64,000 nucleotides of DNA, taken from the NCBI GenBank assembly GCA_964384205.1, contig CAYLKS010000003.1, forward strand, positions 12,337 through 76,336. The letters are read 5' to 3'. Positions within the stretch are counted from its first letter, which is position 1. Every line of letters starts with the position of its first letter. Source of the stretch: an uncultured bacterium (GTDB taxonomy: Bacteria; JAGOEH01; CAYLKS01). The position numbers and the translations under genes were made by a program. The notes beneath the pieces are model-generated. The model worked only from the letters and a program-made list of their open reading frames with translations. It searched no databases and was not told where the DNA came from. This document shows, one piece after another, positions 1 through 64,000 of the stretch.

Positions 1-9049: not shown

Positions 9050-10065
9050 CTATCCTCCTGCTTAAAAAATTGATTAATCACTTTAAAAATATCGTCCGGT
9101 TTTATGAGCCTCATACATCTATGATGACCTAAAGGACATTTTTGTTTTCCATGGATATTACAAGGCCTACACCCTAAATTATCAACTTCTACTACTCTAC
9201 TTTTCTCAGACAGCGGATAAAATCCAAAATCTGGTACCGTAGGGCCAAAAATAGCAATCGTTGGAATGTTATAAGCTGATGCAATATGTAATGGTGCAGA
9301 ATCATTTGTTACTAATAAATTTGAAAACTCAATTAATGAAGCCGATTCTGACAAACTCGTCTTTCCCATAAAATTTAAAATATATTTATCAAGTTTTCTA
9401 TTTTTATAAATATCGTCTGAACCTATTAAAACCACTGTTTTACCAAAATTTTTAAAAACCAACTCCGCTAATTCTAAATAATAATCCTTATCCCAACACT
9501 TTGTTTGCCACACTGAATGAGGTGCAAAAACAAAATAATTATACTTTTCTACTAAATTCTCAAACTTCGAAAAAATGCTTTCAAAATCTGGACAAGAAGG
9601 CCTTTCTCCTTCTAAATCTTCTTCTTTTCCTGTCAATAAAAAAATATTTCTGCCTGTTTCATGCACCCCCTTTTCTCTTAAATATTTTCGTCTTTTATTA
9701 TAAAAAAATTTAATTGTAAAAATATCAAAACCATAACGTTGTTTAGCTCCACTCAAAAAGGTCATTAAACCACTTCTAAAATATCTATGAGGAGTTATTA
9801 CAATATCTGGTTTTATTTGCCTCAATATCGACACTATTCTATAAAATCCTTTTATCCCTTTATGTGATTCTCTTTTATCATATACTATAATTTCATCTAT
9901 AAATTCTAAATTTTTCATTAATTCAAAAGAATGGGGTTGAATCACAAAATATAATTTTGTATCTTTATATATCTCTTTTACTCTCCTTAATAAAGGAGTG
10001 GTTAAAATTACATCACCAATAAAAGATGTCTGTATTACTACGATTTGCTTCTTTGTGTTTTCCAT
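9046..10065 (-). CDS. Glycosyltransferase family 9 (LPS heptosyltransferase, WaaF-like)
   Basis: QTSFIGDVILTTP, TKCW, NDSAPLHIASA, IFGPT, CRPC...KCPLGHHRCM. Confidence 0.9.
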   Translation of the reverse strand: MENTKKQIVVIQTSFIGDVILTTPLLRRVKEIYKDTKLYFVIQPHSFELMKNLEFIDEIIVYDKRESHKGIKGFYRIVSILRQIKPDIVITPHRYFRSGLMTFLSGAKQRYGFDIFTIKFFYNKRRKYLREKGVHETGRNIFLLTGKEEDLEGERPSCPDFESIFSKFENLVEKYNYFVFAPHSVWQTKCWDKDYYLELAELVFKNFGKTVVLIGSDDIYKNRKLDKYILNFMGKTSLSESASLIEFSNLLVTNDSAPLHIASAYNIPTIAIFGPTVPDFGFYPLSEKSRVVEVDNLGCRPCNIHGKQKCPLGHHRCMRLIKPDDIFKVINQFFKQEDR

Positions 10066-10904
10066 CTTTTATGAACCCAAAACCAATCAAAAGGATATAG
10101 TCTTATAAAATCTGATAATTTTTGATTAAAACACTCCAATATACTCTCTTCCGAGTCATCAAAATTTATCTTTAATTCTTCAATATAAATAGAATATGTC
10201 AAATCATTATTTAATCTAATATGTGAAAAATAAACTGGTAACTTATACTTTTTGACTAAAAAAGCAGCTCCTTTATATGTTGATGCTTCCCTCCCCAAAA
10301 AATTAACCATTACACCCTTTTTGCCGGCATCCTGATCAATCAAAATCCCCAGGGAATATTTGCTAAAATCATGTCTTAAAATCTTTTTCAAATCTCTTTT
10401 CATATCATAAATAGGCACATTATATTTCGATGTCAATTTCCCATAAAAGTCATTATTTACTTTTATATTTTTTTGACGTTTATTTATAGCTGCTAATGGA
10501 AATAACTTATAATTAATATATCTAAATAACAACATAAAATTAGAAAAATGTCCTGATATGAAAATTCCATTTTTACTAAAATTTCCTTTCAACTGAACCT
10601 CTTTAACCAAATTCAATACTCTCTCATTAGGGATATTTACAGCATTTATATAATCCATGAAACAAAATATCTGATTTGTAAAATATCTTATTAAAAAAGA
10701 TTTATTACAAAATTCACATTGTCCTCCAAAGGCTATAATCAAATTATTCAATACCACATCTATTCTTATTTTCAAAATAAAATAGTTAATATAAGATAAG
10801 AAATATGAAATATTATATAAAACCCTCCGAGGTATTATCCTTACTATAAATGAAAGCAAGAGATAGCCAACATATTCTAAAAAATATTTTATTTGTGAAA
10901 TCAT
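10038..10904 (-). CDS. Lipid A biosynthesis acyltransferase family (LpxL/HtrB-like)
   Basis: N-terminal TM, GHFSN, LIDQD, VNFLGREA, C-terminal WFWVHKRWK. Confidence 0.85.
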   Translation of the reverse strand: MISQIKYFLEYVGYLLLSFIVRIIPRRVLYNISYFLSYINYFILKIRIDVVLNNLIIAFGGQCEFCNKSFLIRYFTNQIFCFMDYINAVNIPNERVLNLVKEVQLKGNFSKNGIFISGHFSNFMLLFRYINYKLFPLAAINKRQKNIKVNNDFYGKLTSKYNVPIYDMKRDLKKILRHDFSKYSLGILIDQDAGKKGVMVNFLGREASTYKGAAFLVKKYKLPVYFSHIRLNNDLTYSIYIEELKINFDDSEESILECFNQKLSDFIRLYPFDWFWVHKRWKTQRSKS

Positions 10905-10909
10905 ATTAA

Positions 10910-12829
10910 TTAAAATTCAAAATCTAAAGGTAAAACATAAAGTTTCAAGTCAGAATCAAAATTAAATCCAGGTAAAGTTTCCCATTTCTTATAATTCTCA
11001 GGAATAACAAACATATTCCCTATAAAATTTAACTGATTATTACTTGTCTTTCCTATATTACCTCTAATATTAAAATCTCCTGAGGAAAAAGAAAAATTAT
11101 TTATTTTTAAATCTTTTGTTAAATAATCATAATTCAAATTAAAATTAAAATATTTAAAGTTAAAAGTTTTAAATCTATCATCTCCTAATTTATTAGTCAA
11201 TGAATTAAAAAATCTATCATTTGAAATATAACCAGAATAAGAATTCAACTTGCCCACAATAAAAAACTTATCAACTTTATTCTTTAATGAATTTAATAAT
11301 ATTTCAATATTATATGTTACATTTGCAACTGCTCTATTATTTGAATCATACCCCAGATATGTTTGTAAAACCTTTTTCAAAGCAACATTTTTAATAAAAA
11401 CAAAATTAGATAATTTTATCATATCCAAAGAAGAAAAATTCCAGGTAGAAGATAAAGAATAATCTCCATTTGAATCAATAGGTTTTAAATAAGATTTTAT
11501 TTCTTTTCCTCTAAATTTTATACTTCCAATTCCATTTCCAAAATCAATATCTCCAATGGAAAATCCATTATAATCAATATTTACCTCAATATTAGAATTA
11601 GGTAACAAATTAAAAAATACACCTTTATATAAGATTTTCTTTAATTGCTGACTTAATTCTAAAATGTCAAATTTTTGACTTGTAAATAAAAATACTCCCT
11701 GGCTTTTATTAAAATCATCAGATAAAAACATGCTGTAAACAAAATCATTAAATTTTGTAATCTGCCCACCAATTTTAAAAAAAGACTTACCAATGCCACA
11801 TTTTAAATTTTCAACATACAAAATATTATTTCTTGAAAATAAAGAACCATCTATTTGTATCGGAAAATTTTCATTTTTATTTGAAATATTATCACAATTA
11901 ATTTTTAAATTAATATCTGTATTATCCAGACTATCAAGCATTGTTTCCAGGCTAATATTCCCTTTAAATGCCCCTCTAAAATCTGCATTATTCCCACTAA
12001 AATTATTATTAAACTCAAATTTCAAATCTAAAAACTTAGAAATTAATCCAAGATTCATCTCATAATCGCCCAAAATCTTATTAAAACCTTTTATATTTAA
12101 CGATAACTTATTCCCAAAATTCGAAATCAAAAAATTCTGATTTTTATAATTAAAAATAATATTTAACACTCTATCAAGATATGATATAGAAAGTTCCTGT
12201 GGCTCTCCATCAATTTTTAATACTTTCTTATCAGGAACATAACTATTTTTAACTCTTTTAAATGAACTATAAAATTCTATATCTTTATTAAAATCAAATT
12301 TTATAATATGATTCTTAAAATTAATATCTTTAAAATTAATATTTGCAAAATATTTTTCCCCTGAAAAATCAAAAATAACTGAATAGATAAAAACATTTAA
12401 ATCTACATACCCATCATTTACATCTATTTTAAATTTTGAATTCTCTATCTCAATTAAATTAGGTTTTAAAATATCATATAAAGATAAGATATTCAATCTT
12501 GCATCTGGATTTATAAAAAAATTTGCATCCTTAATGGATATTTTATCAAGCTTTTGTTCTCTATCAATATAAAATAAAAATGGAAAAGACAGTTTTACTT
12601 TCCCCTTTTTCAAAACATTACCGTAACTAAAATCTTCTAAAATAATTGATGGAACTACTGAAATCTTAAAATATACTTTACTATATTTTATACCACTTAT
12701 ATTATTCTTTGCTAAAAAATTTTCTATATATATTTTTGCTGCATTATTAGAAAATATTGTAAATCTCAATAAAATTATACACAAAGAAATAAAGGCAACT
12801 AAAGAAAGAATTATTATTATTTTTTTCAT
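10910..12829 (-). CDS. AsmA-like family protein (probable lipid-transfer bridge)
   Basis: Single N-terminal TM, ISVVPSIILEDF typical of AsmA N-terminus, beta-rich body, AsmA-like C-terminus; sits among envelope genes. Confidence 0.6.
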   Translation of the reverse strand: MKKIIIILSLVAFISLCIILLRFTIFSNNAAKIYIENFLAKNNISGIKYSKVYFKISVVPSIILEDFSYGNVLKKGKVKLSFPFLFYIDREQKLDKISIKDANFFINPDARLNILSLYDILKPNLIEIENSKFKIDVNDGYVDLNVFIYSVIFDFSGEKYFANINFKDINFKNHIIKFDFNKDIEFYSSFKRVKNSYVPDKKVLKIDGEPQELSISYLDRVLNIIFNYKNQNFLISNFGNKLSLNIKGFNKILGDYEMNLGLISKFLDLKFEFNNNFSGNNADFRGAFKGNISLETMLDSLDNTDINLKINCDNISNKNENFPIQIDGSLFSRNNILYVENLKCGIGKSFFKIGGQITKFNDFVYSMFLSDDFNKSQGVFLFTSQKFDILELSQQLKKILYKGVFFNLLPNSNIEVNIDYNGFSIGDIDFGNGIGSIKFRGKEIKSYLKPIDSNGDYSLSSTWNFSSLDMIKLSNFVFIKNVALKKVLQTYLGYDSNNRAVANVTYNIEILLNSLKNKVDKFFIVGKLNSYSGYISNDRFFNSLTNKLGDDRFKTFNFKYFNFNLNYDYLTKDLKINNFSFSSGDFNIRGNIGKTSNNQLNFIGNMFVIPENYKKWETLPGFNFDSDLKLYVLPLDFEF

Positions 12830-13725
12830 TATGATTGAGCCATTATATATTTATCAACAATGGTAAGCAAATTCCCCAATTCCGGTTTTGTTAACTGAGC
12901 ATCTGCGCCAACAGATTTACCTTTTTTAATAACATCAGGAGATATTAAAGAGGAATAAATTATAACTGGAATATGAGAATATTCTTTATTAGTCTTTATT
13001 CGTTTACATAAAGTATAACCATCCAGTTCTGGCATTTCAATATCTGTTATCACTAAATCCACTTTAGTATCAGAATTAAATAAAACATTCAAAGCCTCTT
13101 TCCCATTAGAAGTATCTATAACATTATACCCGGCATCCGATAACTTCTTAACCATAATATCCTTGATAGTAGCGGAATCTTCAGCTATTAATAAAGTATA
13201 TTTACTTCTATTAATGTCAAACTGAGTTTCAAAATCAGTAGCAGTTTCTAATGAAGAATAATTATTTATTTCCATAACAATTTTTTCAAAATCAAGCATT
13301 AAAATAATTTTATCATCCAATTTTACAACTGAAGTGATATAAGCATTATGGCCAGCAAATGTCTTATCAGGAGGAATAACATTCTCCCAAGATAACCTAT
13401 AGATTCTTGTAACAGAATCAACAATAAACCCCATCTTCTGAGCATTAAATTCAGTTATTATAATTTTAGGCTTTTTTACATTACCAGATTCCTCAATATT
13501 TAAAAACTTCTTTAAATTAGCAATAGAGATAATTTCATTTCTAATATTAGTAACACCTTCCAAACACGGATGTGTTTTAGGTACAGGGAAAATCTTTTCA
13601 GGTTTCTCAATAACCTCTCGGATTTTTGAAACATTAATTCCATAAAATTTATTTTCAATAATAAATTCTATCAGTTCAAACTCATTAGTTCCTGTCTCTA
13701 ATAAAATTCCTTCATTTTTTGCCAT
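12829..13725 (-). CDS. cheV: Chemotaxis protein CheV (CheW + receiver)
   Basis: ILLETGTNEFELIEF, YGINVSKIREVI, LDFEKIV, then receiver LIAEDS...DLVITDIEMPELDG...VIIYSSL...GADAQLTKP. Confidence 0.93.
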   Translation of the reverse strand: MAKNEGILLETGTNEFELIEFIIENKFYGINVSKIREVIEKPEKIFPVPKTHPCLEGVTNIRNEIISIANLKKFLNIEESGNVKKPKIIITEFNAQKMGFIVDSVTRIYRLSWENVIPPDKTFAGHNAYITSVVKLDDKIILMLDFEKIVMEINNYSSLETATDFETQFDINRSKYTLLIAEDSATIKDIMVKKLSDAGYNVIDTSNGKEALNVLFNSDTKVDLVITDIEMPELDGYTLCKRIKTNKEYSHIPVIIYSSLISPDVIKKGKSVGADAQLTKPELGNLLTIVDKYIMAQS

Positions 13726-13736
13726 AATATCCCCCT

Positions 13737-14063
13737 TTATTTTAAAATATCATTTATTATATTCTCTAATTCACTGACTTTCTTAGCACCAATTTCTGTT
13801 CTTTTTAATTCCCCTTTATAATAAAATTGCATTGTCGGAATAGAGGCAATATTATATTTTTCTATCAAATCCTTATTTTTATCTACATCTACTTTTGCTA
13901 TTATTAATTTATCACTATATTTTCCATACAACTTTTTCAAAGAAAAACTTAACACTCCACAAGGCGCACACCAATCTGCCCAAAAATCTACTATTAAAAT
14001 TTTATCTTTTGAATTATTTTTTATAAAGTCTTCAAAGTTATTTGAATTTAATTCAATAAACAT
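13737..14063 (-). CDS. trxA: Thioredoxin
   Basis: VDFWADWCAPC, AKVDVD, IASIPT; SD GAGGAG. Confidence 0.92.
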   Translation of the reverse strand: MFIELNSNNFEDFIKNNSKDKILIVDFWADWCAPCGVLSFSLKKLYGKYSDKLIIAKVDVDKNKDLIEKYNIASIPTMQFYYKGELKRTEIGAKKVSELENIINDILK

Positions 14064-14088
14064 ATAACTCCTCTTTATTAATTATTTT

Positions 14089-14167
14089 ATAATAAAAATA
14101 AAATAATAAAAATTCAAGCAAAAAAAATAAAAAAAATATTGATTTTTTCATATACTATTCTTATGAT
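14089..14167. promoter_or_regulatory. Back-to-back sigma70-type promoters
   Basis: Minus: TTGAAT-17-TATTAT (14117-14089). Plus: TTGATT-17-TATGAT (14139-14167). Confidence 0.6.
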
Positions 14168-14192
14168 ATTAAAAATATAAAGGTTTATATTT

Positions 14193-15209
14193 ATGAAAAA
14201 TAAAATAAAAATTTTAATATTCGATGAAGAACCTTCTAATATAGTTCTTATAAAAAATTTCTTGAAAGACCAACTTTTTATTTATAAAATATACTCTTTC
14301 TCAAATATTAACAATCTCATAGAAAATTTTTCTCAAATTAACCCAGATATATTATTTATTGATTATACCCCCCAAACTAAAAATAATCCAAATTTTATAA
14401 ACTTTCTATCATCTATTAAAAATAATCAAGATATAACAAAAATTTTTACTATATATTCTACTGATCCAAAAACAATTGAAGAAATATTTGATATAGGTGC
14501 AAACGACTATATACTAAAACCTTACAATAGAATGGAAGTTATAAAAAAAATAGATAATCATAAAAATCAAATTCTATCTAGACAATTAAAATTAGAAGAA
14601 GAAAGACTAATTGCTGCCAAAAATACAAGCGGTGCTATTTTACATGAATTAAACCAGCCTATAAATGTTATATATATGCTCACAGATCTATATATAGAAA
14701 AATATAAAAATAATGAAATTATTTCAAAAATAAGAAAAAATCTCAATAAAATTAATTATTTAATGCAATCATTTCTTAATATCTCTAAATATAAAACTAA
14801 AAATTATCTTGAAGATACAAGCATACTCGATATAGACAATAGCAATGAATCAATACCAACTGAAGTAATAGCAAAAAATAAAAATTTTATCTTTCTTATA
14901 ATAGATCCTAAAAATAGTGTTACCAAAATACTTGAACCTTTATTAAACTATAAAAATATCCCTTTCATACATTTTCAAAATACGTTAGATATAAACAAAC
15001 CTTTCTTACATATTAAAAATATTTTTCTCCCTGTGATATATCAATACAATAAAGAAGAAATATTAAATTTTATAAAATATAATCACAACTTTAAATATAT
15101 AATATTCGCTAATAATTTGACAAATGAAGAATTAAAATTATTAAAAAATTATAAGGTCGTCGATTCAATTGATGTTCTTTACGATGTGATCTTCTATGAA
15201 AAATTTTAA
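14193..15209 (+). CDS. Receiver domain + HisKA-like dimerisation helix pair + degenerate receiver-like C-terminus
   Basis: ILIFDEE...PDILFIDY...GANDYILKPY; H-box GAILHELNQPINVI; no N/G1/F/G2 boxes of an HATPase domain seen. Confidence 0.7.
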   Translation: MKNKIKILIFDEEPSNIVLIKNFLKDQLFIYKIYSFSNINNLIENFSQINPDILFIDYTPQTKNNPNFINFLSSIKNNQDITKIFTIYSTDPKTIEEIFDIGANDYILKPYNRMEVIKKIDNHKNQILSRQLKLEEERLIAAKNTSGAILHELNQPINVIYMLTDLYIEKYKNNEIISKIRKNLNKINYLMQSFLNISKYKTKNYLEDTSILDIDNSNESIPTEVIAKNKNFIFLIIDPKNSVTKILEPLLNYKNIPFIHFQNTLDINKPFLHIKNIFLPVIYQYNKEEILNFIKYNHNFKYIIFANNLTNEELKLLKNYKVVDSIDVLYDVIFYEKF

Positions 15210-16809
15210 AAGACATCTAAAAATTTTTGCTATACCATTTTTTTTAATAGCTTCTTTTTCATTATTTATAATAGTTAGCTCCTTTAGTTTAGATAAAATA
15301 CTAAATAAAATTAATATAGAACATCTGCCTCTTCTAAGTAATAACAGTAACGAATTACTTAATGCTCTATCTTCAAGTAATGAAGTAATCATTGCTGTTC
15401 TTGCCTTACTTATAACAGTAGCAGCTATTATTGTTGAATTAGCAGCTACAAGATACAGCAGCAGGATTATTGATCTATTTATAGAAGACAAATTTAATCT
15501 TACAATTCTTACATATTTCATTATTCTAAATATTCATTCTTTATGGATATATTACTTTGCTGGTAATAGCCTGAATATACCATATTCTGCTTTAATTAAT
15601 ACTGTTCTCCTAACAATTGGATTTATATTAGTTATGCCATATTTTGCATACCTATTTCAATTTCTAAAACCTGATAATGTTATAAGTAAAATAAAAGAAA
15701 ATATACTCAAAAACCTTTCCCAGGCCAAAAGCACTAATATAAAAAAAAGAAAATTAAAAACTCTAAAAAACGATATTAGTCTGGCTATAGAACAAATTAG
15801 TGATATTGCATTAAAATCTATAGAAAATAAAGATAGTTCAATCGGAATCAAAGCTATACTTACTCTGAAAGAAATTGCCACAAATTTTTTAGAAATAAAA
15901 GATAATATAATCGATAGTTTCTTTAAAATTGAAACCTATGAATATGATCAACCAGATTACGTTACACTTTCAGACAAAGTTAGAACTAAAATTTATCATC
16001 AACATATTACGTTTGAAAATAAAATTTTAAAACATTATGCCTTAATTTTTTCCCATTCTGTAAATAATATAAGAGATTTTACAAATATGATAGCAATGAG
16101 TACCAGAGCAATAGGAATAAAGGCCATTCAAATAAAAGATATAAATGTAATAAATTTAATTATAAAATATTTTAATACCTACCTGAGAACTTCTTTGAAT
16201 CATAAAGACATTCGCACAGCTTATAATCTACTTTATCAATATAAACTATTTACAATTGCTGTCCTCAATTCAGAATACTCTAATATAGTTGCCAATATTG
16301 TAACATATTTCAAATATTATGGATTGCTATTTTATCAGCAAAAATTAGGTTTTATACTAGAAACTGTTGCACATGATATATGCGATATATGTATAGAAGC
16401 CCGAAAAGCTAATTGGGACAATTTTGAAGATATATTAGCAATATTTTTAACTGTGGATCAACCATCTGAAGAAGGTCTTGAAGAAGATAAATCTTTAAGG
16501 GGTGTACGAAAAGCTCAAATTAAATTAGCAGTATATCTTTTATATATAAACGATATAGCAAGTACAAAAATAATTGTATATGATATGATAGAAGAACCCC
16601 TAAAAAGAATAGAATCTATTTGTAATGAATTAATGAGAACAAAAGAAGAATTTTGGGAAATAATTGATAGAGGGAGTAATTTCGATTATATACCTGAAGA
16701 ATGGAAAAATCAAATTCCAAAATTCATCCAGATATTTAAAGAATTTGAAAAAAGTCAATTAAAAAAAGCTATAATCAAGAAAAAAAATAATAACTCTAAT
16801 CCAAAATAG
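15196..16809 (+). CDS. DUF2254-like membrane protein
   Basis: N-terminal TM bundle with LAATRYSSRIIDLF (cf. LASSQFSPRLL), then a helical cytoplasmic region with AIEQISDIALKSI. Confidence 0.6.
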   Translation: MKNFKRHLKIFAIPFFLIASFSLFIIVSSFSLDKILNKINIEHLPLLSNNSNELLNALSSSNEVIIAVLALLITVAAIIVELAATRYSSRIIDLFIEDKFNLTILTYFIILNIHSLWIYYFAGNSLNIPYSALINTVLLTIGFILVMPYFAYLFQFLKPDNVISKIKENILKNLSQAKSTNIKKRKLKTLKNDISLAIEQISDIALKSIENKDSSIGIKAILTLKEIATNFLEIKDNIIDSFFKIETYEYDQPDYVTLSDKVRTKIYHQHITFENKILKHYALIFSHSVNNIRDFTNMIAMSTRAIGIKAIQIKDINVINLIIKYFNTYLRTSLNHKDIRTAYNLLYQYKLFTIAVLNSEYSNIVANIVTYFKYYGLLFYQQKLGFILETVAHDICDICIEARKANWDNFEDILAIFLTVDQPSEEGLEEDKSLRGVRKAQIKLAVYLLYINDIASTKIIVYDMIEEPLKRIESICNELMRTKEEFWEIIDRGSNFDYIPEEWKNQIPKFIQIFKEFEKSQLKKAIIKKKNNNSNPK

Positions 16810-18760
16810 ATAATAATCTTTCTAAAGAATGTTGTAATTTATCCCATTCATTATAATATTCTTCTAATTCTGGTTTCAGCTTTTTATATTCTTTATTAAG
16901 TGCGGCCGCCTTATCTGGATCGCTATAAATTTCAGCAGAATATAATTGAGATTCTATATCTTTTAATCTATTTTCCAAATATTCTATTTTTTCTTCACAT
17001 TCTTTTATTTTTTTTGTTAACTTTTTTCTCTCGCCAGAAATCATTTGCCTAATTTGTGCTCTCTCTCTTCGTAATTCTTTTTTATAATTTTTATTATTAT
17101 CTTTTGATTTTACCTTTGTTAAAGAACCTTTTTCTCCTGCTGACAACCTGTTATTAATATAAAAAATAAAATCATCATAATTCCCCGGATAATATATCAT
17201 CTTTTTATTCTCAAGGTAAAAAATCTTTTCTGCAAATTTTTTTATAAAATAACGATCATGAGTTACTAATAATATAGTCCCGGGGAAATTTATAAGTGCA
17301 TTTAATAAAGCCTCTTTTGAAGGTATATCAAGGTAATTCGTAGGTTCATCAAGAACTAAAAAATTTGCATCTTTTAAAAACATTTTAGCAAAAACTAATC
17401 TTGTTTTCTCTCCACCACTTAATACACTCACTTTTTTATTAACACTATCTCCTGAAAATAAAAAAGCACCTAATATAGCTCTGATATATGGCACTCTATC
17501 TACACTTGCTCCTTCATATAATTCTTCATAAACAGTATTATTTAAATTCAATCTTTTATTACTATCCTGCGAAAAATAAGCAATTTTAACATTATGACCT
17601 AATTTGATAACTCCTTCTGAAGGCTCTTCTTCCCCACAAATTAAGCGTGTTAATGTAGATTTCCCGTGCCCATTTGGACCTGATAAGACTATTTTATCTC
17701 CAGCTAATATTTCAAAAGATAATCCCGAAAAAATTAATTTATCTCCGTAAAACTTAGAAACATTCTCTACTTCCAAAACTTTAGAACCACTTTTTTCAAA
17801 ATCAGGCAATTTAAACTTTATCTTACTATCAAATGAATCTTTAACTAATTCCGGCTTTTCCTCCTGCAACTTTTCTAATAACTTAATTTTACTTTGCACA
17901 TTAGCAGCATGCCTTGCTTTTGCTCTAAATTTATTTATATGATTTAAAAGCTCCTGCTCTTTTTTATTAATATTTTTTATTTTTTTTTCAAGAGTATTCT
18001 CATATTCTTTCCATTTAACTAAAAAATCATCATATCCACCCTGAAATTTATAAACCCTACCAAAATTCAAATACCAGATTTCGTTCACAATATTATTTAA
18101 AAAATCTCTATCATGAGAAATAATAATTAAAGCACCTTCATATTCTTTTAAATAATTTTCAAGCCAAATAATACTATTTATATCAAGATGATTAGTAGGC
18201 TCATCCAATAATAACAAGTCACCCGGATTAACCAATAATTTCGCCAAAAAAAGACGAGTCTGCCAACCACCAGAAAATTGATGAATTTTTTTCTTAAAAT
18301 CTTCCTCTGAAAACCCCAATCCTTTTAAAACTTTATATACAATAGTATCTTGCGCATAATAATTATGAATCTCAAGATAAGATTGAATATATCCCATTCT
18401 ATTTAGTCGCTTTGTTATCTCTTCCTCATCTTTTAAAATACCAATTTCCTTCATGATTAAATCCAACTCTTCTTTTAACAAATTTAACTCATCAAAAGCA
18501 TGCCGAATAAAATCAATTATATTTTCATTAGAATTTAGTATCTGCTCCTGCGGTAAATAAGAAATCCTTATACTTTTATCAAATGTTATACTACCACTAT
18601 CAGGCTTTATCTGTCCTGATATTAATCGAAAAAAAGTAGTCTTACCTGCTCCATTTTTACCAATTAATCCAATTCTATCATTATTATTTATTTGAACATT
18701 CAAATTATCAAAAATATTTTGACTACCAAATGCCAAATTAACATTATAAACTGAAATCAT
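16796..18760 (-). CDS. ABC-F family ATP-binding protein with C-terminal coiled coil
   Basis: Two ABC cassettes (GKNGAGKTT/FSGGW/LLDEPTNHLD and GPNGHGKST/LSGGE/VLDEPTNYLD); no TM segments. Confidence 0.95.
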   Translation of the reverse strand: MISVYNVNLAFGSQNIFDNLNVQINNNDRIGLIGKNGAGKTTFFRLISGQIKPDSGSITFDKSIRISYLPQEQILNSNENIIDFIRHAFDELNLLKEELDLIMKEIGILKDEEEITKRLNRMGYIQSYLEIHNYYAQDTIVYKVLKGLGFSEEDFKKKIHQFSGGWQTRLFLAKLLVNPGDLLLLDEPTNHLDINSIIWLENYLKEYEGALIIISHDRDFLNNIVNEIWYLNFGRVYKFQGGYDDFLVKWKEYENTLEKKIKNINKKEQELLNHINKFRAKARHAANVQSKIKLLEKLQEEKPELVKDSFDSKIKFKLPDFEKSGSKVLEVENVSKFYGDKLIFSGLSFEILAGDKIVLSGPNGHGKSTLTRLICGEEEPSEGVIKLGHNVKIAYFSQDSNKRLNLNNTVYEELYEGASVDRVPYIRAILGAFLFSGDSVNKKVSVLSGGEKTRLVFAKMFLKDANFLVLDEPTNYLDIPSKEALLNALINFPGTILLVTHDRYFIKKFAEKIFYLENKKMIYYPGNYDDFIFYINNRLSAGEKGSLTKVKSKDNNKNYKKELRRERAQIRQMISGERKKLTKKIKECEEKIEYLENRLKDIESQLYSAEIYSDPDKAAALNKEYKKLKPELEEYYNEWDKLQHSLERLLSILD

Positions 18761-18796
18761 AATCTAATTCCCATAAAAAAATTAAATTCACCGCTA

Positions 18797-18825
18797 AATA
18801 TATACCAATTCGTAATTAAAAACAA
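18797..18825 (-). promoter_or_regulatory. Sigma70-type promoter of the ABC-F gene
   Basis: TTGTTT-17-TATATT. Confidence 0.5.
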
Positions 18826-19027
18826 GCAAAAAATCTTATTTCAAATAGATGATAAATATCCTACGAATGTATCTTATCTGAAAATAAAATCTCTCATTGC
18901 TAAGCTGCTGATTTTACAAAAAATCTTTTATCTATTAAAAATAGAACTATTCCCTATCTATCCACATAAATTATCAATCTGACCCGGGGAAAACTCCTAC
19001 TAAAACCCTCTTCCCAAATAAAACAAA

Positions 19028-20182
19028 CTAAATAAGTTTGTTCTCCAATAAATTAATCCTAAAATTTAATAAAATATCTTGAAAATCTTTTTTAAAAACT
19101 GGATTATCAACAAAACCAAACAAATGTGAAAAATCATTTCTACAATCCGAAGAACCAAAACCTTCAATAGACCAATCGGAAATCGCTTGAATCTCATGTG
19201 ATAATTCTGATTCCAAATTATCACTATTTCTAATATGAAATATCTTTTCTACTTTACAATGCTCCCTAAAATAATCAATATGCCAAAACTTTTTCTTTCT
19301 AATCCTCAAATGCCTGTTAGTCCGTGCTGTCAAATTATTCATTGCAGAACCTACATAAATATAATAACCTTTGCTAAATTTTATATAGCCCAATTTCCCA
19401 ATTTTAATATTTTTATCTTTTTCCAGATGCAAAAGTAATAAATAAACTCCTTTATCTATAACAGCTTTCTTCAAATAATCAAGAGGTATTTTAACAGGCT
19501 TTGCATTTAAACAAAATTGAAGCTTTTCATTCCAGTAAATAGAATATGCCAAAATATTGATCCCCTCAAATGTCTTCAAAAACACATTTGCAAATTCGAA
19601 ATCTGTATGAAAATCAGGTAAAAAATACTCAATATCATACTTATTAATAATAAAAAGCACATATGTTTCATAATTTGTATTTTTATTTAAATAATATAAT
19701 TCCTCTAAATGCCTTGCCCCTCTTTTTGTAATAGCATCTGGAAACATGGCTATTTTTTTACCAAATAAAGTACATGACTTAACTTCCAACAAAATTTTCT
19801 TACCTTCTTTCTCAAGCAAAAAATCAAATCTGCTATTACCAACAGTAACTTCTCTCTTCAAAATTTTAGCTCCCACTAATTCATTTATAGAATTATTAAC
19901 AATCAATATTTCTGCTACTTTATTATTCAATATTGTATGTAATGAAACGATAACATCATCTTTTCTAACAGCCACAGCAATATATCGATATTTAGATGTT
20001 TTATTTTTTGAATACATTAAATAAATATCAACACCTTTTAGCAACAATTCCTGCAACCTTCCAGGATTAGGCATATATGCAAATAATCTATTTTTATCAA
20101 AAGTACATTCTAAAACAAATCTATTAATCCTTCTTACAAATTTAGCAATAATAAAATCATCAAAGATACTAATGAACTCCAT
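19028..20182 (-). CDS. sfsA: SfsA nuclease fused to a C-terminal GIY-YIG (DUF123-like) domain
   Basis: MPNPGRLQELL, SRFDFLL, LEVKSCTL, FPDAITKRGARHL; then KGVYLL...GYYIYVGSAM...R..RH...FWHIDY. Confidence 0.88.
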   Translation of the reverse strand: MEFISIFDDFIIAKFVRRINRFVLECTFDKNRLFAYMPNPGRLQELLLKGVDIYLMYSKNKTSKYRYIAVAVRKDDVIVSLHTILNNKVAEILIVNNSINELVGAKILKREVTVGNSRFDFLLEKEGKKILLEVKSCTLFGKKIAMFPDAITKRGARHLEELYYLNKNTNYETYVLFIINKYDIEYFLPDFHTDFEFANVFLKTFEGINILAYSIYWNEKLQFCLNAKPVKIPLDYLKKAVIDKGVYLLLLHLEKDKNIKIGKLGYIKFSKGYYIYVGSAMNNLTARTNRHLRIRKKKFWHIDYFREHCKVEKIFHIRNSDNLESELSHEIQAISDWSIEGFGSSDCRNDFSHLFGFVDNPVFKKDFQDILLNFRINLLENKLI

Positions 20183-21152
20183 AATAATCCTGTAAAATCT
20201 TTATCACTTTATCAAAAACCATCTCAGGTAATAATTTTTTCATACAATTAAAATGTTTTTTAGGACAACTACTCTGCCCATGCAATGTACAAGGAGAACA
20301 CTTTTCGTTTATAGTCAAAAAATTATTTTCTTTTATATCAGAGACAAAACCTAATGACGGATGAGTGGCGCCAAATAATGAAATAGTAGGAATTCCAAAT
20401 GAATAAGATATATGGGAAGCTCCTGAATCCATAGTAATCATTAAATTTTGCTTTTGGATCTCCTCAAAAAGTTCTTTTAAACTATTACCAGTAAATTTAT
20501 AATTTATCTGATCTCCAAAAATATTTTTCAGTTCTTTAATTATAAATTCTTCTTTATTACTATAAATAACAGAAATAAAAAAATCTTTCTCTATGAGAAG
20601 ATTAATTAAACTAACTAAATTTTCAATATTCCACATTTTTGTTAAATTACTTGCTCCGGGATGAATTCCAATTTTTATAACATTTTTATCCAACTCGAAA
20701 GGAATATTTCTTTTTAATTCTAATTTTGGATAATCAATATTTTCATAATCCCTAAAAACAGAAAAATATTGCTGATATACATAAAAATCCACCTTCTTTT
20801 TATGAAACATAATTTTATACTTTCGATATAAATGTTTTTTCTTATATGAATAAATTTTTTGCTTTACAAAAAATTTAAGTAAATTTGTCCTTAAATTATT
20901 ATGTATATCAAAAATATAATCAAATTTATTATTATCTATAAATTTCGCAAGCTCTCTTAGTGAACAGAAATCTTCCAAAAAAAGAAGCTCTAAATCAACA
21001 GGAAAAAATTGAAAAATATCTTTATAGAGCTTTTTTGTTAGAAAAAAAAATCTATAATCAGGAAATTTTTTTTTTATAAATTTAATAAAAGAAGAAGATA
21101 ATACAATATCGCCTAATGAACTAAATCTAATTACAAGAATTTTATTCTTCAT
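20169..21152 (-). CDS. Glycosyltransferase family 9 (heptosyltransferase-like)
   Basis: RFSSLGDIVL, HPGAS..TKMW, MDSGASH, LFGATHP, CSPCTLHG..CPKKHFNCM. Confidence 0.9.
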   Translation of the reverse strand: MKNKILVIRFSSLGDIVLSSSFIKFIKKKFPDYRFFFLTKKLYKDIFQFFPVDLELLFLEDFCSLRELAKFIDNNKFDYIFDIHNNLRTNLLKFFVKQKIYSYKKKHLYRKYKIMFHKKKVDFYVYQQYFSVFRDYENIDYPKLELKRNIPFELDKNVIKIGIHPGASNLTKMWNIENLVSLINLLIEKDFFISVIYSNKEEFIIKELKNIFGDQINYKFTGNSLKELFEEIQKQNLMITMDSGASHISYSFGIPTISLFGATHPSLGFVSDIKENNFLTINEKCSPCTLHGQSSCPKKHFNCMKKLLPEMVFDKVIKILQDYYGVH

Positions 21153-21795
21153 CTAATGTGCCAAAAATTCTATCACCAGCATCACCAAGTCCAGGCACAA
21201 TATAGCCTTTATCATTTAATCTTTCATCGAGAGCAGCAGCAAAAACAGGAACCTCTGGAAATTTGCTATGAATAGCATTAATTCCCTCAGGAGCAACAAT
21301 TATAGCAATAACTTTGATATTTTTAGCACCCATTGAATAAAGAATATCCAAAACTTTAACAATTGAACCACCAGTTGCAACCATTGGGTCAATAACTAAA
21401 AATCTCCTCCCGCTCACATTAGGAGAAATTTTCATATAATACTGCACAGGCTCTAATGTTTTTTCATTTCTATAAATACCAATATGCTCTACTTTAGCAT
21501 TTGGTAACATTTTCCACACACCTTCCACCATACCAAGTCCAGCCCTCAAAATTGGCACAATAGTAATTTTTTTCTCATCAACAAAATGAGCTTCAGATTC
21601 TGCAATAGGTGTATCAATCTTTTGAGAATATATAGGAATATCCCTTGTAGCCTCATAAGTTTCAATTATTGCTAATTCCTCAACAAGTTCTTTAAAAACC
21701 TTTTTATTTGTTGTTTTAAGTCGTAATTTTGATAACTTATGTTTTACCAAAGGATGTTCAATTATAAACAAATTTTTTTGAACTTCTTTGAACAT
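21142..21795 (-). CDS. upp: Uracil phosphoribosyltransferase
   Basis: HPLVKHKL, VPILRAGLGM, IDPMVATGGS, YIVPGLGDAGDRIFGT. Confidence 0.97.
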   Translation of the reverse strand: MFKEVQKNLFIIEHPLVKHKLSKLRLKTTNKKVFKELVEELAIIETYEATRDIPIYSQKIDTPIAESEAHFVDEKKITIVPILRAGLGMVEGVWKMLPNAKVEHIGIYRNEKTLEPVQYYMKISPNVSGRRFLVIDPMVATGGSIVKVLDILYSMGAKNIKVIAIIVAPEGINAIHSKFPEVPVFAAALDERLNDKGYIVPGLGDAGDRIFGTLDEE

Positions 21796-21807
21796 ATAAT
21801 CTCCATT

Positions 21808-22800
21808 CTATTCTGTTAATTCTCCAGCAATTGATTTTAAAAAATTTTTCTTTATTATCTCTACATTATCATATTGTCCCAATAGAAACATAATTTTAGT
21901 AATCACCGCCTCAAAAGTCATATCGCCAGCTGGTAACACCCCCAATTTCATAAACATATTTCCTGATTCATATAAAAAAGGTTCCACATACCCGGCTTTT
22001 GTCTCGCTCATTAAAATAACAATACGATTTTCATCAATCCATTGTTTTACTCGATCCAGTGTATTATACCCATTGATAGGCAATGTACCTGCTCCATAAG
22101 CAACTAAAACAATTGCTCTTACTCTTTTGGGAACTTCAATTTCCTCTATCTTGATACCGGGGAAAAACTTAATCACAGCAACATTATTATCAAATTTATC
22201 AAGAACATGAAAAAGCCCCTGTCTCTTCAATACATTATTCCAATAAATATTAATATCAATGCCAACCTCTGCAAGCAACGGATAATTTGGAGAAGAAAAG
22301 GCATCAAATAGATTAATATTAGATTTTATTGTCCTATTACCACGCATTAATTTATAGTTAAAAAAAATGGCAACTTCTTTAATATTAGAAGTTGCCAATT
22401 CTACAGCATTTATTAAATTCGATCTCGCATCAGTTCTAATCTCATATAATGGTTTTTGAGAACCTGTCAAAATCACAGGAACATGCAAATTAACTAACAT
22501 ATATGATAAAGCAGAAGCTGTATAAGCTAATGTATCAGTACCATGAGTTATCACAAATCCATCATAATCACTAATCTTTGTTTTAATTATATGGGCAATC
22601 TCCTGCCAATATTTAAAATGCATATCTGCACTATCTAATAAAAAAGGAATCTCGACGTCAATATTTGCAATCTCTTTTAATTCCGGAACAAATTTCTTTA
22701 TACTATCATAAAATAAATCAGGCTTTAACGCTCCTGTTTCTTTATCTTTTATCATACCGATTGTACCACCTGTATGAATAATAAGAATATTTTTGCTCAT
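21808..22800 (-). CDS. ansA: Type I L-asparaginase (start revised to ATG 22800)
   Basis: HTGGTIGM, HGTDTLAY, VILTGSQ, AFSSPN; the extra ORF-track N-terminus runs through the promoter. Confidence 0.95.
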   Translation of the reverse strand: MSKNILIIHTGGTIGMIKDKETGALKPDLFYDSIKKFVPELKEIANIDVEIPFLLDSADMHFKYWQEIAHIIKTKISDYDGFVITHGTDTLAYTASALSYMLVNLHVPVILTGSQKPLYEIRTDARSNLINAVELATSNIKEVAIFFNYKLMRGNRTIKSNINLFDAFSSPNYPLLAEVGIDINIYWNNVLKRQGLFHVLDKFDNNVAVIKFFPGIKIEEIEVPKRVRAIVLVAYGAGTLPINGYNTLDRVKQWIDENRIVILMSETKAGYVEPFLYESGNMFMKLGVLPAGDMTFEAVITKIMFLLGQYDNVEIIKKNFLKSIAGELTE

Positions 22801-22806
22801 ATTTCT

Positions 22807-22835
22807 ATAATATAATTTTTTTATAAAAAAGTCAA
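22807..22835 (-). promoter_or_regulatory. Sigma70-type promoter of ansA operon, probably leaderless
   Basis: TTGACT-17-TATTAT-6 nt-ATG; no SD. Confidence 0.7.
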
Positions 22836-22863
22836 TATTCAATTAAGAAATACAATTTTATGT

Positions 22864-22892
22864 AAAAAAAGGAAAGGGTTCTCACCCTCCCC
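22864..22892 (-). terminator. Intrinsic terminator after fadL-SGNH operon
   Basis: Minus strand GGGGAGGGT-GAGA-ACCCTTTCC followed by T7. Confidence 0.8.
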
Positions 22893-22928
22893 TTTAAAAT
22901 TAAAAATCTTTTTTTTAATTAAAAATCT

Positions 22929-24149
22929 TTATGAACCAGACATAGAATTTAAAATAACTTTTAAAAACTCTTTTTCAATATATTTATAGCCTCTATTATT
23001 AGGATGTACACCATCCAAACTAAAAGCTGTATTCTGCGGATCTAACAAAAAGAATTTTGCAGATAAGCCTTCTATCTTACCTTCTTCAAGATCTTTCATA
23101 AGTTGATGGATATCTACAAGAAATACTCTATTATTCGATGATGCTTTTTCCTCTAAATAAGAATTATAAGATTCAACAAGAGAATTAACCTGATCAACTT
23201 CTTCTTCTGTCAATGTAAAAAAACCAGGTAATTTTCTACCAGTACCACCTAACTGTTGAGGAATACCAACACCTATAAGAATTGAATCTAATGCTGAAAA
23301 TAAAATATATTTAACATTATCTTCTTCAGTTAAAAAAGAGATATTTCCAGCAACTGGTTGGAATGTCTCAGGATTAAAAATAACAGGTGGTATTGTTGTT
23401 ACAAAAGGAATTGATGCAATATCGGGGATATTAGCCACATAAATATTAGCATGTGTCTGATTAAGCAATGAATCAAAAATAGCATCCATCATACTTCTAT
23501 ATGAATCAACGGGAGTTACCGTAACTCCTTCAACAATGGTTCCTGATACAACTCCACCCAAAATATCATTATTACCAATCCATAATGTGATTAATGTAGG
23601 ATTTAACAAAATAGCTTGTTGAAGCGGTGTAGAATTTCCAAAATTCGGATTACGCAATATCATATCAAAATAAGGATTGTTTCCTGATTGTGAAGTAGCA
23701 GAATTTGTAGCATATAATAAATCTTTTGTAGTTGCTCCCGGAATACCTAAATTATTATAAGGCCTTGATAATAATTTATTACTCAACAAATCTTCAGGAT
23801 TAACAGTTAAAGGATCAGTTTTTATAGAAACTCCATCAAAATAATAGGGAGTTCTTAATTGCCCATTTATCATAGGTCCTATACCCGGGGTATCTATAAT
23901 AGGTTGCTGAAAATCTGAGATATTCAAATCTTTAGCAAGTAATGCAGGGTAACTATTTTCCTGCCAATCTTTTCTCATACCACCAGACTGATATCCAGCT
24001 GTTAGACTATTCCCCAATGCTACATAAGTAATAGGATAAGATTGCAACTGATATTCAGGAGCCTGTGGGGTATCAACAGAACACTGAATACTAAAAATTA
24101 CAAGTAAAATCAATCCTAATATATTCTTTAAATAAGTTTTTTTCATCAC
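22929..24149 (-). CDS. SGNH/GDSL hydrolase, predicted lipoprotein
   Basis: Lipobox-like FSIQC; blocks ALGNSLTAG, NLGIPGA, WIGNNDIL, DGVHPN. Confidence 0.88.
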   Translation of the reverse strand: MMKKTYLKNILGLILLVIFSIQCSVDTPQAPEYQLQSYPITYVALGNSLTAGYQSGGMRKDWQENSYPALLAKDLNISDFQQPIIDTPGIGPMINGQLRTPYYFDGVSIKTDPLTVNPEDLLSNKLLSRPYNNLGIPGATTKDLLYATNSATSQSGNNPYFDMILRNPNFGNSTPLQQAILLNPTLITLWIGNNDILGGVVSGTIVEGVTVTPVDSYRSMMDAIFDSLLNQTHANIYVANIPDIASIPFVTTIPPVIFNPETFQPVAGNISFLTEEDNVKYILFSALDSILIGVGIPQQLGGTGRKLPGFFTLTEEEVDQVNSLVESYNSYLEEKASSNNRVFLVDIHQLMKDLEEGKIEGLSAKFFLLDPQNTAFSLDGVHPNNRGYKYIEKEFLKVILNSMSGS

Positions 24150-24162
24150 CTAACACTCCTCA

Positions 24163-25428
24163 TTAAAAATTATAATTATATGATACACCAAAAATATCTA
24201 CATATGAATGATAAGCCGCATCTAATCCATCATATTGAGCTGGTTTGCCATTCTTCAAAGTATTTCTCTCACCAAAAATAACACTCATATAATTAAAACT
24301 TACACTCATATTTTTTGCAAATTTATATTCAATTCCAAAACTAAAATCATTTCTATTCCCATCTCCTAACAAAGGACTCATAGATTCTACAGGCTGAGGA
24401 GTTTGATCATACATATAACCAAACCTCAAAGTTACTAAATCTGTTAAAATATACTGACAACCTAACCTAATATTAAAAACATCGTTATAATTTTCTATAA
24501 CCTCAGTATCTATTGGATCCTTCTGAAAATCAATAACCAATTTATCGAAGCTTGACCATGTTACATAATTGAAAGAACCAGAAACAGTCAACTTATCAAA
24601 AACTTCATAAGCTAAACCAACTGACAATAATGATGGCAAGTCTATTTCTGTATTAACTTTCTGATCTCCATACATATTTTGTAAAATTCTACCAGCAACA
24701 TTATCAAAATAGAAAAACTTTGCATCTCCATCATCAAATTTTATATTTGCACCATGTCTATAAGAAAGCCCCACATTAAGTTTATCTATTTTATAAAATA
24801 TCCCAACATTAAAAGAAGGAACTATTCCTGATTGACCGGATAATTCTATTTTTCCAGCCTCAGAATTTAAATTGTGTGGATATAATGTAACATTCCTATC
24901 CAAATCAACAGACCCCTTAAATAAATCAATGCCTCCGCCAAAAGATAAATTATCTGTAATTTTATAGCTAACATCAAATGCAAAATCAAAAAATTCCAAA
25001 TTCACATAATAACATACAAATCTACCAATAAAAGTATCTTTATTTTTCCAATCCATTCCAAGACCAAAAGGATTAAATAGTCCCGCTCCTATACTCAATT
25101 TAGGATTGACTTTATAATTAAAATAAAAATGTATAGGATTAAAAATTTGACTTTCTGTTTCATTAATATCACCGCCTGGAATAGGCATTGCAGGTGCAAA
25201 TTTACTCTGAGGTAAAATCAGCTGAACCCCTGCCATTACACTATTAGAATTTAAAAAAGAAATTCCTGCTGGATTATAATATAAAATAGATACATCAATA
25301 GGAAAAGCTGTAATAGAATTTCCCAATGCTGTTGCCCCACTTCCCATTTCATATAATGCAAAACCTGCACCAAAAACATTAAACCGTATCATACACAAAA
25401 TCGTAACAAATAAGAAGAACTTTTTCAT
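24163..25428 (-). CDS. fadL: FadL/OmpP1 family outer-membrane transporter
   Basis: Signal peptide, then AGFALYEMG, YYNPAGI, NPFGLG, LRFGYMYDQTP; terminal Phe. Confidence 0.9.
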   Translation of the reverse strand: MKKFFLFVTILCMIRFNVFGAGFALYEMGSGATALGNSITAFPIDVSILYYNPAGISFLNSNSVMAGVQLILPQSKFAPAMPIPGGDINETESQIFNPIHFYFNYKVNPKLSIGAGLFNPFGLGMDWKNKDTFIGRFVCYYVNLEFFDFAFDVSYKITDNLSFGGGIDLFKGSVDLDRNVTLYPHNLNSEAGKIELSGQSGIVPSFNVGIFYKIDKLNVGLSYRHGANIKFDDGDAKFFYFDNVAGRILQNMYGDQKVNTEIDLPSLLSVGLAYEVFDKLTVSGSFNYVTWSSFDKLVIDFQKDPIDTEVIENYNDVFNIRLGCQYILTDLVTLRFGYMYDQTPQPVESMSPLLGDGNRNDFSFGIEYKFAKNMSVSFNYMSVIFGERNTLKNGKPAQYDGLDAAYHSYVDIFGVSYNYNF

Positions 25429-25469
25429 TTATCTCCTCCATTTAAAAATTAAAAATAATTCATATTAAT

Positions 25470-25607
25470 AATTTAATTTTTTTTAATTAAAAGTCAAGAA
25501 TTATATTTTTGATATTTTTTCAAATATTATAATTATTCCCATAAAAAATCTTTCAAATATAATTACATAAAAAAACTATTGATTTTTTTGCCCTATAAAT
25601 ATATCCT
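25470..25607. promoter_or_regulatory. Divergent sigma70-type promoters (fadL and 5'-nucleotidase)
   Basis: Minus TTGACT-16-TAAATT (25497-25470); plus TTGATT-17-TATCCT (25579-25607); both genes have GGAGG SDs. Confidence 0.55.
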
Positions 25608-25629
25608 TTAAAAAAAGGAGGAATTTACC

Positions 25630-27045
25630 ATGAAAAAAATATTACTAATATTTATTCTATTTATAACGACAATTTTTGCTGAAAAGATAAAAATATACCA
25701 CGTCAATGATATGCACGGTAATATATATAATTTCAGTAAAATAGCATATATTATAGAAAATGATACTACAAAAAATAAACTGCTTGTAAGTGCAGGAGAT
25801 CTTTTTAGTGGAAATCCCACAGTAGATATATATAATCCCAAAGGTTACCCAATGATAGATCTAATGAACAAACTAAATTTTCTCTATAGTGTAATTGGAA
25901 ATCATGAATTTGATTATGGGCAAAAAATATTAATAGACAGAATCAAGCAAGCTAAGTTTAAATTTTTATGCGCAAATTTTTCTCCTTCAAATGAACTAAA
26001 GGATTTGGTAAAAGATTATAATATTTATACAACCCCTGAGGGAATTAAAATTGCATTTTTAGGATTAATTGAAACCAGTAATAATGGAATACCATCAACC
26101 ATGCCACAAAAAGTCAAAGGCATAAAATTCAAAAACGCCCTAAATATTGCCAAAAAGTATAAATTTTTAAAAGATAGTAGCGATATTTTTATTGTTCTTT
26201 CCCATCTTGGTAGTGAATACGATTTTAAATTAGCTAAAATAATGCCCGAAATTGATATAATAATCGGTGGTCATTCTCATGAAATCATAAACACAGAATA
26301 TAACAATGTATTAATTGTTCAAGCAAAATCTTATTTAAGATATCTCGGGGAAATTACTATAGAATATGATAAAGAAAAGAAAAAAATTATTTCAAAAAAA
26401 GAAAAATTAATAAGATTATCAAAAATAAAAAAATATGATAAAAAACTAAAAAAGCTAATTAATAAATACGAAAACAATCCTATACTAAAAGAAGTCATTG
26501 GCTATTCAGTAGCAAAAATTGAAGGTAAATCTAAATTAGGTGCATTAATGACAGATGCATATAAATTTGCTACTAAAGCTGATATTGCATTTCAAAATAA
26601 CGGCGGTATTAGAATCCACCAGATCCCAAAAGGAAAAATAATATTAAAACAAATTTATAAATTAGATCCATTTATGAATAAACTAATTACATATCAAATG
26701 AATATAAAAGATATTAAAAGCCTTATAAAATATTCCATAGAACACCATGGTAACAATATTGATCTGCAGGTATCAGGTATGATGTATGAAGTTACCTTTA
26801 ACCCCAAAGAACAAATACAAAATATTAATCTATATGATACTAATAAAAAACTTTTAAAAAACAATAAATTATATAACGTAGCTCTCAATAGTTATTTAGC
26901 AGATGCCTATAAATTTACATACCAAAAAGTAATTAAAAAATATGATATGACAACAGAAGAAGCTATTATAAATTACATAAAAAGTAAAAAAGAAATTAAT
27001 TATTCAGATATAAAACCGAGAATTATTGCTATTTATCAAAAATGA
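25630..27045 (+). CDS. Secreted bifunctional metallophosphatase/5'-nucleotidase
   Basis: Signal peptide; HVNDMHG, SAGD, GNHEFDYG, SHLG, GGHSH; C-terminal NNGGIR domain. Confidence 0.92.
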   Translation: MKKILLIFILFITTIFAEKIKIYHVNDMHGNIYNFSKIAYIIENDTTKNKLLVSAGDLFSGNPTVDIYNPKGYPMIDLMNKLNFLYSVIGNHEFDYGQKILIDRIKQAKFKFLCANFSPSNELKDLVKDYNIYTTPEGIKIAFLGLIETSNNGIPSTMPQKVKGIKFKNALNIAKKYKFLKDSSDIFIVLSHLGSEYDFKLAKIMPEIDIIIGGHSHEIINTEYNNVLIVQAKSYLRYLGEITIEYDKEKKKIISKKEKLIRLSKIKKYDKKLKKLINKYENNPILKEVIGYSVAKIEGKSKLGALMTDAYKFATKADIAFQNNGGIRIHQIPKGKIILKQIYKLDPFMNKLITYQMNIKDIKSLIKYSIEHHGNNIDLQVSGMMYEVTFNPKEQIQNINLYDTNKKLLKNNKLYNVALNSYLADAYKFTYQKVIKKYDMTTEEAIINYIKSKKEINYSDIKPRIIAIYQK

Positions 27046-28286
27046 TTATTGTTTTTTAAAATTACAGCAAATGCCCCATTGATATTATCTCTAAAAGGAT
27101 AAGAATAAAAAAATCCATTGTGATAAAATTTTAATAACTCTTTTGTTTTTATATTATTTAAATGAACAATTTCTACCTCTTTATGCTGTTTTACAAACTC
27201 ATTAATTAATAATTCATTTTCCTCTGGTTCCAATGTACAAGTAGAATAAAGAATATATTTCGAAAAATTTAAAGCATTTTCTAAAAGAGAATATTGTATA
27301 TTTTTTAAAGAATTGATTTTTTCAAAAGAGATATTCCACCTGATATCTCCCTTTTTATTAATCACTCCTGTACCACTACATGGTACATCTAACAAAACTA
27401 AATCAAATATTTTTCTAAAATAAATTTCTCGCGCATCAGAAATAAGTAATTTTATATTATCAATACTAAGCCTCTCTATATTATCTTTTATCAATCCTAT
27501 TTTCTTCAAAGAAACATCATTAGATATAACAAAATATCCACTCTGAGATAAGGCAATGCTCTTACCACCAGGAGAAGCACACAAATCAACAATATTTTTT
27601 ATCTCTGAAATATAATCAACTAATTTTGTAACAAAATATGCTGACGGATCTTGAACCCAAAATAGACCATCTTTAAAGCCAGGAACTCCTGATATTTTAT
27701 ACTTCCCTTCTAATCTTATAATCTCAGGGAAATCATCATAAATAATAGAAAAATTTATATTATCTTTTTTTAACAAATCAATAACTCCTTTAATTTTATT
27801 ATTTTTTATTATTATATAATTATAAGAATGACTATTATTAAATTTCATTAAATTTTTAGTGTTTTCTAAACCAAAATTTTTTATCCATTTTTCTACAAGC
27901 CAATCAGGATGAGAATAAAATTGGGCCAATGTAGCTTTTCGTTTAAAATCTTCTAATATTTTTCCCTTATTTTTAATAACTCTGGATAAGACAGCATGCA
28001 ATATTTTTGAATAAAATTTAAATTTAGATTTTTTGACAAAATTTATAGCATTATTTATAGTAAAAGCATCAATATTATTTGAAAAAAAGAAAATTTCAGA
28101 AAAAGCTACATAAAAAACCGATTTAATTAATTTGGGTAATTCCTTTTTTTGCTTCAAATAACTATTAAGAATATAATCAAAAAATCTATAATTTTCAAAA
28201 ATTTGTTGCAATAACCTTGTATCAGAATAAACATCATTATTCTTTAAAACATTAAATATTAAATATACTTTCTTCTCAAACTTCAT
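27036..28286 (-). CDS. rsmB: 16S rRNA m5C967 methyltransferase RsmB/Sun family
   Basis: NusB-like N-terminus, YSHPDWL, VQDPSA, DLCASPGGKS, DVPCSGTG, YSTCTLEPEENE. Confidence 0.9.
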   Translation of the reverse strand: MKFEKKVYLIFNVLKNNDVYSDTRLLQQIFENYRFFDYILNSYLKQKKELPKLIKSVFYVAFSEIFFFSNNIDAFTINNAINFVKKSKFKFYSKILHAVLSRVIKNKGKILEDFKRKATLAQFYSHPDWLVEKWIKNFGLENTKNLMKFNNSHSYNYIIIKNNKIKGVIDLLKKDNINFSIIYDDFPEIIRLEGKYKISGVPGFKDGLFWVQDPSAYFVTKLVDYISEIKNIVDLCASPGGKSIALSQSGYFVISNDVSLKKIGLIKDNIERLSIDNIKLLISDAREIYFRKIFDLVLLDVPCSGTGVINKKGDIRWNISFEKINSLKNIQYSLLENALNFSKYILYSTCTLEPEENELLINEFVKQHKEVEIVHLNNIKTKELLKFYHNGFFYSYPFRDNINGAFAVILKNNNHF

Positions 28287-28317
28287 ATACACAAAATATA
28301 ATAAAATACAATAAAAG

Positions 28318-28430
28318 CAATAAAAATATTTGCGGTTCTCTGGGAAAGAACCGCAAAATATTTATGGGAGGAGGGAGTCAATGTTCCTAAATTTAAATAA
28401 TATTAAATTAAAAAATAACTTTTCTTTCAA
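28318..28430 (-). ncRNA. Candidate small RNA with C-rich anti-SD-like tract (copy 2)
   Basis: Minus strand TTGACTCCCTCCTCCC (28381-28366), then an 11-bp stem TTTGCGGTTCT/AGAACCGCAAA with 7-nt loop TTCCCAG and a T-rich tail; weak promoter TTGATT-16-TATAAA at 28463-28436. Confidence 0.4.
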
Positions 28431-28580
28431 TAATATTTATATATAATTTGTAAAAAAAATCAAGTATTTTTTTATTTTTTTTTAATTTTTTTTGATTTTT
28501 TAATTTTTTCGTATTCTTTCTATATGAAAATTATATATTACTATAAATAAAATAAAACAAATAACTCTTTATTTCCTTGT

Positions 28581-29561
28581 TTACAAATGAATTAAAAATG
28601 TATTCATTTTAAAATAAAATAATTTTTCTATTTGACCGTACTTAATAATTTTATAAAAATCTTTTTCTGTAGTGATTATAATATCAAATTTCTTGCTTAT
28701 TTTAGACAACATATGAAAATCTTTATAACTATAATTATAATGATCTCTAAATTTTAAAAATTTAATTTTTTTAAATTTTAAAATTAATTTAAAATTAATT
28801 TTAAAAGATTCAAAATTACCAATTCCAGAAAAAGCAAAAATTCTTTTATTTTTAAGATTAAGAAAATCTAATCTTTCAGAATTATTATTAACTAAACAAT
28901 CTATTTCAAAATTAGTAACAATAATCTTTTTATTAAATTTTAATAAATAATCTCTGATTTCATGAAGCTTTTGATTACTTACATAATTTGCTCTGGAAAT
29001 CCAAAAAATATCAGCAAGTTCTAATTCACGAACATCATGCCTTAATCTTCCCCATGGAATTGTATAAAAATTATCAAAAGGATTAATAGCATCAATTACA
29101 CAAATTTTTAAATTCTGCTTAATTTTAAACTTATGAAAGGCATCATCAATTATTGTAAAAAAATATGGCAAATCATTATATTTTAACAATGCTTTTTCTT
29201 TCTGATTAGTGATAATAAAATAAGTATCTGGGAAATTTTTCATAATCATATACGGTTCATCTCCTATATCCTCTACAGAATATTTGTTAACTAAATTTTT
29301 CCCAAATCCAAGAATATCTATATTTGTTTTTCTTTTATATCCTCTTAAAACAATATTTGCCTTCCCTTTTAATAAAGAAAGTAAAAAAATTTCTGAAGGT
29401 GTTTTACCAGTTCCACCAAGACTTATATTCCCAATACCTATAATATATTGATTCTTTATTTCTATTGGTCTATACTTTTTTATATAAAAAAATCTAATTT
29501 TTGTAATTAATTTATATAAAATAAAAAAAGGAAAAGTCAATATACGAAAAACTATTATCAT
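28581..29561 (-). CDS. lpxK: Tetraacyldisaccharide 4'-kinase (start revised to ATG 29561)
   Basis: IGNISLGGTGKTP, LRGYK, GDEP, DDAFH, PWGRLR, FRDHY, ITTEKD. Confidence 0.93.
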   Translation of the reverse strand: MIIVFRILTFPFFILYKLITKIRFFYIKKYRPIEIKNQYIIGIGNISLGGTGKTPSEIFLLSLLKGKANIVLRGYKRKTNIDILGFGKNLVNKYSVEDIGDEPYMIMKNFPDTYFIITNQKEKALLKYNDLPYFFTIIDDAFHKFKIKQNLKICVIDAINPFDNFYTIPWGRLRHDVRELELADIFWISRANYVSNQKLHEIRDYLLKFNKKIIVTNFEIDCLVNNNSERLDFLNLKNKRIFAFSGIGNFESFKINFKLILKFKKIKFLKFRDHYNYSYKDFHMLSKISKKFDIIITTEKDFYKIIKYGQIEKLFYFKMNTFLIHL

Positions 29562-29603
29562 AAATAAAAAATCCCCCCGCAAAATCATTTTAAAACGGGG
29601 GGG
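29562..29603 (-). terminator. GC hairpin with T-tract between secF and lpxK
   Basis: Minus strand CCCCCCG-16 nt-CGGGGGG followed by ATTTTTTATTT and the lpxK ATG. Confidence 0.55.
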
Positions 29604-29618
29604 AAACAAACTTTAAGA

Positions 29619-30527
29619 TTAATATCTTTTTTTAGAAGTCTTAACTCTATTTTGCCAGAACAATAAAATAGGGCTGGCTATAAAAATTGAAGAATAAGTA
29701 CCCACTACCACTCCGAAAAATAATGCCAATGAAAAATCAAAAATAACTTCTCCACCTTTTAACAGTAAAGCAATTACAACAAGTAAAGTAGTCAAAGAAG
29801 TAATAATAGTTCTGCTTAATGTTTGATTAATACTAAGATTTATAATTTCATCAAAAGTTTTCTTTCTTATAGTACGCACATCTTCACGAATTCTATCAAA
29901 AACCACAATAGTATCATTAAGAGAATAACCTACTATAGTAAGTAAAGCAGCAATAACTGTTAATGAAATTTCTTTATCTAATAAAGAAAATAATGCTAAT
30001 GTAGCAAGCACATCATGGAAAAGAGCAACAATAGCACCAATAGCGAATCTAAACTCAAATCTAATAGAAATATAAATTAAAATACCAATTAATGAAAATA
30101 AAATAGCCCATAATGCTTTATATTTTAATTCAGTCCCTACTTTAGGACCAACACTTTCAATTCTTCTAACTTCAAAATTATTATCTTTAATCTTTTGTTT
30201 TAAAAAATCAGTAATATTTTCTACTTCTTTTGTCTGATTTTTAGTTTTAGGTAAAAATCTGATTAATACTTCATCTTTTGAACCGAATTCTGTTATTTGC
30301 ATAGAAGAAAGTTTCAATTCTCCTAAAATATCTCTCAAAGAACCAACATCAACAGGTTTATCAAATTTTAATTGAACCAATGTTCCACCAGCAAAATCTA
30401 TTGATAAATTAAAACCACCTTTAACAATAAAAGATATCAAACCTGCTAAAATAATAAGACCCGATATAGCAAAGGCGATTTTCCTTTTATTTATAAAATC
30501 AATATTAGGATTCTTAAAAAATCTCAT
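29619..30527 (-). CDS. secF: Protein translocase subunit SecF
   Basis: SIDFAGG, ESVGPKVG, ALFHDV, GYSLNDTIVVFDRIRE, NQTLSRT, GTYSSIFIA. Confidence 0.97.
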   Translation of the reverse strand: MRFFKNPNIDFINKRKIAFAISGLIILAGLISFIVKGGFNLSIDFAGGTLVQLKFDKPVDVGSLRDILGELKLSSMQITEFGSKDEVLIRFLPKTKNQTKEVENITDFLKQKIKDNNFEVRRIESVGPKVGTELKYKALWAILFSLIGILIYISIRFEFRFAIGAIVALFHDVLATLALFSLLDKEISLTVIAALLTIVGYSLNDTIVVFDRIREDVRTIRKKTFDEIINLSINQTLSRTIITSLTTLLVVIALLLKGGEVIFDFSLALFFGVVVGTYSSIFIASPILLFWQNRVKTSKKRY

Positions 30528-30546
30528 TAAAAGCCTCCTTTTATAT

Positions 30547-32313
30547 TTATATACTTAATGTTTTAGGTTTAATCTTAAATACTATAAAATCAAAAATTAA
30601 TCTTGAAACAACTAAAGCAGTAAACATTGATGACAAAATACCAATAGATAATGTTACTGCAAAACCTCTAATAGGACCGGTACCAAAATTATATAAAACT
30701 AATGCTGTAAGTAATGTCGTTATATTAGAATCAAGGATAGTCCATCTTGCTTTTGTAAAACCTGATTCAACGGATGCTGCAATAGTTTTATTAAGATCTA
30801 TTTCTTCTCTTATACGTTCAAATATAAGAACATTAGCATCAACAGCCATACCTATAGTTAAAATTAAACCCGCAATACCAGGCAATGTTAAAGTAGAATT
30901 TAAATAAGCCATAGCTGCTAAAACAAATAAAAAATTCAAAGAAAGAGCAAAATCTGCAATAAGACCAGCAAATTTATAATAAATAAGCATAAATAAAACA
31001 ACCAATAATACTCCTATAAGAGCTGCATTCTGTCCCATTCTAATAGAATCCGCTCCAAGAGTTGGTCCAACTGTTCTTTCTTCAATAATATTAACTGGAG
31101 CAGGTAGTGCACCACTTCTTAAAACAATCGCTAAATCCTTTGCTTCATCCATATCTTTACTACCAGTAATAATAGATTCACCATTTCTAATTTTAGTTAT
31201 AAGTTTCGGTGCATTAACTACTTTATGGTCTAATACAATTGCCAATCTCTTATTTATATTTGAGCCTGTAATTTGGGCGAATGTCTCAACATAATCATTC
31301 TTAACTTTAAATTCCACAATAGGTTTACCTGCAATAGAAGGATCATAACCCTGCCCAATAGTAGGAATTGCATCTTTAACAGCAGTGCCTGTCATCTCAG
31401 GTTTTTTAGTAACAACATATAATTGTCTATAAGGCTTTGCTTCTGGTCCTAAAAATACATCTTTTGAACCCCATAAAATCTCGACATCCTCAGGAATAAC
31501 ATCCTGAACTTCCTGTGTCTTAAATAAAGAATCTAAAATTTTATATTCACTTTTAGGAACATAATAATCGACAAATTCCCTGCTTCTTTGCGGAAAAATT
31601 CTTGATAAAATAGGGTGATTTACTTCTAATGTATCTTTCTTTGCTAATTTATCCAATACACTGGTAGAAGTATCTACCGTGGTATCTGAAGCTTTAGAAG
31701 TGTCAGAAGATTTAACATCTTTTTGAAGATCTGACAAAATTTTATCAGATTCAGAAACATTTTTATCCTTTTCTTGTGTTTTTTCCTTTTCTAACTCTTT
31801 CTGACTGATAATATTATATTTAACTAACAAATTTTTTTCTCTTGCAATATCATCTATTTTTTGTAATAATTGCTGAACTTCCTGTCCTTCTCTTACAATT
31901 TTAAACTCCAATAATGCTGTCTGACCTATAAGTTTTTTTGCTCTTTCAGGATTTTGTAACCCGGGAAGTTCCACAATAATTCTATTACTACCTTGCTTCT
32001 GTATTAAAGGCTCACTAACCCCAAACTGATCAATTCTGTTTCTAATCACCTCTAATGCTCTATCTAAAGCATCTTTTTTCTCATTATCTGTTAATTTACT
32101 CATATCAACTTCCAGTACAAGGTGCATACCACCTTTTAAATCAAGACCAAGATTTATAGAATTTGCCTGTAACTTTTCCAATTCGGTTAAAGATAATTTC
32201 TTTTTCTCAGCATCACTCAATCCCATTAACTTAAATGTAGGCATTAAATACAATACACTTATCAATATTAGCAGCAAAACCAAAAATGTCTTCACGTAAA
32301 AGCCTTTTTTCAT
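30547..32313 (-). CDS. secD: Protein translocase subunit SecD
   Basis: LGLDLKGG, RNRIDQFGVSEP, LRSGALP, VGPTLG, GMAVDANVLIFERIREE; low-complexity insertion in the P1 domain. Confidence 0.97.
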   Translation of the reverse strand: MKKGFYVKTFLVLLLILISVLYLMPTFKLMGLSDAEKKKLSLTELEKLQANSINLGLDLKGGMHLVLEVDMSKLTDNEKKDALDRALEVIRNRIDQFGVSEPLIQKQGSNRIIVELPGLQNPERAKKLIGQTALLEFKIVREGQEVQQLLQKIDDIAREKNLLVKYNIISQKELEKEKTQEKDKNVSESDKILSDLQKDVKSSDTSKASDTTVDTSTSVLDKLAKKDTLEVNHPILSRIFPQRSREFVDYYVPKSEYKILDSLFKTQEVQDVIPEDVEILWGSKDVFLGPEAKPYRQLYVVTKKPEMTGTAVKDAIPTIGQGYDPSIAGKPIVEFKVKNDYVETFAQITGSNINKRLAIVLDHKVVNAPKLITKIRNGESIITGSKDMDEAKDLAIVLRSGALPAPVNIIEERTVGPTLGADSIRMGQNAALIGVLLVVLFMLIYYKFAGLIADFALSLNFLFVLAAMAYLNSTLTLPGIAGLILTIGMAVDANVLIFERIREEIDLNKTIAASVESGFTKARWTILDSNITTLLTALVLYNFGTGPIRGFAVTLSIGILSSMFTALVVSRLIFDFIVFKIKPKTLSI

Positions 32314-32325
32314 TCTTTCCTCCTT

Positions 32326-32736
32326 CTAATTCTTTTTAATGTCCAATTCTATTATTTTTTTATTACTTTCAAAAAAATTCATTAGAATTTTATTTGAATA
32401 TTCAAATCCACTATATTCTTTTACTCCATTCTCTTTAAGAAAATTTATAATATTATATAAAAAAATATACTTATCTATCTTATTGCACTTTACCTTAATA
32501 TTCAAAATATTATTTCCTATTAATCTTTCTTTAATATAAAAAAAATTATACTGAATCAATTTCTCCTCTTCCAACGAATCAAGAAAAGATATCACCCTAT
32601 CCTGAACTTCTGGTACAATTCGTGCTACTCCTGAAATCTCCGACTGCTTAGTAAAATAATACCTACCTACTAATATTGAACTGTACAAAATATTAATAAA
32701 AACTATTGCTACAATTATTAAAATTCTCACTCTCAT
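32326..32736 (-). CDS. Hypothetical protein with N-terminal hydrophobic/signal segment
   Basis: 136-aa ORF co-oriented immediately upstream of secD; not recognisable as YajC. Confidence 0.55.
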   Translation of the reverse strand: MRVRILIIVAIVFINILYSSILVGRYYFTKQSEISGVARIVPEVQDRVISFLDSLEEEKLIQYNFFYIKERLIGNNILNIKVKCNKIDKYIFLYNIINFLKENGVKEYSGFEYSNKILMNFFESNKKIIELDIKKN

Positions 32737-32793
32737 AAAGTTTGAATAAAATAACTAAAAATGATTAAAAAATCAAGGGAAAAAATATGTTAA

Positions 32794-33336
32794 TTAAATT
32801 TCAAGATCCCTTAAAAATAAGGAAGATATTTTATCAATACAATCTTTAAAAACATCTATAGATAACAAATATATAGAACTATTTATTTCATCCACACTTG
32901 CATATTTATCTATTGTTCTTTCTTTCGTGCTCTTAACATCTGAAAAGAAAATTAAACTACCATTATTATCAACCACCTCTACCCGCAATTTAATCGTAAT
33001 AGTAACAATTCTATTATTATCTGAATCAAAATTTTCTTCTCTTTCCATTTTTAAAAGATAAATATTAATTATACAATCTGAATCACTCTTTTTTGATTGC
33101 TGATCATTGTAATAAGAATAAATAGATTTAAATTCTGATTTAACTGCTAATTTATCCATAAAAAAAGAATTCAGCATCAATATATCAGAATCAACTAAAT
33201 AATCCGAAACTCCCTGAAAAATATCTATATAAGCAGTACGATATACATCATAATCAATATTTGATTCATTTTTATAAACTAAAGATGTACAAGAAAAAAA
33301 GAAAATACCTAATAATAAAAAATAAATCCTTTTCAT
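32794..33336 (-). CDS. Hypothetical lipoprotein
   Basis: Lipobox-like FFSC after a short signal peptide; start overlaps upstream stop by 1 nt. Confidence 0.65.
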   Translation of the reverse strand: MKRIYFLLLGIFFFSCTSLVYKNESNIDYDVYRTAYIDIFQGVSDYLVDSDILMLNSFFMDKLAVKSEFKSIYSYYNDQQSKKSDSDCIINIYLLKMEREENFDSDNNRIVTITIKLRVEVVDNNGSLIFFSDVKSTKERTIDKYASVDEINSSIYLLSIDVFKDCIDKISSLFLRDLEI

Positions 33337-33824
33337 TAGAATGCAATTCCTATTCCTACAGAATTAATAAAAGAATCTTCAAACTCTATGTCAGATGAGT
33401 GAATAAGTGGATACTGAAATTTATAAAATATTTTAACCTTTGTTGGCGTTATATATTCAAACTTTACAATAAAAGGCATAATATGATATTTTAACGACCT
33501 ATCAATATGAGCAAGATGATGAAAAGAATAACCAATACCAGATTTTAATATGAAATTATCTTTATGCATTAAATTAAGCAAAAAATCTATATTTAAATAA
33601 TAACCAAGCCATTGCTTTTTATTAATAGCAATATTTTCCTCTCTTGTATAGTTTAATCCCATATTAAAACAAAAATCAACCGTCTTTCCACCAATCTGAA
33701 TATATGGACCAAAATATACTTTATTTGTAATTAAAGGAATATCTACTCCAAAACTAAAATCTCCAAAAACTTTTGATATATTAAGTATAAACAGCAAACA
33801 AAATAAATACAAATATTGTTTCAT
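33336..33824 (-). CDS. Hypothetical small outer-membrane beta-barrel-like protein
   Basis: Signal peptide, amphipathic aromatic beta-strands, ends GIGIAF. Confidence 0.55.
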   Translation of the reverse strand: MKQYLYLFCLLFILNISKVFGDFSFGVDIPLITNKVYFGPYIQIGGKTVDFCFNMGLNYTREENIAINKKQWLGYYLNIDFLLNLMHKDNFILKSGIGYSFHHLAHIDRSLKYHIMPFIVKFEYITPTKVKIFYKFQYPLIHSSDIEFEDSFINSVGIGIAF

Positions 33825-34283
33825 GTCTATTATATAATATAAAAATCAAATAATGTCAATAAAATATTGCAAAATTATAAAATCAAAAACATATTCCCCT
33901 ATCAAAAATTTTGATAATAATCTCCCCAACAAACTAAACAAATTGGTCTTACAACAAAGTATAAAAAAGCATATCAAAGTAATGAGAAGTGTTTCCACAA
34001 GGCTATGAAAAAAGAAGAATATGAACTTCAGAAATTTTGTTCAAAAGTTTTATAGATATTATGACTTTTTCACTAAAAACTAACAATATACAAAATTTTT
34101 AAATTATACATTAACATCAAAATTTCTATTATAAAATAAATAATTAATTAATCTTATCAACAATATTAGTATTGGTAAAAATTAATATAAATAATGGTCT
34201 CAATTAAAACAAATACTCTAAAGCAAATATATGTAAACACAGACAATATCATTTCAATATGAGGTAGTAAAAAAACTCTATTT

Positions 34284-35696
34284 TTAACATTTCTGCCATT
34301 TTTCTGCTAATTCTATAAACTTTTTATCAGCATAGGAAAAAAATTTCTTATAACCTTCACAAAGAAAACTAACATTATCTATAGAACTAATATTAAATCT
34401 ATCTTTAATGCACCCTCCATGGCAATAGTTTAACCACTCACAAGATAAACATTTCTGCGGAAGTCTGGCTTTTTGCAGACCAAAACTAATCTGCTTATCA
34501 GAATTTAATAAATCAAGCATATTATTATTTTTAATATTTCCTAAATAATGCTCATTATCAACAAAAAAATCACAAGAATAAACATTACCATTGTGCTCAA
34601 CGACTAAATATGTTCCACACTCTTTTTGAAAAACACAATCAGGAGGTACAAGATTAACATAAAAAAAGAATAGAGATTCAAAAAACCTAATATATGTGGT
34701 TGGTTTATTATCAACAAAATCTCCCAGCCATAAATCAAATAAGCTAATTAAAAAATCACCATATCGTTCCGGTTCAGGAACAAAAAAAGCAGGGATAGAC
34801 TTATCTCGAAAGTTTGGTTCTACAGCTGGAATAAATTGCATATAATTAAGACCTATACCTTTAAAAAAATTATAAATCTCTTCCGGGAACTGTACTGAAT
34901 AGTTATTAACAACAGCTAATGCATTGACCTTAACATCATTTTCAAGCATTAATAAAGCAGATTTATACACCTCACCAAATGTTTCTTTTCCATTAGTGTA
35001 TTTTCTATACCTATTATGAATATGTTCCGGACCATCAATAGATAATCCAACCAAAAAATCATTAAATTTCAAAAATTCACACCATTGCTTATCAATCAAA
35101 ATCCCATTCGTCTGTAAAGAATTAGATATTCTTTTCCCTTTTCCAAAAATTTTCTGATATTCAATAGCTTTTCTAAAAAAATCAATTCCCATTAAAGTAG
35201 GCTCACCACCCTGCCACCCAAAATTTATACTATCCCCTCCAAAAGTAATACTCTGGATAATAAGTTCTTTTAAAATATCATCACTCATCCTATGAATATC
35301 ATTTTTAAAAAAACCATTTTTAGCTAAATAAAAACAATAGTCACATGATAAATTACAATCCGGTCCAGCCGGTTTCACTAATAAAAAATTAAGCTGCTTC
35401 CTAATATTTGATATTTTTTCATTGTAAATACGAACTTCTGCTTTTGATACCAACTGGTTACAATAGTTATCAAAAGAATCTTCATCAGGGAAATTATTCT
35501 CAATATACTCGTCTATATTATCTATTCCTTTATTCAATAGATCCTGCAGTATTAACTCTCTTTCAATAGCATTATCAATAGCCCATTTGCGAATTTGACT
35601 CTTAGGAATATGCAAGGATTTATCAGATAAAATTAAATTTATCTCATTATTAATGTCCTCTTCTGTAAGAATAGAACCATTTACGAAAATTCTCAA
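34284..35696 (-). CDS. Anaerobic sulfatase maturase (radical SAM/SPASM) with ~95-aa N-terminal extension
   Basis: VKPAGPDCNLSCDYCFY, WQGGEPTL, QTNG, GLSIDG, GNVYSCDFFV, CxxC...CHGGC SPASM cysteines; TTG start after AAGGA. Confidence 0.92.
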   Translation of the reverse strand: MRIFVNGSILTEEDINNEINLILSDKSLHIPKSQIRKWAIDNAIERELILQDLLNKGIDNIDEYIENNFPDEDSFDNYCNQLVSKAEVRIYNEKISNIRKQLNFLLVKPAGPDCNLSCDYCFYLAKNGFFKNDIHRMSDDILKELIIQSITFGGDSINFGWQGGEPTLMGIDFFRKAIEYQKIFGKGKRISNSLQTNGILIDKQWCEFLKFNDFLVGLSIDGPEHIHNRYRKYTNGKETFGEVYKSALLMLENDVKVNALAVVNNYSVQFPEEIYNFFKGIGLNYMQFIPAVEPNFRDKSIPAFFVPEPERYGDFLISLFDLWLGDFVDNKPTTYIRFFESLFFFYVNLVPPDCVFQKECGTYLVVEHNGNVYSCDFFVDNEHYLGNIKNNNMLDLLNSDKQISFGLQKARLPQKCLSCEWLNYCHGGCIKDRFNISSIDNVSFLCEGYKKFFSYADKKFIELAEKWQKC

Positions 35697-35717
35697 AATA
35701 TTTCCTTTTTGTTTTTT

Positions 35718-35785
35718 ATTATAATAAAAAAATATAAAAGATTCAATAGATAATTATTGACAATAAAAAAAAAGATTATTAAATA
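35718..35785. promoter_or_regulatory. Divergent promoters for anSME and sulfatase
   Basis: Minus TTGAAT-17-TATAAT (35746-35718); plus TTGACA at 35757-35762 with an AT-rich -10 region. Confidence 0.6.
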
Positions 35786-35807
35786 TATAAAAAAAAAGAA
35801 GGTGGCG

Positions 35808-37343
35808 ATGAAAAGAAGAAAATTTTTAAAAACTATAGGTATAATAAGTGCAGGTTTTTTATTTTATAACAAATCTTTTTCAAAAAAATTACTAAATAAA
35901 TTTAATGTTGTTTTTATATTAGCAGATGACTTAGGATATGGCGATATTGAAATATTAAACCCGGAATGTAAAATTCCAACCCCAAATATAAACAATTTAA
36001 TAAATAATGGAATGTTATTTACTGATGCTCACTCGGGTTCCGCTGTATGCACACCAACAAGATATGGGATTTTAACAGGAAGATATGCATTTAGAACCAG
36101 ATTACAAAGCGGAGTACTAACAGGATATTCCCCTCCTCTAATAGATAACAAAAGATTGACAATAGCAAAATTATTCAAACAAAAGGGATATAAAACAGGG
36201 TTTATTGGTAAATGGCATTTAGGATGGGACTGGGGAACAAAAGATAATTACAAATATGACGATAGATGGGATGCTACATGGGAACATGTCGATTTCTCAA
36301 AACCAATAAAAAATGGACCAAATCAAACAGGATTTGATGAATTCTTCGGTATATCCGCATCTTTAGATATGACTCCCTATGTTTATATTCACAATAATAA
36401 AGTAACTCAAATTCCAAATAAAATTATAGACGGTAAAAAAGGATATAAATTTTATAGAAAAGGACCTATAAGCAATGACTTTGATCATGAACAAACTCTA
36501 CCTCTTCTAACGGAAAAAGCTAAAAATTTCATAACAAACAATAAAAATAATCCATTTTTTCTTTTTTTCTCAATGACTGCACCCCATACACCAATTATTC
36601 CTACTAAAAAATTTCAAGGCAAAAGTGGAATTGGACCTTACGGCGATTTTGTATTAGAATGTGATTGGGCTGTAGGAGAAATAATTAACACATTAAAACA
36701 AAACAAATTATATGATAACACATTAATTATATTCACAAGTGATAATGGCCCATCTCCTGCTGCAAATTTCCAAAATTTAAAAAAATTTGGACATAGTCCA
36801 ACATATATTTATAGAGGTGCAAAAGCCGATATTTATGAAGGTGGGCATAGAATCCCGCTTGTTATTACATTTCCAGGCATAATAAAACCTAAATCTAAAT
36901 ATGAACATATAGTATGCCTAACTGATTTTTTTGCAACATTTGCTGAACTTTTAAATATTAAAATCCCGGATAACGCAGGTGAAGACAGTTTTTCCCTTGC
37001 AGAAATTATAAACGGACATACTCGACAAGCAGTAAGAGAAAATATAGTTCATCATTCTATAAATGGATCATTTGCTATCCGAACCAAAAAATGGAAATTA
37101 GAACTATGCCCTGGTTCAGGTGGATGGAGTCATCCAACTCCAAAAGAAGCAAAAAAACAAAAACTTCCACCAATACAATTATATGATATAGAAAATGATC
37201 CTAAAGAAACGATTAATGTATATAATAAATATCCAGAAATAGTGCAAAAATTAAAAAAAACTTTGATTGCTCAAATAAAAAATGGTAGAAGTACTCCAGG
37301 CAAAAAGCAAAAAAACGATGTTCCCATAAAAATCTATAAATAA
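35808..37343 (+). CDS. Cys-type arylsulfatase, Tat signal (start revised to ATG 35808)
   Basis: MKRRKFLK twin-arginine signal, LADDLGYGD, CTPTR formylglycine motif, LTGRY, GKWHLG, TSDNG, YEGGHRIP. Confidence 0.93.
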   Translation: MKRRKFLKTIGIISAGFLFYNKSFSKKLLNKFNVVFILADDLGYGDIEILNPECKIPTPNINNLINNGMLFTDAHSGSAVCTPTRYGILTGRYAFRTRLQSGVLTGYSPPLIDNKRLTIAKLFKQKGYKTGFIGKWHLGWDWGTKDNYKYDDRWDATWEHVDFSKPIKNGPNQTGFDEFFGISASLDMTPYVYIHNNKVTQIPNKIIDGKKGYKFYRKGPISNDFDHEQTLPLLTEKAKNFITNNKNNPFFLFFSMTAPHTPIIPTKKFQGKSGIGPYGDFVLECDWAVGEIINTLKQNKLYDNTLIIFTSDNGPSPAANFQNLKKFGHSPTYIYRGAKADIYEGGHRIPLVITFPGIIKPKSKYEHIVCLTDFFATFAELLNIKIPDNAGEDSFSLAEIINGHTRQAVRENIVHHSINGSFAIRTKKWKLELCPGSGGWSHPTPKEAKKQKLPPIQLYDIENDPKETINVYNKYPEIVQKLKKTLIAQIKNGRSTPGKKQKNDVPIKIYK

Positions 37344-37417
37344 AAAAAATTATATATACTTAATAAAAAATTAACATTCTATAAAATTAATAGTATTAAA
37401 TTTTGATAAAAAATAAC

Positions 37418-37446
37418 TTTACTTTTTTGTCAAAATATTATATAAT
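37418..37446 (+). promoter_or_regulatory. Sigma70-type promoter
   Basis: TTTACT-17-TATAAT; SD AAGGAG. Confidence 0.6.
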
Positions 37447-37468
37447 GCTCAAAAAAAGGAGTTGATAA

Positions 37469-37747
37469 ATGGAAAATCCTATAGAAATTCTATATTTTTC
37501 ATCAGAAACATGCAATGTATGTAAAGTACTTCGGCCAAAAGTAAAAGAATTAACACAAGAACTAAATATTAAATTTAATTATATTGACATCGATAAAAAC
37601 CCGGATAAAAAAGGACAATATATGATCTTTTCAATACCCACAATACTTATAGAAATTAATGGGAAAGAATATAAAAGGTTTTCTCGAAATATCTCAGTTA
37701 TGGAATTAAAACAAAATCTTATCCGATATATGGAATTGGTCAAATAG
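37469..37747 (+). CDS. Small thioredoxin-family protein
   Basis: FSSETCNVCK (CxxC), IFSIPTIL cis-Pro motif. Confidence 0.85.
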   Translation: MENPIEILYFSSETCNVCKVLRPKVKELTQELNIKFNYIDIDKNPDKKGQYMIFSIPTILIEINGKEYKRFSRNISVMELKQNLIRYMELVK

Positions 37748-38573
37748 ATTTTTCATTATTATTACCATATTTTCTATATGGTAAATATTCAACTGATGGA
37801 ATTTTTCTCAAAGGCTGAGGGAAAAGATTCATAAGTTTTAATATTTCTTCAGGAAAATCTGTATTCACAGGAAGTCCTAATTCTTTAGCTTCATCTGCTG
37901 AAATAGGATAATCATGAGTCCACTTTCCAGTAGATAATATATGTGCTATTTCTTTTGCTTTCTCTTCTCCTACTTTATCATGTAATAATTCGAATACTGC
38001 CATATTAAGCTGTTTTATAGCTTTCTCAGCTTGATCAGCCAACAATAAAGTCTGATCATCTACTTTATCTATTGACTTATTCTTTACTACTTTTAAAATC
38101 GATGCCGCGGGATATTGTCCCAATTGAGGATCTACAGGCCCCAACACAGCATCTTCTGTCATAACAATTTCATCAGCTGCAAGTGCAATCAATGTCCCAC
38201 CAGACATTGCATAATGAGGAACAAATACCCTAACTTTTGCTTTATGTCTTTTTAATGCTCTCGCTATTTGTAAAGATGCAAGAACCAATCCGCCTGGAGT
38301 ATGAACTACAAGATCAATAGGAACATCCGGAGCTGTTAAATGTATTGCTCTTATTACTTCTTCAGAATCATGAATATCAATATATTTCATAACAGGAAAA
38401 CCTAAAAAACTCATAGTTTCCTGTCTATGTATTAGCAAAATTAATCTACTTTTAAACTTTTCTTCGATCACAGAAATCAATTTTTTTCTACTTGCTTCAA
38501 GCATTCTCTGCTTTATAACAGGCTGAATAGCAGAAATCATAAAAAATAACCAAAAAAATATAAATAAATCCAT
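37740..38573 (-). CDS. ClpP-fold serine protease, SDH_sah/DUF114 family (start revised to ATG 38573)
   Basis: N-terminal TM, HRQETMSFLG, HTPGG, PHYAMSGGTLIALAAD, LGPVDPQ, WTHDYPI; SD GGGAGG. Confidence 0.88.
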   Translation of the reverse strand: MDLFIFFWLFFMISAIQPVIKQRMLEASRKKLISVIEEKFKSRLILLIHRQETMSFLGFPVMKYIDIHDSEEVIRAIHLTAPDVPIDLVVHTPGGLVLASLQIARALKRHKAKVRVFVPHYAMSGGTLIALAADEIVMTEDAVLGPVDPQLGQYPAASILKVVKNKSIDKVDDQTLLLADQAEKAIKQLNMAVFELLHDKVGEEKAKEIAHILSTGKWTHDYPISADEAKELGLPVNTDFPEEILKLMNLFPQPLRKIPSVEYLPYRKYGNNNEKSI

Positions 38574-38593
38574 CTTCTCATACCTCCCACATA

Positions 38594-39325
38594 TTAATAA
38601 TAATTCCAAGAACTTCTATATCCAAACTCATCAAAATAATAATATTTTTCCTTTGACCTGACAAATATCTTTACAACAATAAGGCCAAAAACAAAGCCAC
38701 CAATATGAGCCCACCATGCAACTCCACCAACATTAGAAGGACTTGCTAATGCTATTAATCCTGATAAAAACTGAGAAAAAAACCATACAAATAAATAAAA
38801 AACTGCAGGTATAGCAATAAACATAGGATAAAAGAAAATTGGTACTAATGTAATTATATTTGCCCTTGGAAACAATACCATATAAGCACCTAACACACCT
38901 GCTATTGCTCCAGATGCACCAACTGTTGGTATAGTGGAATTATAATTAAATATAAAATGAACCAAACCCGCTATAATACCCGACAATAAATAAAAAACAA
39001 AAAATCGTAAATGCCCCATTCTATCCTCAACATTATCTCCAAAAATCCATAATGTCCACATATTACTAATCAAATGCATCCATCCTCCATGTAAAAACAT
39101 ACTCGTTACAAAAGGCCACCAATCATCAATTCGTAATCCAAGCCACATAGCCCATTGAGGATGAGAATATCTTGCAGGCACTACCCCAAAAATATAAAAT
39201 ATTTTATTCAATACATCTCTGGGTACAGATAACTCAAACATAAAAATAATAACATTTATGCCTATTATTAACCATGTAATTAATGGCGGTTTTCTCGTTG
39301 GAATAGTATCTTTAATTGGAAACAT
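38594..39325 (-). CDS. Rhomboid family intramembrane serine protease
   Basis: TSMFLHGGWMHLISNM, FGDNVEDRMG, GASGAIAG (Ser), WWAHIGGF (His). Confidence 0.95.
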   Translation of the reverse strand: MFPIKDTIPTRKPPLITWLIIGINVIIFMFELSVPRDVLNKIFYIFGVVPARYSHPQWAMWLGLRIDDWWPFVTSMFLHGGWMHLISNMWTLWIFGDNVEDRMGHLRFFVFYLLSGIIAGLVHFIFNYNSTIPTVGASGAIAGVLGAYMVLFPRANIITLVPIFFYPMFIAIPAVFYLFVWFFSQFLSGLIALASPSNVGGVAWWAHIGGFVFGLIVVKIFVRSKEKYYYFDEFGYRSSWNYY

Positions 39326-39334
39326 ATCTCCCCT

Positions 39335-40489
39335 TTATTTTTCTTTAGTTATATAAAACTTTTGAATCAATTTATCTATTCTTTTGACAACATCATTTTT
39401 TGATAATCCTATAGTCCTAACTAAAACATCTGATCCTCCAAACATCTTCAAGGCTTTAATTACTTTTTCTTTCTCAATAAGCTGTTCAAATACCATCATA
39501 ATTGGAATATTTCTCTCTTTTGCTTCATTAATCATATTAAGCCACTTTAATGAATCAAGTCCCCTCTTAACAGGATATAAACTGCTTATAAAAATATGTG
39601 GTGCAAATTTTATAATATGCACTCTTGCCTGGTCAGGATTATTAAAATATAATACATTATAATCATCTTTTATCAAATTATAAATACTATCTTTAATATC
39701 AAAAATTAAAATTCTATCATATTTTATAACTTCATTATCATTAACAGATGCACTATAAATAATTGGCTTAATATCCTTTTTCTCACTACTATGTTTCTCA
39801 GGAAAAGATTCCTTTAACAATTTCTTCTTTTCTTCTTTAGCTTGCTCCCTTAATTTATTGATAATAAAATCACTAATCTGTTTCTTAAAAACATTTTGAA
39901 TCTTTAAAAATTCTATACCTATTTTATATGAACTTACATTACGGATAATACATTCCTCAATTATAATATTAGAATTATCAATAAAAAAGAATAAATTATA
40001 TAACCTTCCTCCTGCTTTTAATTTATTATCAATTAATTGAATAGATGGTTTAAAAGCAAGCCCATTTTTACTTAAATCCATTAATTTCCCAATTTCAAAG
40101 GAATCTTCATCTTTGTGAAGCTCTCCAATCAATTTAAGATCTTCATCATTATAGTGAAATTTACTAAAATCTATCCGTACATCTCTTCTCTTAAAATGGA
40201 TACTATCTGGTATTTTAAAATAAAAAAATCCATCCTCTAAAGGTTTTATATTTGCAACAAAATTAAATAAATAACCTGAAAAGAAAAAAAATACTTCACC
40301 ATCAAATTTCTTATTAGGTAATTTACCAATAAATACTGTTATACTTTTTTTTTCAATACTATTTAACAAACCATAAAAAACTCTATCATTAATTTTTACT
40401 TCTATCTTTTCTCTTTGTTCCAGTAACTTCGAAAAAATTTTTATTATTTTTTCTTTATCTTTTATATTGCCAGCAATATCTTTTAACAT
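39335..40489 (-). CDS. PilZ-domain c-di-GMP receptor with degenerate C-terminal receiver domain
   Basis: KRRDVR (RxxxR-like) and MDLSKNGL (DxSxxG); C-terminal receiver-like fold lacking the acceptor Asp. Confidence 0.7.
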   Translation of the reverse strand: MLKDIAGNIKDKEKIIKIFSKLLEQREKIEVKINDRVFYGLLNSIEKKSITVFIGKLPNKKFDGEVFFFFSGYLFNFVANIKPLEDGFFYFKIPDSIHFKRRDVRIDFSKFHYNDEDLKLIGELHKDEDSFEIGKLMDLSKNGLAFKPSIQLIDNKLKAGGRLYNLFFFIDNSNIIIEECIIRNVSSYKIGIEFLKIQNVFKKQISDFIINKLREQAKEEKKKLLKESFPEKHSSEKKDIKPIIYSASVNDNEVIKYDRILIFDIKDSIYNLIKDDYNVLYFNNPDQARVHIIKFAPHIFISSLYPVKRGLDSLKWLNMINEAKERNIPIMMVFEQLIEKEKVIKALKMFGGSDVLVRTIGLSKNDVVKRIDKLIQKFYITKEK

Positions 40490-40536
40490 AATATTATAAA
40501 ATTACTATTAAAATAAAATTTGTCAATAAAAAAAAA

Positions 40537-41718
40537 CTAAAAATCGCTATATAAATTCAAATTAATCTTTTTTAACACATTATAATTAATATTAAAATCT
40601 TTACTTTTTAAAAAAAGAGCTAACTCTCTATCATTCTTTTTAGAAAAAATATTATAATAAAAATTGACTTTATATAAATATAAAAGATCTTCCTTTATAC
40701 TCTCATATTTTTTATCTGAATGTAAATATTTATAATACAAAAACTGATCTCTAATAACATAATTTATACTTTTCTTCAAAGAATGCTCTCTAATTTTTAC
40801 AGGAATATTATACCAATGAGAAAGAAAATCATACACAGTAATTTTTATATCCTTCACCTCTGCTATCACAATATTATTAAACTTATCAATATTTTTCAAA
40901 TAATCTATCCCTAACGCATCTCTTCCAATTTCTTTCTTTTTCAATAATTCAAATACTATATTTCTTAAAATATCAATAGCTTCTGAATTAATATAAACAG
41001 AATCTCCATACAAAGAATCTATAACAAATTTATCCAATAAATAATCGCTCTTAAACCTTATATATCTTTTTAAATATTTTCCATACCTAACCTTAAAATC
41101 ATAATCTTTCTTAATAATATTATCTCTAACATTCAAAACTCGTATAATATAATAACCATTAATATCTCTCACCACTTTAGAATAACTTCCAACCTTCAAA
41201 TTATATAATATATTTTGCAAAATCGAAGACAAAATAGAAGGTTTCACCCATTCTAATTTATAATATTTTATATTTTTATTTAAATTTATATCATCAACAT
41301 TAAAAAAATGCTTACTTTGATAAACTTCTATTAAAAACTCTTTATTCTGGAAATCATAAAATTTAGCTACCGTACTGGAATCTGGTACAGGAATTTTTTC
41401 AATAAAATTCTCCTCAATATAATTTTGTAAAGATAATTCTATTTTCTTTGCTCTATAAAATAAATTTCCTATTGTATCAAAAGGGATAATATTTTGTAGT
41501 GAATCCGCAATATAAAACTTATATATCATAAATTTAGCAAATTCAACTCTTAATGAATCAGAATCCACTTTGTTACTGAACTGCAAATATCTAAAATAAT
41601 CTTCTTTAAATTGAGATTTAGTTATACAGTAATTTTTATATGAAATAATACAATCTTCTTCTATTGTTTTACCACAAAACAAAATAAAAAAAACAATAAA
41701 AATAAAAAAGAATTTCAT
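40537..41718 (-). CDS. PrsA/SurA-like foldase, predicted lipoprotein
   Basis: FILFC lipobox-like; SurA-N-like helices; degenerate parvulin segment LYNLKVGSYSKVV...GYYIIRV. Confidence 0.6.
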   Translation of the reverse strand: MKFFFIFIVFFILFCGKTIEEDCIISYKNYCITKSQFKEDYFRYLQFSNKVDSDSLRVEFAKFMIYKFYIADSLQNIIPFDTIGNLFYRAKKIELSLQNYIEENFIEKIPVPDSSTVAKFYDFQNKEFLIEVYQSKHFFNVDDINLNKNIKYYKLEWVKPSILSSILQNILYNLKVGSYSKVVRDINGYYIIRVLNVRDNIIKKDYDFKVRYGKYLKRYIRFKSDYLLDKFVIDSLYGDSVYINSEAIDILRNIVFELLKKKEIGRDALGIDYLKNIDKFNNIVIAEVKDIKITVYDFLSHWYNIPVKIREHSLKKSINYVIRDQFLYYKYLHSDKKYESIKEDLLYLYKVNFYYNIFSKKNDRELALFLKSKDFNINYNVLKKINLNLYSDF

Positions 41719-41721
41719 ATA

Positions 41722-44700
41722 CTATTTTAAATAAATAATCTTAAATGTTTGTTTATAGTTACCATTATTAAATAATATAAAATATATCCCTGAGGACAAT
41801 ATTTTAGAAGGAACAAATTTAAAGTCATATACTCCTTTATTAAAAAATCTATCTTCAAACAAAGTATATACCAAACGACCAGAAATATCATAAATTTTTA
41901 AATTAGATTTTGCCGACGTTTTAAAAAAACATCTAATATTTAATACATCAGAAAAAGGATTGGGAAAAACTTTTAATAAGTTCTGATATCTATCGTTATT
42001 AACAATAACATCTTTATTTAAAGAATAATAATTAATATTCCCACTATTATCATAAACCTTCAAATATATCTCTAAAAATAATGAATCAGGATTATGCAAA
42101 GAAGTAAAATCAAAAGATAATATCTCTCCAGATTGAGAAACTTCAGGAAAATCTTTAGACAATCGAGCAAAATTTATTAAAATACTATTAGGAGTTTCAT
42201 AATTTAAAACAAGAGGAAAAGAAACATCACTCTTTAATAATTTTTCAGCCTTTATATTGGCTATTTTTAACGAATCATTTAAAACTCTAATATATAATTC
42301 TCCCCCCATAATAGGTTTTTTGCCATTACTAAAAAGCCTGAACTTTTTAACCTGCTCTATCTCATCTATGTCATAATAAAAAGAATTATCATTTTTAAAT
42401 AATTTGTTTTTATCAAGATGAAAAAGAATCTCAAAATTACTACTATACCAGCTATACATTTTTGCAAAAGCAATAATATCATCTGCGTTAAAACTGCCAT
42501 TTGGCTTGGAATACATATACGGTGGATTATTGCCCTTCCAATATACAATAGGAGCAATATCAGCAATAGGATCCTGTACCCCATTTTTCCCATTCCATCC
42601 TCTAACAAAAAGTAAAATATCATTTCCATCTATACGACCATCAGGAAAAGGTCTCAGATGAGGAGGATCGCCATAATTAAAAGTCATACTATCTGAATTT
42701 GCGATGTCTCCAACCATAGCACCAAAAATCAATAAATGTTCAGCAGCTAAACCATCTTCTGGTTCATCCCCTGTAGTATAATTCTTCACAGTTGAGCTAT
42801 CCAAATTAACATACATAGCAGAAATAAAATATCTTTTGCTCCTATCAGTTGATAGATAATCAATAACATTTGAATCAACTTCTATATTCATATAAGCAAA
42901 AATCCCCTCTCTTGTTACACCTGTTAAAGAATTAAGAAGAGAGGTAGATATTTCAAATTTCCCAGATGAATTTATAGCATCAATAGAAGAATAAGTAAAA
43001 AACACTTGTCCACCTAAATTATATCTTTCAAAAATAGGACCTTGAGAAATAGAAACAACTCTATAATGTGAAGTATCAATATATCCTTTCAAGTTTAAGC
43101 TGACAATATCATCAGGTTTTTTCAAATAAAAAGCTATTTCTCTATTCTGAGAAAAATTATTAACAATAATTCTATTATCAAAATCTAATCCATCAACAAT
43201 CGCAAATGTAGTTAAATTAGTATCATTTATAATTAAACGATATTTGCTATATTTCGCTACCTCCTGCCCATAATCATCTTTTACTAATGCCCATATATAC
43301 CCTGTATCAGGAAAAGCACTTAAAGTATTACTTATCTTCCAAGTATAATAACCTTTAGTAGGATTAATAGAAGAGTCTATTAAAATTTCATCGCCAGATA
43401 ATACAATTTCTGAATTATTTGTGTCAGGGTCAAAATATAACTTCATGGTACAATTAGATAAATTATCATCTTTTATAGAATAATATATTCTAAATGTTGA
43501 ATGCGGAGCAATCAATATATCGGCAGTATCGTATGGTGCATCAGGAGTTATATAATTAATTTCCGGAAGGCTATTTATAATTCCCTGAAACTTAGTTATT
43601 CGAGCGCCTGAAGAAGAAGTATCTGCAACATATACATCCACTTTATCAAGACCAATTTCTCCTTTACAAACAGAGATAGCACGTGGCTTGTATAATTTAC
43701 CTACTGTAATATCTGTACCATCTGAGGGCTCTCCTATCTCTTTTATTAAAATAGGTTCTAAATCTAAAGAAGGGTCCAATGCCCCTACGTCATTAAAAAC
43801 TTTAACAACACCTGAAATACTATCAATTGCATATAAATAAACATCTGCATAATCAACTGTAGAGGTATTATATTTTTGATATCTAAAAATATCAAGATCT
43901 AATATAACCATACTATCTGCAAAAGTATACAAATAATTCAACCTATAAGCGCCAAGAGTATCTCCTGTCAAATAAAATTTATGAATACCAATAGAATCTG
44001 CAATATAAACATCAATATAACCAGTTAAATTATTTCTCCTTGCAGCAACTGCTCTTGGTATCTTAATAACAGGCATGGAATGACTTGCAGCATAAGAACT
44101 ATCATATTGAAAAATATCCACTGAAACATAGGACTTTATTGTCAATGTTGAATCTGCTGGCGGAACCCACCCATGAATACCATTGCCAAAAAGAACTCTC
44201 GAAGAGAATCTATCAAAAGTATAAACTTTTGCAGTACTATCATATTTTTCCAAATCATCAACCTGAGTAAAAAGCTCAGAACCAACATACACAGTAATAG
44301 AGTCTAATTTTGCATATTCCCCATATGGAGATTCATTTATATAAAAACTCTGATTTGCAACACCTCCTCTCAATGTACCATTATAAGTCTGAGGGCCTGC
44401 AAAACTTAATTTGCCATCAGAATCAGCATTTCCATTAATAATCAATACTCTTTTTTTTGACCGATCACAGATAAATCCCATAACATCATTATGATTTGTA
44501 GAACCTATAAAATAAATATCTTCTGTTGTATCAATATAAGAACGATATCTATAATCATTACTTGATGGTGTCAAAGTAGACAACTCTGATTCATAGTCAA
44601 CATTATCAACCTTCAAAATATCTGATAATAATGTATTAGTAGGTCCTATCCTATCTGCTAAATACACATTAACATTAGAATTATCTACAGTCCCTGTATC

Positions 44701-45381
44701 CTGTGGCACAATTGAAATACTTTTTAAATAATTAAAACTACCATTTATTGAAGTTAACGTATTGCTAACTGCAGAACTATCCTCATAAAGTAAATATGTT
44801 TCAATTTTTACATCTGTAGTAGTCAATTGAGCTGCATTACCACCACCAAATAAAAATATCCCTTTATCCTTATCCAGAACATAATGATGTGCACCACTTG
44901 CAGAAGAATTAAAATTAGCAACTTCGCTCCATAACGCTCCATTAACATAAACATTTGTAGAATTATCTAAAATATCAAATTTGCTCAAATTTTTATCAAA
45001 ATAAATAAGATATACTGTATCTATTCCAGAATTATTTATAATAATTTCTAATGAATCGACAATGGGAGTATTCTCATTATCGCTATTAGTCAATATACCA
45101 CTATAAACAACCTGCATTCTAAACATGCTTGTCTTTGCTCGCCCCGCATCATTACAAAAAATCACAGGAGTTGCTATAGTAGAAGATGTTATATAATCAA
45201 TAACAACATCAAGTCCTGTTATATTTTTAAAAACTTCATTCTGATGCGCTATTGAAAAATACTTCCCATTATAAAAAACATCCCCATTAAACCATAAAAC
45301 AGGCTTATATGACACACTTACTTGAGAATAAACTATATTTAAAAATATCAACAGACAAAAAAGTATTTTATAAATTTTCAT
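41722..45381 (-). CDS. Large secreted multidomain protein: NHL-like propeller, baseplate-like inserts, cohesin-like, dockerin-like, Por/FlgD-type C-terminal sorting domain
   Basis: Signal peptide ending YSQ; repeated VYLAD/VYIAD/VYVAD blades with PRAVA/PRAIS; GD...DGRIDGND EF-hand-like loops; C-terminus FPNPFS...KIYDISGRLV...LSSGIYFI...K. Confidence 0.75.
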   Translation of the reverse strand: MKIYKILFCLLIFLNIVYSQVSVSYKPVLWFNGDVFYNGKYFSIAHQNEVFKNITGLDVVIDYITSSTIATPVIFCNDAGRAKTSMFRMQVVYSGILTNSDNENTPIVDSLEIIINNSGIDTVYLIYFDKNLSKFDILDNSTNVYVNGALWSEVANFNSSASGAHHYVLDKDKGIFLFGGGNAAQLTTTDVKIETYLLYEDSSAVSNTLTSINGSFNYLKSISIVPQDTGTVDNSNVNVYLADRIGPTNTLLSDILKVDNVDYESELSTLTPSSNDYRYRSYIDTTEDIYFIGSTNHNDVMGFICDRSKKRVLIINGNADSDGKLSFAGPQTYNGTLRGGVANQSFYINESPYGEYAKLDSITVYVGSELFTQVDDLEKYDSTAKVYTFDRFSSRVLFGNGIHGWVPPADSTLTIKSYVSVDIFQYDSSYAASHSMPVIKIPRAVAARRNNLTGYIDVYIADSIGIHKFYLTGDTLGAYRLNYLYTFADSMVILDLDIFRYQKYNTSTVDYADVYLYAIDSISGVVKVFNDVGALDPSLDLEPILIKEIGEPSDGTDITVGKLYKPRAISVCKGEIGLDKVDVYVADTSSSGARITKFQGIINSLPEINYITPDAPYDTADILIAPHSTFRIYYSIKDDNLSNCTMKLYFDPDTNNSEIVLSGDEILIDSSINPTKGYYTWKISNTLSAFPDTGYIWALVKDDYGQEVAKYSKYRLIINDTNLTTFAIVDGLDFDNRIIVNNFSQNREIAFYLKKPDDIVSLNLKGYIDTSHYRVVSISQGPIFERYNLGGQVFFTYSSIDAINSSGKFEISTSLLNSLTGVTREGIFAYMNIEVDSNVIDYLSTDRSKRYFISAMYVNLDSSTVKNYTTGDEPEDGLAAEHLLIFGAMVGDIANSDSMTFNYGDPPHLRPFPDGRIDGNDILLFVRGWNGKNGVQDPIADIAPIVYWKGNNPPYMYSKPNGSFNADDIIAFAKMYSWYSSNFEILFHLDKNKLFKNDNSFYYDIDEIEQVKKFRLFSNGKKPIMGGELYIRVLNDSLKIANIKAEKLLKSDVSFPLVLNYETPNSILINFARLSKDFPEVSQSGEILSFDFTSLHNPDSLFLEIYLKVYDNSGNINYYSLNKDVIVNNDRYQNLLKVFPNPFSDVLNIRCFFKTSAKSNLKIYDISGRLVYTLFEDRFFNKGVYDFKFVPSKILSSGIYFILFNNGNYKQTFKIIYLK

Positions 45382-45424
45382 AATAAAAAAGGAATGGATG
45401 CAATTTATTACAAAATTGCATCCA
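45382..45424 (-). terminator. Terminator-like hairpin immediately upstream of the 1219-aa gene
   Basis: 12-bp perfect stem TGGATGCAATTT/AAATTGCATCCA (45395-45424), then TTCCTTTTTTATT on the minus strand. Confidence 0.65.
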
Positions 45425-45456
45425 ATAAATTAAGCCGGCAAAACAAACAAAACGAA

Positions 45457-46086
45457 TTAAAACACAGAGATTAAAATTCCAATCTCATAAGATATAAAAT
45501 CAATATTAGAATATCTACTAGGAGTATAAATTTTAGAATAATGAATTTCAACATAAGGTTCAAAAGGAATAAACATCAACTTAAATCTTGAGCCTACAAC
45601 AGCATCAACACCATAAGATGAATCAAAATCAGAAAAATCTACATATTTCCTTAACTGTTCAATAGCCGGAATTACTGTTTTAGACTCGAAATCTAAATCA
45701 TATTTTCCAATCCCAAGCCCTGCATACGGCACTATTGGAATCAATGGAACACTTAATTTAAATTTACCATGGAATACATAAGATTTTATAGTTAAGTCAA
45801 ATTTTTGCCTAAAATCCATATTAAGAATATCTAATTCTAACATAAATGATTTTTTTATATATGAAGAAGAAAAATCAAAATCAAAAAAAGGTAACCCTGT
45901 AAACATTATTTTCCCATTATATTGTATACCTTTTATATCTACTAATTTAAAATTATCATAATATGTAGCTCCCTTATATGATGAATTACTTATGCCAAAA
46001 CCTGCCTTTATACCTAATATTGCATAATTATCTGATGTTAAAAACAAAACTCCAAAGACTATCCATAAATACAAATTTCTTTTCAT
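45457..46086 (-). CDS. Outer-membrane beta-barrel protein (OmpW/porin-like, ~8 strands)
   Basis: Signal peptide, GIKAG first strand, PYAGLGIG, alternating aromatic strands, terminal Phe; SD AGGAG. Confidence 0.75.
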   Translation of the reverse strand: MKRNLYLWIVFGVLFLTSDNYAILGIKAGFGISNSSYKGATYYDNFKLVDIKGIQYNGKIMFTGLPFFDFDFSSSYIKKSFMLELDILNMDFRQKFDLTIKSYVFHGKFKLSVPLIPIVPYAGLGIGKYDLDFESKTVIPAIEQLRKYVDFSDFDSSYGVDAVVGSRFKLMFIPFEPYVEIHYSKIYTPSRYSNIDFISYEIGILISVF

Positions 46087-46157
46087 ATTTTCTCCTGTAT
46101 AAATTTATATAAAAAAAACAAAATTGCAAGAAAAAAAATCCATAATTAAAAAAAGAC

Positions 46158-46185
46158 TTGATTTTTTCACCATAAATATTATATT
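46158..46185 (+). promoter_or_regulatory. Sigma70-type promoter of rpmB
   Basis: TTGATT-16-TATATT; SD AGGAG. Confidence 0.5.
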
Positions 46186-46224
46186 AGTTGAGCAATTAAA
46201 CAACAAAGAGAGGAGAATTTCCAA

Positions 46225-46416
46225 ATGGCTTACAGATGTGAAATTTGTGGAAAAAAACCACAGGTCGGTGCTACAATAAGTCATGCTCATAATGTGAACA
46301 AAAGAAGATTCTTACCTAATTTACAATCTGTTAACGCTATTGTTGACGGTAAAAGAAAAAAAATTAAAGTCTGCACTACATGTATAAAATCAGGCAGAGT
46401 CGTTAAAGCTATATAA
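46225..46416 (+). CDS. rpmB: 50S ribosomal protein L28 (Cys-containing form)
   Basis: CEICGK, SHAHN...RRFLPNLQ, KVCTTCIKSG. Confidence 0.97.
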   Translation: MAYRCEICGKKPQVGATISHAHNVNKRRFLPNLQSVNAIVDGKRKKIKVCTTCIKSGRVVKAI

Positions 46417-46444
46417 TAGCATAGGGGATCCCCTATGCTATTAT
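46413..46444. terminator. Perfect 32-bp palindrome between convergent stop codons (bidirectional terminator candidate)
   Basis: ATAATAGCATAGGGGATCCCCTATGCTATTAT; includes the TAA of rpmB and the TAA of the radical SAM gene at its two ends. Confidence 0.7.
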
Positions 46445-47829
46445 TCTGTATATTTGTAAATTGAGTCTTTAAAGTTAGATAATTCATATTGGATTTTTGC
46501 TTTTTTAATAGATTCAAAAGAGTAATTGATATTTAATTTTGATAGTTCTTTACGCAATTTTTGATATTGTTTTTTCAACACTTTTACATCTGCAAAAGGA
46601 TTATTTTCAAAAGGTGTTTTCTTCTTTGGAATAAAAGGATTAATAGATACCGAAATGCTTTTATCAAAATATTTTTTACTTTTTTCCAGAAACCTTATAA
46701 TCTTATTTTCTTCATCACTAAAACCAAAACCAATCATAAAATAATAACGAATTTTTTTTACTCCTGTTAATCTATTTATTAATTCCAGAGCATGAAATAA
46801 TTTTTCATCATCAAATTTTTTATTCAATTTATATCTATCCTCCTGACTTCCTGTTTCTGGAGCAAAAGTAATTGTGAACATATTATGCTTATCTATTAAA
46901 TAACATAATTCTTCATCTACAATCTCCGGTCTCAATGAAGAAAGACTTACAGTTTTATGCAAACTTAAAATATATTCTAAAATTTCTTTTAAATCAGGAT
47001 AAAAACCCAATGATGATGCCAAAAGCCCAATTTTTTCAACTTTTCTTAAATCTAAATTCTCTAACAATTCAATAATTTTATTTTTTCTAATAAAAATAGG
47101 ATATTTTTTCAAATAAGATGCTGCACAAAAGAAACAAAAAGAAGGACATCCCCTGCCAATCTCTATTAATAAATTACTTTTAAAATAACTCATAGAAGTT
47201 ATAATAGGAGAAAAAGGAATTAAGTCCATCTTTTTATTAACTTTAAATTTCTTCTCCTTAGAAAATTTTGAATAAATATTGTCCTTTTGAGAAATAGCCT
47301 CTATAAATTCAAATTTACTAATATTCCCTTGAATATCAAAAATACTTTTCAGATTTTGTAAAAAAATCTCAACCTCTCCAGCAACAACAAAATCAACAAA
47401 ATCAAGCAATATATCAGGAAATAAAGAAATAGCAATACCACCTGCAAAAATTATTGGGAAATTATCATCCCTATCTTTAGCTAAAAGAGGGATATTATTT
47501 AGCTTCAAAATATCGATAAAATTTAGATAATCTAATTCATAAGAAAAATGAAAAGCAATCATATCATATTTTGACCAATGCTGGCCAGTTTCTAATGAAA
47601 CTAAAGGGTCAGAAAAATCCCAAACAGCTCTATGACAACTAATAAACTCAATAGAATTTAGCTGGAAATAAACAAATTGCCATGCCAGAGAACTTATAGC
47701 AACTTTATAAAAATTAGGATAGACAAATAAAATTTTTATTGAACCTTTATTATAATTTACATCAGAAATTAAGGACTCCCGTTTTAATAATTCAAAACGA
47801 GAGCCCTTATTCAGGCAAGGACGGAGCAT
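46441..47829 (-). CDS. B12-binding-domain radical SAM protein
   Basis: YPNFY..AISSL, FAGG, GEVE, EIGRGCPSFCFFC (CxxxCxxC), FAPETGS, YFMIG, FIPK..TPF. Confidence 0.85.
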   Translation of the reverse strand: MLRPCLNKGSRFELLKRESLISDVNYNKGSIKILFVYPNFYKVAISSLAWQFVYFQLNSIEFISCHRAVWDFSDPLVSLETGQHWSKYDMIAFHFSYELDYLNFIDILKLNNIPLLAKDRDDNFPIIFAGGIAISLFPDILLDFVDFVVAGEVEIFLQNLKSIFDIQGNISKFEFIEAISQKDNIYSKFSKEKKFKVNKKMDLIPFSPIITSMSYFKSNLLIEIGRGCPSFCFFCAASYLKKYPIFIRKNKIIELLENLDLRKVEKIGLLASSLGFYPDLKEILEYILSLHKTVSLSSLRPEIVDEELCYLIDKHNMFTITFAPETGSQEDRYKLNKKFDDEKLFHALELINRLTGVKKIRYYFMIGFGFSDEENKIIRFLEKSKKYFDKSISVSINPFIPKKKTPFENNPFADVKVLKKQYQKLRKELSKLNINYSFESIKKAKIQYELSNFKDSIYKYTE

Positions 47830-47832
47830 TAA

Positions 47833-48993
47833 TTAGTCCATTTGCTTTCTTAAGAAAGCAGGAATATCAAAATCTTTAACTTTACTAAGTTTATTTAGAT
47901 ATTCCTCTGGATTATATTTCCTCTCTATTTTTTGTTTTTCAAATTTCTTAGTATCAAACTCAATACTTGTTTGAACCGCATATTTATTTGATCCTTTTGA
48001 CTTATTATTTGTTTTATTAACATTCTTTTCCTGATTGGATTCAAATCCTGTAGCAATCACAGTTACTCTAATTTTATTTTCTAAAGTAGGATCAAAAGAT
48101 GCTCCAAATATCACATTTGCATCATCTCCTGCTGCATCTATAACAACCTGCGCAGCGTCTTCTATTTCTTTTAAAGAAAGGTTTTCAGGACCAACAATAT
48201 TTAATAAAACTCCTCTTGCTCCTCTTATATCAATATCTTCAAGTAAAGGAGAAGAAATAGCATTAGTTGCTGCTGTAATTGCTCTATTTTCACCTTCTGC
48301 AATACCAGTTCCCATCAAAGCACCACCACGTTCCTTCATCACAGTTCTTACATCTGAAAAATCTACATTTATATAACCAGTATTTGTTATAATAGAAGAA
48401 ATCCCCTCTGTGGCATAATACAATATTTCATCTGCTTTCTTAAATGCTTCAGTAAATGGAAGATCCCTAGGAACAATAGATAACAATCTTTGATTGGGTA
48501 TAGTAATCAAAGTATCAACACTGTTTTTTAAATTTTCAAGACCGAATTCTGCATTTCTTAATCTAATTTTACCTTCAAATAAAAAAGGCTTAGTAACAAT
48601 AGCTACTGTTAGAATATTATTTTCTTTTGCAAGCTGAGCAATCACAGGAGCAGCACCTGTTCCTGTGCCGCCACCCATTCCAGCTGTAATAAAAACCATA
48701 TCCGCATCTATAATTGAATTTAAAATAGCCTCTTTACTCTCTTCTGCAGCTTTTTGACCAATTTCTGGATTACCTCCTGCTCCCAATCCTCTTGAAGTCT
48801 TCTCCCCAATTTGAATTTTTACAGATGCTTTAGATGTTTCAAGCACCTGAGCATCTGTATTAACTGCTATGAACTCAACACCTGAAAGACCAGAATCAAT
48901 CATTCTATTAATGGCATTGCCTCCTGCACCACCAACACCAATGACTTTTATTTTGGCTTGTTTTAGATCATCATACTCTAAATCAAAACTCAT
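47833..48993 (-). CDS. ftsZ: Cell division protein FtsZ
   Basis: [18 protein letters not shown] tubulin signature, NVDFSD, C-terminal [11 protein letters not shown]. Confidence 0.99.
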
Positions 48994-49017
48994 AGTATCC
49001 TCCTTTTATATTTTTTA

Positions 49018-50262
49018 TTAAAATAAATCTTTAATCCATTCTTTCATTTTATCATAAATAACTTTAAATCTATTGCCATCCGATGAAAATCTTGATACTT
49101 CAGATTCACTATAATTTTGTAATCCATATAAACATAATCCAATTCCTGTGGAATATTGAGGATCTGATGCAACTCCTTTCAGTCCGCCAAATCCTACAGG
49201 ATAACCAATGCGAACTGGTTTCTCAAAAATTTGCTCCGCCAAAAGATCCATATTTCTCAATAACGCCCCTCCTCCTGTTAAAACAATACCACCGCCTAAC
49301 AAATCATAATAATCGCTTTTTTTCAATTCCCTATATATCAACATTAATATTTCTTCCACACGTGGTTGAATAATTTTATTCAACACATCCCTTGTAACAT
49401 ATCTATTTTTTCTACCACCAACTGGCCTTACTTCTATCTGTTCTTCCAGATCCTCATCAGAATCTTCAATAGCACAACCATATGTTTTCTTAATCCTCTC
49501 TGCTTCATCAATCGGAGCTGATAATCCGAAAGCTAAATCATCAGTTATACTATTACCACCCAAACCAACAACAGAAGTATATCTTATTGCATTACCATGA
49601 AAAATTGCAATATCTGATGTCCCACCTCCTATATCAATCAAAGCAACTCCTAATTCCTTTTCATCTTCTGTAAGAACAGCAAGACTTGAAGCAAGCGGCT
49701 CTAAAACAATATCTCTTACACCATAACCAGCCTTTTCAACACATCTATATAAATTTTGTGCTGAAGTAATTGCTCCTGTAACAATATGGACCTCTGCTTC
49801 TAATCTAACCCCAGACATACCAACAGGATCATTAATTCCCTTCTGCGAATCAACAATAAACTCCTGCGGAATAGCATGCAACACTTCCCTATCATTTGGA
49901 ATCTGTACAGCAATAGCTGCATCTATCACCCTTCTAACATCTTCTTCTGTAATCTCCTGACCGCGCGCAGCAACAACTCCTTTACTATTCTGGCTTTTAA
50001 TATGATCTCCTGCAATCCCCACATATACATCCATAACTTCAATCCCAGCCATTTTCTCTGCTTCTATTATTGCTCGCTGTATAGACTTTATAGTCTCATC
50101 AATATTAACAACTACTCCTTTTCTCAAACCTTTAGAGGGGGTGTTACCAATCCCCACAATCTTTGGACCTTCTTCTTCATTTTTACGAGCAATAATAGCA
50201 CAAATTTTTGTTGTACCTATATCAAGTCCAACAACAATTCGCTCTTCCTGTGCTCCACTCAT
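49018..50262 (-). CDS. ftsA: Cell division protein FtsA
   Basis: GLDIGTTKIC, GLRKGVV, GMSGVRLE, DIGGGTSD, VLTGGGA. Confidence 0.98.
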   Translation of the reverse strand: MSGAQEERIVVGLDIGTTKICAIIARKNEEEGPKIVGIGNTPSKGLRKGVVVNIDETIKSIQRAIIEAEKMAGIEVMDVYVGIAGDHIKSQNSKGVVAARGQEITEEDVRRVIDAAIAVQIPNDREVLHAIPQEFIVDSQKGINDPVGMSGVRLEAEVHIVTGAITSAQNLYRCVEKAGYGVRDIVLEPLASSLAVLTEDEKELGVALIDIGGGTSDIAIFHGNAIRYTSVVGLGGNSITDDLAFGLSAPIDEAERIKKTYGCAIEDSDEDLEEQIEVRPVGGRKNRYVTRDVLNKIIQPRVEEILMLIYRELKKSDYYDLLGGGIVLTGGGALLRNMDLLAEQIFEKPVRIGYPVGFGGLKGVASDPQYSTGIGLCLYGLQNYSESEVSRFSSDGNRFKVIYDKMKEWIKDLF

Positions 50263-50276
50263 TACTCCTCCTTGCC

Positions 50277-51047
50277 TTATATTTGTTTGGTTATTATTTG
50301 ATTATTATATTTCAAATCAATCAAATTAAAACTATTATCTAAATATAAATAATCAAAAATGAATCCCAGCTGCTTAATAGTCTCAATATTGGTATATTTA
50401 GATAACTCCAATAATTTTCCATTATCTAAAACAAAAATAATCTCATTGTCTTTATCAAATTTAATGAATTTAATTTTTGAATAAATATTCCCCAAATTAT
50501 TCTTTATATATTTTATATACTTCTTACATAAATCTATATTATACTTATTTAAAACTCTCATACTATCAATAATAAGATCTCTAACTTCTGGTAAAATTAA
50601 TAAAGTATCCAACAAAGTATCACTAATCAACTTCCCATTTTCATTCAAATAATAAGGATTGCCATTATAATTAACAACTCCTAATAACTCATACTCCTTT
50701 ATATCTATTGATAAATTAAATAACAATGTCCTGCTTACCTTAATATTACTAAATAATCCAGTACTATCTAATTTAAATGATAATTCTGATATCATTTTTT
50801 TATCCGGAAATTTCCCTATATAAGAAGAATAAATATGAGACAATAACTCCGGTTTTATATAATCTAACTTGTTTATATCAACCTTTTTAACCTTGAAAAA
50901 ATCAATTTTTCTAATTCCAAAATCTAATAAAATAAATACAATAGCAATACCAAATAAAAATAACAGATATTTTCTAAAATTTATCTCCAATTTTTTCTTC
51001 TTATCTATTTTAGAATATTTTCTTTCATAACGCGAATATACTCTCAT
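50277..51047 (-). CDS. ftsQ: Cell division protein FtsQ/DivIB (start revised to ATG 51047)
   Basis: Basic N-terminus, single TM, POTRA-like region, C-terminal IDLKYNNQII; lies between ftsW and ftsA. Confidence 0.8.
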   Translation of the reverse strand: MRVYSRYERKYSKIDKKKKLEINFRKYLLFLFGIAIVFILLDFGIRKIDFFKVKKVDINKLDYIKPELLSHIYSSYIGKFPDKKMISELSFKLDSTGLFSNIKVSRTLLFNLSIDIKEYELLGVVNYNGNPYYLNENGKLISDTLLDTLLILPEVRDLIIDSMRVLNKYNIDLCKKYIKYIKNNLGNIYSKIKFIKFDKDNEIIFVLDNGKLLELSKYTNIETIKQLGFIFDYLYLDNSFNLIDLKYNNQIITKQI

Positions 51048-51048
51048 A

Positions 51049-52149
51049 TTACCTCTCCACTTTATCAAGAACATGCCTTGAAATATTTAACAAAATTCCA
51101 ATACTTATCAAATTAAACAACATAGAGCTACCTCCATAACTAATAAAAGGCAAAGGTAACCCCTTATTGGGTAATATTGAAGTTACAACTCCTATATTAA
51201 TAAGAGCATATAAAACAATCATAATTCCAATACCAGATGCAAGTAAAAAACCAAATAAATCAAGAGCAGATCTTGCTATTTTGATACTTCTTATAAAAAT
51301 CAAAAAATATAAACAAACCAATATTAATGAACCTATAAAACCTGTTTCTTCTGCAAAAATAGAAAAAACAAAATCAGTATGTGATTCCGGTAAATAAAAT
51401 AATTTTTGACTACTCTGGCCAATACCAACTCCTAAAAAGCCTCCTTTACCAATACTAATCAATGACTGATTAATCTGATAATTTATGCCTAAAGGATCAA
51501 GTTCAGGATGCAAAAATCCTAAAAACCTCATATACCTATAATGTGAATGAGTTATTAATAAATAAATCAATGGAGCTGCTACTAATATAGTACCAATAAT
51601 ATATCGTTTAGGAACTCCTCCAACAATCATTATAAAAAAAGAAACCAAAGTAATTGTTACCGCAGTACCAAAATCTGGCTCCAAAACTATCAAAAAAAAT
51701 ACCAAACCTACTATTATGATCAATGGTATATATAAATCTGTAAAAGATTTTATTATATTCTGTTTCCTCGATAAAACATCTGCTAAAAAAATAATCAATA
51801 CAACCTTCGCCATTTCAGATGGCTGAAAATTAAAAAAGACAAACCTTAACCATCTATGAACACCAGAGGATGAATACAATTTTGGCAATAAAACAACTAT
51901 CAAAAAAAAGATACTAATTAATAAAAACAAAAATCCTTTCCTCTCGAAACTGTGATAATCTATCTTACTAAAAATATACATTAACACAATACCTATCAAT
52001 ATCTTTATAATATGATTCAAAGGATAATAAAATTTATTCTGAGAAATTATACTTCCTATACTGAAAGACATTACAATACCTACTCCAACCAAAATAAAAA
52101 CAATTGCTAATATTACAGTATCAATTCTACCTTTATGCGCCTTTAACAT
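51049..52149 (-). CDS. ftsW: SEDS peptidoglycan polymerase FtsW
   Basis: RWLR..FNFQPSEMAK, EPDFGT, YQINQS, G.G.GQSSQK.FYLPESHTDFVF, LPFISYGGSS. Confidence 0.96.
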   Translation of the reverse strand: MLKAHKGRIDTVILAIVFILVGVGIVMSFSIGSIISQNKFYYPLNHIIKILIGIVLMYIFSKIDYHSFERKGFLFLLISIFFLIVVLLPKLYSSSGVHRWLRFVFFNFQPSEMAKVVLIIFLADVLSRKQNIIKSFTDLYIPLIIIVGLVFFLIVLEPDFGTAVTITLVSFFIMIVGGVPKRYIIGTILVAAPLIYLLITHSHYRYMRFLGFLHPELDPLGINYQINQSLISIGKGGFLGVGIGQSSQKLFYLPESHTDFVFSIFAEETGFIGSLILVCLYFLIFIRSIKIARSALDLFGFLLASGIGIMIVLYALINIGVVTSILPNKGLPLPFISYGGSSMLFNLISIGILLNISRHVLDKVER

Positions 52150-53476
52150 ATCCTAAAATCCTTTCAGTTATTTCTTCCATTCTCATTCCTCTTGAACCTT
52201 TAACGCCAATTATAATATCATCTCCTAAGCAAGCTTTTAAGCGATCAAAAAGTGCATTCCTATCATTATTAAAAAATTCTCCCTTAGAATTTCCTTCTAT
52301 AAAATATCTTGAATAATCTCCAAGTGCAAAAATTTTCATTATATTCTCATTATAATTCAATAATAAATTCCCTATTTTCTTATGCAAATCTACTGCTAAT
52401 TCGCCCAATTCAAACATATCCCCAAGCACAAATACTAATTCCTTCTTTTTCTCATTCGATAAATGAGTAGCTGTTCTTATAAACAATTCCATAGAATCAG
52501 GATTAGAATTATAACAATCATTTATTATTAATATATTATTTAGTTCTATAATCTCCATCCTTTTGTCAGACGGTTTAAATTCATCAATAGATTGCTGAAT
52601 TAATTTATTATTAATATCAAAATAATCAGCAAGTGCCAAAACTAAAGCAAGATTATCAATATAAGGTAAAATATAAGAATTTATTTCAAAACTACGATTA
52701 GCATATTGTAATATATTTCCATTTAAAAGATAATCTTTACCATATTCAATGATTACCTTTTTCTTAATATCAAAAGCCTTTATATATTTTTGAAGAATTG
52801 AATCTTCTTTATTAAAAATAGCAATTTTATCCCTCTGCAAATATCTAAAAATATCAGCTTTTTCCTTTGCAACATTTTCCAAATCTTTAAAAAACTCCAA
52901 ATGACCATGCCCAATCTTTGTAATAATCCCAATATGAGGATTTATAATACTTGCCAAAAAATCTATCTCGCCCGGATAATTAGTGCCAATTTCAAAAACA
53001 ACAATTTCTGTACCCTCTGGTATATTAAAAATATTATAAATCAATCCTAAAAAATTATTAAAATTCTTAAAACTCTTGTACACCCTAAATTTTTTATTCA
53101 ACATAGAAGCACATAACTCTTTTGTAGTTGTTTTACCAACTGTACCTGTTATTGCAATCTTATATTTTAAATTAAGTTTATCCAAAAAAAACTTGCCCTT
53201 TTCAATAAGATAATTTTCAACATTATTCACAGGAACTAAATATTTATATAAACTTCTATCAAATCTCTCTAAATAATTTTTATCTATAATAGCCCCAGCT
53301 ATTTCCTTATTAATAATAGCATCTTCCACATAATTATGTCCATCATTTTTTTCAGTTTTTATGGCAACAAAAATTTGACCAGCAGAAATTTGCCTTGTAT
53401 CAAAATGAATACCCTTAAATTCATCATCATAATGTTTTAAATGATTTTGCTCGATAAAAATTTCTCTAATCTTCAT
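52133..53476 (-). CDS. murF: UDP-MurNAc-tripeptide--D-Ala-D-Ala ligase
   Basis: DGHNY, ITGTVGKTTTKE, NFNN..G, HLEFF, NDCYNSNPDSM, LGDMFELG, KGSRGMRME. Confidence 0.95.
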   Translation of the reverse strand: MKIREIFIEQNHLKHYDDEFKGIHFDTRQISAGQIFVAIKTEKNDGHNYVEDAIINKEIAGAIIDKNYLERFDRSLYKYLVPVNNVENYLIEKGKFFLDKLNLKYKIAITGTVGKTTTKELCASMLNKKFRVYKSFKNFNNFLGLIYNIFNIPEGTEIVVFEIGTNYPGEIDFLASIINPHIGIITKIGHGHLEFFKDLENVAKEKADIFRYLQRDKIAIFNKEDSILQKYIKAFDIKKKVIIEYGKDYLLNGNILQYANRSFEINSYILPYIDNLALVLALADYFDINNKLIQQSIDEFKPSDKRMEIIELNNILIINDCYNSNPDSMELFIRTATHLSNEKKKELVFVLGDMFELGELAVDLHKKIGNLLLNYNENIMKIFALGDYSRYFIEGNSKGEFFNNDRNALFDRLKACLGDDIIIGVKGSRGMRMEEITERILGYVKGA

Positions 53477-55529
53477 TTGTAACTTCCGGAATAATGATAT
53501 TGTTATTTAATTCATTTTTTGAATCAATATCCACTTTTTCCTCTACAATATCTTTAGCATATAAAACTACTGTTTTTCCTGATTTAATTTCAGCACCTGG
53601 TTCTGGGATTTGTTTATAAACTATTCCTTTACCATAAGATACAACTTTAAAATTATTTCTTTGTAGAATTAATTTTGCATTGGATAAAACTAAATTCTTA
53701 AAATCAGGCAATATTACATAACCTTTTTTTTCTTTGAAAATGATTTTTCTATTCAACTCACTACCAATATTTGAATTAACATTCACAAAATTCTTTGCGA
53801 TTCCCTTCTTAACTAAATAATCTTCTAATTTATTGCCCTTCAATAAAAAAATACGTTGAAATATTCTTTTAAACACAGGAGCAGCAACAGTTCCTCCAAA
53901 ATTTGAACCCTTCTTCGGATCTTTAATAATTATAAGACAACTATATTTTGGTTCATCAGCTGGCAAAAAACCAATAAAACTGGGGATAGTTTTATGCCCT
54001 GAATATTTTTTAGTCAAAGGATCAATATACTGAGCAGTACCTGTTTTACCAGCAATAGGTATGCTTTTTATACCAGCCCTAACTCCTGTGCCTGAATCAA
54101 CTACAGCAATAAGATATTCAATTAACTTTTTTCTAATATCTTCATCAAGCACCCTTCTTATAACAAGATTATCAAATTCTTCGACTCTCTTATCCGGGTA
54201 AACTATTTTTTTGATAATTCTCGGTTCAACAAGCGCTCCATCTCTTGCAATTAAATTATAAGCATTGATCAATTGTATAGGTGTAACAGCCACTTCCTGC
54301 CCTATAGACATTGTAGCTTTAGACCTTGCAGACCACTTTTCAGGGCTTCTTAATATACCTCTAACCTCTCCTGGAAGTTCAATTCCTGTAATTTCTCCAA
54401 AACCAAATAATTTTAAAAATTTAAAAAAATTCTGATCTGAGATACGTTCAGCAATCTTTATAATACCTATATTAGAACTATGTGCTATTATATCTTTCAA
54501 TCCAACCCAGCCAAAAGGATGAAGATCATGAATAACCTCGTCATTAATACTATAATGTCCATTATTGGCAAAAATAAGTTCATCTTCATTAACAAGCTTC
54601 AATTGCATCGCTGCTGCTAAAGAAAAAATCTTAAATGTACTACCTGGTTCATAAATATCTGTTATAGCTCTATTTCTACTATTTTCATTGATAACTTTCC
54701 TTGGATATTCATTAGGATTAAATAAAGGAACTGTTGCCATAGCCAAAATTTCATTAGTCTGAACATTTGTTATTATCCCAATGCCTATCTCCGCTTCCAG
54801 ACTATCAACTATATTAGAGAGCTCATCTTCTAATATTTCCTGAAACTTGCAATCCAATGTAGTATAAATATCACATCCATTTACTGGTTCTTTTATAATA
54901 TTATTGGGCAATCTATATTTATTCAATCTACCATCCCGCAAAAGATAACATAAACCATCCTCACCTGATAATAAAGAATCAAATTTAAATTCTAAACCTT
55001 CTATTCCTTTATTATCAATATTCGTAAATCCTATAACCTGAGACGCAAGACCTCCAAAAGGATAAAATCTTATATCATCAACCTTTTTATATACTCCTTC
55101 TAAATGATAATTATCTATTAATTGCGCTTTATTGTCCATAACCTTTCGCGCAAGATATAAAAAATTATTTCTCTTTTTAAATTGATCTAAAATATCTTCT
55201 TTACTCTTCGATGTAAATTTTGAAAATACCTCTGCCACCTTTAATGTATCCTTAACTTTATAAGGTACAGCAAAATAAGTAAAAGCTTTCAAATTTATAG
55301 CAAGCGTCTGACCATTTCTATCATATATATATCCTCTTTTAGCAGGGACCGGAGTAATCAGCATCGATTGCTTTTTTGCTTTTTTCTCATAATACCCATG
55401 CTTCAATATTTGCAAATTAAATAATCTAAAAATAATTGCTATCAAAAAAAAGACTAATATGCCACTAACTATTTTCAAATTATTTAAATGAAATGATTTA
55501 ACTCTCTCAATTCTATAAGAATACCTCAT
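53466..55529 (-). CDS. ftsI: Class B penicillin-binding protein FtsI with C-terminal PASTA
   Basis: RGYIYDRNG, EPGSTFK (SxxK), SSNIG (SxN), GKTGTAQ, PASTA-like LPDFKNL...QIPEPG. Confidence 0.95.
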   Translation of the reverse strand: MRYSYRIERVKSFHLNNLKIVSGILVFFLIAIIFRLFNLQILKHGYYEKKAKKQSMLITPVPAKRGYIYDRNGQTLAINLKAFTYFAVPYKVKDTLKVAEVFSKFTSKSKEDILDQFKKRNNFLYLARKVMDNKAQLIDNYHLEGVYKKVDDIRFYPFGGLASQVIGFTNIDNKGIEGLEFKFDSLLSGEDGLCYLLRDGRLNKYRLPNNIIKEPVNGCDIYTTLDCKFQEILEDELSNIVDSLEAEIGIGIITNVQTNEILAMATVPLFNPNEYPRKVINENSRNRAITDIYEPGSTFKIFSLAAAMQLKLVNEDELIFANNGHYSINDEVIHDLHPFGWVGLKDIIAHSSNIGIIKIAERISDQNFFKFLKLFGFGEITGIELPGEVRGILRSPEKWSARSKATMSIGQEVAVTPIQLINAYNLIARDGALVEPRIIKKIVYPDKRVEEFDNLVIRRVLDEDIRKKLIEYLIAVVDSGTGVRAGIKSIPIAGKTGTAQYIDPLTKKYSGHKTIPSFIGFLPADEPKYSCLIIIKDPKKGSNFGGTVAAPVFKRIFQRIFLLKGNKLEDYLVKKGIAKNFVNVNSNIGSELNRKIIFKEKKGYVILPDFKNLVLSNAKLILQRNNFKVVSYGKGIVYKQIPEPGAEIKSGKTVVLYAKDIVEEKVDIDSKNELNNNIIIPEVTNED

Positions 55530-55906
55530 AATTTTGCTAAATATTCATTATCTATCTCATTTTCTTCTGTGAAAATGACAATATTATTCACAGACGGATA
55601 AATCATATTAAGATTTTTTCTTGCGAAATTAGAAATTCTGGAAGGCGACTTTAAAGCCTGGATTCTGATAGATATATTTTGATTAATCTTTGATTCTAAA
55701 AAAAGATCCTTTTGTAAATTAGAAAGTTTAATTGAACTATTCAAAATAAATACTCTATTGTAAATATTAATTGAAAACAATATTATCAATACAGATAGCA
55801 TAAACATTAATCTTTTCACTGGTAAATTCACAGGCTCTATAAATTTTTTCTGTGAATAATAACCTTTTTTAACTTTGGAAGGCCTAAAAGAGTAATAACT
55901 TTTCAT
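55526..55906 (-). CDS. ftsL: Cell division protein FtsL
   Basis: Single TM + coiled coil + LKSPSRISNFARKNLNM; between rsmH and ftsI. Confidence 0.8.
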   Translation of the reverse strand: MKSYYSFRPSKVKKGYYSQKKFIEPVNLPVKRLMFMLSVLIILFSINIYNRVFILNSSIKLSNLQKDLFLESKINQNISIRIQALKSPSRISNFARKNLNMIYPSVNNIVIFTEENEIDNEYLAKL

Positions 55907-55924
55907 TTAATAACTCCTTTTATT

Positions 55925-56848
55925 TTAAATTTTCTCTGCTACACGTAGTTTTGCACTTCTCGCACGAATATTAAATTCTACTTCTACTTCATCAGGAACA
56001 ATTGGTTTTTTAGTAATAATTTTCAAACTTGCTTTATGCCTACAATTACAAACTGGAACTTCTGGAGGGCAAATACAATCACTTGATTCTAATTTAAAAA
56101 AATCCTTTACAATTCTATCTTCTAAAGAATGATAACTAATTACAACAATCCTTCCTTTAGAATCAAGAAAACCCAAAACATCTTCCAGAGATCTCTTCAA
56201 ATTTTCTAATTCTCTATTGACTTCTATTCTTATAGCTTGAAATAACTTAGATAACTCTTTTATCAAATTAGCATGAACAAAAACTGGCTCAACAATATCT
56301 TTAATATCGCGTACATATTTTATTTCTCTATCCTTCCTGAATTCGATGATCCTTCTTGCAATTGCTCTATATTGCTTTAATTCTCCATATTCCTTAAAAA
56401 TCCTTTCAAGTTCATCCTGAGAATAATTGTTCAAAATATTTATAGCACTATTTTCAGAAAGCCCCATATTCATATCCAAAATCGCATCATCATCTCTATA
56501 AGAAAAACCCTTTTCATATTGATTTAACTGATATGATGAAACTCCAAGATCATATAATATTCCATTTATTTTATTAATTCCCAGCTCTGCTAATATATTT
56601 TTTATATTAGCAAAATTATCACGTACAACTTTCCAGTTATCATACTGCTTATACTTTTTATAAAAATTTTCAATTGCATCTTTATCCATATCTATAGAAA
56701 TAAGCATACCATTAGAGGATAATCTTTTTAATATTTCATAAGAATGCCCACCGCCACCCAAAGTTGCATCAACATATATTCCATCAGAAATTATATCCAG
56801 ATATTCTATAGACTTTTCTAACAAAACTGGCTTATGATATATTTGCAT
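55925..56848 (-). CDS. rsmH: 16S rRNA m4C1402 methyltransferase
   Basis: HKPVLL, DATLGGGGHS, DLGVSSYQL, FQAIRIEVNREL, SYHSLEDRIVK, RARSAKLR. Confidence 0.98.
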   Translation of the reverse strand: MQIYHKPVLLEKSIEYLDIISDGIYVDATLGGGGHSYEILKRLSSNGMLISIDMDKDAIENFYKKYKQYDNWKVVRDNFANIKNILAELGINKINGILYDLGVSSYQLNQYEKGFSYRDDDAILDMNMGLSENSAINILNNYSQDELERIFKEYGELKQYRAIARRIIEFRKDREIKYVRDIKDIVEPVFVHANLIKELSKLFQAIRIEVNRELENLKRSLEDVLGFLDSKGRIVVISYHSLEDRIVKDFFKLESSDCICPPEVPVCNCRHKASLKIITKKPIVPDEVEVEFNIRARSAKLRVAEKI

Positions 56849-57146
56849 TTTTCAAATACCTATCAAGGACTGGAAAATCAATAAAATCCTTTGAAAAATT
56901 TAAAATATTTCGCACATCAGACGACATATTTCTAAAAATAATTTTTATCCCCCTTCTTTTCATAATAGAACAACACGCTAACAATTTCTGAGCATCTCTA
57001 TAATGGATATAGGTGGTTTTTTTAAAGTCAAGAATACATATATCAAAATCATTATCTAAAACAGAATACATATTATCAACATCCTCTGTCTTTACTGTTT
57101 TATTAAAATACACTTTTAACTGCTGCTTAGAAATATAAAATCTCAT
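56832..57146 (-). CDS. STAS-domain-like small protein
   Basis: ICILDFKKTTYI...KLL...MKRRGIKIIFRNMSSDVRNIL follows the STAS pattern; the DSSG phospho-site is absent. Confidence 0.6.
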   Translation of the reverse strand: MRFYISKQQLKVYFNKTVKTEDVDNMYSVLDNDFDICILDFKKTTYIHYRDAQKLLACCSIMKRRGIKIIFRNMSSDVRNILNFSKDFIDFPVLDRYLKNANIS

Positions 57147-57157
57147 TTGTCAATCAC

Positions 57158-57610
57158 CTAAAATGAAAATGATAATTCTTCAGCAATTTTATTTATATCT
57201 GATTCCACATCTCCCATAAACTGATCAAAATCTTCTGGATTCCATATTTGAATTTTATCTATATCACCAACAAACAGCACTTTCCTTTCTTTATTACTAT
57301 TATCTAATTTTAAGAGTTTGATAAAATTAGAATTCAAATTTATCCGTCCTTGTTTATCTATATCCACATAATCAGCATTCCCAGCAAAAAAAATACGCAA
57401 TTTTCTTGCAGAAGAATTCCACTGAGAAAGGTTTTCTAATTTTTCCAACAACTTCTCCCAATTTTCAACAGTATAAGAATACAAACATCCATCCAAACCT
57501 TTTGTAATTACTATTTGACTTGCGCCTAATAATTTTCTAAACTTATGAGGAATTGCTACTCTACCTTTTATATCAACAGAATTTAAAAATCTACCAGAAA
57601 AATAATTCAT
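57158..57610 (-). CDS. mraZ: Transcriptional regulator MraZ
   Basis: SVDIKGRVAIP, TKGLDGCL, DIDKQGRI (two DxxGR motifs), IQIW. Confidence 0.95.
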   Translation of the reverse strand: MNYFSGRFLNSVDIKGRVAIPHKFRKLLGASQIVITKGLDGCLYSYTVENWEKLLEKLENLSQWNSSARKLRIFFAGNADYVDIDKQGRINLNSNFIKLLKLDNSNKERKVLFVGDIDKIQIWNPEDFDQFMGDVESDINKIAEELSFSF

Positions 57611-57630
57611 TTTTTATCCTAAAACCTTTC

Positions 57631-57664
57631 CCAATTTTCACCACATTTTACCACTTATCACCAC
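57631..57664 (-). promoter_or_regulatory. MraZ-binding dcw boxes (GTGG-N6 repeats)
   Basis: CCAC at 57641, 57651 and 57661 on the plus strand (GTGG on minus) at exact 10-nt spacing, plus a degenerate CCAA at 57631. Confidence 0.85.
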
Positions 57665-57673
57665 TTAATTCTA

Positions 57674-57701
57674 ATTATATAATTTTTCCTCTTCTTGTCA
57701 A
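57674..57701 (-). promoter_or_regulatory. dcw cluster promoter
   Basis: TTGACA-16-TATAAT immediately upstream of the GTGG boxes. Confidence 0.85.
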
Positions 57702-57861
57702 GTATTATTTTTTTTTATAAAAAAAATATAATTTTTTACAACTTATTGTATATCAATATATTATACTTTGTATTTCTAAAATGATATAAAAAAAATTTTC
57801 TTTATTAAAAAATATAAATTAATATTTATTTATTAAAATTCCTATAAATACCTATATAAAT

Positions 57862-58332
57862 TTATTTACACATGCCACGGCGTATTTCATGTAAATATTT
57901 TTTCAATCGCCTTGGAAATTTCTCTTCAAAAACAATATATTTAACATACTGCTTATATGTTAAAATATCTCTCATTTCATTACGAAAATTCTCCATCTCT
58001 TCTCTAATTTGATATCCAATTTCATCTATAGCATCAATAATTTTATCACAATGTTTCCTATCTATTTTATTTTCTCTTATCAAGCCATCTAAACTATCTA
58101 TTAATTTTTCTTTTTGTTTAAAAAGCTCAAAAAGTTTCTCTCTATTCTTCTTTACTAATGGAAATATTACTGCTGTCTGCTCTTCAGTCAAATTTAACTC
58201 TTCTGTTAACTTCAATAATTTTAGTGTCTGAATTTTAGAATCAAGTCTTGGATCAGGCGGTCTTTTAAAATCATCTGCTCGTAAACTTGAAAACATTATA
58301 AAAATAACAAATAACCAAAATAATTTATTCAT
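57862..58332 (-). CDS. Periplasmic helical protein, Spy/CpxP-like
   Basis: Signal peptide; LTEELNLTEEQ and ILTYKQ (LTxxQ motifs). Confidence 0.65.
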   Translation of the reverse strand: MNKLFWLFVIFIMFSSLRADDFKRPPDPRLDSKIQTLKLLKLTEELNLTEEQTAVIFPLVKKNREKLFELFKQKEKLIDSLDGLIRENKIDRKHCDKIIDAIDEIGYQIREEMENFRNEMRDILTYKQYVKYIVFEEKFPRRLKKYLHEIRRGMCK

Positions 58333-58346
58333 ATAAAATCTCCTTT

Positions 58347-58889
58347 TTATTTTTTATCTTCTAAAATATGAATTTTATCTAAGTTATTCTCAATTAAAGT
58401 AATATCATCTATTGTAAATTCATCTTCTAAATAATAAGTAGTATCAACATCACTAAAATCATAAACAAGATCATCAAAATAAAAAGAATTATCATTCATC
58501 TTAGCTGTTTGCAAGATATCATACAAATAAACATCAAGATCTATATTATTAGTAGTATGTTTATTAAAAGAAAAATAAGAAAACATAATAACCATAATAA
58601 TAAAAACTGAAAACACTATTGCAGGCTTTAAAATTTTTGTCCTCTCAACTACCCTATTACCAATATGTTCTATAATATGTTCCGGTAACTTTTCAAAAAA
58701 TTCCTCATCAGGAAAATCTATTTTTTCTTTTTCTACTACTTCTCTTATAGAATTTAAATCTTCAAATTCTTTAGCACAAATACTACATATAGCTAAATGT
58801 TCCTGTATTTCTTTTTGTTTTTCCTCTGATAGGTCCTCAGGAGAAAATACAAAAATTTTTATGTAATCGAAAAAATTACAATTTTTCAT
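58347..58889 (-). CDS. Zinc-finger (ZAS) anti-sigma factor
   Basis: EHLAICSIC (HxxxCxxC), single TM, follows the ECF sigma with overlap. Confidence 0.85.
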   Translation of the reverse strand: MKNCNFFDYIKIFVFSPEDLSEEKQKEIQEHLAICSICAKEFEDLNSIREVVEKEKIDFPDEEFFEKLPEHIIEHIGNRVVERTKILKPAIVFSVFIIMVIMFSYFSFNKHTTNNIDLDVYLYDILQTAKMNDNSFYFDDLVYDFSDVDTTYYLEDEFTIDDITLIENNLDKIHILEDKK

Positions 58890-59397
58890 AATTTATCTCC
58901 ATATATTTTTTTACTTTTTTCAAAGCTTGAAAAAAATTAGATCTCGCTGCTCCTGATGTAATGCTAAAAATTTCACCAATCTCATTAAAAGATAAATTAT
59001 CATAAGCTCTACTCAGAAAAATTGCCTTCTGCTTTGGCGGAAGTTTCTCTACTGCTTTATTTAAAATATCTATTTTTTCCCTATTAATCAAATTATCAAC
59101 AATATTATTATTCTTCGACGCAAAAAAATTAATAAAACTGTCAAAAGGAATGATATTCATTAATTTTTTCTTTCTCAAATAAGAAATAGATTTATTAACT
59201 GCAATTCTATAAAAATAAGTATACATTTTCGATTTTCCTTCAAAATTTTTTAAATTACGATAACCATCAAATAGAGTATCCTGTAATATATCAACTGCAA
59301 CTTCTTTATCATTAACCATCTTATATATAATTATATATAATCTTTTCTCATATTTTTTAATAAACTCTTTAAATTCTTTTTCTAATATATTAGTCAT
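58876..59397 (-). CDS. ECF RNA polymerase sigma factor
   Basis: AVDILQDT, FEGKS..YTYFYRIAVN (region 2); LPPKQKAIF...LSFNEIGEI...ARSNFFQA (region 4). Confidence 0.95.
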   Translation of the reverse strand: MTNILEKEFKEFIKKYEKRLYIIIYKMVNDKEVAVDILQDTLFDGYRNLKNFEGKSKMYTYFYRIAVNKSISYLRKKKLMNIIPFDSFINFFASKNNNIVDNLINREKIDILNKAVEKLPPKQKAIFLSRAYDNLSFNEIGEIFSITSGAARSNFFQALKKVKKYMEINYEKL

Positions 59398-59418
59398 AAT
59401 TTATAAAAATTCGTTTAA
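59378..59418 (-). promoter_or_regulatory. ECF-type promoter motif, copy 2 (overlaps sigma start codon)
   Basis: TTAAAC-17-GACTAATATATTAGAAA; the G of GACTAA is the G of ATG 59397. Confidence 0.45.
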
Positions 59419-59450
59419 TAAAAAATAAAAAAATATATAAAAAAAGCAAT

Positions 59451-59490
59451 AAAAAAAGGAGTGTAAACAATAGATTACACTCCTTTTTTT
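59451..59490. terminator. Intrinsic terminator after the Spy/ZraP-like gene
   Basis: 16-bp inverted repeat AAAAAAAGGAGTGTAA / TTACACTCCTTTTTTT, 8-nt loop. Confidence 0.85.
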
Positions 59491-59510
59491 ACTTTCAATT
59501 AGATTATAAC

Positions 59511-60032
59511 TTATCTATCCATTCGTGGCATACCTCTATTCATTTTCAAATCTTTTAAATTTTTACGTTGTTCTGCTGTTAACACACTATACATTTCAAG
59601 TTTTGTTTTAAAATTCAACTCTTCCATTTGGCTCTTTAATTGCAAAATCTTTTTATTAAGAGAAAGTAAGTCTTGTTTATTAAAATTGTCATCAAGCATC
59701 ATTTGTTTCATTTTCAATCCCAAATGCTGCATTTTAGCTTTTAAATCGATTAATTCTTCTTTTGCTTTAAAATCCAAATCTCTAATTTTTTGTAATTGAC
59801 TATCTGTTAATTTTATTTCTTCAGCTACTCTTTGATAAAACATATAACCCAGGAAAATCCCCTTCTTATATTTCATCATACGCATATCTTTATCCATATG
59901 ACCTTTACCCATCATACAATTCATATCCATTCTTTTAACAGGTTTGTCATCCATCTTAGGCCTCATCTGAGCATTAATTGATACTACACAAATTAAAAAA
60001 GCAACAACCGTTAAAGTGATTAACTTTTTCAT
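59511..60032 (-). CDS. Spy/CpxP/ZraP-family periplasmic protein, Met/His-rich N-terminus
   Basis: Signal peptide, Met-rich segment, IKLTDSQ and VLTAEQR; SD AAGGAGG. Confidence 0.8.
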   Translation of the reverse strand: MKKLITLTVVAFLICVVSINAQMRPKMDDKPVKRMDMNCMMGKGHMDKDMRMMKYKKGIFLGYMFYQRVAEEIKLTDSQLQKIRDLDFKAKEELIDLKAKMQHLGLKMKQMMLDDNFNKQDLLSLNKKILQLKSQMEELNFKTKLEMYSVLTAEQRKNLKDLKMNRGMPRMDR

Positions 60033-60053
60033 TTTATCCTCCTTGTTTTTTTT

Positions 60054-60094
60054 CTTTCTGATATATTAGACTAAAAATTAAAAAAAATGTTTAA
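60054..60094 (-). promoter_or_regulatory. ECF-type promoter motif, copy 1
   Basis: TTAAAC-17-GTCTAATATATCAGAAA, i.e. AAC-N18-TCTAA spacing as in RpoE/AlgU-type promoters. Confidence 0.6.
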
Positions 60095-60105
60095 AGAAAA
60101 ATATA

Positions 60106-60936
60106 TTAAATAAAAAAAAGTAACAGCCCCAAAAACATAAATATCTTAAATATTCTTAAAGCAAAAAATAAACTATTTTCCTCAAAATGTTTTTTAAAAA
60201 CAATATAAGAAAAAATAAAGATGGGGAAAATTACCAGCACTAACATAAAGATTAAAAGCATTATATTCTGCTGATAAAAAAAATAAAAATAAAAAATGGC
60301 AATTAAAAGCACTAATAAAAAAGCATTAGCAATCAGCCAGGCACGTTTTTTACCTAATTTTACAGGCAAAGTGAAAATATTATTCCTTTTATCGCCATCA
60401 AAATCATAAATATCCTTCATAATTTCCCTGAAAATTGAAATAAAAAATGCAAAAAGGGCCATTGGTATAGCTGAAACAAAAGAATTAACTGCAAGTCCTC
60501 CACATAAAAAAGCAAAAGCAACATTGATTGCAACAGTAAAATTTTTTATAAAAATAATCCGCTTAAAAATAGGTGTATAAAAAAATGAAATAATTACTGC
60601 TAAAAAAACAATAATATTAATTTTCCAGTTCAAAAAACTCGATATAAAAAAACTCAAAAAAAATAAAAATATAGAAATATACAATGCAAAAACAGGGGAT
60701 ATCTTATTTGATGGCAAAGGCCTTTGCGGCCTATTTATCATATCTATTTCCAGATCAAAATAATCATTAATAATATTAGCAGATAATGTTACTATTAAAG
60801 AAACTATTGAAATTAAAATCAATTCTCTATTAATATGAAAATTACTACCAGCACTAAAAGCGCCTGCAAAAACACACAAAAAAACCATTAACCCATTAAA
60901 AGGTCTGGTCAATCTTATAAAATCAAAAACCTTCAT
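60106..60936 (-). CDS. UbiA prenyltransferase, DGGGP-synthase-like
   Basis: LTRPFNG, NIINDYFDLEIDMINRPQRPLPS, REIMKDIYDFDGD. Confidence 0.8.
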   Translation of the reverse strand: MKVFDFIRLTRPFNGLMVFLCVFAGAFSAGSNFHINRELILISIVSLIVTLSANIINDYFDLEIDMINRPQRPLPSNKISPVFALYISIFLFFLSFFISSFLNWKINIIVFLAVIISFFYTPIFKRIIFIKNFTVAINVAFAFLCGGLAVNSFVSAIPMALFAFFISIFREIMKDIYDFDGDKRNNIFTLPVKLGKKRAWLIANAFLLVLLIAIFYFYFFYQQNIMLLIFMLVLVIFPIFIFSYIVFKKHFEENSLFFALRIFKIFMFLGLLLFFI

Positions 60937-61883
60937 ATCCGATCTTTTGTAAAAATTTTAGGGTAAATAATTCCAAATCTTCTCTTATAATATAACCTAC
61001 TTAATAAAACTATAAATATAATAATCAATATAAAAAAAGGAAATAATATACCTACAATTAAAGTAATTGATGCTGTACAAAGTCTAACAGCTTTTAAAAA
61101 ATAATGTACTTCTTTTTTATAAAAAACTATAATAAAAAAATATAAAGATAACAAAATTGGTAGCAAAGCGATAATATCTTTATTTATAATACCAAAAGTA
61201 ATAGACAATATTAATAATATTAATCCTAAAATTATAGTTTTATCTACCCCCAGATATACACCTGTTGTTATATTGCCTGTTTTTTTATCTCCCTCAATAT
61301 CAGGTATAGTAGTGTACAAAAAAACAACACCTGTCATAAAAATATATGGTAGTGAAATAACTAATAAATTATAAATATTATGAGAATATAAGCAATAACC
61401 TATACCAATATTTAAGAAACCATTACCAAAGGCATTGGAGAATAAATCAAAAAATGGCCTACCCTTAAAATGAAAAGGATAGGCCGAATATAAAAAACTT
61501 AATATAACTAAAGCAATAGTAAATAATTTAACATGGAAATTTTGGTTATAAAGTAAAAAAAACAATAATAAATACAATACAAAAACAAAAATCCAGGAAG
61601 ACGTTACACTAATATAACCATCTGATAACAAAAATAACTTTCTATTAATCTTATCTGTTTCAATATCATAAATCTGATTAATTATGTAAGCAGTACCACC
61701 CACAATCGAAACTATCAAGAATCCCTTGATTAGCTGCCAGTTTGGGAAAAACATAATATCAAATTTGCCCTTATTCAGTAAAATAGCATGGTAAACTCCA
61801 ATAAGATAAAAAAACCATACTGGAATTAACACAATAGGTCTTAAAAGAAAAAAATAATCTAAAATTTTTACTAATTGCCTCAT
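60933..61883 (-). CDS. UbiA family prenyltransferase (second, divergent)
   Basis: LLRP, YIINQIYDIETDKIN, YSAYPFHFK.RP, TIPDIEGDKKTG; multi-TM. Confidence 0.8.
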   Translation of the reverse strand: MRQLVKILDYFFLLRPIVLIPVWFFYLIGVYHAILLNKGKFDIMFFPNWQLIKGFLIVSIVGGTAYIINQIYDIETDKINRKLFLLSDGYISVTSSWIFVFVLYLLLFFLLYNQNFHVKLFTIALVILSFLYSAYPFHFKGRPFFDLFSNAFGNGFLNIGIGYCLYSHNIYNLLVISLPYIFMTGVVFLYTTIPDIEGDKKTGNITTGVYLGVDKTIILGLILLILSITFGIINKDIIALLPILLSLYFFIIVFYKKEVHYFLKAVRLCTASITLIVGILFPFFILIIIFIVLLSRLYYKRRFGIIYPKIFTKDRI

Positions 61884-61887
61884 AAGA

Positions 61888-62505
61888 TTATTTTTTAATT
61901 AAATAAACCTTCATTTCAATTTTTTCTATTGGATTATCTCTCTCATCTGTTTTCTGTTGAGCAATTTTCTCAACAACATCCATGCCTGCGATAACTTTTG
62001 CAAATACAGTATAATTACCGTCTAACATAGGTAAATCTCTAAGACAAATATAAAATTGGCTTCCATTAGATTCTTTTTGAGGATTGACATTATCAGGCAT
62101 TCTGGCAGCACCAACATAACCTTTTAAATGCTTTGCTTTTATTTCAGCAGGAATTGTATAACCAGGTCCTCCTGTACCATCATTTGCTCTATCATCATCT
62201 TTACTTAAAGGGTCTCCGCCCTGTATAACAAAATTCGGCACTACTCTATGAAAAGTAGTCCCATTAAAAAAACCTTCTTTTGCTAATTTTTTAAAATTTT
62301 CTACATGTTTTGGAGCATCATTTTCTAAAAAATCCAAATAAATTTTACCAAATTTTGTTTCAATTACTGCAATCTCTCTACCTTTAGGAAGATTCAATTC
62401 TTCTTTTTTTGCTGTTTCTTCTGTAGATTTTTTTTCAGATTTTTTACCACAAAATGAAAAAGCCAATGCAAAAATTACCAGTAAAAATAATACTCTCTTA
62501 AACAT
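61888..62505 (-). CDS. Cyclophilin-type peptidyl-prolyl isomerase, lipoprotein (start revised to ATG 62505)
   Basis: SD AAAGGAGG, lipobox-like FSFC, APKHVENF, FHRVVPNFVIQGGDP, NGSQFYI, LDGNYTVF. Confidence 0.93.
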   Translation of the reverse strand: MFKRVLFLLVIFALAFSFCGKKSEKKSTEETAKKEELNLPKGREIAVIETKFGKIYLDFLENDAPKHVENFKKLAKEGFFNGTTFHRVVPNFVIQGGDPLSKDDDRANDGTGGPGYTIPAEIKAKHLKGYVGAARMPDNVNPQKESNGSQFYICLRDLPMLDGNYTVFAKVIAGMDVVEKIAQQKTDERDNPIEKIEMKVYLIKK

Positions 62506-62527
62506 AAAACCTCCTTTTTTTATAAAA

Positions 62528-63055
62528 CTAATCCATTGCTCCAACAAACGGCAAATTCCTCAAATAACCTTTATAATCAAGTCCATAACCTACTACAAAT
62601 CTATTAGGTATTTTGAATCCATGATAATCAATTGGAACTTCAATTACCCTTGCATCTACTTTATCCAACAACACACACACCTTTAATGCCTTAGGATTTC
62701 TTATCTTAAAATTATTAATTAAATAATGTAAACTTCTTCCTGTATCCACAATATCCTCAACAATAATTACATTCTTTCCTTCTATATTCGATTTTAAATC
62801 CTTGATCAGACGAACTACTCCACTTGAAAATTTTTCATCTCCATAACTCGATATTTCTATAGTGTCATATTGCAAAGGTACATCTATCTCTCTTATCAAA
62901 TCAGCTAAAAAGATAAGACCACCTCGTAAAATACTTACTAAAAAAACTTCATCTCCTTTAAAATCTTCAGAAATTTTTCTACCAATTTCTTTCACTTTTT
63001 CTTTAATTTGATCTTCTGTAATTAAAATTTCTTTAATTGGAGGTATATCTATCAT
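62528..63055 (-). CDS. hpt: Hypoxanthine phosphoribosyltransferase
   Basis: ILRGGLIF, ISSYG, IVEDIVDTGRSL, LLDK, FVVGYGLDY...RNLP. Confidence 0.97.
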   Translation of the reverse strand: MIDIPPIKEILITEDQIKEKVKEIGRKISEDFKGDEVFLVSILRGGLIFLADLIREIDVPLQYDTIEISSYGDEKFSSGVVRLIKDLKSNIEGKNVIIVEDIVDTGRSLHYLINNFKIRNPKALKVCVLLDKVDARVIEVPIDYHGFKIPNRFVVGYGLDYKGYLRNLPFVGAMD

Positions 63056-64000
63056 ATTTCCTTCTTTGTAAAAAAATTAAACACTTCTGGTAAAAAATCA
63101 ATCAAATCTTTTGAAGTAACAGAATATTTTGACAACTTCTCTCCTGCAATCTCACCAGCTATTCCATGAATATACATAGCTGTTTTTGCTGATTCCACCA
63201 AATCAAAATTTTGAGCAGTAATTCCAGCAATAATTCCAGTTAAAACATCCCCAGAACCAGCGGTAGCCAGAGAATCATCTCCTGATGAATTCAAATAAAC
63301 ATTGCCATTATAATCTACAATAAACGACGGCATAACTTTCAACAATATATTAATTTTGTATTCTAATGATATTTTTCTAACAATTTCAACCGGATTCTTC
63401 AAAATCTCTGCAATTCCCATACCTGTCAATTTAGAAAATTCCCCTGGATGAGGAGTTATAATAGTCATTTCATTACACCTGTCTTTCAACCACTCAAGAT
63501 TTAAATTATAAATTGCATCAGCATCTAAAATCAATTTACCATTCCAATTTTCAAGTATAAATTTCAAAACATCTCTTACAATATTATCCCTGCCAAAACC
63601 AGGCCCTGCAACAAGCACATCACTCCATTTTGTTATATTTTCCCACTCTCTATAAATATCCAAAAAAGACTCAAGTCCAATTGTCATAATCTGAGGATGT
63701 GAACTAAAACTCACATTTGCAGCATCTTTTAATGTATACCACTTAACAAGACCTGCACCAGATCTCAATGTAGAACTGGAGGCAAGCAACCCTGCCCCAA
63801 ACATCCCATGATTGCCAGCAATAATACTAACTTTTCCATAATTCCCTTTATGGAAATAATCCTTTCTTTCAGGAAAAAAGATTTCATCATCTTCTAAAGA
63901 ATACATATAAATATCAACATCCGATAGTACTTCCTCTGGAATAGAAATATCAACAACGAATATATCTCCTGTATATAATTCCGAAGGATGAAAGATCATT
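63052..64000 (-). CDS. nnr: NAD(P)HX dehydratase (C-terminal part of probable bifunctional Nnr), 5' end beyond window
   Basis: HKGNYGKV..IAG, GAGLV, GPGFG, DADA, TPHPGEF, LATAGSGDVLTG. Confidence 0.93.
   Translation of the reverse strand, partial: MIFHPSELYTGDIFVVDISIPEEVLSDVDIYMYSLEDDEIFFPERKDYFHKGNYGKVSIIAGNHGMFGAGLLASSSTLRSGAGLVKWYTLKDAANVSFSSHPQIMTIGLESFLDIYREWENITKWSDVLVAGPGFGRDNIVRDVLKFILENWNGKLILDADAIYNLNLEWLKDRCNEMTIITPHPGEFSKLTGMGIAEILKNPVEIVRKISLEYKINILLKVMPSFIVDYNGNVYLNSSGDDSLATAGSGDVLTGIIAGITAQNFDLVESAKTAMYIHGIAGEIAGEKLSKYSVTSKDLIDFLPEVFNFFTKKEI

Follow-up and report, generated by a model that had tools for sequence, protein, structure and literature searches.

The 64 kb stretch of DNA from an uncultured bacterium that we have analysed, to which we refer as “the window”, contains an intact open reading frame whose 1219-aa product reads as a secreted multi-domain surface protein, and the N-terminal half of this protein is well supported as an approximately six-bladed NHL-type propeller into which two β-sandwich domains of ~85 aa have been spliced, with copy 1 separating blade 1 from blade 2 and copy 2 separating blade 3 from blade 4. 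Sequence and predicted fold show both inserted segments to be true homologues of the β-domain of gp6-like baseplate wedge proteins, i.e. of P1 BplA, of the contractile injection system (CIS) protein Cis11 and of the TIGR02243 family; the window protein does not itself belong to a contractile injection system, and neither in the 64 kb of the window nor at the locus of its ortholog is there a link to one. The inserted domain is a promiscuous, insertion-competent and uncatalogued module, no marker of contractile machinery, and it probably serves here as an interaction surface or a strut on a surface adhesin or scaffold. The C-terminal half of the protein comprises an Ig-like region, a dockerin_GC-like module and a sorting domain; the coordinates of all features are collected in Table 1.

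Table 1. Features of the window protein, with their residues, their window positions and the evidence on which each assignment rests.
Feature	Residues	Window position	Strand	Evidence
Whole gene, secreted multi-domain surface protein	1219 aa	41722..45381	(-)	ORF list
Signal peptide, MKIYKILFCLLIFLNIVYSQ	aa 1-20	45322..45381	(-)	read off the sequence by eye
NHL blade motif ahead of copy 1, PVIFCNDAGRAKTSMF	aa 72-87	45121..45168	(-)	homolog alignment
Wedge-type β-domain, copy 1	aa 108-199	44785..45060	(-)	TIGR02243, BLASTP to copy 2, AF2
Propeller blades 2-3, between the inserts	aa ~215-310	44452..44739	(-)	AF2 strands; blade numbering is our reading
Wedge-type β-domain, copy 2	aa 334-422	44116..44382	(-)	AF2, Foldseek, sequence profile
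NHL propeller blades 4-6	aa 444-601	43579..44052	(-)	family profile, Pfam NHL matches of relatives, AF2
Tentative cohesin-like module of relatives, aligned region	aa 757-842	42856..43113	(-)	alignment with P0008
GC-type dockerin-like module	aa 886-980	42442..42726	(-)	NF041540
Tentative second cohesin-like module of relatives, aligned region	aa 1005-1102	42076..42369	(-)	alignment with P0016
T9SS type A C-terminal sorting domain	aa 1138-1216	41734..41970	(-)	PF18962, TIGR04183

A sequence-only reading of the window had claimed that two internal segments of this protein resemble baseplate domains, and the claim holds: the peptides that it quoted occur exactly in the translation (VYVNG...FLFGGG at aa 144-181, window positions 44839-44952; GGVANQSFYINE at aa 339-350, 44332-44367; ITVYVG...TIKSY at aa 362-418, 44128-44298), the range that it gave, 44130-44970, corresponds to aa 138-418, and TIGR02243, phmmer, profile and fold matches all bear the likeness out. 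Copy 2 carries the full motif, NQxF...W/FxxV...Y.FD...FGNGIHGxxPP...Y; copy 1 is divergent, with the characteristic FGDGxHGxxPP loop degraded to FLFGGGNAAQL, and is related to copy 2 with an E-value of 1e-4 (BLASTP). When either segment is scanned alone against 18950 NCBIfam models, its sole match is TIGR02243, “putative baseplate assembly protein”, and both copies fall on the same positions of that profile, 392-429/440; the scores of single copies are weak, at 13-17 bits (copy 1 alone: positions 392-429, E 0.002), and the scan of both segments together yields two stretches at E 1.1e-5. A phmmer search of 1.84 billion proteins, for which aa 21-640 alone served as the query, has matched Baseplate_J proteins that carry the domain in tandem (P0003, E 6.5e-15; P0005, 1.7e-8; P0006, 3.2e-8), and a profile built without any baseplate sequences still matches P1 BplA (E 5.4e-5) and Streptomyces coelicolor Cis11 (E 3e-4) among the PDB structures. 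With baseplate sequences in its seed, the profile of the domain aligns with residues 306-395 of 9gtp_1K (Cis11; E 4.8e-8) and with residues 167-230 of BplA.

Neither segment has a match in Pfam or PHROGs, and the ~85-aa domain is covered by no model in the copy of Pfam that was searched, the newest models of which date from 2025. A word-indexed homolog search with aa 1-640 has found nothing, as has a search of 5.8 billion sequences with a 76-column profile of the domain at an E limit of 1e-5, which is strict for so short a profile; the whole protein, compared with the PDB by phmmer, gives only chance matches to phospholipase B-like proteins. Designed TIM barrels (sTIM11 and its relatives) have been considered and rejected, since the matches are repeated hits to a single designed peptide, all of them below the threshold and none with a significant stretch.

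The predicted structures are in agreement with the sequence comparisons. For copy 2, the AF2 model (pLDDT 82, pTM 0.73) has its best PDB matches by Foldseek in P1 BplA (9vzk/9ay5, TMq 0.68-0.72) and Cis11 (9gtp), with fold TM-scores to BplA and Cis11 of 0.66-0.72; in BFVD, 11 of the best 19 matches of copy 2 are annotated as baseplate wedge or J-like and the others are unnamed, with TMq values of 0.54-0.77 among these 19. In the AF2 model, the strands of copy 1 follow the pattern seen in copy 2, at a pLDDT of about 77-86. The comparison with baseplate structures that the sequence-only reading had proposed thus favours it for copy 2, for which BplA and Cis11 are the best matches in the PDB, and the outcome that it had named in advance as contrary to its claim, i.e. 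segments that model as ordinary Ig domains or propeller blades, is not what the model of copy 2 shows. The narrower likeness to gp6 and Afp11 stands in part: BplA and Cis11 are firm matches, whereas T4 gp6 (5iv5_A) is a weak and more distant one (prob 0.51, TMq 0.49) and the structures of Afp11 and Pvc11 are absent among the matches. Foldseek has found no significant match to known carbohydrate-binding modules (CBMs), the non-baseplate matches having E-values of 0.09 or worse. The secondary structure may be read as placing the two termini of the domain close together.

The scaffold that receives the inserts is recognised mainly through its relatives. The family profile matches the NHL structures of TRIM71, Thin and TRIM2 at profile positions 556-666, with E-values down to 1.7e-10, and it also matches the NHL domain of TRIM71 at profile positions 64-101, so that the matches to NHL structures flank the inserts on both sides. 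Residues 72-87 align with the Pfam NHL match of the homolog P0018 (residues 92-107), and the Pfam NHL matches of P0016, P0011 and P0008 correspond to aa 457-469; blade motifs therefore lie on either side, ahead of copy 1 and behind copy 2, as is expected of segments that interrupt an NHL-like propeller, which is how the sequence-only reading had described them. The window protein alone, being too divergent, has no Pfam NHL match. The AF2 model of aa 21-640 resembles six-bladed β-propellers (Foldseek), with all-β sets of four strands at aa ~215-310 and a pLDDT of 70-90 at aa 444-601; the model as a whole is only moderate (pLDDT 64), and the assignment of blades is a reading of its secondary structure. 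The blade profile and the predicted propeller fold are common to the window protein and to the NHL propellers of TRIM71, TRIM2/3, Thin and the PknD sensor domain, but the window protein differs from these in the presence of two whole domains between its blades and in being extracellular and bacterial.

What the window protein has in common with gp6-like wedge proteins (P1 BplA, 9vzk/9ay5; Cis11, 9gtp; TIGR02243; PF04865) is the ~85-aa β-domain with the motif G.xxQxF...V.V....W..V..L....D..Y.LD...G.I.FGDG.HG..PP.G..I...Y, an accessory domain that occurs here in two copies. In contrast to these wedge proteins, it has no N-terminal core-bundle helix, no trifurcation/Baseplate_J part and no dimerisation domain, while it carries a signal peptide, followed by propeller strands, as well as a T9SS sorting domain, and is encoded outside any tail or CIS cluster. 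Its TIGR02243 scores, 19.9-24.2 bits, lie far below the cutoff of 155.8, with only positions 392-440 of 659 being matched. In true Baseplate_J members, Baseplate_J is located directly after the copies of the domain; in the window protein, Pfam Baseplate_J (PF04865) has no match even at E-values up to 10.

The domain also occurs outside baseplate wedge proteins. Enzymes that resemble GH51/α-L-arabinofuranosidases (P0007, P0009, P0010, P0017, P0020, P0023 and P0024) carry it as an insert behind their WEVGNE motif, a position that in GH51 is located on the catalytic face of the barrel, and it is to these inserts that copy 2 is closest after its counterpart in the ortholog (38-45% identity); the enzymes carry one copy on a TIM-barrel, glycosidase-like scaffold, whereas the window protein carries two copies on a propeller. 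Tail_P2_I proteins contain the domain as well. In a metagenome sample anchored on FG[DN]GxHGxxPP, the proportions of which are biased accordingly, the open reading frames with the motif include, among the 120 stretches listed, at least 45 that are baseplate-J-like, at least 10 that are GH51-like, at least two NHL-surface proteins and at least 47 others; among the last are stand-alone proteins of roughly 105-175 residues (reading frames taken from stop to stop), which occur outside CIS clusters, one of their genes being situated among cytochrome, ECF sigma and CcmE genes. It is because of its presence in GH51-like enzymes and stand-alone proteins that we regard the domain as promiscuous and not as a CIS marker, and the earlier description of the motif as characteristic of baseplate wedges is to be modified in the same sense: the homology is true, but the trait is shared with these other proteins. 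The “baseplate wedge” GP075 of phage K8, a host-range lead that we have followed with regard to receptor binding, is a 243-aa DUF2612 protein with a different domain.

The window protein belongs to a family of conserved T9SS-type surface proteins, which combine an NHL propeller and its two inserts with a dockerin_GC-like module, cohesin in the relatives and a sorting domain. The ortholog P0025 is 48% identical to the window protein and collinear with it from end to end, and seven further collinear members (P0002, P0004, P0008, P0011, P0015, P0016 and P0018) are 20-29% identical. Both inserts are located at identical positions in these relatives, the genomes of which range from 26% GC to high GC; copy 1 has been conserved both in the ortholog and in the family, throughout which copy 2 has retained a loop of the baseplate type, FGxGxHGxxPP. 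Because the positions are identical in relatives of only 20-29% identity, the insertions are ancient and have been maintained. A search with the full-length family profile has returned only the window protein and one ortholog, the remaining matches being to the C-terminal sorting domain (CTD), and a genome scan for the family has matched only the MAG of the ortholog.

The gene neighbourhoods of the family members are not conserved, and the search for further proteins of the same architecture has led to a surface-protein family and not to the new system that had been anticipated. The window holds the dcw cluster and housekeeping genes (all reading frames of at least 120-150 aa have been read, and the unclear ones scanned); as had been claimed earlier, no tail, sheath or tube genes are found in its 64 kb, nor are genes for a baseplate, for gp25 or for a spike, for the T4-type partners of the wedge protein (gp7, gp25 and gp53) or, near the open reading frame, any other phage genes. 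The 23.7 kb that surround the 48%-identical ortholog, a neighbourhood different from that of the window, are likewise free of CIS genes.

The signal peptide and the sorting CTD of the sequence-only reading have both been recovered, the former by reading the sequence (basic N-terminus, hydrophobic core, small polar end), the latter through PF18962 (38.1 bits, cutoff 27) and TIGR04183 (39.5 bits, cutoff 23). Cargo proteins of the T9SS with a type A CTD include the gingipains and SprB-type adhesins; a sorting domain, a signal peptide and a large multi-domain build are common to them and the window protein, which has no similarity to them outside the CTD. No genes of the T9SS machinery (PorK/L/M/N, Sov, PorU/V) have been seen in the 64 kb window. 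Upstream of the sorting domain, NF041540 (dockerin_GC) matches aa ~909-975 with 28.5 bits (E 1.5e-6), just below its cutoff of 29, as it does six of the eight family members, and the module contains two D-G-x-I-D/N-x-x-D loops; a profile of the region has matched no dockerin in the PDB. Two regions align with Pfam Cohesin matches of relatives, aa 757-842 with residues 890-973 of P0008 (E 1.8e-4) and aa 1005-1102 with residues 1127-1230 of P0016 (E 1.3e-13), while the C-terminal half of the window protein itself has no match to a Pfam cohesin or Ig family. The combination recalls cohesin-dockerin surface scaffolds, such as those of the cellulosome type and the GC-type dockerin-anchored proteins (NF041540), from which the protein differs in that the scores do not exceed the curated cutoffs and that cohesin is found only in its relatives.

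These findings suggest that the protein would reach the cell surface in two steps, through Sec and subsequently through the type IX secretion system. Its C-terminal half would tether it there and possibly link partners, in what may be an assembly of the cohesin-dockerin type, and the two inserts would most likely protrude from an adhesin or scaffold, either as surfaces that bind protein or glycan or as rigid struts. The interaction role is proposed because the corresponding region of P1 BplA contacts partner wedge subunits, through E152, K160 and R189, which are located within or beside the domain (bioRxiv 10.1101/2025.07.21.665459). A specifically glycan-binding function, with the protein being a carbohydrate-binding adhesin or enzyme accessory and the domain touching surface glycans in the wedges as well, appears rather unlikely to us: the domain does sit immediately behind WEVGNE in the GH51-like enzymes, to whose inserts copy 2 is most similar, and in AlgoCIS carbohydrate-binding modules are grafted on the tip of domain III of Alg11 (PMC8894135), but this domain III is only a putative equivalent, no known CBM is significantly matched by fold, the conserved residues (the Gly/Pro loop and the core aromatics) look structural, and the contacts of the P1 region are between proteins.

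That the inserts are a domesticated baseplate module, which would form a baseplate-like assembly on the surface or serve a tail or an injection system encoded elsewhere as docking site or decoy, was the proposal of the sequence-only reading, and it is not supported. The wedge homology is real, the family-wide loop of copy 2 is of the baseplate type and the protein is, judging from its CTD, probably surface-exposed; still, the other parts and partners of a wedge (core-bundle helix, Baseplate_J and dimerisation domains, gp7, gp25, gp53) are missing, TIGR02243 reaches 24 bits against a cutoff of 155.8, CIS genes are absent from the 64 kb and from the ortholog locus, and the domain is found in enzymes and stand-alone proteins that have nothing to do with CIS, all of which makes this proposal very improbable. 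We know of no tail component that binds the domain as a ligand. Taken more broadly, the idea that the inserts engage or mimic contractile machinery, by docking, as a decoy or in a surface ring, or, in a milder form, that they represent an overlooked glycan-contacting element of baseplates, is a distinctly unlikely one. A recent and accidental capture of a prophage or CIS baseplate gene, of which the inserts would be a functionless remnant or fusion, is scarcely credible: although most of the sampled occurrences of the domain, in the motif-anchored sample and among the matches listed, are in baseplate-J-like proteins, the reading frame is intact, other phage genes are lacking nearby, and the insert positions are the same in distant relatives of widely differing GC content. 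As for a chance match of the motif in ordinary Ig-like domains or propeller blades, to which the silence of Pfam and PHROGs and the low single-copy TIGR02243 scores might be taken to point, it deserves practically no credence, being refuted by the phmmer match to a Baseplate_J protein at E 6.5e-15 in an exhaustive search, by independent profile and fold matches and by the high AF2 confidence of copy 2.

No new system of injection or defence comes to light with the reading of the inserts as a promiscuous module on a surface protein. What this reading defines is a small domain, seen until now only within solved structures of baseplate wedges and without a name of its own, which moves among the baseplates of phages and CIS, enzymes that resemble glycosidases, surface proteins with an NHL propeller and tiny proteins that stand alone. 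For annotation, this means that the motif alone is insufficient for calling a gene “baseplate” or “eCIS”; for the structural biology of CIS, that the accessory domain of the wedge may be a module for binding or insertion in general. The analysis also draws attention to T9SS-type surface proteins of uncultured bacteria, which form a conserved but uncharacterised family. Two names in the literature are candidates for the inserted domain, namely the “wing domain” that is inserted in diffocin Tri2 and T4 gp6, and “domain III” of Alg11.

The two segments in question lie within a single minus-strand ORF, and the peptides quoted for them in the sequence-only reading are found there exactly. A 60-aa BLASTP alignment (28% identity, E 1e-4) shows the two to be related; they are referred to here as copy 1 (aa 108-199) and copy 2 (aa 334-422). 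The baseplate-related match of the window protein among 18950 NCBIfam models is TIGR02243, "putative baseplate assembly protein", matched at E 1.1e-5 by the two copies together; when scanned singly, both copies match this NCBIfam family only, in the same part of the profile (positions 392-429 and 392-440 of 659), while neither Pfam nor PHROGs gives any match to the segments. The baseplate-type loop FGDGxHGxxPP is kept in copy 2 across the whole surface-protein family (positions compared in P0002-P0018) and is lost from copy 1, which reads FLFGGGNAAQL in the window protein and IxFPAGSL in high-GC relatives; judging from these sequences, the constraints on the two copies probably differ.

Coordinates of the window-protein gene, its flanking ORFs and the related loci (L014, a metagenome stretch; L001, the ortholog locus)
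Feature	Stretch	Position	Strand	Protein
ORF of the window protein	window	41722-45381	-	1219 aa
Quoted peptide, copy 1	window	44839-44952		aa 144-181
Quoted peptide, copy 2	window	44332-44367		aa 339-350
Quoted peptide, copy 2	window	44128-44298		aa 362-418
Flanking ORF	window	45457-46086	-	
Flanking ORF	window	46441-47829	-	
Flanking ORF	window	40537-41718	-	
Flanking ORF	window	39335-40489	-	
Stand-alone domain gene	L014	4069-4452	+	127 aa from first ATG
Two large secreted proteins	L001	15090-21662		999 aa; 1187 aa

An exhaustive phmmer search of 1.84 billion representative proteins with aa 21-640 as the query returned 24 matches at E <= 0.001, which, besides the query itself (P0001), fall into four sets according to their sequences and a Pfam scan: same-architecture surface proteins (P0002, P0004, P0008, P0011, P0012, P0015, P0016, P0018 and P0019); true baseplate proteins (P0003, at E 6.5e-15, P0005, P0006, P0014 and P0022); GH51/arabinofuranosidase-like enzymes (P0007, P0009, P0010, P0017, P0020, P0023 and P0024); and two proteins of no known kind (P0013 and P0021). 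In four of the baseplate proteins, a TIGR02243-type N-terminus is followed by 3-6 tandem copies of the domain (5 in P0003, at aa 316-780, 3 in P0005, 3 in P0006 and up to 6 in P0014) and then by Pfam Baseplate_J, while in P0022, 2 copies precede Tail_P2_I. These arrays have a period of ~90 aa, immediately precede the Baseplate_J or Tail_P2_I part and are covered by no Pfam model.

The alignment of 30 domain sequences (A2) defines a unit of ~85 aa, in which W, Y.xD, FG.G..G..P and Y are nearly invariant. Its profile matches, in the PDB, Cis11 of the Streptomyces coelicolor contractile injection system (CIS; 9gtp_1K, residues 306-395, E 4.8e-8) and BplA of phage P1 (9ay5_Y, residues 167-230, E 2.2e-5); a control profile rebuilt without any baseplate sequence (A3) still matches BplA (5.4e-5) and Cis11 (3e-4). 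Both searches also listed de novo designed TIM barrels of the sTIM11 family (7a8s_A, 6yqy_A, 5bvl_A and relatives) at low whole-sequence E-values, which arise from four repeated sub-threshold matches to one 25-residue designed peptide; having no significant stretch, they were rejected as spurious, and are an artefact to beware of in searches with this domain.

The AlphaFold2 model of copy 2, computed with A2, is a confident six-strand β-domain (pLDDT 82, pTM 0.73). Its top Foldseek matches in the PDB are P1 baseplate chains (9vzk_T, 9ay5_0 and 9vzk_Y, TMq 0.68-0.72), followed by the S. coelicolor CIS baseplate 9gtp (TMq 0.65-0.66); T4 gp6 (5iv5_A) is a weak match (prob 0.51), the remaining PDB matches have E >= 0.09, and Afp11 and Pvc11 are absent from the matches of this model. 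The best 19 matches in BFVD have prob 1.00 and TMq 0.54-0.77; 11 of them carry a myovirus baseplate wedge or baseplate J-like annotation, and the others are unnamed. With these fold matches, the alternative that the segments are ordinary Ig domains or propeller blades did not hold, and the earlier call of a baseplate-type domain is correct on the combined evidence of TIGR02243, phmmer, the A2/A3 profiles and the fold.

The protein that hosts the two copies begins with a Sec signal peptide, as read from the sequence, and ends with a type IX secretion system (T9SS) type A sorting domain, whose scores exceed the curated cutoffs. In a full-length alignment (A4), the window protein and seven relatives are collinear throughout, with both copies at conserved positions, and both are also conserved in the 48%-identical ortholog P0025. 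The A4 profile matches the NHL propellers TRIM71, Thin and TRIM2/3 (E down to 1.7e-10), and these matches flank the inserts (profile positions 64-101 before copy 1, 556-666 after copy 2); the Pfam NHL matches of the relatives map to window-protein aa 72-87 and 457-469. The AlphaFold2 model of aa 21-640 is of moderate quality (pLDDT 64, pTM 0.69), all-β, and matches six-bladed propellers; in our own interpretation of its strand list, copy 1 would separate blades 1 and 2, and copy 2 would separate blades 3 and 4. Further along the chain, aa ~909-975 score 28.5 bits against the GC-type dockerin model NF041540 (cutoff 29), which is matched by 6 of 8 family members, and a profile of this region found no dockerin in the PDB. 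Cohesin is detected in relatives only, at positions aligned with aa 757-842 and 1005-1102, and not in the window protein itself.

Metagenome contigs were scanned for a DNA pattern encoding FG[DN]GxHGxxPP, which occurs in at least 120 stretches; among the matches listed, the domain HMM recognises 104 of 121 pattern-bearing ORFs, in many cases at E 1e-15 to 1e-30. With the domain masked, 45 of these ORFs are similar to Baseplate_J proteins, 10 to the GH51-like enzymes and 2 to the NHL surface family, and 47 are unclassified. Several large unclassified ORFs among them carry the domain ~300 aa from the C-terminus, and one of these large ORFs has a weak Baseplate_J match; therefore, they probably represent divergent wedge proteins. 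Stand-alone ORFs with roughly 105-175 residues from stop to stop make up about ten of the unclassified matches listed; one of these, at L014, has neighbours (bestrophin-like, multihaem cytochrome, ECF sigma, CcmE) that are not a CIS cluster. The proteins of L014, L029, L089, L077, L016, L066 and L028 (roughly 105-130 residues stop to stop) are little more than the domain; YRTGxGxxGN and LWVAIRNRT motifs come after it in four or five of these (L014, L029, L089, L077 and, less clearly, L016).

The domain is, in every context seen, an insertion in or an addition to another scaffold: it follows the N-terminal region and precedes Baseplate_J in wedge proteins, lies between propeller blades in the NHL surface family, and occupies a TIM-barrel loop of the GH51-like enzymes, as one copy directly after the WEVGNE motif (e.g. 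P0009, aa 252-326). It is thus a promiscuous insertion-type module, a new, uncatalogued mobile domain common to baseplates, enzymes and surface proteins. After the ortholog, the nearest relatives of copy 2 are the GH51-like inserts (38-45% identity), baseplate copies and copy 2 of the high-GC family members being less similar; between-class identities are flat (0.23-0.40), and therefore no direction of transfer can be derived.

Candidate counterparts of the domain are the inserted "wing" domain of diffocin Tri2 and T4 gp6 (PMC10996793) and "domain III" of Alg11, which bears the cage insertion at its tip (PMC8894135). In P1 BplA, E152, K160 and R189, located in or beside the domain, contact partner wedge subunits (bioRxiv 10.1101/2025.07.21.665459), which favours a protein-interaction or strut role; in view of the GH51-like enzyme context, a glycan-binding role is also possible.

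As to the host protein, the propeller, signal peptide, sorting domain and baseplate-like domains of the sequence-only reading all stand; its proposal of a domesticated baseplate module for surface assembly, decoy or docking is unsupported. Sheath, tube, gp25, spike and Baseplate_J genes are all absent from the 64-kb window, and no CIS genes occur at the ortholog locus; unlike the wedge proteins, with which it shares the domain, the window protein has none of the other characters by which wedge membership is judged, and it belongs to an old, conserved surface-protein family, itself new and uncharacterised. The idea of a new system is thus left without support, and we read the window protein as an adhesin or scaffold, neither part of nor bait for an injection system; it would be anchored through the T9SS, with the two copies serving as extra interaction surfaces.

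The surroundings are those of an ordinary chromosome (GC roughly 21-35%): mraZ, rsmH, ftsL, ftsI, murF, ftsW, ftsQ, ftsA and ftsZ, then a radical SAM gene and a small OMP-like ORF, lie upstream, genes for a PpiC-type PPIase and a PilZ-like protein downstream, and SecDF, AspRS, LpxK, heptosyltransferases and similar elsewhere. GC skew is negative in all 2-kb windows but one, and the minus strand holds most genes. On one flank, the radical SAM gene comes right after ftsZ and the OMP-like ORF (209 aa, 45457-46086) has no Pfam match; on the other, the PpiC-type ORF (40537-41718) starts 3 bp past the end of the window-protein ORF, next to the PilZ-like protein. The gene and its four same-strand flanking ORFs may form an operon. 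This arrangement is not conserved at the ortholog locus (L001, uncultured MAG binchicken_co113_61), where the neighbours are LptF/G, PGI, glycogen synthase, a PHP protein and two more T9SS/dockerin proteins, which points to a T9SS surface-protein cluster; these two large secreted proteins are encoded a short way downstream of the ortholog, beyond the intervening PHP-domain gene, and the shorter one has weak Dockerin_1 and Por_Secre_tail matches.

What the first reader, a model, noticed from the sequence alone, without database searches (positions are those of the whole stretch)
59378..60094. Duplicated ECF-type promoter; second copy sits on the sigma factor's own start codon
Seen: upstream of the Spy/ZraP gene, TTAAAC-N17-GTCTAATATATCAGAAAG; at the sigma gene, TTAAAC-N17-GACTAATATATTAGAAAA. 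That is 15 of 18 identical in the -10/+1 block with identical spacing. In copy 2 the -10 includes the G of ATG 59397, so an ECF-driven transcript would start inside the sigma ORF, omit its start codon and still carry the anti-sigma and downstream Spy-like gene. A separate sigma70-like TTGCTT-16-TATTTT lies upstream. Known: AAC...TCTAA is RpoE/AlgU-like, and ECFs usually autoregulate positively. Inference: a negative-feedback design in which active sigma makes more anti-sigma but not more sigma.
Basis: partly seen in the sequence, partly recalled or inferred. Interest (0 to 1): 0.68.

Follow-up and report, generated by a model that had tools for sequence, protein, structure and literature searches.

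The report
ECF promoter overlapping sigma's start codon
A stress-response sigma factor gene carries its own recognition promoter on top of its start codon, so the active sigma probably makes more of its inhibitor but not more of itself; this feedback design is already known from other bacteria, but here it has an unusual geometry that three relatives share.

Summary
On the minus strand, TTAAAC-N17-GTCTAA (P1, 60094..60066) precedes a Spy/CpxP-like gene. TTAAAC-N17-GACTAA (P2, 59418..59390) overlaps the ECF sigma gene, and the G of ATG 59397..59395 is the first base of the -10 element.

The motif is this sigma family's cognate promoter. It lies in front of the orthologous sigma gene in 68 of 166 related loci. 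A matrix built from those sites ranks P1 first and P2 second in the window.

The overlap is not an accident. One orthologue (43% identity) has the same ATG/-10 overlap. Another (50%) has its ATG inside the spacer. Closer relatives are leaderless, and more distant ones have normal short leaders.

No usable in-frame start codon lies between the predicted +1 (59383) and the invariant Phe9. P2 transcripts therefore should encode the anti-sigma and the second Spy-like protein, but not sigma.

This is negative feedback of a known kind (E. coli rseA P3, C. glutamicum PrshA) in a new geometry.

Caveats:
- No transcription start data exist.
- P2 has A at -11, where every relative has T.
- The upstream housekeeping promoter is weak.
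- P1 and P2 are two regulon sites, not a duplication.

The parts
60089..60094 (-). P1 -35 element TTAAAC (family consensus ATTAAAC)
60066..60071 (-). P1 -10 element GTCTAA. The predicted +1 is A60059, preceded by C60060. The leader is 27 nt and contains AAGGAGG.
59511..60032 (-). Periplasmic LTXXQ / Spy-CpxP-like protein, 173 aa. It has a signal peptide and a Met/His-rich N-terminal stretch. It is the output gene of P1.
   Evidence: PF07813 at 31.1 bits against a cutoff of 24.3; weak CpxP/Spy NCBIfam hits
59448..59493 (-). Strong intrinsic terminator that can fold on either strand. It separates the Spy-like gene from the sigma operon.
   Evidence: fold -23.6 kcal/mol, z -6.6
59422..59449 (-). 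Weak sigma70-like TTGCTT-N16-TATTTT. It is a candidate housekeeping promoter for a sigma-coding transcript, but it is at chance level.
   Evidence: read; not listed by the scan
59413..59418 (-). P2 -35 element TTAAAC
59390..59395 (-). P2 -10 element GACTAA. G59395 is the G of the sigma ATG, and ACT AAt are codons 2-3. A59394 is at -11, where relatives have T.
   Evidence: same overlap in L003
59383..59384 (-). Predicted P2 transcription start: T(-1)/A(+1), 14 nt downstream of the A of the ATG. This is inferred, not measured.
   Evidence: geometry; purine enrichment 11-13 nt after the -12 base in 45 family promoters
58876..59397 (-). ECF sigma factor, 173 aa, with sigma2 and sigma4 domains and a very short N-terminus. 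There is no Shine-Dalgarno sequence before the ATG.
58347..58889 (-). Membrane anti-sigma factor with a ZAS signature (C4, H31-x3-C35-x2-C38), one predicted TM segment and an acidic outer domain. It has its own GGAG seven nt before the ATG and overlaps the end of the sigma gene by 14 nt.
57862..58332 (-). Second periplasmic Spy-like protein (Metal_resist/DUF4890-like), 156 aa, with its own AGGAG. The three-gene order sigma, anti-sigma, Spy-like is conserved in relatives.

Best explanation
The locus is an envelope- or metal-stress module. It consists of an RpoE/AlgU-like ECF sigma, a ZAS-type membrane anti-sigma and two periplasmic Spy/CpxP-like proteins.

The sigma recognises TTAAAC-N17-GTC(T/A)AA. 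P1 is an ordinary regulon promoter for the upstream Spy-like gene.

P2 is the homologue of the family's autoregulatory promoter. In this small clade it lies 13-25 nt further into the gene than in relatives, so its -10 element is built from the G of the sigma start codon plus codons 2-3.

Transcripts from P2 would start at about 59383 and lack the start codon. They could be translated only from the anti-sigma gene and the second Spy-like gene, each of which has its own ribosome-binding site. Active sigma would then raise its inhibitor and its periplasmic partners but not itself. This is negative feedback that speeds shut-off.

Sigma-coding mRNA must come from further upstream: a weak housekeeping promoter, or read-through of the preceding terminator.

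Shown: the motifs, their geometry, their conservation, the absence of alternative start codons, and the independent ribosome-binding sites.

Inferred: that P2 fires, where it starts, and the source of the sigma-coding transcript.
For: Geometry read directly.

Family promoter:
- It is found before the sigma gene in 68 of 166 related loci, usually with the start codon 21-30 nt after the -12 base.
- The family matrix ranks P1 first and P2 second in the window.

Orthologues:
- L003 (43% identity) has AAAC-N17-GTCTAA with ATG 1448..1450 sharing its G with the -10 element.
- L168 (50% identity, 41% GC) has AAAC 3994-N17-GTCTAA 4015, with ATG 4001 inside the spacer. Its codon ACG aligns with the ATG of the other two in the same phase. 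This points to one ancestral arrangement that survived while the spacers diverged completely.
- L001 and L007 have GTCAAA-N2-ATGATG, which is leaderless geometry.
- L006 and L170 have ordinary leaders.

All of P1, P2, L003 and L168 have a pyrimidine-A pair followed by GAA at the predicted +1.

No alternative start:
- There is no in-frame ATG, GTG or TTG between +1 and Phe9, which is invariant in the five-sequence alignment A2.
- Met27 is not conserved; it is Phe in P0004.
- Residues 2-28 form the first helix of the predicted sigma2 domain.

Other support:
- The anti-sigma genes have their own Shine-Dalgarno sequences in the window, L168, L001 and L003.
- No terminator-like site on the minus strand lies downstream of P2 within the operon.
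- Precedents for the logic: rseA P3 inside rpoE and the SigH-dependent PrshA, with sigH itself driven only by housekeeping promoters.
Against: - No transcript 5' ends are available. No RNA runs exist for the window, and runs for the orthologue loci could not be queried.
- P2 has A at -11, where T precedes the C in essentially all related promoters. Its matrix score is barely above the best chance hits.
- A roughly 495-nt untranslated sigma ORF at the 5' end of P2 transcripts might be prone to premature termination or decay.
- The promoter for the sigma-coding transcript is not identified. The sigma70-like site is at chance level.
- Read-through from P1 could still give some positive feedback.
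- Only three lineages show the intragenic arrangement, and they share ancestry.
Confidence: 0.5

Rival explanations
1. P2 in this genome is a decaying relic. The T-to-A change at -11 has largely inactivated it. The sigma operon is expressed only from upstream transcription, so there is no autoregulation in either direction at this site.
For: T at -11 is invariant in the 45 fixed-spacing family promoters. In a relaxed scan, loci without T-C showed almost only ATCC variants that keep the T. P2 scores 11.8 bits against 17.5 for P1, close to the best chance hits.
Against: The -35 element, the exact 17-nt spacing, G-12, C-10, AA and the pyrimidine-A-GAA start context are all kept. The 12 nt after the -10 match P1 at 10 of 12 (frequency 3.5e-4 in random pairs). 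Orthologues L003 and L168 keep a canonical GTCTAA in the same place.
Confidence: 0.2
2. This is ordinary positive autoregulation after all. P2 transcripts are translated into a shorter sigma from a non-canonical or internal start codon (for example ATT at Ile13, or Met27), as happens for M. tuberculosis SigE isoforms. The annotated ATG is used only on other transcripts, or not at all.
For: M. tuberculosis sigE P3 lies inside the ORF, and its mRNA is translated from two non-canonical starts. Streptomyces sigR uses a GTC start codon. AAGAG lies 3 nt before ATT (Ile13) in the window.
Against: - No near-cognate codon lies between +1 and the invariant Phe9.
- The ATT codons of the window, L003 and L168 are not at aligned positions.
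- Met27 is Phe in P0004.
- Helix 1 of the sigma2 domain spans residues 2-28, and the Pfam region-2 match starts at residue 13. Such isoforms would therefore lose part or all of a core helix.
- An in-frame ATG open to the ORF is kept upstream of +1 in all three lineages. L168 has a compensating ATG four codons further up.
Confidence: 0.12
3. The shared block is an operator for another DNA-binding protein. CTAATATATTAG in P2 is a perfect 12-bp palindrome.
For: The palindrome is visible. Similarity extends beyond the -10 hexamer.
Against: The palindrome is imperfect in P1 (CTAATATATCAG) and absent in L003 (CTAATAGAATAG) and L168. What is conserved is the bipartite -35/-10 motif at fixed spacing. 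AT-rich palindromes are common in 25% GC DNA.
Confidence: 0.03
4. P2 is a chance resemblance in very AT-rich DNA.
For: The bare motif is expected 0.46 times per window, and 6% of shuffles give two hits. Other window positions score nearly as high as P2.
Against: P2 sits at the homologous position of the orthologues' promoter, including one in 41% GC DNA. It lies on the coding strand, next to the cognate sigma gene.
Confidence: 0.03

Closest known systems
E. coli rseA P3 (sigmaE-dependent promoter inside rpoE that drives rseABC)
   Same: A cognate ECF promoter inside the sigma ORF yields transcripts that encode the anti-sigma but not the sigma (PMC8595263). The sigma is of the same RpoE-like type, with an AAC / TC.AA motif.
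   Different: In E. coli the promoter lies deep in rpoE, 228 nt before rseA, and coexists with a sigmaE-dependent promoter upstream of rpoE. Here it overlaps the start codon, and no canonical autoregulatory promoter directly serves the sigma gene.
Corynebacterium glutamicum sigH-rshA (SigH-dependent PrshA)
   Same: The sigma-plus-anti-sigma transcript comes from housekeeping promoters only. An extra sigma-dependent promoter transcribes the anti-sigma alone, and is proposed to speed shut-off (PMC3489674).
   Different: PrshA starts 62-66 nt before rshA, at the 3' end of sigH, and gives a monocistronic transcript. RshA is a soluble ZAS protein, and the promoter motif is different (GGAA / GTT). 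The transcription starts there were mapped experimentally.
Mycobacterium tuberculosis sigE P2/P3 and Streptomyces sigR
   Same: These are ECF sigma genes with a leaderless autoregulated transcript (sigE P2), an internal promoter (sigE P3, rsrAp) and unusual start codons (PMC10027907; PMC5472188). The relatives L001 and L007 here look like the leaderless case.
   Different: In those systems the internal promoters are read by other sigmas, or the product is a functional shorter sigma. Here no usable downstream start codon is visible.
Canonical positively autoregulated ECF operons (sigW-rsiW, algU-mucA, rpoE P2)
   Same: Same sigma type, same promoter motif and spacing, and the same sigma/anti-sigma gene order. 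Most relatives in the FCB-group metagenome-assembled genomes (MAGs) have this layout with 9-18 nt leaders.
   Different: In the window, the predicted +1 lies downstream of the start codon.

Membership tests
ECF (group 4) sigma-70 family, RpoE/AlgU/SigW-like | Only sigma2 and sigma4 domains, about 170-200 aa | tested here: met
   PF04542 and PF08281 are above their cutoffs. TIGR02937 scores 87 bits against a cutoff of 42.9. The best solved relatives are AlgU, SigW and RpoE. The model shows two helical domains joined by a low-confidence linker.
ECF (group 4) sigma-70 family, RpoE/AlgU/SigW-like | Cognate promoter with AAC in the -35 element and a C-containing -10 element (GTC/TC.AA) at fixed spacing | tested here: met
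   TTAAAC-N17-GTC(T/A)AA lies before the orthologous genes in 68 of 166 loci. P1 is canonical. P2 has one deviation (A at -11).
ECF (group 4) sigma-70 family, RpoE/AlgU/SigW-like | Adjacent co-directional anti-sigma gene | tested here: met
   The 180-aa ORF overlaps the sigma stop codon. It has C4 and H31-x3-C35-x2-C38, conserved in L168 and L001. The zf-HC2 and RsrA hits are below their cutoffs.
Positively autoregulated ECF operon | The cognate promoter gives a transcript that contains the sigma start codon | tested here: not met
   The predicted +1 (59383) is 14 nt downstream of A59397, and no alternative in-frame start precedes Phe9. This test is by sequence geometry only.
Anti-sigma-only feedback promoter (rseA P3 / PrshA type) | Cognate promoter located downstream of the sigma start and upstream of the anti-sigma gene | tested here: met
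Anti-sigma-only feedback promoter (rseA P3 / PrshA type) | The anti-sigma can be translated independently of the sigma | tested here: met
   GGAG lies 7 nt before ATG 58889. Orthologues have comparable sites.
Anti-sigma-only feedback promoter (rseA P3 / PrshA type) | A mapped sigma-dependent transcription start producing the shorter transcript | not testable with these tools
   No RNA runs were found.
Anti-sigma-only feedback promoter (rseA P3 / PrshA type) | A separate sigma-independent promoter for the sigma-coding transcript | tested here: inconclusive
   Only a weak TTGCTT-N16-TATTTT was found. Promoter-like sites are not enriched in the region. Terminator read-through is the alternative source.
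Spy/CpxP/ZraP (LTXXQ) periplasmic proteins | LTXXQ-motif helical domain with a signal peptide | tested here: met
   Gene 1: PF07813 at 31.1 bits, above the cutoff of 24.3. Gene 4 has only sub-threshold Metal_resist and DUF4890 hits. The two proteins are not detectably similar to each other (E 0.2).

The most novel reading that the evidence does not exclude
In a small clade of uncultured bacteria, the ancestral positive autoregulatory ECF promoter has slid 13-25 nt into the sigma gene. The same eight bases now serve as the -10 element on DNA and as the start codon plus codons 2-3 on mRNA. This turns positive autoregulation into pure negative feedback, in which the sigma induces only its anti-sigma and a periplasmic partner. 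Sigma synthesis then depends on terminator read-through from the upstream gene. Relatives preserve the intermediate stages: a short leader, then leaderless, then intragenic.
Probability: 0.35. Interest if true: 0.65.

Novelty: new variant of a known kind. Interest (0 to 1): 0.5.

Why it matters
ECF sigma/anti-sigma pairs are the most common alternative-sigma signalling modules, and they are usually assumed to be positively autoregulated. This locus would show that a shift of about a dozen bases in the promoter can reverse the sign of autoregulation. Living relatives appear to represent each stage of that shift.

It also warns annotators and regulon predictors: a cognate promoter next to a sigma gene does not prove that the sigma induces itself. 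The practical value is modest until a transcription start is measured.

Tried and rejected
- RNA evidence: no RNA runs hold the window. The DNA runs hold only fragments of the same strain plus low-complexity noise, so they give no variation data.
- Rfam: nothing relevant in 57000..61000.
- Block duplication: rejected, because spacer identity is at chance level.
- Further regulon members in the window: the relaxed motif gives many plus-strand hits that are antisense to genes. The third-best matrix hit (25963, minus strand) lies antisense inside a plus-strand gene. No further credible sites were found.
- Leaderless translation of the window sigma from a housekeeping promoter: TATAAA ends only 2 nt before the ATG, which is too close for a start at A59397.
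- Lack of a Shine-Dalgarno sequence before the sigma ATG as an argument: about half of the window's genes also lack one under a crude first-ATG test, so this is not informative.
- L068 (Ignavibacteria) as an independent second origin: it has GTG overlapping GTCTAA. However, its close relatives have an ATG about 27 nt downstream that L068 has lost, and it is a single contig from a metagenome-assembled genome. It is weak evidence.
- The metagenome scan returned only distant relatives (30-41% identity), with no new members of the close clade.

Full report
**What is there.** All genes in this part of the window are on the minus strand, and the DNA is about 25% GC. In the direction of transcription the locus contains:
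- a 173-aa periplasmic LTXXQ/Spy-CpxP-like protein, 60032..59511 (PF07813 above its cutoff);
- a strong hairpin terminator, 59493..59448 (-23.6 kcal/mol, z -6.6);
- a 173-aa ECF sigma factor, 59397..58876 (Sigma70_r2 and r4_2; the best solved relatives are AlgU, SigW and RpoE);
- a 180-aa membrane anti-sigma with a ZAS signature, 58889..58347;
- a second Spy-like protein, 58332..57862;
- mraZ.

**The observation.** I confirmed it base by base. P1 is TTAAAC (60094..60089)-N17-GTCTAATATATCAGAAAG. P2 is TTAAAC (59418..59413)-N17-GACTAATATATTAGAAAA. The G of the sigma ATG (59395) is the first base of the -10 hexamer. Identity in the 18-nt block is 15/18.

The short pattern alone is only weakly significant: 2 hits against 0.46 expected, and 6 of 100 shuffles reach 2. 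The spacers are unrelated (8/17, chance frequency 0.125). The 12 nt after the hexamer match at 10/12 (chance frequency 3.5e-4). These are therefore two sites constrained at the same functional positions, not a duplicated block.

**Is it the cognate promoter?** Yes, by comparative evidence. Relatives of the sigma were collected from genomes and metagenomes. They come from uncultured Delongbacteria, Ignavibacteria, Melioribacter, Zixibacteria and similar MAGs.

- In 68 of 166 loci, AAC-N17-19-xTC(T/A)AA lies just before the sigma gene. The first start codon is typically 21-30 nt after the -12 base, which implies leaders of 9-18 nt.
- A matrix built from 45 unique fixed-spacing sites has the consensus ATTAAACTTT...(A/G)TC(T/A)AA, with purine enrichment 11-13 nt after the -12 base. 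In the window it ranks P1 first and P2 second.
- Counting from the flipped-out -10 C, and expecting a pyrimidine-purine pair at -1/+1 (PMC7776599), gives +1 at A60059 for P1 and at A59383 for P2.

**The overlap is conserved.**
- Orthologue L003 (P0004, 43% identity, 31% GC) has AAAC 1429-N17-GTCTAA 1450. Its only start codon, ATG 1448..1450, shares its G with the -10 element, exactly as in the window.
- L168 (P0014, 50% identity, 41% GC) has AAAC 3994-N17-GTCTAA 4015, with ATG 4001 inside the spacer. Its codon ACG aligns in the same phase with the ATG of the other two. The three therefore share one ancestral arrangement, and L168 has moved its start four codons upstream.
- The spacers have diverged completely, while the -35 element, the spacing, the -10 element and a pyrimidine-A-GAA start context are kept.
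- The next relatives, L001 and L007 (51%), have GTCAAA-N2-ATGATG. This is the geometry of a leaderless autoregulated mRNA.
- The 190-aa clade, L006 and L170, has ordinary leaders of 46-60 nt from the -12 base.
- The close clade has also lost the N-terminal 15-20 residues that RpoE-like sigmas carry. Residue 8 of the query aligns with residue 21 of AlgU.

**Can P2 transcripts encode sigma?**
- No ATG, GTG or TTG lies in frame between +1 and Phe9, in the window, L003 or L168. Phe9 is invariant in the five-sequence alignment.
- The first AUG after +1 is out of frame.
- Met27 is not conserved; it is Phe in P0004.
- The predicted structure puts residues 2-28 in the first helix of the sigma2 domain (mean pLDDT 82). 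A Met27 start would delete that helix.
- The in-frame ATT codons are not at aligned positions.
- An open, in-frame ATG upstream of +1 is kept in all three lineages, including a compensating one in L168. This argues that the upstream ATG is the real start codon and that a longer transcript must exist.
- The anti-sigma and Spy-like genes have their own Shine-Dalgarno sequences.
- No minus-strand terminator-like site lies within the operon.

**Most likely mechanism (confidence about 0.5).** P1 drives the upstream Spy-like gene. P2 drives a 5'-truncated transcript that yields the anti-sigma and the second Spy-like protein but no sigma, which gives negative feedback. Sigma-coding mRNA comes from upstream transcription.

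The source of that mRNA is unresolved. In L003 a terminator abuts the -35 element, so read-through from the upstream aspartyl-tRNA synthetase gene is the likeliest source there. In the window, read-through from P1 could add some positive feedback.

**Caveats and rivals.**
- P2 is the only site with A at -11. T is invariant there in relatives, and the P2 score is barely above the best chance hits. It may be weak or decaying (rival, 0.2).
- A short sigma isoform made from a non-canonical start has precedents: M. tuberculosis sigE P3 and the Streptomyces sigR GTC start. The sequence does not support this here (0.12).
- The perfect palindrome CTAATATATTAG in P2 is not conserved in P1, L003 or L168, so an operator is unlikely.
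- No RNA data could be obtained.

**Comparison with known systems.** The logic is known. E. coli rseA P3 is a sigmaE-dependent promoter inside rpoE that makes rseABC (PMC8595263). In C. glutamicum, sigH-rshA is driven by housekeeping promoters, while a SigH-dependent promoter transcribes rshA alone and is proposed to speed shut-off (PMC3489674).

What is different here:
- the promoter overlaps the start codon itself;
- it seems to be the displaced autoregulatory promoter, not an additional one;
- relatives show a graded series from a short leader, through leaderless, to intragenic.

I therefore rate it a new variant of a known kind. It is of moderate interest and depends on transcription start mapping.

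Noticed in passing
L001 659..693; L007 1376..1410: In the Delongbacteria-like relatives the same ECF promoter ends 2 nt before a double ATGATG. The predicted +1 falls on the A or T of the second ATG, so the autoregulated sigma mRNA would be leaderless.
   Followed up: partly
L068 480..520: In an Ignavibacteria MAG, the only in-frame start that gives a full-length sigma is a GTG whose last G is the -12 base of GTCTAA. Close relatives (about 70% identity) have an ATG about 27 nt downstream that this contig lacks. This could be an independent case, a lost start codon or an assembly fault.
   Followed up: partly
window 59870..59970 (minus strand), residues ~22-55 of the Spy-like protein: There is a Met/His-rich stretch after the signal peptide (MRPKMDDKPVKRMDMNCMMGKGHMDKDMRMMKYKK). 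It resembles Met-rich copper/silver-binding segments and hints that the module responds to metal stress.
   Followed up: no
window 58347..58889; L168 4513..5088; L001 1196..1741; L006 5554..6162; L170 3560..4162: The anti-sigma has a complete ZAS ligand set (C4, H31-x3-C35-x2-C38). It is conserved in the short-N-terminus clade (L168, L001) but absent from the anti-sigmas of the 190-aa clade (L006, L170).
   Followed up: partly
window 56832..57146 (minus strand): A 104-aa ORF lies between mraZ and rsmH, where the two genes are usually adjacent. It has no Pfam match.
   Followed up: partly
window 1..64000: Nearly every gene is on the minus strand. GC skew is negative in 31 of 32 2-kb bins, and GC content is about 21-35%. 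The window seems to lie within one replichore of a very AT-rich genome.
   Followed up: no
window 60106..61883 (minus strand): Two tandem, overlapping UbiA-family prenyltransferase genes lie directly upstream of P1.
   Followed up: no
window 40489, 41718, 33824, 22800 (minus-strand ATG positions): Several genes lack a Shine-Dalgarno sequence and have TATAAT-like hexamers 3-5 nt before the ATG. They may be leaderless or very short-leader mRNAs in this genome.
   Followed up: no
window 59448..59493: The terminator hairpin is flanked by an A-run on one side and a T-run on the other. The scan scores it as a terminator on both strands, although no plus-strand gene converges on it.
   Followed up: no
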